64,000 nt of DNA from assembly GCA_015680685.1 (NCBI GenBank), contig MNCI01002737.1, forward strand, positions 128,078 through 192,077, read 5' to 3'. Below, piece by piece: positions 1-64,000 of the stretch (position 1 is the stretch's first letter; each line of letters opens with the position of its first letter). Made by a program: the position numbers and the translations under genes. The DNA is from Gnetum montanum (taxonomy: Eukaryota; Plantae; Gnetophyta). The notes under the pieces were generated by a model. It did not search any database. It was not told the DNA's origin and was given only the letters and a program-made list of their open reading frames with translations.

Positions 1-759
1 AGCTTCTTCAGCCACAGCTGCAACGATTATTGTTGTCTTTCCTTTTTCCTTGTCCTTTTTCATATGCACATTTTTATAGGCCACATAGGTTGGATCCTTA
101 CTGGCTTCCGCCGCATCTTGTATGCTCTTCATTTGAGCAAAAGCTTGGCTAAGAGAGTGTGAGGCTAAATAGTACAGTTTTGATTTAATAAAGTCATTTA
201 CTGCACCCTTAAAGATAGCTAGAATGTGAGTTTCTGCTATTAGCTCATGAATTTCATTAAGGGAAGCGCTTCAACATTGTATGAATTTTTGTACTAACTC
301 TAGCACTCCTTGCTTGATGTTCATTAGTTGGTCTAGGGTGGCCTCGAGCTTCAAGTTGTATTTGAAGCGAGTTACAAATTGGTTGAGAAACTCCTCCAAA
401 GTTGACATAGAAGCTCTAGGGAGTGCATGATACCAATCGAGAGTCTTGCTGATTAGGGACATGGAAAAGACGCAGATGATTGTGTGTGGCCATACTTGCA
501 AAAGTAGGCATTCAGAACGAAAAGTTACAAGGTAGGCGTTGGGGTATCCCTCACCATTGTACTTTGTAAATTGAGGAAGTTGGACCCCATGGAGCAGAGT
601 TAGCGATGGGACCATAGGACTAATGGGATCATCTTGATAGAAGTCCATCACATGGACCATTTCTAAGTTGGTCACTTTAAGCTGCCTAACCTCCTCCATG
701 AGAGTTTGAATGAGGTGGAACGCTTGGTCCAAACTCGAGGACATCGTATCAGGTTGCAC
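1..759 (-). pseudogene. Retrotransposon gag (Retrotrans_gag domain), disrupted
   Basis: ORF 271..759 has the typical gypsy capsid pattern LPQFTKYNGEGYP...FSMSL...LDWYHALP...FLNQFVTRFKYN...IKQG...FIQ, ended by a premature TGA. Confidence 0.85.
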
Positions 760-1301
760 TGGTTGCGCTGCTTGTGGTGTCGTCTGAATAACCCATAGCC
801 CTGTTATGGGCTATGCCATCACATGGGACGCTTGTTAAGGTTGTTGTTGCATGTATTGGGGAATGTGCAACAATTGTACCATAGGCACAGAGGTCACAGC
901 CCACCACGTAGTTGTGGCTTGGGCTATTGTTGGAGGTGCTACTAAGATGGTTGGGATGAAGGACACCTAACTTGTTTATGGCTAAGATATAGGCATCGCG
1001 TGCACATACAACTGAGTCAGCATCATAGATGTTGGCAGGGAAGGCTGCATAGACTGGGAGGAGATGACAAAGGGGCAAGTGGTAGAAGGTCTTGCACTTT
1101 GTTGTGCATGTAGTACTTGGTGGCTAGCTACCACAAGCATGGACTTAGGTGGCAAAAGTGACACTGCTACCTCAAAGAAAGCAAATGATTGTGACAAAGG
1201 CATAAAATGGGACACTGCTCTCTAAACGAGACTCAAACTCCTCTTGCCCATCTAGCAAGGGCTTGTCATAGTTTGATGTTGCATCTTGTTCTTTCGGCCC
1301 A

Positions 1302-1464
1302 CTTACCCTAATGAGTTGGTCTAGCAACCACTTAAAGGTGTCGGTGAGCGAGATGAATGCATCAAGGGTAGGAAGGAACTCCTTACCCTAATGAGTTGGT
1401 CTAGTAGCCACCTAAAGGTGTCAATGAGCAGGATGAACACATCAAGGGTAGGAAGGAACTCCTT
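1302..1464. repeat. Tandem duplication, 80-bp unit x2
   Basis: CTTACCCTAATGAGTTGGTCTAG...GGTAGGAAGGAACTCC starts at 1302 and 1382. Confidence 0.9.
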
Positions 1465-2163
1465 CCCATATCGGTGAATGATTTCAAAGCTTCGCTTTGC
1501 TTTTATTTCTTGGCGATTTAAGGACAGGACCTACTGAAGCTTTGCACAAAGGAAGTTATATCTTTCGTTGTCCAACGCTCTGTATTCTAACGATCAGTTA
1601 CACAATATGAGTGACTACCATTGTGGTTGTACAAGACTAAGCGCTTGTTTAATGTCTACCACCTATTGAATGGGATGAACTACCTCCATGCTCAAAGCAG
1701 AGATTGAAGTGTTCACAGGATTCATGTTGTTGTTTAGGAAAACATAAGAAAATAAAGCGTTGATAGAAAATGCTTAAATGTAGAAAACGTTGAAAAAAAG
1801 GCTAAGTATGCAAACTGTGAAAATGGGCCAAAAAATGACCAACTCTAGAAATGCTGTCAAAAAGTGACTAACTCTGGCATTACGCTCGTTACACTCTGAG
1901 GGATTATCACATTTTGAGGGGTTGTCACGCTCTCCAGAGTGCTCAAAGCTTGACATGACAGGCGTAGTTGGGCTTTTCGTCCTACAGGGTTCTAAGGGAA
2001 TCAACAAGTACCAACCAAAACGCAAACAACTCCTAGGCTAGCCTATGATCTAGCTACTATTGTGGTAAGTCCATAGGGGTGTTATGTCTACGCTAACTTG
2101 CAACTAGTAACAGAGATGCAAAAAGCACGTGGGACTACCCTTGAGCACAGAAGGAATGAGAGA

Positions 2164-2180
2164 CCCTCCTTCTAGCACCA
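2164..2180 (-). promoter_or_regulatory. Primer-binding site, Tat/Ogre type
   Basis: Minus strand TGGTGCTAGAAGGAGGG, a deaminated form of the TGGCGCTAGAAGGAGGG PBS seen in Tat-lineage elements, just after the LTR end. Confidence 0.7.
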
Positions 2181-2508
2181 AAAAATTGTGACGTCCAAAA
2201 ACATATGTGGCTGGAACACTGAGAGATTAGCAAGCATATAACCTAACCCCAAATCTATGTGAGGGCCATACTAGAAAATGGAAACAAGGCACCCTAAATG
2301 ATCTGGTCGATCAGACAAGAACTTACGTGGTGTTAAAATGACTATATGTGAGAAGGGTTTATACTACGTTACGCACAAACACCGAGACCAGCTAAGCCAA
2401 AGCATAACAAGGTGTCCTAGTCTAAAAACAGTGATGTGACCGTGCAAATATGTATCAAACAACAAAAAAGTGCAAGAGTTATGCTTAATATCAAAGAAAA
2501 ATGCTTGG

Positions 2509-3119
2509 AAAAAAAGTGAAACAGAGCTTAAGAACGAAAAAATGCACCACCCCAAAAATGGGAAGCGTAACTATTACTAGGCAAGATGTGAGAATGGTAT
2601 GTGGTGTCAGGCAGGCATAGTGGCAGCGTAGCAATGTAGTCACAATCTCTGGGACACCCAGGACATGGAGCTAATGGCTATAGTGGAGACTAAACTTGCT
2701 GAGTTGGCTATTGTTGTGTTCTATAAGTGCAATGCAATGATAGACTGTGTTTTGGAAGGCACAAAGGTGTGAAGCTCAACTACTTAGGTGCAAGAGTTCC
2801 AATGATGCTCAAAAAGTTAAAATNATTGGAACTCTTGCACCTAAGTAGTTGAGCTTCACACCTTTGTGCCTTCCAAAACACAGTCTATCATTGCATTGCA
2901 CTTATAGAACACAACAATAGCCAACTCAGCAAGTTTAGTCTCCACTATAGCCATTAGCTCCATGTCCTGGGTGTCCCAGAGATTGTGACTACATTGCTAC
3001 GCTGCCACTATGCCTGCCTGACACCACATACCATTCTCACATCTTGCCTAGTAATAGTTACGCTTCCCATTTTTGGGGTGGTGCATTTTTTCGTTCTTAA
3101 GCTCTGTTTCACTTTTTTT
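2509..3119. repeat. 295-bp inverted duplication, probable assembly artefact
   Basis: 2825-3119 is the reverse complement of 2509-2803 and is bounded by single Ns at 2824 and 3120. Confidence 0.9.
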
Positions 3120-4949
3120 NCTGCAAAATTTTGAAGTTTGACACTGGTTATGCTAGCTACGCTGGGGAGCATAACATAGACACTTAACCAAATTTTGACA
3201 AAATCTACAATCTTCCTAGGGCTTAACCCAAGTATGCTCTAGGGTGTAATAGGAGAGGTAGCCTCAAAAGTTGGGAAATGTGTCAAATATCTCTTCCATG
3301 TTGAGCTAGCTTGATAGATCATTGTCCAACACTTAAGCAAAACTAGGCACTAGAACCTGTGCTACGCTGGGGAGGGTAACAGAGCGTAGCAACCCAAGAG
3401 ATAGAAACTTTACTGAACTATTTTGTCCATCCCAAGCAGCTCTGACAACCTCTGGCATGGTACTTGGACGAATTGGCCACTAGGACATGTTATGCTGGCT
3501 ACACTAGGGAGCATAGCAAGCGTGACAACCTAGAAGATAGAAAATTTGCCAAACTGTTTCATCCATCCAAAGCAACCCTTAACCACTTCTGACTTGACAC
3601 TTGGGCAAACTGGCCATGGAAGTGTGTGCTACACTAACTATGCTAAGGAGTGTAGTAGGCAAATCCAGAGTGTAACAGGACACTTAGAAAAACTTTTCAT
3701 GCAACTCTTGTTGACACTTAGAAAAATCTTGCAAAACAAGCCTCAATATGTGCTACGCTAGAGAGTGTAACACCACACTATAAAAAAAATTTGCCGACAC
3801 TTAGACAAATTTGCTGTTGAAGACGCAAAAGCCTGAAATTGGTGGTGTTTCAATAATTTTTATGGATATAAGAAGAAAATAATAATAAACACTCTTGCAT
3901 TGCAATTCCTCTTGAGGATAATCATAATGCTCATGTCATAATCCCTCTTGGAAATAGATGTAACACCACTCACATAATGCAATAAAATGACTCTTAGTCA
4001 TAACCTTAATGGCCTAACACCGTGTCATATGATTACAACCTCCTTGGATAAGGAATGAATCATCGCAACTTGATCAAAATGAAAATTATATAAATGTTTT
4101 TGTTATTTTTTATGTTTAATACATCAACGGTAGAATAAGGAAAGACTATAAGTTTTATTCACTATGCAAACACTAAACTCTATCCGCATTAACCAAATGG
4201 TTTTAACAATGTAAGTAATGTAGTAAAGTCTAGTTGCACTTGTGAAAGTGATGACATAAAGTAGACACATAACAAGGAAAGGAATCAACTTACCCAAGAG
4301 AGGAAGAGCTCTTCACACAAACTAGACACCAAAAGCCAAAATGAAATTAAAGTTATAAAAATATTATGTGTGAGGGCTTAACCCAAGTATTTATAATTTT
4401 CACAAAGAAAGGAGATTTGTCAACGCCTAGGCATAAACAAAGGTCCATCAACATAGCCCAAGCCTATCCCAATCACACTACAGGCAAAGAAGGCTAAATC
4501 AGGTCTAGTAGGAGATGCATCAATGTCCTTACGTTGATGTAGGATAGTCAGCACCCCACTCCCCCAACACCCGTCCAAAATCACACTTTGTACATTGAAT
4601 CCCAGATGAATGCTGAAACCCATGAAAGCATGCCAGAAGGAACTTAGGACATACAAATAAAGCCAAAATCATCCTAAGGAGCTTAGAATCATGCACACAA
4701 CCTTGAAGTGTGGCACAAGGGACAAGGGCACATCTTGAGAGACCAAGAACCTTAACCAAACATGCTAGACTATAAACATAGGACACAAAACATTCCCCAA
4801 ATCCAAGTTTTATAATAGATATATGAAATGCCACTCAACGTGCCATTAGCAAATAGTTTAGACTTGCTTCCACTTACAAAGTGGCCACATAAGATTTATG
4901 CTAGAGTAGAAAGAAATTGAATGTATTCATTAAATATTTGGATTTTTAA

Positions 4950-7860
4950 TCATCCAACCCACCTTCTAGTTTTTTAACAACTTTTTTCCATATATTTGTA
5001 TAGGTCTTCATAGAGGTAGCCAGACCACTTTTAATTATGTTGATATTGTCGTCCTCTCCTATTCTATGAGAGGCTTCTCTTATTTTCATGATATCCAAGG
5101 AATTCACAGTGGATGAACTTTAGCACTTTCACTTCTTAGCATAGATTAGTGAAGGGCTCATCTACCAAAAGTTTTGCCTTTTGGACATTGGCTTGAGAAC
5201 CTCTAAATTCGGATTGGAAGGAAAACAATCATGGCTAATAAATGATGTTGCTACATTGTGCTTATCAATCCTTTCATGTCCAATATCCATGCAACCATGG
5301 CAAGAACACATACCATCAATTGTTTTGTTGTTTCGACACACAAATAATTGACGGTTATCTCGTAGTTCTCCACTGTCCAACTCTTTTTTATCGACATGTT
5401 GTTTGTCAAGCTGATTATAGTTTCTATGCCATCATTTTTGGACTCATTATAATCTTTAAAGGAACCTCCATTAGACCAGCATGTGGAAGCTGTACATGAT
5501 TAGACATTTGATATTCAAGCTTCGCCACATTTGCAATTGTTTGATCCAAACATGTATTTGCTGTTTCTGGGCTCCCTCATTTATCTGGGCTTAGTTTATG
5601 CCTCTCTTCCCCTAACGGATTACAACCTTCCTTGTTTAACCAAATTATAGTCTCTAATTCCTGATCCACAGTCTTCTTCCTTGCCCCAGTTTTGTTGATG
5701 TTCTGCAGACCTAAAATTTGTACCTGCTGCTAGGTTATCTCCCACAGATTCAGCCTGTTCAGTTCTTACTCTTTCTTCGCCTCTATACTCATAACCCACA
5801 ACAACAACATCCAGCTCGCTACTTGGCCTCTCTGAATGGCATTACATTTGCTTTGGATCTTCAGCTTGGACAATGTGTCTTTAAATTCTGTGCCTTCTTT
5901 GATGACATCATCTATCTCATTGGCTAGTGGCTTGATATCAACAATAGGAAAAATAGCTGGTAAATCTGAATCTGAATTAGGCAAGTTGTCTGTTACCATT
6001 TCAATGAGCTTTAAACTGTCATTATTAATACAGTGATCACTTTCATGTTTGTCCTTAACTCTTCCAAGTATGGATGTAAAAATGCCTTCAAATCCTCTTT
6101 GTCCTTAAGCTTTCTCATGACATTCGTTTCAGCTGCATCAGATGTAGCCTTCTGTGATTCCAGTGTGGCAAGGAGTGTTGTATAGGCAACTTGGTTAAGC
6201 CTGCCTTTCTCTTTGTACATAATACTCCTGTAATACAAAAGGATTGATTTTAGATGTTCCCTAAATTAGAGTATGAGTAATAATCACTACACAGAAATGT
6301 AACGTTAAAACATACCAATGCATGACATCTCTTATCATTTTCTCCAAGCAAGATTTGTATGATGCATGTGCTTCGGACCACGGTCTGGACTTTTCCACCT
6401 TCGTCTGCTTGATAAGAGCACATTCCATGGCTTCTATAGCTAAAAGTTGAGCCTCATTATACTCTTGTAGTTCTTCTTGTTTTAACATAGTTTCCTACTC
6501 CGTCACTTTTTTCAATCGTTGTTCTTTAACAAGAGATCTTGACAATGATGATTCCTGCAATATGAGTTGCTCATTTTTGTTTTCCTTGTCTTGTCGTTAG
6601 TTTCCTTTCATTTATCGGCACTGCGTATTCAATATAAAACCTGAAAAACAAAGGAAGAGAATGCCAATAAGATTTTAAGTTAGTGAAACACAGAATATGT
6701 ATCACAAATAATCTGTACCGGTACTCCAGCTCTTTAGAAATAAGAACCTATTTATAAAAGTACAAAATTCTTGCCTTGTCTTTGATTTGTACAGTAAATC
6801 AATTCTGAAATAATGGTTCATGTTCCTTGATTTCCTTCCAATTACCAGGCCCAAACATCAATACCCCACGTCCAAGGGCTTCTTCTTCTTCAGAGCTCCA
6901 TCATTTTCTAGCTGCGAAGCTGAAGAAATCATATGATTCAGTTTCTTTAGTAATTATTTACCCAACAAAAAATTTAAAAATAAATCAACGAAACGCAACT
7001 ACTATTAGTATAAGATGGAAATCATGGCAATGAAATTCGAAATGTATTTAGCGGAACTTACCAGGTATGGCGAGCCTGGATGAATTCATGGAGCATTTGT
7101 AATAAGGTACCTTAAATGGTTCCCCTACATTCTTTTGCACTCTTACCATGGCAGCTAGATCAACCCCTACCAAGCCTCTTTTCTCTCTAAACTGATGAGG
7201 CCACGAATGACACTATTAATGATATTTCATGCATAGGCTTGTCTTCCCCTGCATAAAACAACCAAAAAAATCACCTTTGCTTGAAAAGCAAAATTGACAA
7301 ATTTCGGCTTATGATAATGATAACGTCATAATGTAATAATTGACAGCATTCACAGTAAGCAACAGTTTTGTGCCTTACGATACAATAACACACTGAAAAT
7401 AATGGAACAATAGTTTCTGTTATTAATTATAAGAATACTAATTTCTAAGACTACCTGAAACAAGGATTCCTAGAGGCATGGCAGATCCCACCAAGGTACA
7501 AGAAACTCCAGTTTGTGTTTGCTTCCTCTGGTTTACTTGATATCACACTATTCTTAGGTTTGTCGGACTTGTAGGCCTCCTACCATCAAAATCAAACTAT
7601 GAAAACATCTGAAAGCAATTCCTTTTGCTAAAAAACCAAACTAGGCAAATGTAATTACAATTTTCTTTCATAATTCATAAATGAGATGGAAGAGCTTAGT
7701 GTTCATAATTGAATGTGGAAACCAAGGATTGACCTCCCAAGCAAGCAGAGGAGAAGCACCAGCATACTCGTACAATACATTTTCATACAGATCTATTCTA
7801 AACTTTTGACAATCAAAGCCTGTGTTCTGTAAATCATGAATGTGCAGCATGCTTGTTATT
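4950..7860 (-). pseudogene. Decayed multi-exon gene encoding a telobox/TRF-type Myb (SANT) domain followed by a helical, possibly coiled-coil, region
   Basis: Phase-consistent GT-AG exons 7608-7455, 7248-7062, 6911-6719, 6640-6316, 6227-. Exon 6911-6719 reads RK*WSSEEEEALGRGVLMFGPGNWKEIKEHEPLFQN*FTVQIKDKARIL (stops consistent with CGA>TGA). Outer limits approximate. Confidence 0.75.
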
Positions 7861-10800
7861 GCAGATATTTAAAACACAGTTATCTTATATTATCATTACT
7901 TTTAAATATAGAATTTCAAATCCCTTGATGTATGGAATTTACAGATGATATTGCTTTGGATGATTTCTTCCACATGTTAACAAACAATAATAATTCTGTT
8001 TGTGATGTTTTCAAAACTCATAACAGGTATACTTCTACTATCCAATAGATCCAAAGCTTCTAAGGACTCAATAAGGTTTTAGTTTCAATATTGCTTTTAA
8101 AATGGAAAAGTGAGACATCCTCCCAAATCAGAATGTTTACAAAATATATGCATATGTAATTTCAATAACAACATAAATGATGGTGAAATAGCAGTACCAA
8201 TTAGCTTAGATGGTTATAAGAAATAAAATTGATGTAGAATGACCACAATGCAAAAAGAAAATTACAGGAGAGTAACCAAGATTGTTATTTTATATGGTAC
8301 TAAATGTTGCACTGTAAAAACAGAGGCATGAATAACAAATTAATATGTTGAAACTACAATTGCGTAGATGATATTAATGTTACAAAAAGAGATAAATTGC
8401 ATATCATAGAAGATTAAATAATGGGCTTAATAAAAAAGATTGTTATATCACTATTCTAGGAAAACCAAAAAATACATGGAAAAATGACTGAAGATTATCT
8501 TAATAAATTATCAATAGATGGAGTCATAAAGGAGAAGAGTCCATTTTTTGGAAAAAGGTTAGAATGATGATGATGAGTGTTAGTTCTTGTGACATCTCGT
8601 TCCTGGATGTCATGGCAAATGTCAAATATACATTACATTCGACATTATGCATAAAGAAAATGATAAGGAAATGCAGAAGGAAAAATAAAAGAATGTTTTA
8701 TTAATGTGGAACAAAGTATATAGGTCATACCCTGAATGTTCCTTGAGGTTATCTTTTTTCGAAATTTATACCTTAAAAGCTATCCAACACTACCACCACA
8801 CTTAGGCCTAACCAAAAGGGATGGCCAATTGCCTTCTTATCCTACTTCACTTGGCACTTATTATTTGCCTTTACCAGCTCTACAACTCCATGACGATACA
8901 AACTGTAATGCCCAAGTATAGATACCTTAGGTCAAACTCCCAAAGGTCACCTCAAGACACATGTCTATTATCCAAGTCTTACTTACAACTTGTCCTTTCA
9001 GGTCTTTTTACAATAAACACAACATTTGTTATAAAGAGACACCATCTTTGTTATGCAGCAACACCATTCAGGAATGGGGATGTCACAGTTCTTTTATTTG
9101 CTTTTGTATATATACATGTGTGGTATTACCCCTATTTTATTGTAATACATGCCAAGTTGTATTGATGGATTGTAACACATAATTTCATTGCTTTCTTAGA
9201 TTATATTCATCATTTTGTTTTATTAGAAATTATATAAAGTTTATAAATAAACAAAAATAATTTTTCATAATGCCAACGTAGAATTGCATCTATATTGTGT
9301 GTTCTACAGTTTTATTTTAACTACTAGTTACCATTATGATAGATTGGACATGAATAAAAGATGTTTTCCCTTTAGCTTAGCTTAACCAACGATCTCTTAT
9401 TTCTTCATTCTAATTAAATTTTATTTTTTGTATTATGGCTTTTTGATAAGAGTTTGTCCTATTATTTTTGAATTTTATATTTACAAACAATCATTGTTTT
9501 TATGAAATGAAATGAAGCTTTATTACGTTTGAAGATCCATAGGATCTATTGGATAGATATTATATTTTCATGAAAAATAAAGATAGACTCTACAAATTGA
9601 TCAAGCACCAATGGAGGCATCAAAAAGAAATCATACAGGCTTTTTGCTGTAACATGGTAACATTGTCTCAAATGAGTAGTCATAGCACAAGAAAGAAACA
9701 CATGTAACTCATCTTCAAGGTCTCCTAATCTGCACAACCTACAAATGTGCTCAGGTGAGTTGAATTCATATTTTACTCTCAATTCTAGGATGATAAAAAC
9801 TTAAGAGAAGCTTGTTGATAGCATTTTAATACTTGATGGAAAAGATAGCTAAGAGATAGTGAGCTTTTACATCTAATTTATTAAATCTATTGTGGTGTAA
9901 ATGAAATTGCTTCTTACCTTCCACATTAGCCCACATGTATGTAAAAATATTTTGTTTGTCTTTATATTATACTGCTTTAAATTTATTTTAAATAATGAAA
10001 CTAAACTCTAATTGAAATTTTATGAGATCTGCCCAAATCTATTCAACAATAAAATTTCAAAAATATTGTTAAGAAAAAATACCAATGTTCTTTTTGTTAA
10101 CATGTGGAACAAAAAACCCAAAATTCCAATTTCAATATCCCACTTATATCTAACCTGCTCTAAGATATGATAGGAAAATATTGTATTCATCTTCAATGCT
10201 ATTTGTGTTTCACTCATAGTTAAGAGATTTATTCCTCACCAAAAAAAATTTTGAGCTTCCATTGTTAGCATAAATTCTAGGACAGGAGAAATGTTGTGGC
10301 TGACATTTGCCTGTACCCTATCCAGCATGGATGTTGAAAACCCATACTTGGAAGCATTACCAACCCTGGATCCATTGTCATGCATGAATGGCAATGAAAG
10401 AGATGGTATCTGGTGGACCACGAAGATCTTGCATTGGTTGCCCCTTCTTCTCAGTTGCATAACCATGCTGCTTTTGTCATTGTTATTTGCCTACTTTTTG
10501 ATCACATTGAAAACATTAGTCGACAGGGCAATAAAACTATCCATGAAGATATAATTTAGATGCCCTGAATCATAAAATTGAAGATAAGTATTCTAATAAT
10601 TAAATGAAAAAGATCACTTACAAAGGATTTCTATCAACCTAAGTACAACAGATCACGTATCACGAGATCATTGAGAAGTGAGCTATAACATATCCCTAGA
10701 TCATCATCAAATTTGGCTAATACATCAGCCATGGTACCCTCTCCAAATAGAAGATTCCAAAAAAGCTTGTCAAAAGATATATTGTGGTACATTTTGTATA

Positions 10801-11524
10801 GGGTGAATTGCATCATAATCAAATTAACCAACATAAGCCTTAAAATTTAACAATTGTGATCAAGGTCAAAATCCTAGAAGATATATTCTCTGAAAACAAA
10901 AATTAAGCATTGCCATTATAGTGGCAAATATAAACAAAGTTTCCAGAAGGATGTCACATCATGGACATTAGGGGGAGAATTCTAGGCATGTGAATGCCAC
11001 CACAAATCAGCTTGATAAGAGCAATTGCTACTACGATGACTAGAAATACAATAGCAATGCTACTGATTATGTTGAGTTGTATCTCAAAGAATCTAAGAAA
11101 CAAGGGCAAATTGAGTTCATATATATATCTAGTGATATTAAATCAAATTAATAATTTATTGAAAATCAATTTCTAATCTCAAAAATCTACAATTATTTTT
11201 TTTAGAAGAGTTCAGGTTTTATTATGAAGAAAATAAAAGAAATATTTACAAACAGGATCAGCATGCAAGCACCTCTCTGACAAACCCAATGTGTTCGCCA
11301 AGTGCCAACACCAACACAAAAACCTTCATCATATCACGCAATCTCTCCCACCCCAAAACAAGGTTTCAAGACCTTTCTAGACACATCTAGGCCTCGCACA
11401 AGCCTCCTACTACACAATCCCTACAAACCTGAATTTAGGAACCCCACAACAACAAATCACTAAAAAAAAACTCACACCCAACCATACAACCGAACTCACA
11501 TAGAACAATCTGCAATCGTTGCTA

Positions 11525-12628
11525 CTTCTCCCAATAGCCGCCTAAGCCAACCCCAGGCAATGATCCCTCCCAATCCTAAATTTCTGTCGTGCCCTACTAT
11601 GGCTTATCCATCCCCACTCATGATTCCCACTCCATCTTCGCACATATCTTCTCACACAAGTCATCATACATGAGTTGCAGTCTCATCATCTCTTGTTGTA
11701 GCCGGGCTTTGCAAATCAAACCCTGCAACTCTTCCCTTTGCCTCTCTGCCAAATTCACAGCCATTTGCAAGTCCTCCTCATGAGCTGCCCAACATGCCTC
11801 CCAAACCTTCCTTTCTGCTGCCCATGCTTACACAACCACCTCCCTACAAGCCCTCCACACCTCGCCCTCCACACCTCAACCAGTGGTAAGGACTCCTGCT
11901 CATGCCCCTCCCTTGCTTCATGCGACAAACTAGCCTCAACGGCCACCTCCTGGTCCTAGCCAAAACCCAACTTGATGCCCCCCTAAGAGTCCTAAAACCT
12001 CCACCATTGATAAACCAAAAAAGGCATTGAACTCACTGTTGACAACACTACCATACCATGTCACCAAAGAACCAAAACAAGTCCCAAATGTCTCCCCGAT
12101 CTTCACCGCAGGAGGGATTTAAAAAAAAAACTTGGCAAATTAACATGCACCCCATGGTTTAGGTAGTGTAGGAAAGCAAAGTGAACATCCATCAACTTTG
12201 ACATAGTTCTGGATTGGATGAGGAACCTATCAACCAACGTCGTTGATGTCTGCCATACTGATGGCAATGTAATTCTAGGCACATGACCACTAGCCATTTT
12301 TGACATTCTACCACAAAAAAAGTCACTCGTGTATGCATAGATGTTCATCACCAGTGAAATCTTTGCTCCCCCATTCAATACCCCCAATGCCTCTGCCACC
12401 ACCGATTTAATTAATAGAATTTTCTTTCCATGGAACATTGTCTCCTCCCCCTCCCAGTTCCTGAAAAAAGTGTCATTCGCAAGGTTTGGCACCCCATTGA
12501 TCTAGGGCAACAGTTCTACCCATCCAATCCATTGGATCAGCGTCCACAACTCATCATTTCCCTTAAAATCCTGCACTGCCAACTCTTGATATTGTTGCAG
12601 CCCCATACTATGTGCCACTTCCTCCCAT
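11525..12628 (-). pseudogene. Extra ORF3 inside the L1 LINE; resembles the plant-transposon accessory (Athila ORF / plant-mobile-domain-like) helical domain, with a coiled-coil tail
   Basis: ATG at 12628 (MGGSG...). Core ORF 12103..12492 FFRNWEGEETMFHGKKILLIKSVVAEALGV...LVDRFL...FLHYLNHGVHVNLPSFFFKSL. Lies between ORF2 and the poly(A), inside the TSDs. Domain name is inferred from by-eye similarity; 3' end approximate. Confidence 0.65.
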
Positions 12629-12699
12629 AGACGAAGCCCATCATTAACAGTAGCAAACGACAGCAATAGCCTTTATGCTCTGAAAATCAAATTGATGTG

Positions 12700-15600
12700 A
12701 TGTCTCCACACCACCCATAACATCGTAGTCGCCTTTTCACCACCATTTGATTAGACTAGTAGAGCTAGCCCAACTCCCCGCCAAGTGGCCAACATGTAAG
12801 CACATTGGTATAGCAAATGATTAATGGTTACATCCACCACCATGCATAACGAGCATTAGGGGTCAATGTCCAAACCTCTCTCCCTTAGGAATCCCCTTAC
12901 CGACAACACCCTATGCGCAATGAGCCACACGAACACCTTAATTTTCTTAGGTAACCTACCCTACCATATGGCCCTCCAGCCAATAATTAGCATGTACCTA
13001 TTTTGTATTATTTCTCTGGGTGCTTTGCCCAACAGTCCACACTCTCTCATCTAAGTGGCATGCTTACATAGCTCCACCTAGAACCGTGGGCCCCTTGACC
13101 CAACCTCCCACAACTGGTAGTTCCGCCTCACAATGTTGATCCACTGCTCATGTCACTCCCCTTGCTCCATCAGCCGATTGGCCAACCTCTGCAGCCACAA
13201 CAAAACTTCGTCATTAAAGGTCAGCAACCCAATTTCCCCAACATTCTTGGCTCTTGCTGTTTTTTCCCAACAAACAAGGTGGAGCTTCTCTCCTCCCTTA
13301 CCCCCCTAACCAAACAAAATGCTAGAGGATCTGGTCAATTTTTTGGATTACCCCCATTGGAGGACACACCGTGGAAGCCGTAAACCTTGCCATTGCCATC
13401 AACATAGACAAAGCTAAAAGAATTTTACCCTTTCTAGACAAAAAGCAATTAGTCCAATGTGCAGTCTTCCTTTCTAATTTCTAAACCAAAGCATTCCATG
13501 TTGGCCTCCTATTGCATTCAAACATTGACATCCCAAGATAGGAATCATGCAACATCCCTGGCAAGATACCCAACGTTTGGCAAATCCTACTCTTCACCTA
13601 CACTTATGTATTGACTAGGTGCAATGCCAACTTTGCCTTATTGACTTCCAACCCTAGCTCAATCTCCATCCACACTAGCACGTTTTAGAGCACCACTGCT
13701 TGAGGCATAGTTGCACGAGAAAAGACGATTGTGTCATCTACGTAGTGCTTTGCAATGCAATGCACCCCAACCACCATCACCACAAAAGCCATCCAACTCG
13801 TAGTACCCTTGCAACAAGTCCATCATCAGAATGAAGAACAAGGGTGATAGTAGGTCTCCCTAACGCAGCCCCCTTCTAGGTGCCTCAAAACCCTAAAGTT
13901 TGCCCTCAATATCAAACAAATATCTTACTAATGCCTAAATTTGAAGGCAACAATTCACAAATTCTAATGTAAATCCTTTTCACAGCATGATTGCCTACAG
14001 CACCTGCCCACTTACCGTATCATAAGCTTTCTTGATATCAAGCTTCACACACATCCCATGGAAGCCTGAAATCCAAAACAAATGTAGGATTTCCTATAAA
14101 AAGGATCACCTGATCCTATAGTAAATGGCCCTTTACAAATCTCACCTTATTTTCCATTACCAACTAAGGCATCAGTGGTGTTGGCGGTTGCACCAGCATC
14201 TTATTGAAAAGCTAGATAAAGGTATTACAAATTCCTATTGGTCGAAAATGCACTGGTAGAGATGGCATCTACATTTTTGGCACCAGAACAATCCGTGAAC
14301 AATTGATCTCCCAATGTACCTCCTACCATCCTAGCATACAGTTAAAAGCATCCAAAAAAATTTTGTTGATTATATCTATGAACTCCCTAAAGAATTTGAT
14401 GGGCCACCCATCAAGCCATGGCGTCTTGTTAGTCTTCATTGTGCCCATCGTTGTCTCCAGTTCCTGCAAAGTGAAAGGTATAAGTAGTGCATGATTTTCA
14501 ACAGTTCCAATAACCCGCTAAATCGGCACTGATAAAGGAGTAGTCTCTTTTCTACTACAAATATTATCCCAATACTATTGCACCAGCTTGGCAATCTTCT
14601 TCCCATCATTCGTAGCAACCCCTTCATGTAATAGTTGGAGTTTGTTTTTCTCCTACCCTCATTCCTTGGCCGACACAAATAAGAACCACATGTTTTTGCC
14701 CCCCTCCCTAAGCCAAGTGATTCTAGCTTGTTGCCTCCAGTAAACCTCCTCCTCCAACACTAGAGCCTGCAAATCCCTTAGCAATGTTTGTTCCTTTGCC
14801 GCCAGATCTTCTCTATGCTGCTACCTCGTCTAAACTTCTGTCAATCGTTGGAGCAACTGAGTATAGTAGGCACGAAAATCATATTTATCCACCACAGCCC
14901 TATCCTTAATCTACATCTTGAGCGTTTGCAATTCATGTTTTAGGAAATTTCTAGGCTCCTTCCCTTGAGAGTAATTTCACCAAATGTCCTACACAAGTGG
15001 TCTCAGCCATGGCTTAGTAAGCCACGTACATTTGAACCTAAATGGTCTAGAAGCCACCCCCTGGTTGTCCCACAAGTGGCACAAGATTGAGCTATGGTCG
15101 AAAGCCTACCTCTCTTTGCCTGTCACATGAATATCAAGACTAAGTACTAACCTCATACTTACCCACACATGATCAATCCGTGACTACATGCAATCTTTAC
15201 CTTTCCACCTGTTGCTCTACGTGAATCTACATCCATCCACCTCCATGTCCACTAGGTTATGCTCTTGAAGAAACTCCAATGATTCTTGGCTTCCCAAAGG
15301 AATAGTGCCCTCTCCTTCGATCTTTTCCCAAAGGAATCTCCTTCGATTCTTGGCTTCCCAAAGGAATAGAGACGCTAATTAAATTCCCCTATCAAAATCC
15401 AACCCTTTTTGTCTAGCACTATCGATGCAACACATTGTAATTCATGTAACTAGACCTCCCTATTCTATGCACCATACACATTTGTAAGCCAAAATTTTGC
15501 CTGGACCATATGGACCATTTGGCTCCAAGGAGACTCATCCACCACCACTACCAATGGTGTCCAAGACATAATGGTAAGCCCATCAACCTTGCCTCTGCAA

Positions 15601-15773
15601 GGCACCAACTACAACATCCAACCATTCCATTGTAGCAAACCAAATTCCGACTAGTGTAGCTTTGTCTCTTGTAAGCAGACAACTTCACATCCTTCACGCC
15701 GAACAATCTCCTTCAAGGTATTTCTTTTGCAGGGTGTACCCTAGCTTCTACAATTCCAGGATAATATCTTCAT
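12700..15773 (-). pseudogene. L1 ORF2 (AP endonuclease, reverse transcriptase, zf-RVT)
   Basis: Starts MKILSWNCR at 15773. xDH endonuclease end near 15095. RT motifs KLDIKKAYDTVS (about 14045), GLR*GDLLSPLFF (about 13870), HYVDDT (about 13745). zf-RVT WRAIW.GRLPKKIKVFVW...CSLC...INHLLYQC (about 12980-12780). Confidence 0.9.
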
Positions 15774-15789
15774 GGACAACCCGATGACC

Positions 15790-16950
15790 ATTTTTTGAAG
15801 ACCTCCCGCAAGGTCTTCTGAATCCCCAAGTCGATTTCCATTTGTGTCTATTTTCCTCTCACAACAGGTGTACTAGGATGCCCAACCTTTTCCCCTACCC
15901 CAGGTGATGCCAAAATAGTCCCCCCCCCCCAACCGCAACACCGATAGTGCAGTAGCTGGGTGCAACAATTTCAAACACTGGAGGTTTGGAAGACCCCTTG
16001 ACTACCAACACCCAACTCCCTAGAGGCAAGAGTTCCTGATCTAGCAATTCCAGCTATTTAGTGCTCCCTTACAACGTACAAGGGGACTACATGGGTGAGG
16101 CTCCACCCACAGGTTCCTAGTGTCATATCTCCTTAGCCACTAGCTTTGTGGGCTCTAGAACAAGATGCCCCTTCTATATTTGAAACCACCCTATCTCATT
16201 TGCTAGTTTTTCCTTAGGTTTTGCCATGATTTTGGCTTTCCTCTGAACTTTGCAGTTGGTAACCTAATGGCCTAGCTTTCAACCCATAAGTGGGTTCTCC
16301 AAGATTCTCATATTCTATCTGGATCTTCTCCTCATCGTCTAGAAAATTCAAGATCACTTCTCTTACCAAGTCGTTCAACGAGGGCGGCCTCCAAATGCAT
16401 AAACGCATGGAGCCCATCCTCGTCATGGAACTAGTAAATCGGTCAAGGGTAATGAAGTCACCAAAGAACCCTGCCAACGCTTTGAGAAAATCCAACATCC
16501 ACATCTCCCATGGGATCCCCAATGCCCTAATCCACACCAACACCTGGGCAAACAGGTCTTCTTCCTTGTGTGCACCCAACCTCCACCGTGTCAAAGCAAG
16601 ACCATGCACTCCATAAAACCAAGGTCCCTCGGCCAAAACCTGGTCACATTACTCAACAGATCAGTATATAAACAACAATAGATCCCCTAACATGCAACAA
16701 ACCCCAAAATCCCCCACTTTCTACGTGGTTTGTGCCCACTTTGCAACTAGATCCAACCTGGGCCTTACTCAACTAGACACAAATTTTTCAATGAGGCTTT
16801 GTTCCATTGTTTTCAGCCACTCTTCAGAACAGCTGCGCACCCAAAGCCTCATACTACCTTCCTACCGGGAGCAGGCCTCTATGCCCCCCGCTCTCAGCCT
16901 CCAACCCATCTCAGCAAGTGCACCCATCCCTAGGTCATCCCCCAAACTCC
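15790..16950 (-). pseudogene. L1 ORF1 (DUF4283 nucleic-acid-binding protein)
   Basis: VLAEGPWFYGVHGLALTRW...VWIRALGIPWEMW...LKALAGFFG...D..T is the typical plant L1 ORF1 motif set. Ends approximate. Confidence 0.85.
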
Positions 16951-17002
16951 AAATCAAATCATCAACACTACCTAGCCTCCCTTGCCCTCCTGCTCCTATA
17001 TT

Positions 17003-17203
17003 CCTGCACCCTGTGACTCCATCTCCCGCTCTTGTGTCTATGCTCATGCCCCCACCAATGTCTCCACCTGCACCCTACGACTCCATCTCCTGCTTCCACA
17101 CCCATGCTCATTCCCCCATCAACGTTTTTGCCTGCAACCTACGACTCCATCTCCCTCTCCCATGCTTGTGCTCATGCCCCCACCAACATCTTTGCCCGCA
17201 CCC
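17003..17203 (-). repeat. Three tandem 64-bp monomers at the L1 5' end
   Basis: CCTGCA(C/A)CCT..GACTCCATCTCC...GCTCAT.CCCC.A.CAA units start at 17003, 17067, 17131, with a partial copy at 17195. Confidence 0.85.
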
Positions 17204-17833
17204 ATGCCAGCACATTCACCTGCTCCTACTTCCACTCCTACTCCCACTCCCGCTCCTTCCATTTCAAAATCACTATTACCACCAACTTGTGTGAACCTTT
17301 GATTAAATCACCAAAAAATCTACAATTATGCTCAAGATAATGTTTCTCATAATATCATATAAGATGCTTAGCAACTTTTGTAGAAGTTTTGGTTACAAGT
17401 TAAAATGAAGAATTTTTTAATAATTAAATTTTGAAGCACAAGGAACCAACCAGTACACCAAACATAGTTGTTGAGCTCAACAAATTTGATCTCTTTTATA
17501 TACATATAAAAGGCCTAATTACTATATTTTAAACAATTTTTTTAAATTTTCTAGTAGAACTATTGAACTTATGAAGCAGGGTTCCTTTAGGCCAATTTAA
17601 AAATTCAAGGATTCAATTTTGTTCAACAAAATTCAAGAATAATGTTATTTTACATGAATTAAATCATGATCCTAAAACAAGTCTAGAGTGAAACGTGACT
17701 TTTCTCATCTTTTCTGAGGTTGTGCAAAGTTAGTAAAATCAATAGAATCAATCTTATTCTCATGACTATGAGCATGGAAGAATGGATAAACTAAATGAAC
17801 GTGTCAAGAATAAGGAAGAATGACTTCTAGGAC

Positions 17834-17957
17834 AATGTTGCAATATAAGAAACCATGGTCATGATTCACCAATGATTCACCAATGATGGATAAAAGAAGA
17901 AAAGAATGTTGCAATATAAGAAACCATGGTCATGATTCATCAATGATGGATAAAAGA
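17834..17957. repeat. Local tandem duplication (period 71 bp)
   Basis: AATGTTGCAATATAAGAAACCATGGTCATGATTCA at 17834 and 17905. Confidence 0.85.
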
Positions 17958-19925
17958 GCAATGATAATGTAGATTCTTTACAATTTTACATGGAAATGCA
18001 TGAAGTATAATTTTTTGTAAGTTGATTACCACATGATAGATAAAGTTGGTTAAAAGGAAGATGAAGAGCAAGGTTCGTAGAAACCTAGTTTTAGATATGT
18101 GTATTACATCAAAGTTGCCTTTATGCTTTGACAAGTGAATTTTGCCCTGGGTATTTCACATTTCATCATTATTGACTTTTATCGTATTGCATTGGGTGAA
18201 CCACTCAATTAACAGTAATTTTTATGGCCAGTTGTTTACTTGACACCAACCTGAACCCATTTTTGTACCATGTCCTCAGTTCACTGTACTTCATACTTCT
18301 ATATGTGTACAATTCATTATTCTTATTAATCATTTCTTTTGCCTTACTGTACTTATATCGTTCATAAACCAATGCATGCTAAGCTTCTTCTGCTGATTTT
18401 AAAAATTCCGCTCACTGCAGTAAGACAGTAATTTTTCTAAATCCCATTAATAATTATCAATGCATTCATTCAGCCTTTTGTTAATTGGCGGTACATATAT
18501 GGCATAAGGTTACCACGTTTCTTAGATATAGGTTGAACTAATATAGCGTTTTCCCTTAAAATAGCATATCTGGGAAGAGTTCCCACTCTCTGCAAGGAAC
18601 TAATGCCCTCAAAACGATAGAGTAATCTATTATCCAAGATTAAAGATGAATCTGAAAAGGATATGAATCTCTCCGCTAAAATAATTGATGGAGACGATTG
18701 ATTTTCAAAACAGATAATAAGATAATTCAAACAGTGGAACCCGAGTTACAGAACACAGTTGTTAAAAAAAAAAATTTACTGACCCCGTCTCTGAGTGATA
18801 CCAAGGGATCCGGAACCAGAAGTATGGCCAGAGCCAGAGCAGCAGCTCTGCTGGTCTACAGCACAACCCAAACCATTCTTCTAAAACTCCTCTACGACGA
18901 ACTCCATCAGATGTTGTGCTGGAAAGCACAGACCCGGAGGCATTCAAAACATCAAATAGTTAATAACCAACCATGGAATGGTCAGAATGCTTGGGTTTAA
19001 AATTAGAAAGTAATATGTTTTAATCGTGTTCAAGTACCGTTAGTCACTGCAACTCAACTACCTCTGAAACATATTTATTCTCTCTTTAATCTCTGACAAA
19101 TCAATGGCAACTAATCATGAATTTACTGAGAAAGACAAGATGCAAGGTGTATATATATGGTTTTTTAAAAAATCAAACCCATCGAACCTAATAATCCTTC
19201 CCTGTAATCAAACTGAAACTAAATCCAAACCTGAATCCTTTCGACCTGAGAAGTATATAATGACTATGAAATGTTTCATTACCCAAGGTATAAACTTTAT
19301 ACCTTCAATTTCTACTAAAAATTACAAAAAATACAGGGAAACAGAAATCTAGTCCCAAATCCAATAAACATTAATCCCTCTCCTTCAATTTCTATTCCAT
19401 TACAAACCCAACCCAGTTTTATTCTCGAATTCCGAATAGTCTTAACTCTTAATTGATCGTGTAGCCCACAAATCCAAAGTTTCTAATCATACCAATTATG
19501 ATCATGTAGATGACCAGGACTGCCACCGTTTTGAGAATGATAAAAGTTTGCAGGCATACCCTGCCAGGGGGGCTAATGGCCTCTCCGCTGTAAGATTGTA
19601 CCTTAGCTCTATCGCTGAATCGGGAAGAAACTCAATGGAGAAATACGTCAGAACCACAAGAAACAAAAACCCAAAAGGCAGAGCCTTGGCCCCTGCACAT
19701 GGGCATAAGGGCATAAGGGCAGGAGATGCAATGGTTGAGTAAATGGAATATTTTTTAAAGCTCACTATTTATCACCTACTATTTCAATCATGTATCAAAA
19801 TGTTATTAGCAAGCTTCGTAACTTCTCATTATCTTATAATGGAAGGTGGAAAATGAATTCAACTCTGTCAAGAGGAGGGCATTGATTGATTGTGCAGCTG
19901 AGGAGCCCTTGAAGATGAGAGCTTG

Positions 19926-19979
19926 CTTTTTCTTTTTCTTTTCTTTTTCTTTTTCTTTTTCTTTTTCTTTTTCTTTTCT
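19926..19979. repeat. (CTTTTT)n microsatellite
   Basis: Directly visible pyrimidine repeat. Confidence 0.9.
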
Positions 19980-22900
19980 GTTATAATGTTACTCCCAAAA
20001 ACTTGCATTATTTATTTTTGCTAGCCTACTGGTGTTTGATAAATTTACAGAGTCTATCTTTATTTTCCATAAAAATGTAATATCTATCCAATGGATCCTT
20101 TGGGTCTATAGATAGTAAAGCTTCATTTTTAACTTTTTCATTTTCAAATATGTAAGGGCACATAAAAGTACCTTATTCGGTTGGATGATATTGGCGTTCA
20201 CTTAGAATTTTACCCACAATTTACTCATTCTCTCTCAAAAAGGTGAAAGCAGGTTCAAAAAGAATAAAATTATTACCTATAGCTACTGTGCTCATTCATC
20301 TAAGTGGAGATGTGAGAGGGTTGGTAGATAAGTGAAAACCTAACCTCTTTGAGTGGATATGGGTTCATAAATGAGCTAACAGTTAAACCGATTCTACAAT
20401 TTGAGAAATAAACACCCTACTACTATCAAATGATGACTCTCATAAAACATCACAGTGAACTCCAGAAATCAAAAGAGGCAGAAAATTAATAAGGTAATAA
20501 GTTAGTGCTAGAGACTTGCCCGCCCTTATGCTCTCAACCCGCATCCTCCGTTAGCATGCTTGACCAAGCATTTTTGCGCATCAATTCGCGCTTTCACCGC
20601 ACAAAGATTTTCCAGCGTGTCATGTGCAGTCTCGCCAAAACGGAAGATTCTGTGTCGCCGTAAACGGCCAATTTTGGATCACTAGCGCCTGTTTGTGCAT
20701 CATTATCTGCTCTATTTTCTATGAACAGCAGAGTCTCCGTGGGCGCTATTAATGACTGTAAGTTCAGTTCAGTTCTTCTCTGCACTGATTGCGCCACAGG
20801 ATTTCTTCGATCACAGGCCTTCAATTCTGCGTTTCCTTGATTCCGGGTGCAAAATCATCTTACAATCCAATGTTTAAAAATTAAATAAATTACAGCAAAC
20901 CATCAACATCTTCTCAAATTCTCGACTTATATATCTACTGATTCGGGTCTTCCCACATGGTTAAACTAAAAAATTCTAGGCGTTCATGAAAACGAAAATT
21001 CAGAATGCTACCAACCAAAACTATTCTTTGGTTGCTTCGTTTCAATCATGGGATTGAGGAGATCTTAGATTATAGCCTCATGTTTAGCTTTATAATAAGT
21101 GATTCAACGATTAACACAACAATGGTGTACGAAAGGGTGGGTTTTGCGTTTTATAAAATGCATATTATGTATAATTTTAAGCTATATAATGCAAGGGTAG
21201 ATTCACAACAAACAAAAATTATTCAATAGCAACATAATGTTGGTAGTTTAGGCATTATTGAAAATCACAACTAGATACAACATTTTGCAAATGACACTAT
21301 TAATAACATGGGTCACACCTATTCAAATGGACAAAAATTTTTGATCTTCTCATTTGTAATGGGCTTGCTAGATTTCCTCAATCTTTATTAGTTACTTTCA
21401 TAGGTCCTCAACGTAACTCTTATGAAGATATTGAATTTATTAAGAAGTAAAAGTTGGAGAAGATGTACATCATCATGTAGAGTTTTTGTTGCAAATTTAA
21501 ATAATTTCTTGGACAACAAAAAATAAGAATAAAAGAAAATTCAGTGTAGAGTCACCCTAGAAGTCAAAGAAAAATATATGGATGCAACACATAACAAATG
21601 GACTCTTGAAAAGTAGCATAAGGAGCTTGAACGAATTTTTCTTATAATAGTTAAGCAAGTTGTGCATTCATAATATTAAAGTGCTTAGAAGACTTGGTTT
21701 AATGAAGATTGCATGTAGGGTAGATAGAATATTAAAAATGCAAATAAGAGTCATAGACAATGTTTGTTAGATTATACTCCTAAGTTAAGATAGAAACATT
21801 AGTTTCTTAACTTAACATAATAGCAATTACAGAAGAGGTCATGATGATTCGTTAAGAATCATAACTCCTCATGAAGGATGAGAGAACACAGGTCCTTAAT
21901 TCATAATATATAATGATGTCAACATAAATGGATGAATGAATTAAGAATAACAAGATGGCAAAATGCATAAGAAAGAGCAAGCATGTAAGGTCAAGTAAGA
22001 TAAGTAAATAACATTGGAACAATAACTATGAGCAATATCCATAAACCACAAGATACAATCATTAGTGATTCATGAAATTACATAGAAGAAAATGCCCTAC
22101 ATCATAAAAGCAAACAAGAGCAGCAAAAACTTATCAATTATGAAGAATTGATAAACAAGTGTTGCGAAAGACATGTATGATCTCTGTAGCATTGGATCTA
22201 GTTTTATAAAGAGAAAAAGAAGGTCCAAGTTGTGCCATACATAGCTTGGTCCTATTTTTTAAATAAGAAGATAATGTCATCCATATGTTTATAATAGAAA
22301 AGAAAGGGAAAAAAAGTACAACTTACAAAGAAGTATTTCGTAAAGCCCAATGAAGCTAGGTGAGGAGTGGCTTAGCAAAGCTAAGGAAGAAGTAAAGTGA
22401 AAAAGCCTTAACAAAGTAAAATGTAAGACTACGATAAGTTCATATACAAAAGTTCATAATACAATGAGTTATGAATAATAGTCATAAGTATATTATTAGC
22501 TTATGTTGAAGAAGCAAATATGATTTAAAAGAAGATGCACTACTAGAGAAAGAGCAACATCATTGAAGCACAAAAGATTTTATGAATTTAGCATAGCCAA
22601 ATCTAGAATTATAGCAAGCCCAAAGATGATGATTATGACTTATCAAAGTACTAAGTTATAAAATCAGTACAATGCAACTTTGTTCATCGTAAGAGATTCA
22701 TAAGTAGTAATTTAGTAAGACTTACGATAGTCAACTACAAAAAATTATAAAGAGCAGTTGTGAAGAGAGTTACAATTTTATAATTCCACAATGTTACTTC
22801 CTAGAGAATCCTAAAGAAAACTTGAAGAATGGAATTCACAACAACAATGGTTATAAATGAATGTTATGAATTACAAATGTTATAAAAATATTATGAAAAG

Positions 22901-23432
22901 TGCATCTCCCTATAAAAGATCATGAGGTGACAACATTGTGTTACGAAAAACAATCCAGGAAAATTCTAACAAGGTTAAGGTATATAAATGCTTGATTACA
23001 ACAAAGAAAAGTAAATTTATCAAGCAGTAGCAATAAAATTTGGCTGCCAGTATTGCTGATAACCATGTCGACTGGAGGCGGTGGTGCGTGGAATGCCCAG
23101 GCGGAGGTGTCCCAGCCGTCGGTGCTATACATGGTTTGCATGGAGACCTCCCCGTGGCGTGGCGTGGTCGGCGACGGTGATATTGAGTCGTTCTGCCTGC
23201 ACGTACATCCTTGCTGATAGCCTCTTCCTGTGACTTGCACCATGGATACTTGAAAAATGGCAAAGCCAAAGATGAAACAAGGAGGTGAAATAAGTTGCTG
23301 CAGCACCGATGTGCACTCAAGCGCCTCTACGATGCTGCAGAAACAATTTATGTATGCCAATACCTTTGGACATGGGGTGTTCTGTAAATGAAGATGAGCT
23401 TATAAAGAAATTACAAATTACGAAGATGAGAT

Positions 23433-25349
23433 TCAAGGAGACCGTATGGTATTGTTGCAGGGATAGCAAGCTTCTTGTGCAATATCAGAGATCTGAATGC
23501 CAGAGTCATAAACCATTCCAGCCTTCCATTCCAAAGGCAGCACTGTCTTCCTAGCCCAAACCCACTTTCCATCATATCCACCAATCACAACAAACCTAAA
23601 TTGCAAATTTTCACTTGGTGGGTTATGTATATCCCGTACTGAACCGTAATTCCTGCTCAAGAAGCGCCAGTGTGAAGTTCCCACCTACTCGATAATGCCA
23701 TCAAAACAAAATCAAGTTATTAAAACATTGATGAGACGCGGTTTGCGTCGGCCGCGATATCGCAATCAGCCGCAATTTCTATAAATAAGAGGCGGCTCTC
23801 CCTCATTTGAAATCTCAGTTTTAGTGTAGCGAAGCTCTGGCAGTTTGATCCCTCCAGAGTTAGAATTTTTCCCGTGTCTGCCCGCAGTGTGGTGAATGTA
23901 ATTGTACGGTGTCTTNNNNNNNNNNNNNNNNNNNNNNNNNNNNNNNNNNNNNNNNNNNNNNNNNNNNNNNNNNNNNNNNNNNNNNNNNNNNNNNNNNNNN
24001 NNNNNNNNNNNNNNNNNNNNNNNNNNNNNNNNNNNNGAGCATTTAAGTGTGACTGCTTGGTAGCCCAGTGGTGTAGCTAGGGGGATCTACGCTTGGTAAC
24101 CCAGTGGCGTATTTGGGGTCTGCGCTTGGTAATCCCAGTGGCGTACCTAGGCCTATGCTTGGTACTCCCAGTGGCAGTCGTGCACGAGGTCCAAGATGTG
24201 TACGGTTGATCAAGGAATCGGTTGCTTATCACACTTAGGCCAGATTAGATTTCTTACCATTTTCCTCTTAGCTTAGATTAGTTAATGTTATTTTTTTCAT
24301 TGCCATCAGGAGTAGCATTAGAATTAGAACACATCATACACATCATCTAGACTAAACCATATGTGACATATGCAAAACTAGTCTAGATGGGAAGACAGCG
24401 AACTGCGACCTAAGGATAACTATCTAGATGCTACAACTAGTCCATCTGCGGAGTTCGACCGGATCACGCGTGCGACGCTCGGGGCACCTCGCCACTCATC
24501 AAACATAATTGATGTTTTCTTTTAGCTCTTGCATTCAAAAATACCTGAGTAGTATCCACTTCAACAATATTTGTTTGCCCTCCTTGATTGAGGAATTGAA
24601 CAGCCAAATAGTATGGATATTGACTGATGCTTACCACCTTCACCTTTATGGTTTCCTTCCCATAATCATATGGAATCCTACCCACAAACATCCAAAATTC
24701 ATCTTGTCAATTAAGATTTACGGAGATCCAAAATTAATAGTGGGTTCTGTTTCTATGTTTATAAAACTACCTTGCACATTCAATATCAATAATGCCCTGC
24801 TTTAGAACTGTGGTTCTTTTCCAGGGACTGCTAGGCTTGAAAATGTATGAGCATTAACCACAAAATCTGTTTGGTTGTTTTGAGTAAGATCTGCGAACAC
24901 TATTTTGGCACCTTTTCTTATGTAGAGATGTGGGTTCTTGTATCTTATCTGAATTTCAGCTTTGTTAGATAAAAACTTTTCTGTAATCCTCACAATTTGG
25001 AAGCATGTAAAGAAGAAGAAAATAGAAAACATTGTCTGATAACATGCCCCACACCCAGCAACATATCGGTAGATGCTAGAAACAGCAGCAGCAACATTCC
25101 CTGAATAAAGCCTTGATGCATATGATCCATACCCGCAAGCTCGCCCTGGAATAAATTCAAATCAAATTTCATAACTTTCTAGACATGTGAAGCATAACGA
25201 GCACAAAAGACTGAAAATTTTCTTACCATTGATGGCCCCTGAATAGGAGTAATAGGTCAACTTGGATTGGCGAACACATTATCGCAGCCCAGAGCACAGC
25301 CCAAGAAACAAACCAATAAAACAAAACAAATTTTAAATACGCTCTCCAT
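23433..25349 (-). pseudogene. EXLA: Expansin-like A pseudogene, 5 exons
   Basis: Signal peptide then CD.CVRQSK..YY; GRACGYGSYA...GCGACYQ; DLTQNNQTDFVV...LKQGIIDIE; YLAVQFLNQGGQTNIVEVD; HWRFLSRNYG...LQFRFVVIGGYDGKWVW...VLPLEWKAGMVYDSGIQISDIAQEACYPC. Lesions: frameshifts in exons 1 and 3, intron-2 donor reads AC, several Cys>Tyr changes. Confidence 0.92.
23729..24501 (+). mobile_element. Gypsy (Athila-related) solo LTR in EXLA intron 4; contains a 100-N gap
   Basis: Termini TGATGAG...CTCATCA; 5-bp TSD AACAT (23724-23728 and 24502-24506); TATAAATA near 23780. Its reverse complement shares blocks (AAACTGC.AGAGCTTCGCTACA) with the LTR at 50932-51852. The gap could hide more sequence. Confidence 0.85.
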
Positions 25350-25990
25350 TATTCATCTGCTTTCTGTCTTCTGATGCTCTGCTTCTCGATCAGCATTTAC
25401 TTATAATCTGTAGAAACGTGGCCTTGGCATTGAAAATCAGTGGCTGGCACTTCTCCCGTTTTTAATTAATTTTCAATCTCCTGGTGAAGGCATCTTCCTC
25501 ACTTTGATTTTTCAGTCCCAAAACCAACTTTTCCAGTGGTTATTCATTGATATCAGGTAACCACTAACCAGGTTATGGGTTGTGATGACAGGGTTATAAA
25601 GAGACCGTGAGGGGTGGACATTTGCAGGGAAGTGCAGTATGAAACATAGCATTTGGACGTGCAAAGTTGGAAAGACATACGTAGGGTGCAGGAATGGATA
25701 AGAATTTGACAAACTTTTAAATTCTCCATTAGTTTATGGAATGCAATTACAGTGGATTCAAGAACCAGCCAAACACAAACATGAGACATAATTGCTATCA
25801 TTGTAAATGAATGAATAAATTATTAGCAATGGCAATGCTGGGATTTCAATATTTGATTCAGAATGGTTTGTTTTTATAAGATGATGGAAGTTGCATTCTC
25901 CATGGAAGAAAAATTGATGTTGATTTAACCTATTCCTTACCCAAAAGGATTCTATCTTAATTATATATTTATAATAACAAGGATTCTAGT

Positions 25991-28730
25991 TTAGTTATAT
26001 ATTTATAATATATACCTATAATTTTGCCAAGAGAATCTTATTCATTAACAAGTAATACGTTGTTAGAGTTAAAAATTTCACAACTTCTAGATGAAGAACA
26101 ACATTTATTCCTCCTCCTATGTTTGAGTTCAACATTAATGGCAGCCTTGAGAGCTTGACCTACACTAGCCCTTGGGCGATCCAAATTCTAGACATGGATT
26201 GCCAATTATGGTAGGAGGATTCTTACCTATTCTCTACATTTTCGTGGGATTTGTCCTCATCAGAAGCCCTCATGATCCACACCACCAGCAGCACTCCCCT
26301 AATCTTCTACTACTACCACTCTGTGTTGCTTAACAAAGAAATAACTTCATCCATCTTGGAATTAATAACTTCATCCATCTTGGAATTAATAACTTCATCC
26401 ATCTTAAGATTTTTCCATAAGCTCCATGAGTGAAAACCATTTGCCAAAGTGCATACGCCTAACAAATAAATACAATTGCTGCATTCTCCAAGACGATGTG
26501 AGAGACCATGATCCATCCTTGAAAGAAGGTGCATATACAATGAAAAAACAAGGCATGGTGACAAAGAGATAAGTTGTTCCTACATTCCAACATTGAATGT
26601 GATGTAGAGATCAAATATTATTATGTTGCCAAACAACAAATGCTTTCCCACTTCACAAGTTAAGGATGTTGCTTTATTCTGATTCTTTCTTTTTTATTTA
26701 ATCTTCTTTTATTTTGATGAATATATTTTACAACATATATAGGGAATAGATTCATGGGTGAGTCCATGAAGCAAGGAATAAAGAGCACAAGATAAATTGA
26801 AAGTAGGAATAAGGGTCATTATTGCAAAAATATGTCTATCTTTAGTTATCAACAACACATTATAGTTTTTAAATCTTCAACCTGAGTTGGGTACTCAATT
26901 TGCACTACTTATTTTCTACTTTTTTGGCATGCAGATTTTCTTATTTTGAAATCACCCATTCACATTCAAGTATTGAACATTACAGTGACAAACATAGAAA
27001 GAATGCACAGTAATATTAAACCAGAACCTTTATTAGGGCATATTGTTGTATATACATGGGACCTTAATTATTCCGTCAATAGGGTAACAATTGAAGACTA
27101 AAGAGATATAGCAAAGAGTTTTCCACCATACAAACTGAAAAGAATCTTCTTCATTGACAAGTGATGTTTAATGCTTAAGTTAGAATTAGACAAATCCTAA
27201 GTTTTATTATAGGAAAATAAAGAAATGCGAAAAGGGACATATAAATATATGTGCCCAGAAACCACATATATAATACTTTTGAGTGCCACCATGCAATGTA
27301 ACTCTTCTTTGAATGGATCACTAGAAATAAGAATATTAGCTACCCTACACAAAATCATTGTACACATATCTCCCACCAACATTATTATCTCACTTCTCTA
27401 CATAACTTCCACCTATGAGTTATTATACTGTACATATTGTCTCAGACCCATGTGAAAAAGTTTTGGCTAGTATTAATTCCTTTATAACCTTAGATGCTAT
27501 GTATCAACAAAGAAGAGATGATCCACAAAAACAATGATTTAGAGCAGTTTTGATAAATATACGAGAAGAAAAGTTCAATCATGATGATTATGAGTTTTTG
27601 AGTTTGAGAATGGATCTTCCATCAATATCAAATGGACAGCATGAGTTTAAGGATTTTATGCATTTGTTTGATACAAATGGTAAGGTGCATAAGCCTAATG
27701 AAAAGGTATTATAAAAAACGCAAAAGTCATTTGCAGAGTGCATAGTAGATAAAAATACAAATGGTGTCATATTTTGGGATGATGGAGAAGGAGAATTAGA
27801 TTGAGTTGTGTTTATTTCTGCAACTGCAAGGGCTATGCTTATTGCTAATCTATTGCTAGAAGAAGGATTGTTTAATGGTGCATTGAAAGTCATTAAGAAA
27901 ATAATTTATAGTCCCCACTGTAAACCTCTACACCTACTATCATATGTTATCATTGAGTTTGACTCTTACATTGGAGTACTATATGATCATGAACATCCTT
28001 AACAAGTACCCATTCCACCAATCATACATGGAGGATCATTTGTGGTGTATTGTAACATGTTTTTAATCATTTAATAATGGATTCTATAGTCTTATAAGCT
28101 ACTCTATTTTTGATTTTTACTTCCATAACTTATTTTTAACTCTAGAAAAACAATCTATAACTTAACAACCACCTTCCAAAAATTGGATTCGAATGATGTA
28201 TAACAATAGATAGAATACTTTTTATTTGTTATGTTTAAATCATCATTACAAGAGATGACTGGAAATCATTGGCTTAGTTATATATTTATAATATATACCT
28301 ATAATTTGGCCGAGAATATCTTATTTGTTAACAAGTAATAAGTTATTTGAGTTAAAAATTTCACAACTTTAGGACGAAGAACAAGATTTAAGGATTACAA
28401 TTTTCATGACTTCTGGACAAAGAACAAAATTTTTTTATCAAATTTTTCATAACAAAGGGTTTTAGAAAAAAAAATATTTGCATGAGTTATTGTATGTTCT
28501 CATTCTCAACCAAATTTGTTATTTTTGTATGCTTTGATAAGCAATGCAAATTCAGCCTGCATAGGTAGCTAGGAGTAAGCCAATAATACATAATAATTAT
28601 TTGTTTTGTGTTATAAAGTCTAGCCAGCTACTAATTCCCTTAACAAAGTATATCTCTTAGCCTAGTGTTATGACAATAATTATTTGTTTTTCATGACAAA
28701 GTCTAGCTAACTAATAGTTAGCCTTTCTAG
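25991..28730 (+). mobile_element. Decayed, rearranged Helitron-like element with a PIF1 helicase fragment
   Basis: About 27630-28030 reads FMHLFDTNGKVHKPN...ELD.VVFISATARAMLIANLLLEEGLFNGAL..IKKIIY...YVIIEFDSYIG...VPIPPI (PIF1 motifs). About 110-bp direct repeats at 25991-26101 and 28274-28384. Palindrome GCTAACTAATAGTTAGC then CTAG at 28706-28730. Boundaries uncertain. Confidence 0.6.
26341..26406. repeat. 24-bp tandem repeat, about 3 copies
   Basis: ATAACTTCATCCATCTTGGAATTA repeated; gives KMDEVINS repeats in ORF 26313..26564. Confidence 0.9.
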
Positions 28731-30419
28731 CCCAAAAAAAAAGTGGTTGCCAAGTGTAAACAAATATATCTAGTACATTTTGTACACATTTTTTATTCAA
28801 GTTATTTTATAATTAACTTTAACTAATTAATCATGTAAATAAATGATCATTACCTAGAGGCTCAATGCTCATCCCACCAAGATAGAGTCTTAGAGGGTCT
28901 ATGGATGAGCCAAAGCCTAATCTCTTTCAAGTGGTTATGCCCAAGCTTGAATCTAGGCCTTACAATTGGAAAAATAAGCACCTTACCATCACTTCAAGTG
29001 AAACTAAAATTCAAGTTGAAGTTTGATTATGAATATAGATTCTACTAGTTATTATTGAAACTAAAATTAAGAGTTTATTATGTTTAAAAGATTAAAAGGG
29101 TCTACTAAACCAACATTATATTTGTATCATGAAAGTTGAATACACTTTGGATTGCTTTGTATATCCTCTAATCAGATATCCCAAGTCTTCAACCATATAT
29201 TCTTTAAAAATACCATCTCTACTCTTTTGTGTCTTGCAATAACTACTTTAGAATATTTGATTTGTTTTCTTTTCTTTCAATTTATGGGTATAAGTAATAA
29301 ACTAACAAATAGCTTTTTCTGTTGAAGGAAGTAGATTACTAATGAGTGGTGGAGTATCCCAACACTCTATCATACAAGTCACAAGTGTTCATGTGTGACT
29401 AGATCATAATTCGTAGATCGACCACGTAATTATGCTAAAAGTTGATGTAAAGTTTGCAATCATTGTCTTCTCACTTTGAGTTAGTGAAATATGGATGTAT
29501 GGTTTAACTCGTAGTTAGGCATATGATAGATGGTGTTGTAAGGCTAAGATTACTCCTACCAATAGACATGATTGAGAATGAAATTAAAATCTAAGCTTAA
29601 GTAACATAGAAATGAAAATCTATTTTATCCTAGTAGCGATAAGTATCTGATCCTAATTTACTAGTCACATCTTGGGTTTATGTAATTGTCATTAGGATTA
29701 CCAAGTCGAATCACTACTAAGCAAATCAAGCAAAACCACTATTGGGTTACCAAAAAATTACACTTAAATGCTCAAAACCAGTTGTACCCATTCCACTTAA
29801 CTAATGAGCATAAAAAGTAAAGTACTTTGGAATGTAAGTGATTAAGCTAAGAAAACAAACAAATTATGCTAAGTAAATAATATAACTAAGAAACTAAAGA
29901 AATGCTACAATGATGTAAAATAGTCTCGATCTTTATTGCTAATCATAAATTCTGTGCAAGTATAATTTACTTGAATAAAGACTTCAGTCAACCACTTAAC
30001 ACCACACTATGGACATTTACACTATCGCTAAAACTACAAAATGAAACTGTAAGAGTTTGGATAAGGGTTGGCAATAAATTATTATTTCTTATGCACCCAA
30101 GTGTCAGTACTTATAAGGCTGCATAGCTCCTGATCCATAGTATCAACAATAATGTAGCATGAGCTACAATATCGTAAATACAATATTGTACTCACAAAAT
30201 AATTGGTTTTATCATATCCACATGATTGACTAGAAACTCATCCTTGAGTTAAAACAAAATGAGAATAAAGTTCCTTTCAAAATTGGAAGGTAGATTTGAC
30301 TTAACATGACTTGACTATTTACATGATTATGAATGCCACATTGACGTTTTTACAAAAATTGGACAAAGTTGACATTTAACAACTAAAACAAAAATAAAAA
30401 ACTAAACTAGCTCGATGTA

Positions 30420-33400
30420 GTCCTTACATTCTAGGTAGTGAAGGCTCCTCCATTAGCTTCTTCCCCTTACCATGAAGCTTCTGAAATTGATACCTATTTA
30501 GAAGTGCCTGAAGCTTTTCTTCCTTCGTCCTGGGGTCATCTACTATCTATGTAGATTGTGTGATGTTGGATGAGTTGGTACATCCCAAAGGTATGGTAGT
30601 TGTGGGAACATTTTATTGTCCTTGATGTACCACACTGTGAATCGTCATCTTTCTTTTTCAAAGGCCCTAGCCATCTTTCTTAATTCCTGATAGTCTATCA
30701 TCTGGCACGCCAAGTTTATTGCAACATCCTTTTGTCCTTGGTATCTAACCTTCACAATTTCAAGTTTTGCAACTTTTGCAAGGCATCTTTTCAATCAACA
30801 AACTCTTTCTCATACATAGCATACATGATTACTACCTATTACTCAAGCTTGTTACAAGGTCCTCCTATTGCCAACATGGCTAGGTTAACATATTAAAGGG
30901 CAGCTAAACCCATGTACTTTGTCAAATCTTTAATCTGCAACTCTTTATTCTTTATCTTAGCCTAGTGGATGTAGGCTAACCTATCTATGATGGACTGCCA
31001 GTTTGGTGTTTGCACAGTGATGGAATAAATTTTGGCCTTTGCCATTTGGATTTCTTTTTCATCTATCTACTTGTACATTCCCACTTGGTCCCTAAAATGC
31101 TCCTTGAGCTTCTTATGCTCCTTGGCCTCATTCTGTAATGCGCTTATTTCAATAATAGACTTTTGGCAGATGGCATGTACTTCTTCCATTGATAAGATCC
31201 TATTTTCACAGACCGATCTATTCATGTACTAGTTGACACGAATGAATTATTCCTGTAGCTACTGAATGCTTTCTTTGAGAACATTATTTTGTTTCTCAAT
31301 GTTAATCAACCTAGTGTTAGCTACAGTAGGCTTTTTATTTTCCTCCTTGAGGGTAGTGAGAGCTTTGGCATGTGCATATGTTTGGGCTTCTGTTACTAAG
31401 GCATTCCACATGACCTTCTCTCTTTCCAACTCTACCTATATATTCTTGGCAATTAGCTACCTTACTTAATCAATTTTATATTGCTCAAGTTGTTCTTGGA
31501 TAACAAATCGTGTAGGGTCCCTTAGCTCTACTCTTAGAGCTGCCAATTCTTCCTATAGCCTTTGCACTTCAGTTTCAACGTGCTCTGCCCTTGTCCCTTC
31601 CACACTAACTTTCCTTTTGTGGATATTAAGTCAAACTACACTACAGTGATATCACTGGGGATATCAAAGAGATTCTGCATGACTTGGCTATTTTTTTGTA
31701 GTTTGTGGAGTACATTCTCATGTTCTACGGGTGTCATAGAGGTACTAACCAACATTCGAACATCTCTAGCTCCAAAAATATTAGTCAGTGACACAACAAG
31801 TGATGAGCGATGAGGTACCCCTACGCCTAACCATACAAATTACTAAGGCATTAAACTTGATTTGGTTGAATTTTGTGGACCTATAGTTATCTAATGCACT
31901 AGCTCTTCTAGGAAGTGAAATGAGTGTTGAGAACATTCATTGTCTTCCCAATTACACTTGTGAGGATCAAAGGTATGGTTTAAGTGTAATTAAGGTATAT
32001 GATTTTTCTTACTTTATATTTTATGGATTTGGTCACCTTTAATAAGAATGAAGAGTAGAGTAACTTAGAATCTAACTTGTTCACTACCTATTTAGCCTAA
32101 CACAAGTAACTGTCCCACTTTCTTGAACACATATAGCACTAATGGGCTACCAAACATTAAGTGTTGTTAGGTTACCAAGTACTATATGAATGCTCGAATT
32201 GGTTGTGCTCGTGTTCATTAACTACTAAAAGTAAATTGCTTAATTCAAATACATTAAAATAAAGAGCATGAAAGTAAAATACATTAAAGAGTTCATTAAG
32301 CTATTCTTGGTGCTGCAAGGATTGTCAAAAGAGTTCATTTTATTCCTGTCACACTGTTGTGCTTAGGTACATCAATGCTCAAACAAAGAACTGTACACAC
32401 TTAGACTCCTTCTGCGAGCACTCAGAAAATATTCTAACTCTGAGAAAAAGAAACGACAAAAGCTTCGCTACACTGACTAAGAATGATCAAAAACTAACTT
32501 GAAAACTGGAGCCTAGGCGTGGTATTATAAACTTGAGGTATACACCTTGATGTCGCATGTGCAACGTCAGAGCTAACATAAAATGTAACTCATCAACATT
32601 AAATGACTCCTTGATATGGTTAGTAATTACCTCCATTGCTCCTACTGAATCCTCATGTTGCATGATCACAACTGTAGCATCAACACTAGTTTCTAGCATC
32701 ACTTAGAAGGATGTAGTGTTTCCCAGTATCTGTTGTGCCTAGTCCTCTTCTTCTTCTACCTACAAAGATACCTGCTCAGTAGTAGGATCTATAGAAACTA
32801 TAGGCCTTATTGAGCTTTCTCTAACTATATACAAGTCTTAGCCTTCCCTTGCTCCCCAACTAATAGTGTCTATGATTTGATGCAGATGGGTATTTAAGGG
32901 ATGATATTCTTGTGGTGGTGATGGAGATTACTGCTTAGGTCTATCAAGTATAGGTGTTTGACCACTAGATCCTACTTATTGTTGTTGATTGGTAACTGGA
33001 ATGTTACCAACTAGTGTAGATCCTAAAGCACCCTTACTACTTGATGGCTTCTTTAGCTGATCTTTCTTAGATGGCACTAGCTTTGACATTTGTATGTAGG
33101 ATGCATTCTAGGCATTTCTTGGGGCATCATTGGTGTAGCCTAGGATCCTTCACTTGCTTGCATAGCTTCCTAATAAGATAAGGGAATGACAATGTTGATT
33201 TTCCTACCTCTTTCTCTTCAAATCACCTCTAAATCTCCAAGAAAAGTAAATGGACAATGCTAACATTGAATTTCCCCATCAAAATTGCACTTCCTCAGTC
33301 TACGTATGTGGAGATTCAATTGACCCCCTTCATTGGGAACAAGTGGTAGGTCCCAATCTTGAAATAAATTTCTTCTTCCACAATGAGCTTATTATAATCT

Positions 33401-33993
33401 TTATCTTCTTTCCCATAAACTCTATGTAGCCATAATTTCTTAGCATTAGTGTCAGACCTTGTGGAAATCTATGTAACATTGGCTCCTACATTTGGTATGT
33501 TCAAGGCCTTTGCCATTGCCTCAATTGAATATGACATTGAGACCCCTTCAATCTTTACTACGGCATCATCTTGTTTATTTTGCTAGAATTGGTAGACTTC
33601 TCCTAAGTACCATTCGACATTATTGGACAATGTTGGTCATAATGGAGATTCTTGAAGTTGTGTCTTAATAACTTCCAAAGAAAACTCTGTGAATGGGCCA
33701 AAGTTCAACTTCACAATGACCGTAGACATTATGGATTTTTCTTGAATGGCTTGGAAGTAGTCATTAGATAGCATGAGACACTATTCCTATTCAGGTGCTA
33801 CTAGTGCCTCTACTTCTACTTGGGTTGAATGTATAGTGGAAAGAGTTTACTAGTGGATGTTGAATGATTGAGCCTCTTGCTTTGCATGTTCAGCCTATGG
33901 AGTTTGTTCTCCTGCTTGGCCTCTCCCTCAACCTCTTGGTCTTTTGCTACCATGCTGTAAAGGTTCTTCTACTACTAGTCTCTTTGGAGCCAT
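30420..33993 (-). pseudogene. ORF3 (Athila env-like/accessory ORF) of element B with long coiled-coil C-terminus, interrupted by a solo LTR
   Basis: TACAG|ATG start at 33993 (MAPKR...). NNVEWYLGEVYQF...VVKIEGVSMSYSIEAMAKALNIPNVGANV...KIGTYHLFP...GKFNVSIVHLLFLEI is homologous to ORF3 of element A. 3' end approximate. Confidence 0.75.
31801..32595 (-). mobile_element. Solo LTR related to the element-A LTR, nested in ORF3 of element B
   Basis: Begins TGATGAGCG..AGGTACCCCTAC.CCTAACCATAC as at 40916 and 50932; ends ACTCATCA. Flanks ACAAG/ACATT are only a partial TSD match. Confidence 0.75.
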
Positions 33994-36329
33994 CTGTAAT
34001 CATTAAGAATTTAAGGTTACCAAAGTATTCAAATCAATTTCTAAAGGTTCAAGATCCCTTCTCGTAGTCTTGGTTTGATCAAGTTCTCACCTTTTTCAGT
34101 TATGGTCTTATTATGATTGCATACTTAGAGAAATTTCAAAGAGAATACCCCTAATTGTTATATCTTTGATTATTATGATCTTTAATAGTTATCATTTCCT
34201 CATTTATTGTGCCCTTAAATAGTTGGTATGGTTGGTTAGGAGAATTAATTAAGTCATTTGGCTTCAATTTGATTAGTTAGTTGTAATATTCTTGTTATAT
34301 CCTTATACTTGCCCTTTATATTATCTTCTAGGTGTTAGGAAATTTTGGCTCAATCTTCCTTATCTACATGCAATAGACCAACAAAGTGCCCCCCCCCCCC
34401 CCCCCCCCCCCCCCCNAGCTCGAGATCAATAAGGTTCAAGAATTTCTCAAATCGGAGTTATGATGAGGAAGTTATAGCATCAGAAAGTTTGGTTACTAGA
34501 GCTCAGAAAAACTATAAAAATTCCTGTTGTTACGAAATGGCAGAATGAAAATGTTTTCTAACTCTCATGTGTATATATACTATTTTTATGTGAGTGACAT
34601 CATAGCTACGACATCATAACTACGACGTACGATGGCCTAATACATTGTAGCTATGATGTCATCAATGAAAAATTTTGAATTTTTGATAATTTTTCATGGA
34701 AAATTTGAGTCAATTGGATAACTTGGAAGACATAGCGACTGTCTAAAGGGTTTTGTTACTTGAATTTCAAAAATTTGGTGTTCAAAAGTCATAAGAAAGG
34801 AATCTTGGGAAATGAAAGTTTATTGGGTATATATGAGATGGATTGAGGATTATCAACATATGGACAAATTATAAAACTTGTGGGAAGTAAACTTTGAGTA
34901 CTAAAGTGTTTTGGAGGCATAAGATGATGTGGAATTGATCATCAAGTATGAGGTACAAGAGTTATATAAGTGGATCCTCCCCAAAGCAAGCTTTAGCCCT
35001 TAGTGCCCTTTTATAACTATGCCTACAAGTGTTCATAGGCACTAAAGGAATTGAATGTAAAACATACCTATCTAGAAAAATGCACATGTTAATATTGTTA
35101 GATTGGGAAAATAACACTATATTATACAAAATCATATAATTATGATTAAATAAATATATCAGTGAGGTGGAATGAAATTAGAAGGGATCATAGGAATTGG
35201 GACATGAGGTGTCTTACCATGCACATAATGAATTCTTATGTGTGATATGTGGTTAAAGTAATCATTGGCCCTTTTGTCCAAGATCCAAACCATGTCCAAA
35301 TCACTTTCTAGTGACATCACATTGTATCATCCCCAAGACTAGCAACCACAAGGGTATCATTGTTGCAAGAAGTACTATCACTTAGCAATGTAGTTTAAGA
35401 AATGAGTTTATTAATAGCACACTTTGTTTCTTTTTTAGATTTTCAAGAAGCTACCTACCTTCAGGCATGGGTAACATGTCTTTCTAGTGGGACCCCTAGA
35501 AATTTTATTCCATGCTTTTATAATATTTTTACTGTGTCAACCTTACCAAAGGACTACCTTCAGGCATGGGTAACACGTCTTTCTAGTGACATGATAAGGT
35601 AGCACCTATTGTACTCATACTTCCTTTCTTTGTTAGAACTTAAGAAAATTATACACTCTTATCAATAGGTTAAGATCCATAGGAGTAGTCCTAGAGAATC
35701 CACAAGTTTCCTTAATGTCACACCCTTTTCATTCCCACTCAGCTCTTTACTTCTCTATCCAAGCATAATGATCATAAGTTTATTTTAGTTTTATTGTGAT
35801 AGAAATATTATTATGGCCATAGTAAAAACCTATTTTTTTAAAAAAATGAGTTGATGGATGATGTGGTCTCACTATATATATAATTAGTCTTTCATGATTT
35901 GATAATATAGGGAGCTCTTCACCTTATTGGGACTACATCTTGCTTTATTCCTTGCATTTTATTGGATAAGTCAACAAAAATATGTACAAAATGAATGATG
36001 AAAATCATTGAAAAAATGGAAAAATAGAGAAATAATTTAAAATATATCAAAGAATAGTAAATGATTAAGAAATGGAAAAAGTATAAAAGAATGAAAAGAT
36101 GCTAAAAAATGTAAAAATTAGTAAGAAAGGTGAAAAGTATAATAAAAAATTATAAAGCAAGAAAAATTTCAAAACAAAATAGTTGAAAAACACATATCAA
36201 TTCCTATGTGAAGATAGGGCATCTCCCCCATGATTGAACTCATGGGTGAGTGTTCAGAAAATGGTCCTTAGATCTCTTAGATCATACACTCCATGTTTCT
36301 TCTTTATCATCCTTAGTGATTTAGATTTT

Positions 36330-39300
36330 CATTTATTATCCCATATCACATTGATGATAATCAATTTCCAATCTTTTAGAGATATATATTTTGTTAGACT
36401 AAATGGTCTTTTCATTTTAGAATGTCCAACTATATCTTCTTGTTTATTCTTAATTTCAGGTATCAAGTCTCCATGTTTACTACTTATTGTTGGTATATGA
36501 TCATGATTTAGGATATCCTTTTGTAAGTTCTTAATTTGGATCATTTTCTTAGGGTAGAAGTTAATAAGTGAACTAGGTGTCTCCATGCATATTTTGGATA
36601 GTTTTATGCTTTCATTTCTTGACCATTGGATTTTTTTGGTTAAGTGATCATTAACTCTTTTTGTGCACACACTTGTTTCTCATGTTTTTTGTGAGTTGGT
36701 GTAAGAATTATGTTGACATTTTGAAGTTTCGGTCCACAACTGCACCCTTCTTTATCATTAGTAATGCATGGAATTATTTGCATATGTATGGCTCCTTGCT
36801 CATTTTTCCTTGGAAATTCCAAGGACAAGTCTCTCATTCCTACCTTAGCATCAATTGTGCTAAGCCATGCTCTCCTCGTAATGATAGGAAATTCCTTGTC
36901 ATCATTCTTCACATGGATCACTAGAAAATCCACTAGATAAGACCACTCATTGATTGTGGTCATTACATCTTCTAGCTATCCCAAAGGAATGGTGACTAAT
37001 TGGTCTACAAGCTCTAGTCTTATGTTGCACTTTTTTAAGGGAGGTAGGTTCCATGTCTTGTATGTTTCTTGTGATATCAAATTGACTTAAGAACCTAAGT
37101 CTATTAGAGCTTTGCATGGTGAATTTCTAGTAATTTATAAACGAATCAAAGGATTTTCTGGATCTATTCTTTTTTGAGGAAGTGCTCCTACCTTAATCCA
37201 GTGTGTAACTATTTGTGTGAGCATGATAGTAGTCATATTTGAATCGATAGAGCATGGAAGCCTGGTATTCGCTTAAGGAGTATGGGTGGATGGGATGGAG
37301 GTAGATGGAGTCCCAATGCTTTAAACCCTCTATAGACTTGTTTTGAAGAATGAACATTTTTTGGACTAAGGATCATTTATTATTACATCCTCTTGTATGT
37401 TTACTACCCTTGTAGCACTCTTTTGCTATGGTTGTGATGGTAGCTTCCCTTGCATGAATGGTGGTGGCACTAGTCGTAAAGAATTAGAAGGTTGGCTTGA
37501 TGGACAAGCTGCTACTTGATATGTGTAGAGATTAGGATCCATCCTTGGAGTGGTGAGTTTGTAGTACTCAAATGGATAATAAGAAGAAGAGGTGTGAATT
37601 GAAGCATTCCTAGGAGAGATTCAACATTGTACATAATATCAATAAGGATTTGGTTACTTGTATAAATACTGTTGCCTCAGTGATGGCATTGCCCATGCTT
37701 GTGGTTGTTGTCACTACTATTGGTATTGTTCTTGCAGTTGAGGGTAGGCTCCACTTGGGTAGTAAGTTGGCTAGAAGGATTGTTAGAGATTACCTTGAGG
37801 ATAAGATAACCATCTTGGCATTTGTTTTTTAAAAAAATCTCGAATTGGGTGTGTATGCTCTAGACTCTTACAAGTGGGCCATAACAAGGCAACATCCCTT
37901 AGGATGTTCATTCTAGCACACCTTGCATCCTTCCTCTTTGTCTAAGCTAAAGTCAGTACACTCCTCAACTATAGCAAATTTTGCTTATAGCCTTCTCATC
38001 CATGATCTCCTCTTTTTCTTATCTTTACCTTTATTGAATGCTTTTTCAATCTTTTCTTCTACCATCTTAAGAGTTGTAGCAAACTTCTCATCCACCAAGT
38101 CCCACATCTTCTCTACCTTTGTTGGTAGAGTTTTCTTTTGAATTACATCTTCCAAGATTTCTTCTTCTTGCTTGTCGCACATTCAAACATCATGTTTTCT
38201 GATTGATGGATCTTGGTTATATTCTTCAGCTCATTTTCTCTTCTTTAACTCTCCTTTCTTTTTTACCACTTTGTCTATTTACCTTTGGATTTAATGGATG
38301 ATCATCTCTGATAATCTTCATTGGGTGTAGACCCCAAGGATCTCTCTAGTTTTGTTTCTTAACCCATCAATGATGTATCTGAGTTGTTCACTCTATGAGA
38401 ATCCATGGCCTAGGCATCTATGTAGAAGAGTATAATATTTACCCATTGTTATTTCAAGGGATTCATATGTCCCTTACTTCCATCCTTGGATTTGTTTTCT
38501 TGGGTTAAACCCACTTGAGTAATTCTGATACTTGTAGTTAAAGAGCTCAAGCATGGTACTTCATCTTCTAATCGATTCTAGTTCTAATGATTTGTACCAG
38601 CACTCTACCTCCTCAATGAGTGTTCTAGGAAACAACTTTAATTTCTACCAATCAATTTCAATGTTTTGAAGGGCACAGGCATCATGGAATGCTTGAAGGT
38701 GATGTTGAAGATCTACATTCTATCCTCATTCAAATTTAGGAATATTATTCATATCCAGTCACTTGATGCAACTGTTGTTCACATGCCTTGTGAGAATATA
38801 TACAGCTTCTCTAATATTTATCATAATTTGAGGAGCTTGTAGGGGTTCTTCATAGCTATCAAGTTCATAAGCTCTGTTGTAGTGATGACCCCTCCGATGC
38901 TCATGACGCTTTCTTTCTTCATGCCTGACCCTATCTCTTCATCATTCATAATCATTCTCTTCATCACTAGGATACCTTCTTCTGTACTTCTCTCTCTCAT
39001 AATCTTTTCATCCTTCTTTTTCATGATCTCTTGATCTGTGTTCCTTCCTATTGGACTCCATAGATGAATGTGAGAAGGAAGATGAGGCAGTTGGAGAACG
39101 GTGCTGGCTAGTTCTCTTTTTGTAACTTTATGATTCTTCCTCTTTTGATTCTACAAAGGTTCTAAGCCTTGAGCTCTATCTGTATCTGAAATATCTTGTA
39201 TTCTTTCCAAGGTCTTCTACTAGAGTTGACTTTAACTTTGTGTTGGCAAGGTCTTCAATATGTATCACGTGTGTGTGGGAGTATGATCCATGAGTTTGAT

Positions 39301-39790
39301 AAAACTTTTCAACTTAGAATGAAGCATCTTTTATTTCATTTAGGACGACTATTTGAGGTACTTTCTTTCCTTTGTCACGTTCATGTTGTGCATCCATGAT
39401 GGCATCCCTTCTTTCTTGAGCCTCTATTGGCTAGTATGGCTTTGTCATGTCCTTCATGACTTGGTAACTCTCTTATTCATGACTTAGGTTGACCTTCATG
39501 ACTTGGTAACTCTCTTATTCATGACTTAGGTTGACCTTCATGAGGGCTACTTGAAACATCAATGGTATGGAACATTTTGGTGGTAGAACTATGTTGTCCT
39601 ACAAGTCTCTCCATTTGAGTTGTTCATCTTGATGAAGAATGAATGTGAAATCAAGATAGTATGGATCAACGTGAGCATATGTAATTCTTGTCTATATTTG
39701 TGCACTCTAGTCTTCTTCATTATGTGTTCTATCATAACTTCTTTGAACTTGTTTGGCATGTGATGATTTTTCTCTAAGTGTGGAAGCCAT
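36330..39790 (-). pseudogene. gag-protease of element B
   Basis: WSYLVDFLVI...FPII.RRAWLSTIDAKVGMRDLSLE (36640..36963) and KVEKMWDLVDEKF match element A's gag-AP. Many stops. Confidence 0.85.
39451..39543. repeat. Perfect 42-bp tandem duplication in gag of element B
   Basis: CCTTCATGACTTGGTAACTCTCTTATTCATGACTTAGGTTGA at 39451 and 39493. Confidence 0.9.
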
Positions 39791-40994
39791 GTTATATTCT
39801 TGATGCTTGAGTATGTGTGTATATGTTTTATTAAGTTTGATCAAAGATAAATAAACTTTATAACTTCTAATACAACAAAAATCTAAGAGATCAACTACTA
39901 AGCACACATTGACACATCCCTAGCAATGACACCAATGATGAATGGTGGCATATCCCAACACTCTACCATACAAGTCACAGGTGTTCATGCACAACTAGAT
40001 CGTAATCCATAGATGGACAATGTAATTATGCTAGGAGTTGATGTTAATTTTGTGATTGTTGTCTTCTCACTTTGAGTTAGTAAAATCTAGATGTATAGTT
40101 TAACTTGTAATGAGGCATATGATAGATGATGTTGTAAGCATCAAATTACTCCTAGTAATAGACATGATTGAGAATGAAATTAAAATCTATGTCTAAGTAA
40201 CACAAAAATGAAAATCTATTCTCTCCTAGTAGCGATGAGTATGTGGTCCTATTTTACCAAACATGTCTTAGGCTTATATAATTGTCATTGGGACTATCAA
40301 GTGAAATCACCACTAAGTGAATCAAGTGAAACCACTATTGGGTTACCAAACAATTACACTTAAATGCTCAAAACCAATCGTACCCATTCCACTTAACTAA
40401 TAAGCATAAAAAGTAAAGCACTTTGCAATATAAATGATTAAGCTAAGAAAATAGGAAAATCATGTTAAGTAAACAGTAGAACAAAAGAACTAAAGGAATT
40501 TTGCAATGAGGTAAAATAGTCTCGATCTTTATTGCTAATCATAAACTATGCCCAAGTACAATTTACTTGAATAAAGACTTTGGTCAACTACTTAACACCA
40601 CACTGCGGGCATTCATACTATCACTAAATCTACAAAATGAAATTGCAAAAGTTTGGGTAAAGGTTGGTGAAAATTATTGTTGCTTGTGTGCCCAAGTGTT
40701 AGTATTTATAGGGTTGCATAGCTCTCGAGACATCATACCAACGATGATGTAGCATGAGCTACAATATCGTTGATACAATATCATAAATGTGATATTGTAC
40801 TTGTGAAAAAATTGGCTTTATCAATTACACTTTTAACAAAATCATTGAATAAGGTGTTTCTTGTCACCTTTCATTTATCTAGTAAAAATATCTTCTATAC
40901 TCTTTCAATGACCTTTGATGAGCGGCTAGGTACCCCTACACCCAACCATACGAATCACGAGCGTTCACGTGCGACTCGGTCAAAATCTGCTGAG

Positions 40995-42584
40995 AGCAGC
41001 TCCGACTGGGTCGCAGTGATGTTGTCCGGAAGATCGAAGACATTTGAAAACAATTGCTCGGTTCCTACCAGTCGGTCCAACATTTCTTCATGTTGGGCTG
41101 CATTAATCCTACTACGTGAAGTTTTGACCGACACCTATACATCTTGTAGTCCATGGATGTTTGGTACAGGTGCTACCGGTGCATTAAGAATAGTAGCAAT
41201 TGTGTTAGCAACCACTTCAGCCATAACTTCTTATCCTTGGTACTGCATCACCAGGACCGTTGCCCCCTCACCATCTTCCAAGCATACCGAGAAAGTAGCA
41301 ACATTCCCTGAGATTTCAAGGAATAACTACTGGGTTGCAGTTGATACATCTCAAATGCTTGGATCTGTTCTAGTTAGAATGGGTGCTTGGGTGGCAAAAA
41401 ATATTAGCCCTGCCCTTTCAAGCAAGCTGATTGATTATGCCACTTGCTCCAGGTGGCTCATGGCAAGGCGATAGACCGAAGGATTGTCTCCTCCACCAGT
41501 TTTGCTAGATTGCTCTTGCTGACTCTAGAGCATTTCTCGGATCTCTCGAATGTATTCTACTGTTGTTTGCGAGCCCGACTGCATTGTTTTTTCAAGTGGT
41601 GGAGGTGGTTGCTGCTCTTCCTCTGTCTGTGTGGCGGCAAGAGTTTTTTCTTTCATCATTTCTCGTCACGAGGCAATTGGGATGCATCGGATGATGTCAT
41701 TAGAATATCATGTTATCCCTGCCTATTTGCACAACTTTCAGATTAGGTAGGGAAAGGGGAGAGCTCGTCTTCCACATTCGTTCTTTACGAACCTCTTTTC
41801 AATCTCCAAAAACAATAGCTATGGAAGACTCATGGGAAATTTCCCACTCAAGGTGGCACACGCACGAGCAGAGAAGGCAGTGATTTTGCTGGATCTTACT
41901 GTTGGATTCAGATGGTAAGACACTATCTTTGAATAGACTCTCTTTGCCATGGTCAAGGAGCCAAATTCCTTACGCTCTACCCCATAGCACCATCTAGTCC
42001 ATTGCGCCTTCACCTCTGGATTGGCCTATTTAGGAATTTCCACCACATCTGCCCCAGTTTCAAGCAACCCCAGAGCTTACGTTATTGCTTCTGAAGAGTA
42101 AGATACATAGATGTCTTTGATTCTTACTCTTGACCCTAGTTGCCGATTTGTCCAAAAGAGATATGTTTCTCCTAAGTACCACTCACCATTGGTTGTGATG
42201 ATTGACCACATCAGAGAGTTCTGCAATTGAAGCCTCACATCTTTTGGCATGTTCTCGAGGAATGGTCCAAATTTTAACTCTTGGAGTACCATCCGTTGCA
42301 TCTTGCATGGCATGATAAACATCAAGGCAGGCTTTGGTCAAGGTAACCTTAAGCCATGGTGCTATCCCAGGAGTCTCATCCCTTAGTGATTGCATGCCGA
42401 GAATCTCCTGTTTGGGAATCTAGTGAACAAACTCCACATCAGGTCGTTTGCAGAAGGGTCCAGTTGCATGAGAACCCTCCGCATACTCTGGCGGTTGCAC
42501 ACCTCATCCCCTTCTCGTACGTGGACACTTGTCCCTTAGTTGTGATGGTTCTTCGTCCCTTGGGTGCCTTGGTTTGAGTGCCAT
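40995..42584 (-). pseudogene. ORF3 (Athila env-like/accessory ORF) of element A, 3'-truncated
   Basis: TTTTTAG|ATG at 42584. ORFs 42077..42325 and 41819..42013 read NGEWYLGETYLFWTN...SYSSEAI and KIVSYHLNPTVRSSKI...GKFPMSLP. Confidence 0.8.
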
Positions 42585-42949
42585 CTAAAAACAAACATAA
42601 CCGTTCGTTAGACCGTTCAGAAGTAGCTTAAAATGGTTTGTATATACCTTCTCAGTTTGACCAAGTTATGTTAATAGCACAAGCACATTGTTAAGTCTCC
42701 CAGAGAGTTAATTTAGGGGTTAGGGCAAAAAATTTTTTGTAATTAACAACTAATTAATTAATTAATTAATTACACAAGGACACCACCCCCCCACGACTAA
42801 GTGCATACCTCTGGGTGCATAAAAGGGCAAGGACAGGTTGATGTAGACACGCGATGGAATGTAGGTGCGTTGGGAAGGATTAGGCAAAAAAAATGGCAAA
42901 AACTCCCCTCAATTTGGACTCCAAATGATGAAAAATACAAAGCGCAGTG

Positions 42950-43050
42950 GGGTATATATATAGGGTTGGGCACTGCATCGACAAGGTCGTGTATACGCGG
43001 CTGTGTATACTCAGTGGCTGCGTATACAGGGCCTCGTATATGCAACACTG
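42950..43050 (-). promoter_or_regulatory. Putative internal promoter for ORF3 of element A
   Basis: Cluster of CGTATAC/GTCGA motifs followed by CAACCCTATATATATA; same layout as the LTR U3 (CGTATAC/GTCGAC cluster then CAACCTATAAATATA at 51830-51723). Confidence 0.55.
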
Positions 43051-44712
43051 TTCACCCGTAGACCAGCGTTGACCAACCCAAAAAATACCTGAACTGAAAA
43101 ATTTGAAAATCCAAATCGAGGCAATTGAAGCGCAGGAAAGGCCCGATCATGACGAAAGACAAGAGGAAGGGATTAGAGTGCGAAAAAGAGACAAAATTGG
43201 AAAATGGGGGTCAAAAAGAATTCGTGTGAGGATGAAATCAAACAATGGGACACTGAAAACAAGCAACCAAGAAATCCAAAGGATCAGAGGCTTAACAGGC
43301 AGAACCAGAAATATGCAGGTGGGTCCTCACCATAGCAGGCAATAGCCTTTGTAGCCCCTACATACCCTCAACACTAGGGTCCGTGGGCCTGGGTGCTGAT
43401 AAGTGGTGTCACCAGTGAAGACTCTAAACCAAGAGAACCCGCCAAGGCATGAGAGACCTACAGAAAACACGACGAACATACAAACATAAAAAGGGCAGTG
43501 AGGTGAGTACAGAGAGAAGTGGGAATGGAAGGAGAGGAGAGAATGGAAATTTCAAGTGTCAGCCACATGAAACCCTATGTACAAGCGTGGTTAAGTGACC
43601 AAGCAGAACCTTTCCGGAGGACAAACCCAAAACTATCCGCAATCAGTGATCTCACAGCGATAAACGAAATCCCGACCATCCCCGAAGGAAACAAGAATGA
43701 CCCCATAGAAAACCACCACTTCAGGAAACGTGAGAAGAGAGAAGTGAAACAGGACAAAGTTAGAGGAGACCAAGGAAGTCCCATAACTAGTGTGTGTGGC
43801 CCGTGAGAGGCGATCTAAGGAGTGTGCTTTGAATTCCCACTATGATTTGTCTTGTATTTTTTTTCTTTTTATGCGGGGGAACCACACCATGCAAAGACCC
43901 ATGCGTGTGCGCATGCATCCGACCAAGGGGTGTGCTTTGAATCCTCAGTTTATTTTTTATATTTTTTCTTGTTTTCTATTTTTTCTTTCTCTTTTTTTTT
44001 TCTTTTGAATTTTTCTTCAGTGAGGACCACACCATGCAAGGCCGAACTGCCCAAGAACTTCCTTGGAGAGAGACTAAGAGTGGTAGGAAATCTGTAAGGA
44101 CACACCAGCAACCCAAGAGACAGAACAGGACAACGAATAAAGCATTCCCCTTGAAGTCATACCCAATTCAAACCAGTAGGTCAGCCCTCAGTCGGGAAAC
44201 TACACAAGTCACACATTCATTAAAATGTTTGTTAAGTGAAGGGGTTGCATTTTCGCGACAAAAGAAAAACCATGGAAGAGTGAATGGGTGGATGACGTGG
44301 ACTCACTGCCAAGTTTATGAAGTGAAAACGACGTACAATCCAAGGACAACCATGCAATGGTGGGAACCAGATAACTAGGAACACTATTACAGTACCCATC
44401 ATAACGAAAATTGACCATGCCAAACAATATGACAACAACATGTAAACAAAAAGAACACGAAAAATGGAAAACAAAGAAGTGTGAAACAAAAAATGAAAAA
44501 CAAAAATTGGAAAACAAAAAACAAAAAATGGAAAATAAGAAGTGGAAAACAAAAAAGTGTAAAACAAAAAATGATAAAATGGTGAGGGGTGTAGTGAAAT
44601 GGATCAGAAGGGATGAGGGTCTCCTCCACGATTGGGTGGAAAGGAGGAGACGCAAAAGATGGAACGTGGATGATCGGCGGATGACGAGGCTGTGGCACTG
44701 GTTGTGTGAAGC

Positions 44713-47700
44713 TCACGTAAAGGTTTGAGTTGTTGGTGGTTGACCAACTATGTTCTGGTGGGATCCCCAGGTTTGTGAATGAGCAAGGCCCCGGATGGGA
44801 AGGTTTCGGAGACAATAAAATGTCCCTCCCATAGTGTCTGAAACTTTGTTGGTTGGGATACATGTGAGGGATTCCAATACAATACCTTGTCTCCACATCG
44901 AAATGTGACCTTCTGGATCCTAAGATCATGACGTTTCTTGTTATAGGCCTTGTGGGTTTCTTTGGAAGATAGGGCCACTAATTGGTTCTCATCTAGCATA
45001 CTTAAATTGATTAATTGTTCTCATTGTGCTAGCAATAGGTCAAGACCGAGGTCACAGGCAGTGGATAGTGTCCAGAGTTCTGCTTGGATTAGAAGTGTTG
45101 GCAACTTTCCGTACACTAACTCATAGGGAGAGTACCCTACAGGAAGTTTCCAAGTGGAGCGATAGGCCCATAAGGCATCGTTGAGCTTGGTACTCCAATC
45201 CCTCCTGTATTTGCTAATTGTTCATGTAAGGATCTTGGTGATTTCCCTATTTGTGACTTCAGCCTACCCGTTGGCTTGGGGGTGATAAGGTGTTGTGAAT
45301 TTATGTGTTACCCCTAAGCATTACATGAGTTTTCGAAAAGTGACCCCATGAAGTGAGTCCCATTATTAGAAATGAGTGCGCAAGGCACTCCAAACCTGGT
45401 AATGATTTGTTGTTGGACAAATTGTGCGGCGTTGTTGGAAGAACAGTCGATGATGGCTGTTGCGTCTGCCCACTTTATACAGTAGTCCACCACCACGATG
45501 ATGTATGCATTTCCATTTGATAAGGGGATGATGGGCTCCATGAAGTCGATACCACAGATGTCGAAGGGCTCTAGTGGCTGAATCCACTGTTGAGGTCCCT
45601 CCAACTGGGCCATCATCCCACCATCTCTTTGGCATCGTTCGCAGGAGCAGGCGAACCATTGTGCATCCCTGAAGAGTGTAGGCCAATAATACCCTGCAAG
45701 CAGGATTTTAATGGTCGTTCTACATCCAGCATAGTGGCCTCCACAAGGGCCCTCGTGAGCATCTTAGAGGACGTGCAGTGTATTAGCATCAGGGACACAC
45801 CATCGAACCAAGCCATCTGTGCACACCTTGTAGAGGTGGCCATTGATTTCCATGAAATGCTTGGCCTTATGGAGAAACTATTGTTTCTGTTGATGGTTCC
45901 ATTCTTTTGGCAACTCCTGGGTTGTAAGGTAGGTGAGGATGCGGTTGAACCAAGGAGATTCCTTGGGTGCTTGAGGATCAACAGTGCTTGTGAAGAAGAG
46001 TTCATCTGGAAACTGATCAAATAAAGGCTCCTCCTCTTTTGCATCATCCCATCATAACCAAGACAAGTGGTTAGCGACCACATTCTCAAACCTCTTTCTA
46101 TCTACCATGGTCATATCAAACTCTTGAAGAATCACCAACCACCGAATTATGCGGGGGCTCACCGTTGGTTTGTTCATTAGGAACTGTATAACACTATGGT
46201 CTGTGTGCACAAACACCTCGTATCTGAGCACATAGTGTCAGAATTTATCTAATGCGAAAACCACCACCATCAATTCTTTCTCGGTGGTGGTATAGTTCAG
46301 CTTTTGCACCCACGATGCTACGGCTTGCACAGTGGATATAATATGGACGTTTCTGATCATCACACTATGTAAGCATGGCTCCCAAGGCATAGTTGGAGAC
46401 ATCCGTCATAATGTGAAAGGGTCTGGACCAATCAGGTGCCCTTAGAACTGGAGCTTCTATGAGTTTTTGCTTTAGCTCTTGGAATGCAGAGTCGCATTCC
46501 TTGGTCCAGATGAACGGAGCGTACTTCTTTGTAAGCTCTACCAACGATCGAGCTATCTTCGAGAAGTGCTCAATGAAGCGCCGATAGTAACCAGTGTGTC
46601 CAAGGAATGACAATACATCTTTGATAGTACTTGGTTGATGAGTAATTCCTTGGATGACCCTAATCTTTTCAGGGTCTACGTTGATCCCTATTGATGAAAT
46701 GCGATGCCTTAGCACAATGCCCTCTTGGACCATCAGATGGCTCTTTTGCTAATTGAGCCGCAGATTAGTGTCTACACACCTCTTTAGGACTTGCTCTAAG
46801 CAGTCCAAAGCTTGCTCGAACGTGGCACCATAGGTGGAGAAGTCATCCATGAAGACTTCCACACCATTGTTGATTTGTTGCTGGAAGATGCTTAGGACAA
46901 CGCGTTGGAACGTCGCAGGCGCATTGCATAGGCCAAAGGGCATCTTCTTATATGCAAAAGTCCCTCATGGACTTGTGAAAGTAGCTTTGGCCTGGTCCTC
47001 TAGTGCTATTTGGATTTGGTTATAACCACTATAACCATCCAAAAAACTGTAATATTGGTGTCCTGCGATTGTGTCCAACACCTGGTCCACAAATGGGAGC
47101 GGGAAGTGGTCCTTGAAAGTTGCCATGTTGAGCAACTAGAAATCAATACAAACTCTCCACTTACCACCTTTCTTGGATACGATAACGAGTGGGCTAACCC
47201 ATTCGCTATCAACAACAAAATAGATGAATCCTGCCTTAAGTAGTTGTTCGATTTCATCTTTTACAACCTGTTTCAATTTGGGATTCAACCGTTGTTGTGG
47301 CTATCTTCGTGGATTTATGAAAGGGTTAAGGTAGATCCAGTGCTGGCAGATCCTAGGATCAACGTCAATTAGCTCAGGATAGGACCACGGGAATGCAGCA
47401 ACCCATTTGTTTGCCATCACCAACAACTTCTTTTTCTGTTCAGAAGCAAGGGTAGCATTGATAATTACCAGCTTGCCATTTTGCAAGAATGCATACTCTA
47501 AGTGAGCCGATAGGGATTTTAGCTCAAGGGGCTCTTGCTTGAAGCTCTCAGGGATCTCTAGCTTTCCCCAGTCATCTAGGTCATCAACGATGGAGGTCTA
47601 TTGATGAATCTCCTCCATCACATCCATGCTATCAATATAGGCTTGCACTAGCCCCTCAGACGGTTCCATGCATAATGTGTTGCTAGCAGGATCAGCTGTC

Positions 47701-50700
47701 AGCCACTGGGTGCCTTCTTGGTTAGTGTTTGTTGCGTACAGGCACTGTTGAATTGGTGATTCCTCGGTACACTGACTACATGCTTGAATGGATGCCCGCT
47801 TAGCAGACCATAAGTGCTGCACACAATTGCACCCCGAGTCACTGTACACGATGCATGGAACTCTTTTCTTCTCGATCTTCTTGAAAGGATTTTCCTTTGA
47901 AATTTCTAGGGACAGATCTCGGAGTCCTAATCGTGCATCCACCGTGCTTAGCCAGGCTCTCCCCATGATGATTGGGAAGTTCCCCTTACAGTTTTCAACA
48001 CGGATGACCAGGAAGTCAGCAGGGTAGGACCACCCACAAACGGTGGTCACAATGTTCTCCACCAAACCCAAGGGAACGATGATGGATTGATCTGCTAACT
48101 TGAGCCAGATGTTGCTCTTCTTTAGCCGGGGCAGGTTCCAATTCTTGTACATGTCATGAGAGATTAAATTAACCCTTGACCCTAAGTCCAGAAAAGCTTT
48201 GCACGGCTCATTCTTAGCCACTTGAAGATATATGAGGGGGCTTCCCGGATCTGTTAACTTCTGGGGGAGAGAACCTGCTTTGATCCAGTTAGTCACAGCA
48301 TGTGTGAGCATGACCGTATGGACATTGGAGTGCGATGGAGTGGAGGACTGCTCAGGCGATATGATGGTAGAGGTGTTGGTAGGTTCGAAGGCATTGGCCA
48401 CAGGAGTAGGCGAGGGTGTGTTCAGATTATTGGGCCGGAACAAAGGACGTTTGCGTGGCTTGGATTCCGATCCACTCGGCCAAGGTGCCAATTGTAAGTT
48501 AACAACCCTCGTAGCGTTTCGTTGTTGTGGCTGTGGCAGTATTTCTCCTTGCATGGATGGAGCAGGTGGCAACTGAGAGGAATGGTGTGAAGTTATGGCA
48601 GAAGAAGGTGACGGAGGGTAGAAGTGATGTAGATTTGTCCCCCTAGGTGATGGAGATGGATGTCTAAAATATTTAGGAGGTGGTAGTAACTGGGAAAGGT
48701 CGCATGACTGGAAGAGTCTCTTGGAGAGATCAGTTGCTAAACATAGTACCCGTAAGGATCTGGTTGCTTGTAAGGGTGTTGCTGCCTTGGAGGTGGCATC
48801 CCCCACACTTGTGGTTGTTGCCATTGTTGAAAATATTCATACGATTGTGGAGGCATTCCACTTGGATAATATCCTTGCTACTGCTGGTGGAATCACCTGG
48901 GGTTACCTTGTGGATAAGGTAACCTTCAGGGTGTCTGCCTCTGCGCCAAATGAGGGTTCAAGGCATAGCCCCAGACTCTTGAAGGTGGGACACCACAAGA
49001 CAACATCCTTTAGGATGTTCATAGTGGCATATGCCACATCCATCATCCTCCTTGGTGTCAGAGTCTGCAACATGTTCTGCTACAGCAACTTTTCCCTTAC
49101 CCTTATGTTGGGTACGTTCAGCTCCCTTCTTCCTGCACCGATCACGGTCACTACCCTGTTCTTTAGACTCTTTTGTAATTTTTAATACACTTTGGAATTT
49201 TTCATCCAAATAGTCCCACATTTTATCCACCTTTGTCGATATTTCAAATACAAATTTTTGTAACAACAAAGTCTTCCGATTCACCGCTGCTTCTAGTGGT
49301 GACTCATCCTCCTCTTCACAAAATCGAACCTCCCTTTTTCTAAGAGAAGGGTCCTGGTTGGATTCTTCTGCACTCTCCTTTTTTCTGAGTTCTCCTTCCT
49401 CTTTGGCCACTTGATCAATGAGGCACTACAACTGATGGGCCCGTAGCTCTGACAGTCATCCCTTGGCATACACACTAAGGGTCTTTCGTGTTTCAAAATG
49501 GAGCCCATCAATAATGTGGCGAAGCTGTGCCCGTTGAGAGCAACCATGACCAGGGCACCGATGCAACAATGAGTAATACTTGCTCATGGCGGCGTCCAAG
49601 GGTTCATGATTCCCTTGTCATTTCAGATTTGCCACTTTAGAGTACGTTTGATATTTGTCATTAAAGATTTCAAGCATCGTACTCCATCTTCTGATTGATT
49701 CCAGCTCCAAGGACCAGTACTAGCTTTCAGCTTCTTTGATGAGTGTGCGAGGGAACAGCTTCAACCATTACTAATCATTATTAATATTTTGCAGGGTGCA
49801 GGCGTCATGGAATGCCTGCAAGTGGGTCTACGAATCAAAGTTGTATCCCCCTTCAAATTTGGGGATGTTGTTCATGTCAACACGCTTGATCTGACTATCC
49901 CTCATGTGCCTACTTGGAATGTGAACTGCCTCTGTAATTTGGAGAATGCTCCGAGTAGCTAACAATGGCTCGTTTGAATCATAGTCCTGTTGGGAACTAT
50001 GACATTTGTGATGATTTCTGCTGCCCCTTCTTTCATGCTGGTAAGGGCCACGCGATTGGTCATGTGCTCCCTCACGTTGCCCCCCTCGAACCTACCTACC
50101 ATCGTCCTTTCTCTCCAGCCTTCCCTTGTGATGCTCAGAGCCTGAGCTAGATGAAGGCAAAGGAGAGGGGGAGGACAAAGAAGAAGGAGAGGCATCACCA
50201 CCACTTCGACATCAATCTCCCTGTCTACCCTGGTGACGGTCGCGGTCATCTCCTCTAGCTTTGCTACGTGACCCACCATCCCCTTGAGGATCATGGTCAC
50301 TTGGCAGTTTGTTCTGAATGACTGATTGGAGGATCTGCGACCCCAGATGAAGTTTGATCGAATGAGTATCATGAAATACGGGATCTCCATCGTCTTGTTG
50401 CCCCTGCGAGAATAAGGGGTTACTGAGATGTTTCCCCTTCTATTGTTCATATCGCTTGGCCTGCTGCTGATCTCTTGTCCGTTGAGCTTCCGTGGGACAA
50501 TAGTCTCGGTAGTCATGGTCCTCCATGACATACTCCACCACTCGATCCTAGATGCCCAGTTTGCCTAGATTGTGATATAACATCGCAAGAGCTGCTTGGT
50601 CAGGCGATAGCACGATGCTACCCTCCATGTCCCACCATCAAAGATGCTCATCCTGATGTAGGATGAATGTGAAATCAGGGACATATTCATCAGGATGTTT

Positions 50701-50784
50701 GTACACCACCCGACATTCTTGCAGCACCGATGGTTCAAATACCTCCCTCTTATGAGAAGACATATTGGACATCAGATGGTCCAT
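44713..50784 (-). pseudogene. gag-pol polyprotein of element A (gag, protease, RT, RNase H, integrase), frameshifted
   Basis: Protease AFLDLGSRVNLI; RT MPFGLCNAPATFQR and VFMDDFS; RH linker FLGHTGYYRRFI...PVLRAPDWSRPFHIMTDVS; integrase PFDICGIDFM...VDYCIKWA...IITRFGVP. Gypsy domain order. Confidence 0.95.
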
Positions 50785-52547
50785 GTAACTGGTGTACCTT
50801 TATTAATTAACTTAAATTCACCTAATGTGTGAAAATATTTCTATCCTAGGTCCAATCCAATGACTTAAATGATAATTTCACTAAAGTCAGATGATGCATG
50901 TAAGACTAACAGTCCCTGGCAACGGTGCCAATGATGAGCGGCTAGCTACCCCTACACCTAACCATACGAATCACGAGCATTCATGCGCGACTTGATCGAA
51001 ATTCGCAGACTGTAAGCACTTAACATACACCAAGCTTCTAATCAGTGAAACCTTGTGTTAGAACGGTCATTGTCATCCTAATCTCACTTGTGAAGTTCTA
51101 TTTACGATGGTTAAGTGAGACTAAGACTAATGATTTTTATATCTTTTTTGATTATCTTTTTTGGCGACTAATTGAAGTATGGAAGGTAAGGAATAAACTA
51201 TTATCTAATTTCTAATTATCCTAGTTTATATTCTAACTACTCCTAGCATAAGTATTTGGTCCGATCTTCCAAGCACGTTCTGAGCATTTCCTAACACTGT
51301 TGGGCTATTAGACGTTAAGTGCCACTAGGCTTACCAAGTGTTTGGATTACGTTCGAGATGGTCATACGTATGTCTTTAACGAACTACGAATGAACAATAA
51401 CAATTGAAATTATAATAATGAAAACATAAATAATCAACAAGTAACTAATAAAACATTAACAAGTAACTAATAAAGCATAAACATTTTAAGCTACTAAATG
51501 CATGAAATAACTAAGTCCAAATGCTGCAAGGTATGCTTGAACAGTTCGTCTTTATTGTCGTCACGCCAATGGGCTCAGATACATCAGCGCTCAAATAAAG
51601 ATTCGATCACTTTTCTTACACCTACTGCGGGCACTTGGAAAATATTCTATCTCTTGCGGGAGCAAACTGCAAGAGCTTCGCTACAACTACTCAAAAAGAT
51701 GCCTAAATGAGGCGGAAGGCCCTTATATTTATAGGTTGCGAAGGATAGCTGCGTAAATGGGGCCACGTCGACGGGCCAGTGTCGACGCGGCCGTGTATAC
51801 GCAGCCCCGTATACGCGGCCCAATCGACGCATTGACTTTTGACACTTCATCAACCTTTTAATTTATAGCATTAAGACCTAGTCCCCAAAGTGTACATTCA
51901 TATAACTCTAACATAAATGACTACTTTCTTTTTTTGAATTTGAAATTGCCTTCAACAACTTATTCTCTATTCTATTTGGAAGCTTTGGTATGCAATTAAG
52001 TTTTAGTATTGAGAGCATAATTATGATATCTCTTTAGGATTTAAATATCAAATTTTCAAAGATATTATTTCTCAGTTCCACCTTCAAGCAAAAAACCTTC
52101 TAGTGAAAACTAACCAATTAATTTGTCACTTAAACTATTAATTTTTTTTTGTTTTGAAGGCTTAAGGATGGGAAGGTTTCAACTTTTGTTGCTATTTATT
52201 CATTTTTTATAATTGAAATTTTCTTTTATCTTTAGAGAGAGTTTTTTACTTCTTTTTATAAGAAATCCTTTAGTAAAAAGTGAAAACTCATGAAGGTGGT
52301 TTTAAACAAGGGAAAGATCTAATTCTTTTCCCTTTAAGAGAGGAGGTTTTTTAGGATTAGTTGGATCTCTATTCATTTTTCCGAATCAACAATGCAAGTT
52401 TGGGAAAGGGAGAAAAAGGTTAGAACCAGAATTATCTTCATTGTGCCTTTTTTTAACTCTCATGCATGCCTATTGTGTTAGCTTATGTATATTTGAAAAC
52501 CATTATTAACTACGTTTATGTATTGGAACCCTAAAATAATTATAATA

Positions 52548-53200
52548 AAGGTACACCCCAATATATATAGTCCAATTACAAATTTATAACTCAACATTGT
52601 CCACCAAAATTGAACCCATGACTTGGAGCTTCCAAATTAAGGGTCTCACCACTATGCTAGTCTAACACCCCATGTGAACAAATCAATTATTCTCCTCCTT
52701 TTATCTATTGAGGTATACTTATAGTTGTCTTACCATAAGGCTAACGCCCCATATGAAAAAATCAATTCTCCTCTTCCTTTTATTTCCTAAGGTACACTTG
52801 TAGTCAAATTTTGTTGGGGTATTGGAACTTGAAATAAGTGAAACATAGAGATACACCCTAAGATATATAGTCCAATTAAAACTTTATATAACTTAAGATT
52901 GCTCACTAGAATTGAACGGATGGCCTAGAGCCTCCAAATCAAGTGCCTAATTGCTAGGTTAACACCTCATTGTTATAGTTAAATTCTTTTGGGTTCCATG
53001 TCTTGGAGTGTACATTTACCCAAATTATTTTGGCTCTTAATAATGAGGTGTTGGTCTAGTGGTAAGACTATTGATTTGGAAATTATTTTGGCTCTTATAA
53101 ACTATTGTTGAGTTATAACATTATAAAACTTTTGATTTAGAAGTTCCAAGTTATAGATTCCATTCTTATATACAATACTAAGATATAAAGTTATAAGACT
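52548..53200. mobile_element. Cluster of degenerate tRNA-derived SINE-like copies (two on minus, one on plus)
   Basis: Related copies at about 52548-52670 and 52850-52972, plus an inverted copy from 53043. Minus strand of copy 1 shows A-box-like TAGCATAGTGG and B-box-like GGTTCAAT at tRNA-like spacing. Confidence 0.5.
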
Positions 53201-54161
53201 TTTGATTTAGAAGTCACAAATTATAGAGAATGCTGAATTATAAAATTTTAGTTTGACTATGTCTCAAAAATCGTGAAATTTTCTTTCTTCCCTCTCTTTT
53301 TAAGACAAGGGAATTGTGGGTTCAAGTGAAATTGACGGTTAATTAATGCTCTGGGAAGATGGAACAAATGCAGGACCAGCGGATGGCATTTCCTTAAAAC
53401 AGCATCACAAACACTGCTTGCAGGGATTGCAGGGATTGCAGGGATCGCGTTTTTTGGATTGAGGTACGTTACAGTGTTGTTTGCATCTATTGTTTTCCTT
53501 CGATTCCTTCAATTCTCTGCCCTAAAGTTAGCCAACCCTGTTCTTTTTCCATTTTGCTTGTTCTTTTTTCGGTTTTGCATTTCTGTTGAAAGTTTCACTT
53601 GAACATTCGTCGGCGATTCCAAGGCAGAGCTCGATCTGTTTCAGAGAACCCTGAGTACGAACTTATACTCGTTTATTGCCTTTTCACAGGCTAGTGTTTC
53701 TGATGTGTTTTTGAAACGTATTGCAATTCCATTAAATACGCGTATTTATAGTCCATTTCATTGATAAGGAGTTTCTAGATTCTTCTTTGTTCTTGTGATC
53801 CAAGACGAACGTGTGACGCTATTGTTCTGGATCTGTTTTCGAAACGTAGTTCGATTTCATTGAATACGCGTATTTCATGGAGTTTCTAGATTTTCTTTGT
53901 CAAGTTCTTTGTTATTTTTCCTAGGATGTTGTGTGATTTTCTGGCTTTTCTCAGTATCGAAGATCAAGGTGTTTTTCTTAGCAGTATTTTATCTGTAGAG
54001 ATTTGGAAGTTAAGACTCGGTAATTCATCACGATGAGCACTGGTTTCTATTTTTCCTCTGGAATTTAGGGTTTTATCATTGCTTTTCCTTCTTTCTCCCC
54101 TGTGTTTTGTTCATCTGGTGTTGTATTTGATACGTGATTGTTTGATAGTCTTACTTTGAAA

Positions 54162-54345
54162 ATGTCGAGAGGGGATGCTGCTCCGAGAGGTAGTGCTGCG
54201 GCTGCTGCAGTGTTGAGGAGAAGGCGATCAACAGGAGGAGGAGGCTATGCAAATGGTTCTCGTTATGAGCCTTGGCTTAATTGGATTTGTAACCACTCTC
54301 CATGTTGTGGGCAAACTATACCAGTACAGGAGTGGTGGTGCATAA
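54162..54345 (+). pseudogene. SEC61B: Sec61 translocon beta subunit, internally deleted and frameshifted; upstream 5' UTR intron about 53464-54148
   Basis: N-terminus MSRGDAAPRGSAAAAAVLRRRRSTGGGG and, in the +1 frame, MVLVMSLGLIGFVTTLHVVGKLYQYRSGGA* match plant Sec61-beta. The conserved MLQFYTDDAPGLKISP block is missing; span of 184 nt is not a multiple of 3. Confidence 0.88.
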
Positions 54346-54492
54346 TGCTAAACAAATGATTTGCTTTCCACTTCTTGCAGTCTGATTGATTGACTTCAGT
54401 GTGTCTCCTGTGTCTCCTTAACACTTTGATAAAGAAAAAGGAAAAAATAATCAGAAAAGAAAAGCCATTAATGAGTTTTTAGAAGCAGTGTT

Positions 54493-57400
54493 TGTTATAA
54501 TCAGATCTAAAAACAATTAGATCTGAAAATACACTACAAATGCTCTAGAGAAATTATTAAAACCCTACAGATTTGAATAAATCATTAGAGGCAAAATATT
54601 GCGCTGTAGCTGGTAAAGAAACACTATAAATCAGTCTCAAAATGTTCTAAACTCTAGCAAACATTTGCTTTGATAACAAAATGAAAGCAGAGTAAAACAG
54701 GAAAAATAGCACAAGAACACAGAGAGTTATGTGATTCGGGCTCTTTTTACCTTACTTCCACAACAATGCCGATCTGCCTTCTATTCTTCTCAAATCTTCA
54801 AAACACAAGCCACAAGCTGTCTTTGTAACTTTTCAAACACTCAATTTGTTATTCCAACAGATCTCAGATCAACACCAACAAGATTCACATCTTCAAAATA
54901 AAACCTTGATACAATGCTTTTAATTTAAAGCATACACAAAAGGCTAGTCCAAGCCTTCTATTTATGAAGAAACACAAGGACCAAACCTCAATTCTAATAC
55001 ATGTGGGATAAAACACCAAGTCTCCTATTTATGAGGAAACATGAGGACCAAATCCCAATCCTAATACATGTGGATAAAACACATCCTTACATCAAATGCA
55101 ACATAAAAGGAAATACAATAATTAATGTATTTGTCTTCATTTTTCCAACAAACGCTCCCTTGAAGATAAATCCAACCAACCTTTAAGAGATGTGCATTTC
55201 TGATTAAGCTTTGGTTATCCCAAGCTTTTTCCTACAGAAAATGTATTTTTCAGCTATCATTGGTTTTGTTAAAGTATCAACAACGTTGAGCTTTGTATGA
55301 ACCTTTTGAACATGCACCAAGCCATCCTCTATGATTTACCTTATGAAGTGAAATCAAACATCTATATGTTTTGTCCTGGCATGAAAGGCAGAATTTTTTG
55401 CAAGATGGATTGCACTCAAACTATCACAAAACACAACATACCTTTGTTGTTTTAATTCAAGAGACCACAAAAATCTCTTCATCCATAACATCTCCTTGCA
55501 TACTTCTATGAGAGCTACGTACTCTGATTCAATTGTAAATAAAGTTACTAGTGGTTGTAGATGTGACAACCAACTCACTGCTGCACCACCAAAAATAAAT
55601 GTGTACCATGTAGAAGATCGTCTTGTATCATGATCAGCAGCAAAGTTTGCATCTACAAAATCTTCAATATGCAGATTAGCATCTCCAAAACATAAGCAAT
55701 GCACTTTTGTGCCTTTTAAATATTTTAAAATCCATTTGACAGCTAATTAGTGATTCCACCCATAGTTGGTCATAAATCTACTAACTACTCCAATAGCATA
55801 AGCAATATCAGAATGTGTACAAACCATGGCATACATCAATGACCCAACAACAAAAGTATATGGGATATTTTTAACCTTTTCAAAATCCTCTTTTGGCTTT
55901 GAACAATCTTTCTTTGATAAATTAAATTGTGCTGAAAAAGGTGTACTTACAGGTTTTGCATCTTCCATGTTGAAACGCTTTAGAACCTTTTCAATGTAAT
56001 TTTTCTGACTCAACCACAACTTCATCCTTTTTCTGTAAATATTCATACCAAGAATTTTCTTTGCTTGTCCCAAATCCTTCATAACAAATTCTTTGCCCAT
56101 TTCCAATTTTTAATGTTTTATCTCTGCTATATCATTTCCAGCAATTAGCATATCATCAACATACAACAACAACACTGTAAATTTACCTGAAACATCTCCA
56201 AAAAAATACACAGTGGTCTAGGTTGTTAAGATAGCTTCTTCATGAAAGTATCAAGCCTTTTATACCACTGCCTAGGGGCTTGTTTCAAACCATATAAACT
56301 CTTTTTCAGTTTACAAACCAGACCTGAACATTGCTGTTCTTCATACCCTTCTAGTTGTTTCATGTAAATTTCTACCTCCAAATCTCCATGGAGGAATGTT
56401 GTTTTTATATCAAGTTGTTCCAACTCTAAGTCCATGCAGGCCACCAATGATAGCACTAAACGTATAGAAGAGTGTTTTACTACTGGAGAAAAAATTTCTT
56501 GAAAGTCAATATCTGGTTTCTATGCATAGCCTTTCACCACCAACCTAGCCTTGAAACGTTTTTCCCCATTTGCCTCTAATTTAATTNNNNNNNNNNNNNN
56601 NNNNNNNNNNNNNNNNNNNNNNNNNNNNNNNNNNNNNNNNNNNNNNNNNNNNNNNNNNNNNNNNNNNNNNNNNNNNNNNNNNNNNNNNNNNNNTGTAAAG
56701 TACATAATTCAATGAGGGAGAGTACCTGTCAAGAGGTCTGAAAGTTCTGGTTGACCTTTTAACCTAATAAGACACATTTGTAGTTTGTTGTTCATCATCT
56801 TCTACCTCATTTTCTTGATGTCCTGCATTTTCTCCTTGCTGTCCCAAGTTCTCAGCTTGATGCCATGTACTTTCAGCATGTTGTCCAAAGTTTCTAGATT
56901 TGGAAAATTCATGAATTTCATCATTTTCAATTTCTTTAATCACGTTAAAAGGAGTCCTTATGCTTTCTGAGCCATTTTTGTCCTTGTCTTTCTTTTGCAG
57001 CTCACTAAACATCACATTTTCTCTAAATTTAACGTCCTTTGATCTCACTACACATTTCAATTCAGGATCCCAAAGTCTGAATCCTAACTCATCTTCTCCA
57101 TATCCAACAAATATGCAACTTTTAGCCTTGTCCTCCAACTTAGTTCTGTTTTCCTTTGGAATATGCATAAATGTCTCACATCCAAAAACTCTTAAATGAC
57201 TATATGAAACGTTTTTACCTTTCCAAACAATTTCTGGAACAACATTATCAATTAAAGAATGTGGAGACCTGTTTACCAAATATGCAATAGTCATAACTGC
57301 CTTTTCCCAAAATGTCTTAGGTAGGCTTACACTTGAAACCATTGTTCTAGCACGATCTAGCAATGTTCTATTGCATCTTTCAGCAACTCCATTTTTCTGT

Positions 57401-59835
57401 GGTGTACTAGGAGAGGTACGAATGTGCCTAATTCCTTTGATGTTGCAAAAATCAACAAATACTTTAGAAGTGTATTCCTCACCATTATCAGTTTGCAAAC
57501 ATTTTATTTTCAGACCTGTTTCATTTTCTACTCTTGCAACAAATGTTTTGAAAACTGAAAACACTTCATCTTTTGATTTCAACATATAAACCCAAACCTT
57601 CCTTGTACAATCATCTATGAAAGTCACAAAATAAATAGAGCCACCAAGAGAAATGGAAGTCATAGGACCACAAATATCAGAATAAACCAATTCTAACTTT
57701 TTTTTTGCTATCCAAATCCCTACGAAATTTTACTCTCCTAGATTTTCCAACTAAATAGTCTTTGCAATCAATTTGAGCATAAGAAAACACAAGAATGCGA
57801 GTCTGATTTTGAAGTACCTTTAAGCTTGACCAGCCAATGTGTCCAAGATGTCTATGCCACACTTTAGAATTTTCTGTATCAGAAATTGTTGCAATAGAGT
57901 TGCATGAATCTGCCATCAATATAATATATAAGCTACCCTTCTTTCTTTTCAAAATGGTCATGATTTCCTTGGAAATCCTCCACTGTTCACCTCTACTACT
58001 AAAATTCAGACTTGAATCATCTAGTTGTGGAACTGAAATCAACTTCTTTGTAACTTCAGGAACATGTTTAACGTTATCTATTGTCACCTTTGGCATCCTT
58101 GCTTGTTGCAGACTTACATTTCTAATTCTAAGAACTTTTAAAGCTTTTCCATTAGCAACATATATAAAACTAGATTCAACTTTATGATAAGATGCAAAAT
58201 ATGACTTATTTGGACAAATATGAAAGGAGGCACCTGAGTCAATCAACCAAATGTCATTGCTACATCCATCTGCCACCATTGTACATTGTTCTTGAATCAG
58301 AAAACTAACATTTTTATTAGCTACATGTACCTCTGATGTTCCTTCTTCTGACTTTTTCTCCTTTCCTTTATTTTTCTGTGCTTTCCATGCAAAGTAATCC
58401 TTTTTCAAATGACCTTTCTTCTTGTAGTACCAACACTCTTGAATTTGAGTTTTGCTATGTGATACTCCTCTGTCCGTGCTTCTTCTTCTACTTGGGAAAT
58501 GTCTCCTACTTCTACGTCTTTCCTCTCCTACATGAACATTTCTAGATCTAGAAGACTCATCTACTCTTTCTTCTGAATCCTGAAGGGTAGATACAACCTG
58601 TTCAAATGTCATAGATGAAACATTCATAGAAGTAGTAATAGATGTCACAATTGCAGACCAGGAATCAGGTAAGGAGTCTAACAAAGCATAGGATTTAACT
58701 AAATCTGGAATAACAATTTTATATTCCTTCAACTTATTTAGATTTCTCATCATCTAATCCAAATGATCTTAAAAAGACACATTAGATCTCTTCTTGCATC
58801 TAAAAACTTTCTGATAAATGTAAAAGGTATTCAAACTTGATACTTTGTCAAACCTAGTCTTTAATGTTTGCCACAAATCATGCGGATCCATATCAGGTTT
58901 GATTGAGGCCAAAATCCCATTGCTTAGGGTTGGATGAATGAAAGATAATGCCCTAGTCTTAATTTCCTCCAATTAGCATTTGACATTTCTGCTGATTGAG
59001 AGGGTTCTAGGGCCTCTTGGCACTCCTTTTGTGCTAAAACAACATTCATCAAAATGCTCCAAATGTTTCAGTTCCTTCCTACCAATTTTTTTGTTGTTTG
59101 CAGCCTCTCCATCTCTTTAAATTTAGCTTCGATACTAGTTGTTATAATCAGATCTGAAAACAATTAGATCTGAAAATACATTACAAATGCTTTAAAGAAA
59201 TTATTAGAACCCTACAGATCTGAATAAATCATTAGAGGCAAAATATTGCACTATAAATCACTCTCAAAACGTTCTAAACTCTAGCAAACATTTGTTGTGA
59301 TAACAAAATGAAAGTAGAATAAAAATAATAAAAATAGCACAAGAACACAGAGAGTTATGTGGTTCGCGCCTTTTTTACCCCTACTTCCAAACAATGCTGA
59401 TTTGCCTTTTATCCTTCTCAAATCTTCAAGACAAGTCGTCCTTGTAACTTTTCAAACACCCAATCTGTTATTCCAACAGATCTCAGAGCAACACCAACAA
59501 GACTTACGTCTCCAAGTTTAAACCTTGATACAATGCTTTCACTTCAAAGCACACACAAAAGGCTACCCCAAGCTTTTTATTTATGAAAAAACATGAGAAC
59601 CAAATCCCAATCCTAATACATGTGGGATAAAACACCAAGCCTCCTATTTATGAGGAAACATGAGGACCAAACCCCAATCTCAATACATGTGGGATAAAAC
59701 AACAAGCCTCCTATTTATGAGGAAACATAAGGACCAAATCCCAATCCTAATACATATGGAATAAAACACATCCCCACATCAAATGCAACATAAAAGGAAA
59801 TACAACAATTAATGTATGTTTTCATTTTTTCAACA
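54493..59835 (-). mobile_element. Ty1/copia LTR retrotransposon with both LTRs, inserted about 150 bp downstream of the Sec61-beta stop codon
   Basis: LTRs 54493-55150 and 59140-59835 (TGTT...AACA); TSD GTGTT (54488-54492, 59836-59840); degenerate Met-type PBS TAGTATCGAAGC; internal N gap 56587-56693. Confidence 0.95.
55204..59112 (-). pseudogene. Copia gag-pol (gag, protease, integrase, RT, RNase H), disrupted
   Basis: WLIDSGASFH; WHRHLGH; VYSDICGP...YFVTFIDD...QTDNGEEY...PQKNGVAERCNRTL; FKARLVVKG; LKKSLYGLKQAPRQW; FCDSLSAIHLAKNSAFHARTKHIDV. Confidence 0.95.
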
Positions 59836-60059
59836 GTGTTGCCATTTAACCTATTTAACTTGTTTAATGCTCTGTTTGTGAATAGTCACTGTGGGAACAT
59901 GTACAAGGCTTCGTAGTTATTACTTCATGCATATGCACAGGGGCTCCACTCCTTACTCATTGTCATAACACACCAGAATTTGTGGTATCGAACACATTCT
60001 TAGTTGCATCTGAGTTCCTTGAGATATGTTTCAATTGCTGCTTTAGTTTGTTTGGAAAT

Positions 60060-60199
60060 ATATGATAAGGAAAACTGTTGGAAATGCTTGTTTCGTCATT
60101 ATGGCCAATGCTGTTAATGATTAGTGGCGAGGCATATGATAGGAAATTGTTGAAAATGCTTGTTTTGTCATTATGGCAAATGCTATTAATGATCAGTGG
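60060..60199. repeat. Imperfect tandem duplication, period about 74 bp
   Basis: ATATGATA.GGAAA.TGTTG.AAATGCTTGTTT.GTCATTATGGC.AATGCT.TTAATGAT.AGTGG twice. Confidence 0.85.
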
Positions 60200-62250
60200 A
60201 GCAAAAGCTAATGGTCCTGGTTAATTCAGGAATTCATCACTATTGTAGCTTAACATGCCTAAAATCTTTTCCTCAAACCCAAACTCCCATTAGGGAAACA
60301 GGAATTATGATTGACAATAACGTTGGAGAATCATGACCAACAAGAAAGTTGGGTAATTTTTTGAGGAAGTAATAATTATTGTAATCTTATCATGTCTATG
60401 ATCTTGCTCAAACAATTGAATGTGGCTGGCAATAAGAGAATTCATGTAGCCAGCCAAGTAGCTGAACTAAGGTAATTATGGATGATGATCGAATGTATAG
60501 CTTTGTTTGGAGGTACTTTTATAATTAGTTATGATTCATTGTGTATGGATTGGGCTAAATTACTACTAGATGTGAACTTTATAACAACCATTCACCTTTT
60601 GGGGTCATCTTTTTTTGGGTTAAATCAATCCATATTATTATTATTATTATTATTTGCAGCTAGGATAGCTTGGGACCAGAAATGACAGCGTTTGGCAAAT
60701 TCAGAGGGGAATTATCTTACTCACATTAGTTTTGTCCTCCGTCGGTATTTATGCCCAGTAATAAATCATTTATCAATTTGATATTTTAGTAAACTCAAGG
60801 ATGGGCATCACTGTTTGCAATATTTATTATTAATCCTATCATGTCCAGTCTATCATGGACGTGGGGGCATAAGACTAGCATTCCACCAGGAGACAAATTA
60901 TTCAAAAATGCTGACCAACATGAGAGAAATTGGGTAGAAACGACTGCTGCAAGTGAGTTCTACGCAATTAACGATCGCGTGAAGTGCAACAAGACCAGTT
61001 TTTGAAATATGAAAATTCTTCCTCCAAGGTTTTGGTTGCAAACAAAACGATCGAACATAGATCAAACATGATATCCTTGAAACTGATTAGCGCGTGCTAT
61101 TTTTTGCGTTCAGCAGAGCAACCAGTGACGTTTTGGTGAGCAGTAATTGCTTCAACTTGTTTGTTGGCAGATATTAAAACAATGGTGACATAAGCGTGTT
61201 GCAGAACAACTTTTTGAACAACATGAAAATACATGCCGCTCAATAAGCTAATGATGAAGACATGCTTGTTTTTTAGGCTTTTAATGGAGGACTCTTCCTC
61301 TTTCCTATGATTCCAGTAAGATTACAGATACAATCAAACCTACAAAAGCCCAAAAACGTAATGCATGTATACATCACTAAGTCACCAACAACAACCTCAC
61401 TTTATATTTTTTCTTTTTTATCATCCTAGGTACGATTTTAATACATTATCAAATGAAAGAACAATGAAAAAATATTAAATAAAACCAAATAACAGTGGAA
61501 GAAAAAAAACAAAAAGCATCTTACAGATTCTCTTTTACGCTCTACCGTCTCACGCTCTGCTCCTTCACTATTACTTCTCTCCTACTCCTTCACTATCTGA
61601 CACTGCATTTTGAATCTCTCATAAAACAAATATAATGAATCATATCAAAACATCCATTAGCATTTTTTGGTAAAGAGCCATAAATAATTTTTATTTAAAA
61701 TTACTTTAAAAATAAAAATAAAAGATTAATTATTTATAATGATATAGTATATAAAATTAAATTAATGAAAAGACAAGCATCACCATGGCAACTGTTATGT
61801 TAATATCCAACGTAATATTGAACAATAAAGTTTCTTAATTGGGTTAACATATCTTTTAGAAGGTTAAAGGTTAAAATACCAGGTTGTAATAATGGTGATA
61901 ATACCTTAATCATTCATCCTTTCTTCACTCAACTCAACTAAAGTCAGATACGTGAATTGGCTGTTTAACTTTCGATAATAATCTATGTGAGAAAACAGTA
62001 TTTTCTTATTAGTGCAGTAAAAGCCATTGTCAAAAGAATAACAATATTCATGAATAATTGCTATTATGGACATGTATAAGAAAGAGAATGCTTTATCCAA
62101 TAACCAGAAGTTAACTAACGAATTGTGACATCATTGTTGGAAGAAGGTACTATGAAAACTCCATATCTTCTTACAAACAAATGCATGTATAAGTTAAGGA
62201 ATCAGGATATAGAAATTATGAAATTAAAGTTCCGGAACCGTTCAATTTTT

Positions 62251-62508
62251 GGCTCTGTATCGCAGACTACAGGTTTTGCACATGGAGCAATTCCTAGATT
62301 CTGAACATCCAGCAGTTCCTATGTTGTTTCATGACCCCCTTTGCGGCATTAGTTGCAGAAGAAGAGTTACGAAGAATAGTTCAGATAAACCCATTGCCAT
62401 TTTGTTGCTGCAGAAGGAAGAGTAATATCCATGGCCAAGAGAAACCGCTATTATAAATAGCTGTTAGATGGCCATAGTTCTTACTTTTCCTATTGCATCC
62501 AATGCCAG
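62251..62508 (+). pseudogene. Possible fragment of a leucine-carboxyl-methyltransferase-family (LCM/Ppm1-like) SAM methyltransferase
   Basis: With one frameshift it reads FLDSEHPAVPMLFHDP/FAALVAEEE...ISMAKRNRYYK*LLD, resembling the family N-terminal RxxE...LFxDPxA...AxRTRYxD pattern. Ends at a GTAAGT donor-like site. Confidence 0.4.
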
Positions 62509-63264
62509 TAAGTTTGTTTATTCCATCTCAATTTCATTTTTTCCAGAATGAAATTATGGCAAAACAGTCGTGTGGTCTTCTTCTCAGTAAGGGGAATGTA
62601 CACTAAGGTTGCTATTACTCCATGGGGAGGGTACCGCTGATATGGTACATTTATTTCAATGGCTGCTAAACGCTATATCGATTTCAATTTTTCACCTACT
62701 TAGGAAGCCAGCAATTTTCCAAAAGATCCTATGTTTTAGTTTACAACTCAAGTTCGAGGCATAGGTAGCTGCTAACAATTTCTTATAAATGTAGAGCTTT
62801 GCTCACTTCTCTATTTGAAAAAGCAAAATTTACTGTCAAGAATGTAAAATGTCCAGGGTATAAAATTATGAAGACGTAAAAAATTATACAATTCTCAATA
62901 TACAACCTGTGGATAGCTTATTTAACAAAATTATGATGATGTAAAAAGTTCTAAAAATAACATGAATTACAAAACGGCGGTAAAATTTATAGAAGAATTA
63001 TCATGATGAGATATTTTCGTAGTGGTTTTTGATTCTAATGTATTATGCTTCTCAAAATAAATGGCAAAGGAAGAACAAAACATTAAAGTGCCTTTCATAC
63101 TTCATGTACGACTTTATATGCAAGCTAGTGTTCTAGTTTTGGCCTCCACGCCTTGTTTCACTTTTGCCTAGGACTTCATCTCTTTGACTGTCCTGTCCAA
63201 TCTTACTAGCTGCCATAGTTTCTCCATTGCTGCATACAGCAAACTGCTACTCTACCTTTCATTG

Positions 63265-63317
63265 TTACCATTTTCTTTCCACAAAAACTGGAATTGTATG
63301 GCCCTGCTTCGCGTATC
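63265..63317 (-). other. Possible terminal coding exon of an unidentified gene extending beyond the window
   Basis: AAATGCAG acceptor, then (G)YAKQGHTIPVFVERKW*. Upstream minus-strand sequence is T-rich and intron-like with a GTAAGT donor near 63547. No family recognised. Confidence 0.25.
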
Positions 63318-63757
63318 CTGCATTTGTAGAAAGCCAGGACTTCAGATTAACAAAATAAAATATTGTAGCTTCTAATACAAAATTACAAAATATTGTAGCA
63401 GAAAATGCAGGAGGCAGAGACATGAGAATTGCCGTTTCTAAAAAGTGGACAGCGAACTTAAAATTTTAGAAAGTTGTCTAGCTCTTTTCATCTTTCTTTA
63501 AGTACGTTGTAGAAATTTATCTCAATCTTAACATAGGCCATACTTACCAGAAACAGGAAATGGGCAACGCAATCACAACAAAATTTATGTAATAAAATAA
63601 TTGTAAGTATATGATTTAACTATAATATAAAATTTTAATAAAAATTTAATCTACTGCAACAAAATACACCTTCAAAATTGTTCCTGAAAGATTAAAAATT
63701 TAGTAACTAAAATAGAGAAGCATAATACTTACAACTTGCAGCCCAAATTTCAGCGAA

Positions 63758-63825
63758 TCAGAAAAGCAATCAAGGTACTTAATGTAGATTCAGAAAAGCA
63801 ATCAAGGTACTTAATGTAGATTCAG
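63758..63825. repeat. Perfect 32-bp tandem duplication
   Basis: TCAGAAAAGCAATCAAGGTACTTAATGTAGAT twice. Confidence 0.9.
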
Positions 63826-64000
63826 ACAGGATTTAACCCACAAAAATCTTCAACAACAGTAAATGAGAAAACAACTGTGGAATATTGAAAATCTGAGGAA
63901 TAAAATAGGAAAACATTTGCAATGATCCTCATAGTCTAAACACATATTAATAATGTTTGCACAGTACCATCCTTTACATAAACTGAAATTCAAAGCTAAT

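Follow-up and report, generated by a model that had tools for sequence, protein, structure and literature searches.

An inherited module, probably part of ORF2, in a plant L1-type LINE and its probable kinship with an accessory domain of Athila-like gypsy elements

Background

The ORF2 of plant LINEs has the anatomy APE-RT-zf-RVT, with or without an RNase H domain. In a heavily decayed LINE of Gnetum montanum, a long stretch of apparently coding sequence lies between the zf-RVT region and the A-tail. A first-pass annotation of the window (the whole 64,000-nucleotide stretch of DNA analysed here) had interpreted this stretch as a third ORF, aligned it by eye with the accessory ORF3 of two gypsy elements in the same window, and suggested that a single accessory domain is common to LTR and non-LTR retrotransposons. 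A further inherited module would extend the known anatomy of plant LINE ORF2. Moreover, if the kinship with an Athila-type protein were true, it would link two unrelated classes of retrotransposons via one accessory protein, which could then be approached from both sides. Full-text literature searches turned up plant L1 elements with RNase H, accessory ORFs of plant LTR elements and an insect R1 LINE with an added helicase, and no LINE with the present module, hereafter termed domain X.

Several issues are hence at stake: 1) whether the tail was part of the LINE when it inserted; 2) whether domain X is a heritable feature of LINEs or an accident of a single copy; 3) whether it constitutes an ORF of its own or a part of ORF2; and 4) whether it is related to the accessory ORFs of gypsy elements. 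What is new here is a second element, from outside the window, that bears RNase H alongside domain X. Kinship with the gypsy ORFs gains a moderate degree of quantitative support, and the interpretation shifts from a third ORF to an extension of ORF2.

Results and Discussion

Anatomy of the LINE

The element is full-length and bounded by exact target-site duplications of 16 bp (Table 1), a 16-mer found twice in the window against zero occurrences expected by chance. Its assignment to the L1 clade of plant LINEs follows from three features: the duplications together with a 3' poly(A) and the absence of LTRs, an ORF1 with the DUF4283 domain, and an RT followed by a zf-RVT. Among the ORF1 domains of plant L1 elements, DUF4283 predominates (PMC5203782).

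Table 1. Features of the LINE and of the gypsy comparators in the window; L001 is the metagenome contig that carries the second LINE with domain X.
Feature	Position	Strand	Evidence and remarks
L1-type LINE, full-length, heavily decayed, ~6.1 kb	11197..17313	-	duplications, DUF4283 ORF1, zf-RVT, RT collinear with L001, GC skew
5' target-site duplication ATAATTGTAGATTTTT	17314..17329	-	exact 16-mer
ORF1 remnant, DUF4283	16217..16648	-	Pfam PF14111, E 1.1e-13, 51 bits (cut-off 27)
RT remnant with YVDD motif	13607..13822	-	piece 13822-13688 reads ...HYVDDTIVF...; tblastx to L001 RT
zf-RVT, two pieces split by one stop	12754..12960	-	PF13966, consecutive, one frame
Linker zf-RVT to domain X, in zf-RVT frame, two in-frame stops	12502..12753	-	translation; no Pfam match on 12672-12505
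Domain X core (132-codon open stretch)	12106..12501	-	phmmer, tblastx, hhalign
Mid-tail, frame-shifted remnants	11621..12105	-	includes 69-codon charged, helical-looking piece 11827-11621
Tail end / 3' UTR	11204..11620	-	AATAAA at 11223-11218
A-tail, short: 7 A + first A of duplication	11197..11203	-	sequence; adjoins 3' duplication
3' target-site duplication ATAATTGTAGATTTTT	11181..11196	-	exact 16-mer
Accessory ORF remnant, gypsy element A	41528..42337	-	RT + integrase remnants upstream, same strand; comparator
Accessory ORF remnant, gypsy element B	33130..33780	-	comparator; faint PF20167 match

The copy is dead: stops or frameshifts interrupt it at intervals of roughly 45-60 codons, and its ORF2 is so badly decayed that the open pieces mostly span 35-65 codons. 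Single pieces of the RT are too short for Pfam; the segment 13750-13607 pairs with positions 470-613 of L001 in tblastx at relaxed thresholds (E 0.001), and this pairing is collinear with that of domain X in the two LINEs. The two zf-RVT pieces, 12960-12859 and 12855-12754, correspond to profile positions 28-58 and 61-85 (Pfam E 0.0017 and 0.0044), the decay leaving each of them short of the gathering score. In the N-terminal region of ORF2, where the APE-type endonuclease would be expected, the pieces 15712-15551 and 15608-15468, which are too short and decayed, recovered no Pfam family. The window contains no second copy of the LINE.

The tail as part of the element

The sequence downstream of the zf-RVT runs from 12753 to 11197 on the sense strand of the LINE, about 1.56 kb in all. 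The first-pass annotation had correctly placed it between zf-RVT and poly(A) and inside the 16-bp duplications, both of which prove to be exact; its estimate of ~1.1 kb was too short, and the lower bound of 11525 on which it relied was arbitrary. The longest open stretch of the tail is domain X, whose conserved part extends from ~12468 to 12106 (about 120 amino acids), and the LINE peptides that had been quoted for it are indeed encoded by the minus-strand ORF 12492-12103. Past domain X the window copy shifts frame into a charged piece of 69 codons, followed by short pieces up to the A-tail. None of the tail pieces, from either the window LINE or L001, belongs to a family recognized by Pfam.

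Nucleotide composition is informative regarding the provenance of the tail. The sense-strand GC skew amounts to +0.42 across ORF1 and the 5' UTR, +0.29 in ORF2 and +0.18 in domain X, and the remainder of the tail reaches +0.50 and +0.48; in both flanks of the LINE the skew is about zero, such that the excess of G over C ends at the duplications. The accessory ORFs of the gypsy elements have a skew of only +0.04 and +0.10. The tail was part of the LINE at the time of insertion, because it lies inside the exact duplications, has an AATAAA and an A-tail at its end, and retains LINE-type skew throughout. Using the G-rich skew (+0.50) as a guide, we infer that the mid-tail is of coding origin.

A J-domain (DnaJ, PF00226, with its HPD motif) was also sought in the tails of the window LINE and L001, and was detected in neither by Pfam or by phmmer against PDB; likewise, the J-domain of E. 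coli DnaJ (NC_000913) has no detectable similarity to the window tail or to L001. The best trace of such a domain, at 8883-8948 of L001, is non-significant and has KKD in place of HPD.

A second, highly divergent LINE with domain X

A phmmer search with domain X against 1.84 billion proteins recovered a single match (E 4.9e-5, 26% identity over 117 amino acids). This protein, P0001, comprises 129 amino acids, originates from a single 2.7-kb Logan contig, and was predicted by the gene caller as a stand-alone polypeptide. When metagenomes were scanned with the alignment of these two X sequences (A1), the search uncovered contig Ga0181464_1000194 (L001), which encodes the P0001 protein at 7923-8357. 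The alignment of X from the window with P0001/L001 contains 31 invariant columns at ~25% identity.

The context of this homologue is that of a LINE. Upstream of X and on the same strand, L001 carries an RT remnant (383-649), a zf-RVT (4479-4649, E 5.9e-9) and a C-terminal part of an RNase H domain duplicated in tandem, with positions 88-122 of the RVT_3 profile matched twice (E 0.018 and 0.0074). A single frame with only three stops then spans 7242-8864, and encompasses the end of the RNase H, a linker of 137 codons, X and 169 further codons. In a tblastx comparison of the window LINE with L001, X is the strongest match (8001-8354, E 3.9e-9). RT and X are collinear in the two elements and have diverged to about the same extent; at the DNA level L001 shows no similarity to the window, and beyond X the tails share no similarity detectable by tblastx.

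Thus, L001 possesses both RNase H and X, whereas the window LINE possesses X without RNase H, its linker between zf-RVT and X (84 codons) being too short for an RNase H domain given the 123 positions of the RVT_3 profile. Since L001 carries both domains, X is an addition rather than simply a replacement for RNase H. The presence of a homologue at the same position of a very divergent LINE argues that X is heritable. Taken together, these comparisons of translated sequences show domain X to be an inherited LINE module that is conserved at the protein level and resides in a transcribed, retrotransposed unit; L001 likewise shows that the module is old and that its presence does not depend on RNase H having been lost.

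Domain X has otherwise almost no database relatives. Word-index protein searches with X alone, with the X alignment and with an 86-amino acid gypsy piece returned only P0001 or nothing, and word searches with the gypsy accessory ORFs found no database relatives. There were no matches of X or the gypsy pieces in viral contigs, none in a scan of bacterial and archaeal genomes, and none of the X profile among PDB sequences.

Reading frame and termini of domain X

In the window LINE, X is in the same frame as zf-RVT (the pieces beginning at 12960 and 12501 are offset by 459 bases), and the X of L001 shares the frame of the RNase H end. Neither of these decayed copies has an ATG ahead of the conserved part of X: the first methionine of the window piece lies within the conserved block, and P0001 begins at a valine codon that was recoded as 'M'. 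Stops intervene between zf-RVT and X in the window (12675-12673 and 12504-12502), and also between RNase H and X in L001; the density of stops in the window linker is about that of the decayed ORF2 itself. At the other end of X the stops of the two copies (12105-12103 in the window, 8355-8357 in L001) lie no more than two codons from a common alignment position, and this could represent a real end of the ORF.

Relationship to the accessory ORFs of gypsy elements

The gypsy peptides quoted in the first-pass annotation are present on the minus strand, starting at 42160, 42076, 41926 and 41851. For the comparisons the gypsy ORFs were read through with the letter X at each stop, with no mending and no building of a consensus. 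Conventional searches remained blank: the LINE tail has no DNA similarity to the gypsy ORFs within the window, the 129-amino acid X ORF gave no tblastn match on them even at E 100, and two-sequence HMMER profiles of X and of the gypsy ORFs did not cross-match. A weak tblastn match elsewhere in the window, at 7722-7877(+) with E 0.076, is gapped and not shared by the X of L001, and was set aside as chance.

Profile-profile comparison yielded a different picture. In hhalign the X pair aligned with the gypsy pair over 42 columns (P 3.3e-4, probability 38%) in the very register that had been proposed by eye for the first block; these figures rest on two-sequence profiles and on that one block, with the elements and comparators all broken. 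The X of L001 alone found the same gypsy block (P 0.0025), and the alignment cut to the window columns gave a block score of 26.3 (P 0.0023), which was reached by none of 300 column shuffles (mean 12.6, sd 2.4, maximum 20.6; z about 5.6). In global mode the score was 18.0 against 3.0 +/- 2.1 for shuffles, and in soft-gap global mode 44.0 against 11.6 +/- 4.0, with none of 200 shuffles reaching the observed value in either case; z was 7-8 across the global modes, for which the domain borders had been chosen after the local alignment was seen.

Controls for single sequences consisted of 80 windows of 122 amino acids drawn from five real proteins of the window, which are small sets. The local scores were 26.0 for the L001 X and 19.4 for the window X (controls 11.6 +/- 1.9, maximum 14.7), and the soft-gap global scores were 43.8 and 24.2 (controls 10.1 +/- 4.4, maximum 20.1). 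In default global mode the L001 X scored 13.5 and the window X failed, its score of 1.0 being at background (controls 3.1 +/- 2.2, maximum 10.2). Beyond the first block the aligner chose a register in which VHFAFL lies opposite (V)HLLFL and NLPSFFFKSL opposite LPFPYLIxKL, a pairing without significance by itself (P 0.08); when X was extended over the frameshift at 12105, with the break written as the letter X, the hhalign score did not rise. Of the two blocks aligned by eye, the first is accordingly upheld by hhalign and the shuffles, while the register of the second was not recovered and BLAST and HMMER detect neither. In sum, X compared with the accessory ORFs of the window beats all shuffles and the local and soft-gap controls, with BLAST and HMMER blank and an hhalign probability of 38%.

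Known families provide a further point of comparison. The Transposase_32 domain (PF20167) is located in the 3' accessory ORF of Athila and is related to ATHILA ORF-1 (PF03078) (PMC11728184). Within the window, the piece 33222-33130 of gypsy element B has a faint match to PF20167 (E 0.18) over profile positions 158-174 of 177, the expected C-terminal part, and this was the sole Pfam match obtained with the gypsy accessory pieces. Neither the window X nor that of L001 matched PF20167, PF03078 or any other Pfam family at E values up to 10, and both fall short of the PF20167 gathering score of 45 bits. Among protein language-model neighbours of X, clusters of PF20167 account for 16 of 30 matches at 0.91 and 17 of 30 at 0.93, and the L001 X shares 172 of 256 language-model features with PF20167; ATHILA ORF-1 scores 0.87 and 0.91 for the two X. 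Such neighbours serve as leads only; for one third of shuffled proteins, too, the top matches are family-consistent. An AF2 model of the two-sequence X alignment reached a pLDDT of 44 and is unusable as evidence for the fold.

Because hhalign with its controls and the language-model neighbours agree, we consider X to be probably a distant homologue of the Transposase_32/ATHILA-type domain that Athila-like gypsy elements encode in their 3' accessory ORFs. For purposes of classification it is filed as a possible distant relative of Transposase_32 and not as a member. The proposal that an accessory domain is common to LTR and non-LTR elements is thus probable and unproven, with hhalign and the language model in its favor and the absence of Pfam matches to E 10 against it.

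Alternative explanations

One alternative would be a one-off event confined to this copy, either a 3' transduction or a template switch onto a gypsy/Athila transcript, and the segment does sit where transduced sequence would, between the last recognized ORF2 domain and the poly(A). However, the homologous domain at the same position of the independent element L001 contradicts a 3' transduction, which the first-pass annotation had itself named as a refutation of its proposal. Likewise, the G-rich skew typical of the LINE continues through the tail, unlike the composition of the gypsy ORFs, to which the segment shows no DNA or BLAST-level protein similarity. For practical purposes these comparisons exclude both a lone 3' transduction and a recent capture from a gypsy transcript. 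Another alternative, and the one that the earlier interpretation had adopted, is that X forms a third ORF that initiates its own translation, like the 3' accessory ORFs of Athila. The stops that part it from zf-RVT in the window and from RNase H in L001, the nearly coincident stop at its end in both copies, and the treatment of P0001 by the gene caller as a stand-alone protein of 129 amino acids would all fit such an ORF. Yet the stops of the window linker are no denser than those of the decayed ORF2, in both elements X shares its frame with the ORF2 domain that precedes it, and neither copy offers a conserved start codon, the apparent start of P0001 being the recoded valine; a third ORF is hence quite improbable. 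X being in the ORF2 frame and lacking a start codon of its own, it is more likely a C-terminal extension of ORF2, a reading that rests on two decayed copies in which frame continuity is weak evidence of fusion.

Even with the tail accepted as a true extension of ORF2, X might be an orphan domain specific to LINEs, its likeness to gypsy ORFs and Transposase_32 arising from chance or from a shared pattern of secondary structure. The silence of Pfam to E 10 and the lack of any BLAST or HMMER cross-match are in keeping with this, as are the hhalign probability of 38% resting on one block (P 0.08 for the second), the background score of the window X in default global mode, and the family-consistent matches obtained with a third of shuffled proteins. 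Set against it, the two X, which are only 25% identical to each other, both align to the same gypsy block; both score above all shuffles and all controls from real proteins in the local and soft-gap global modes; and PF20167 is the commonest named neighbour of each X independently, with the extensive feature sharing of the L001 X in addition. We therefore regard an orphan origin as rather unlikely. The joint reading, in which the tail is the decayed ORF2 C-terminus of a plant L1-clade LINE and X is a Transposase_32/ATHILA homologue, is favored by us to a moderate degree.

Comparison with known systems and functional implications

The closest structural parallel among plant elements is the addition of RNase H (RVT_3) at the end of ORF2 in plant L1 LINEs (Smyshlyaev et al. 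2013, as summarised in PMC5203782). These elements resemble those described here in belonging to the L1 clade, in having a DUF4283 ORF1 and an RT with zf-RVT, and in carrying an extra domain at the ORF2 C-terminus; in L001 the X tail comes after just such an RNase H. They differ in that the 84 codons between zf-RVT and X of the window LINE cannot accommodate an RNase H, and in that X does not look enzymatic and comes with about 300 further codons.

The Athila 3' accessory ORF with PF20167 (PMC11728184) resembles X in size and in a collinear series of motifs: a V-x-V/I-x-G strand pair, then ...ALG-x-L-x-x-G, next H-x-x-FL, and finally LP-x-x-L-x-x-L. In contrast to that ORF, X resides in a non-LTR element, is apparently fused to ORF2, and remains below the Pfam threshold.

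The mechanism may be sketched as follows. X would be translated as part of the ORF2 polyprotein, with a charged helical spacer after it, and would act in cis on the ribonucleoprotein of the LINE itself. Because X gives no enzyme-like profile match and its possible relatives are accessory proteins, it may be a non-catalytic binding or adaptor domain that aids the retrotransposition complex. The step that it might serve in both classes of elements could be nuclear entry, contact with nucleic acid or chromatin, or the handling of host silencing. The modulation of silencing put forward by the first-pass annotation is possible, and found no support here: X has no Pfam match to the plant mobile domain (PF10536), which is also absent among its named language-model neighbours, and the likeness to the MAIN/MAIL1 proteins that bear this domain is restricted to the suggested role of TE-derived accessory domains in silencing.

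A stronger proposition is that an old group of plant L1 elements keeps, at the end of ORF2, an X truly homologous to Transposase_32/ATHILA, and that the domain has been selected in at least two layouts, with and without RNase H; in our estimate, the case for this is evenly balanced. If it were true, a module would have been exchanged between non-LTR and LTR retrotransposons, and this would point to a function that both kinds of plant retroelement require. Insect R1 LINEs offer a precedent, one in which a LINE lineage acquired an SF1 helicase domain at the ORF2 C-terminus and kept it (PMC4686597); it differs from the present case in LINE clade, host kingdom, type of domain and likely donor, a virus in the case of R1.

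The end of domain X and its surroundings

In both copies of domain X, the open stretch that lies 3' of the zf-RVT in the LINE of the window and is also found in the divergent LINE of the metagenome contig Ga0181464_1000194 (L001), the terminal stop codons fall no more than 2 codons apart by alignment column. In L001 the frame stays open for a further 169 codons past this stop. The shared position could be a coincidence, the true end of the ORF, or a read-through stop.

Upstream in L001, the RNase H domain carries a tandem duplication of its C-terminal end; each of the two copies matches RVT_3 profile positions 88-122, and domain X is in frame with the second. Two stretches of unrelated sequence, probably nested insertions, further split the L001 LINE. 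Both strands of these interruptions hold recurrent short peptide repeats of SKSHNYDFLRHAP type, which are found again farther downstream in the contig.

Repeats and other transposons in the window

The 5' end of the LINE of the window is a G-rich stretch with imperfect repeats, whose translation yields Gly/Val/Met-rich peptides upstream of the DUF4283 domain; spurious Pro-rich ORFs of 100-200 aa occupy the opposite strand. A direct repeat is also present in the endonuclease region. Within gypsy element A, a Ty3/gypsy remnant, the gag/protease-like frame is far better preserved than the accessory ORF. The least decayed transposon of the window, by a wide margin, is a Ty1/copia element with two long open frames, corresponding to gag-protease and integrase.

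Coordinates of the features in the window and in L001
Feature	Sequence	Position	Strand	Detail
Domain X stop	window	12103-12105
Domain X stop	L001	8355-8357
RNase H C-terminal duplication	L001	7002-7500		unit ~240 bp
Interruption, RT/pre-zf-RVT region to zf-RVT	L001	1376-4370		~3 kb
Interruption, zf-RVT to RNase H	L001	4900-6690		~1.8 kb
Further peptide repeats	L001	11000-12800
LINE G-rich 5' stretch	window	16860-17310	-
Repeat pair in 5' stretch	window	17003-17075, 17131-17203		78% identity
LINE endonuclease direct repeat	window	15270-15369	-	36 bp, 89% identical, copies 64 bp apart
Gypsy A gag/protease-like frame	window	47598-48824	-	408 aa
Gypsy A accessory ORF	window	42337-41528	-
Ty1/copia element	window	56764-58753	-	frames of 358 and 308 aa
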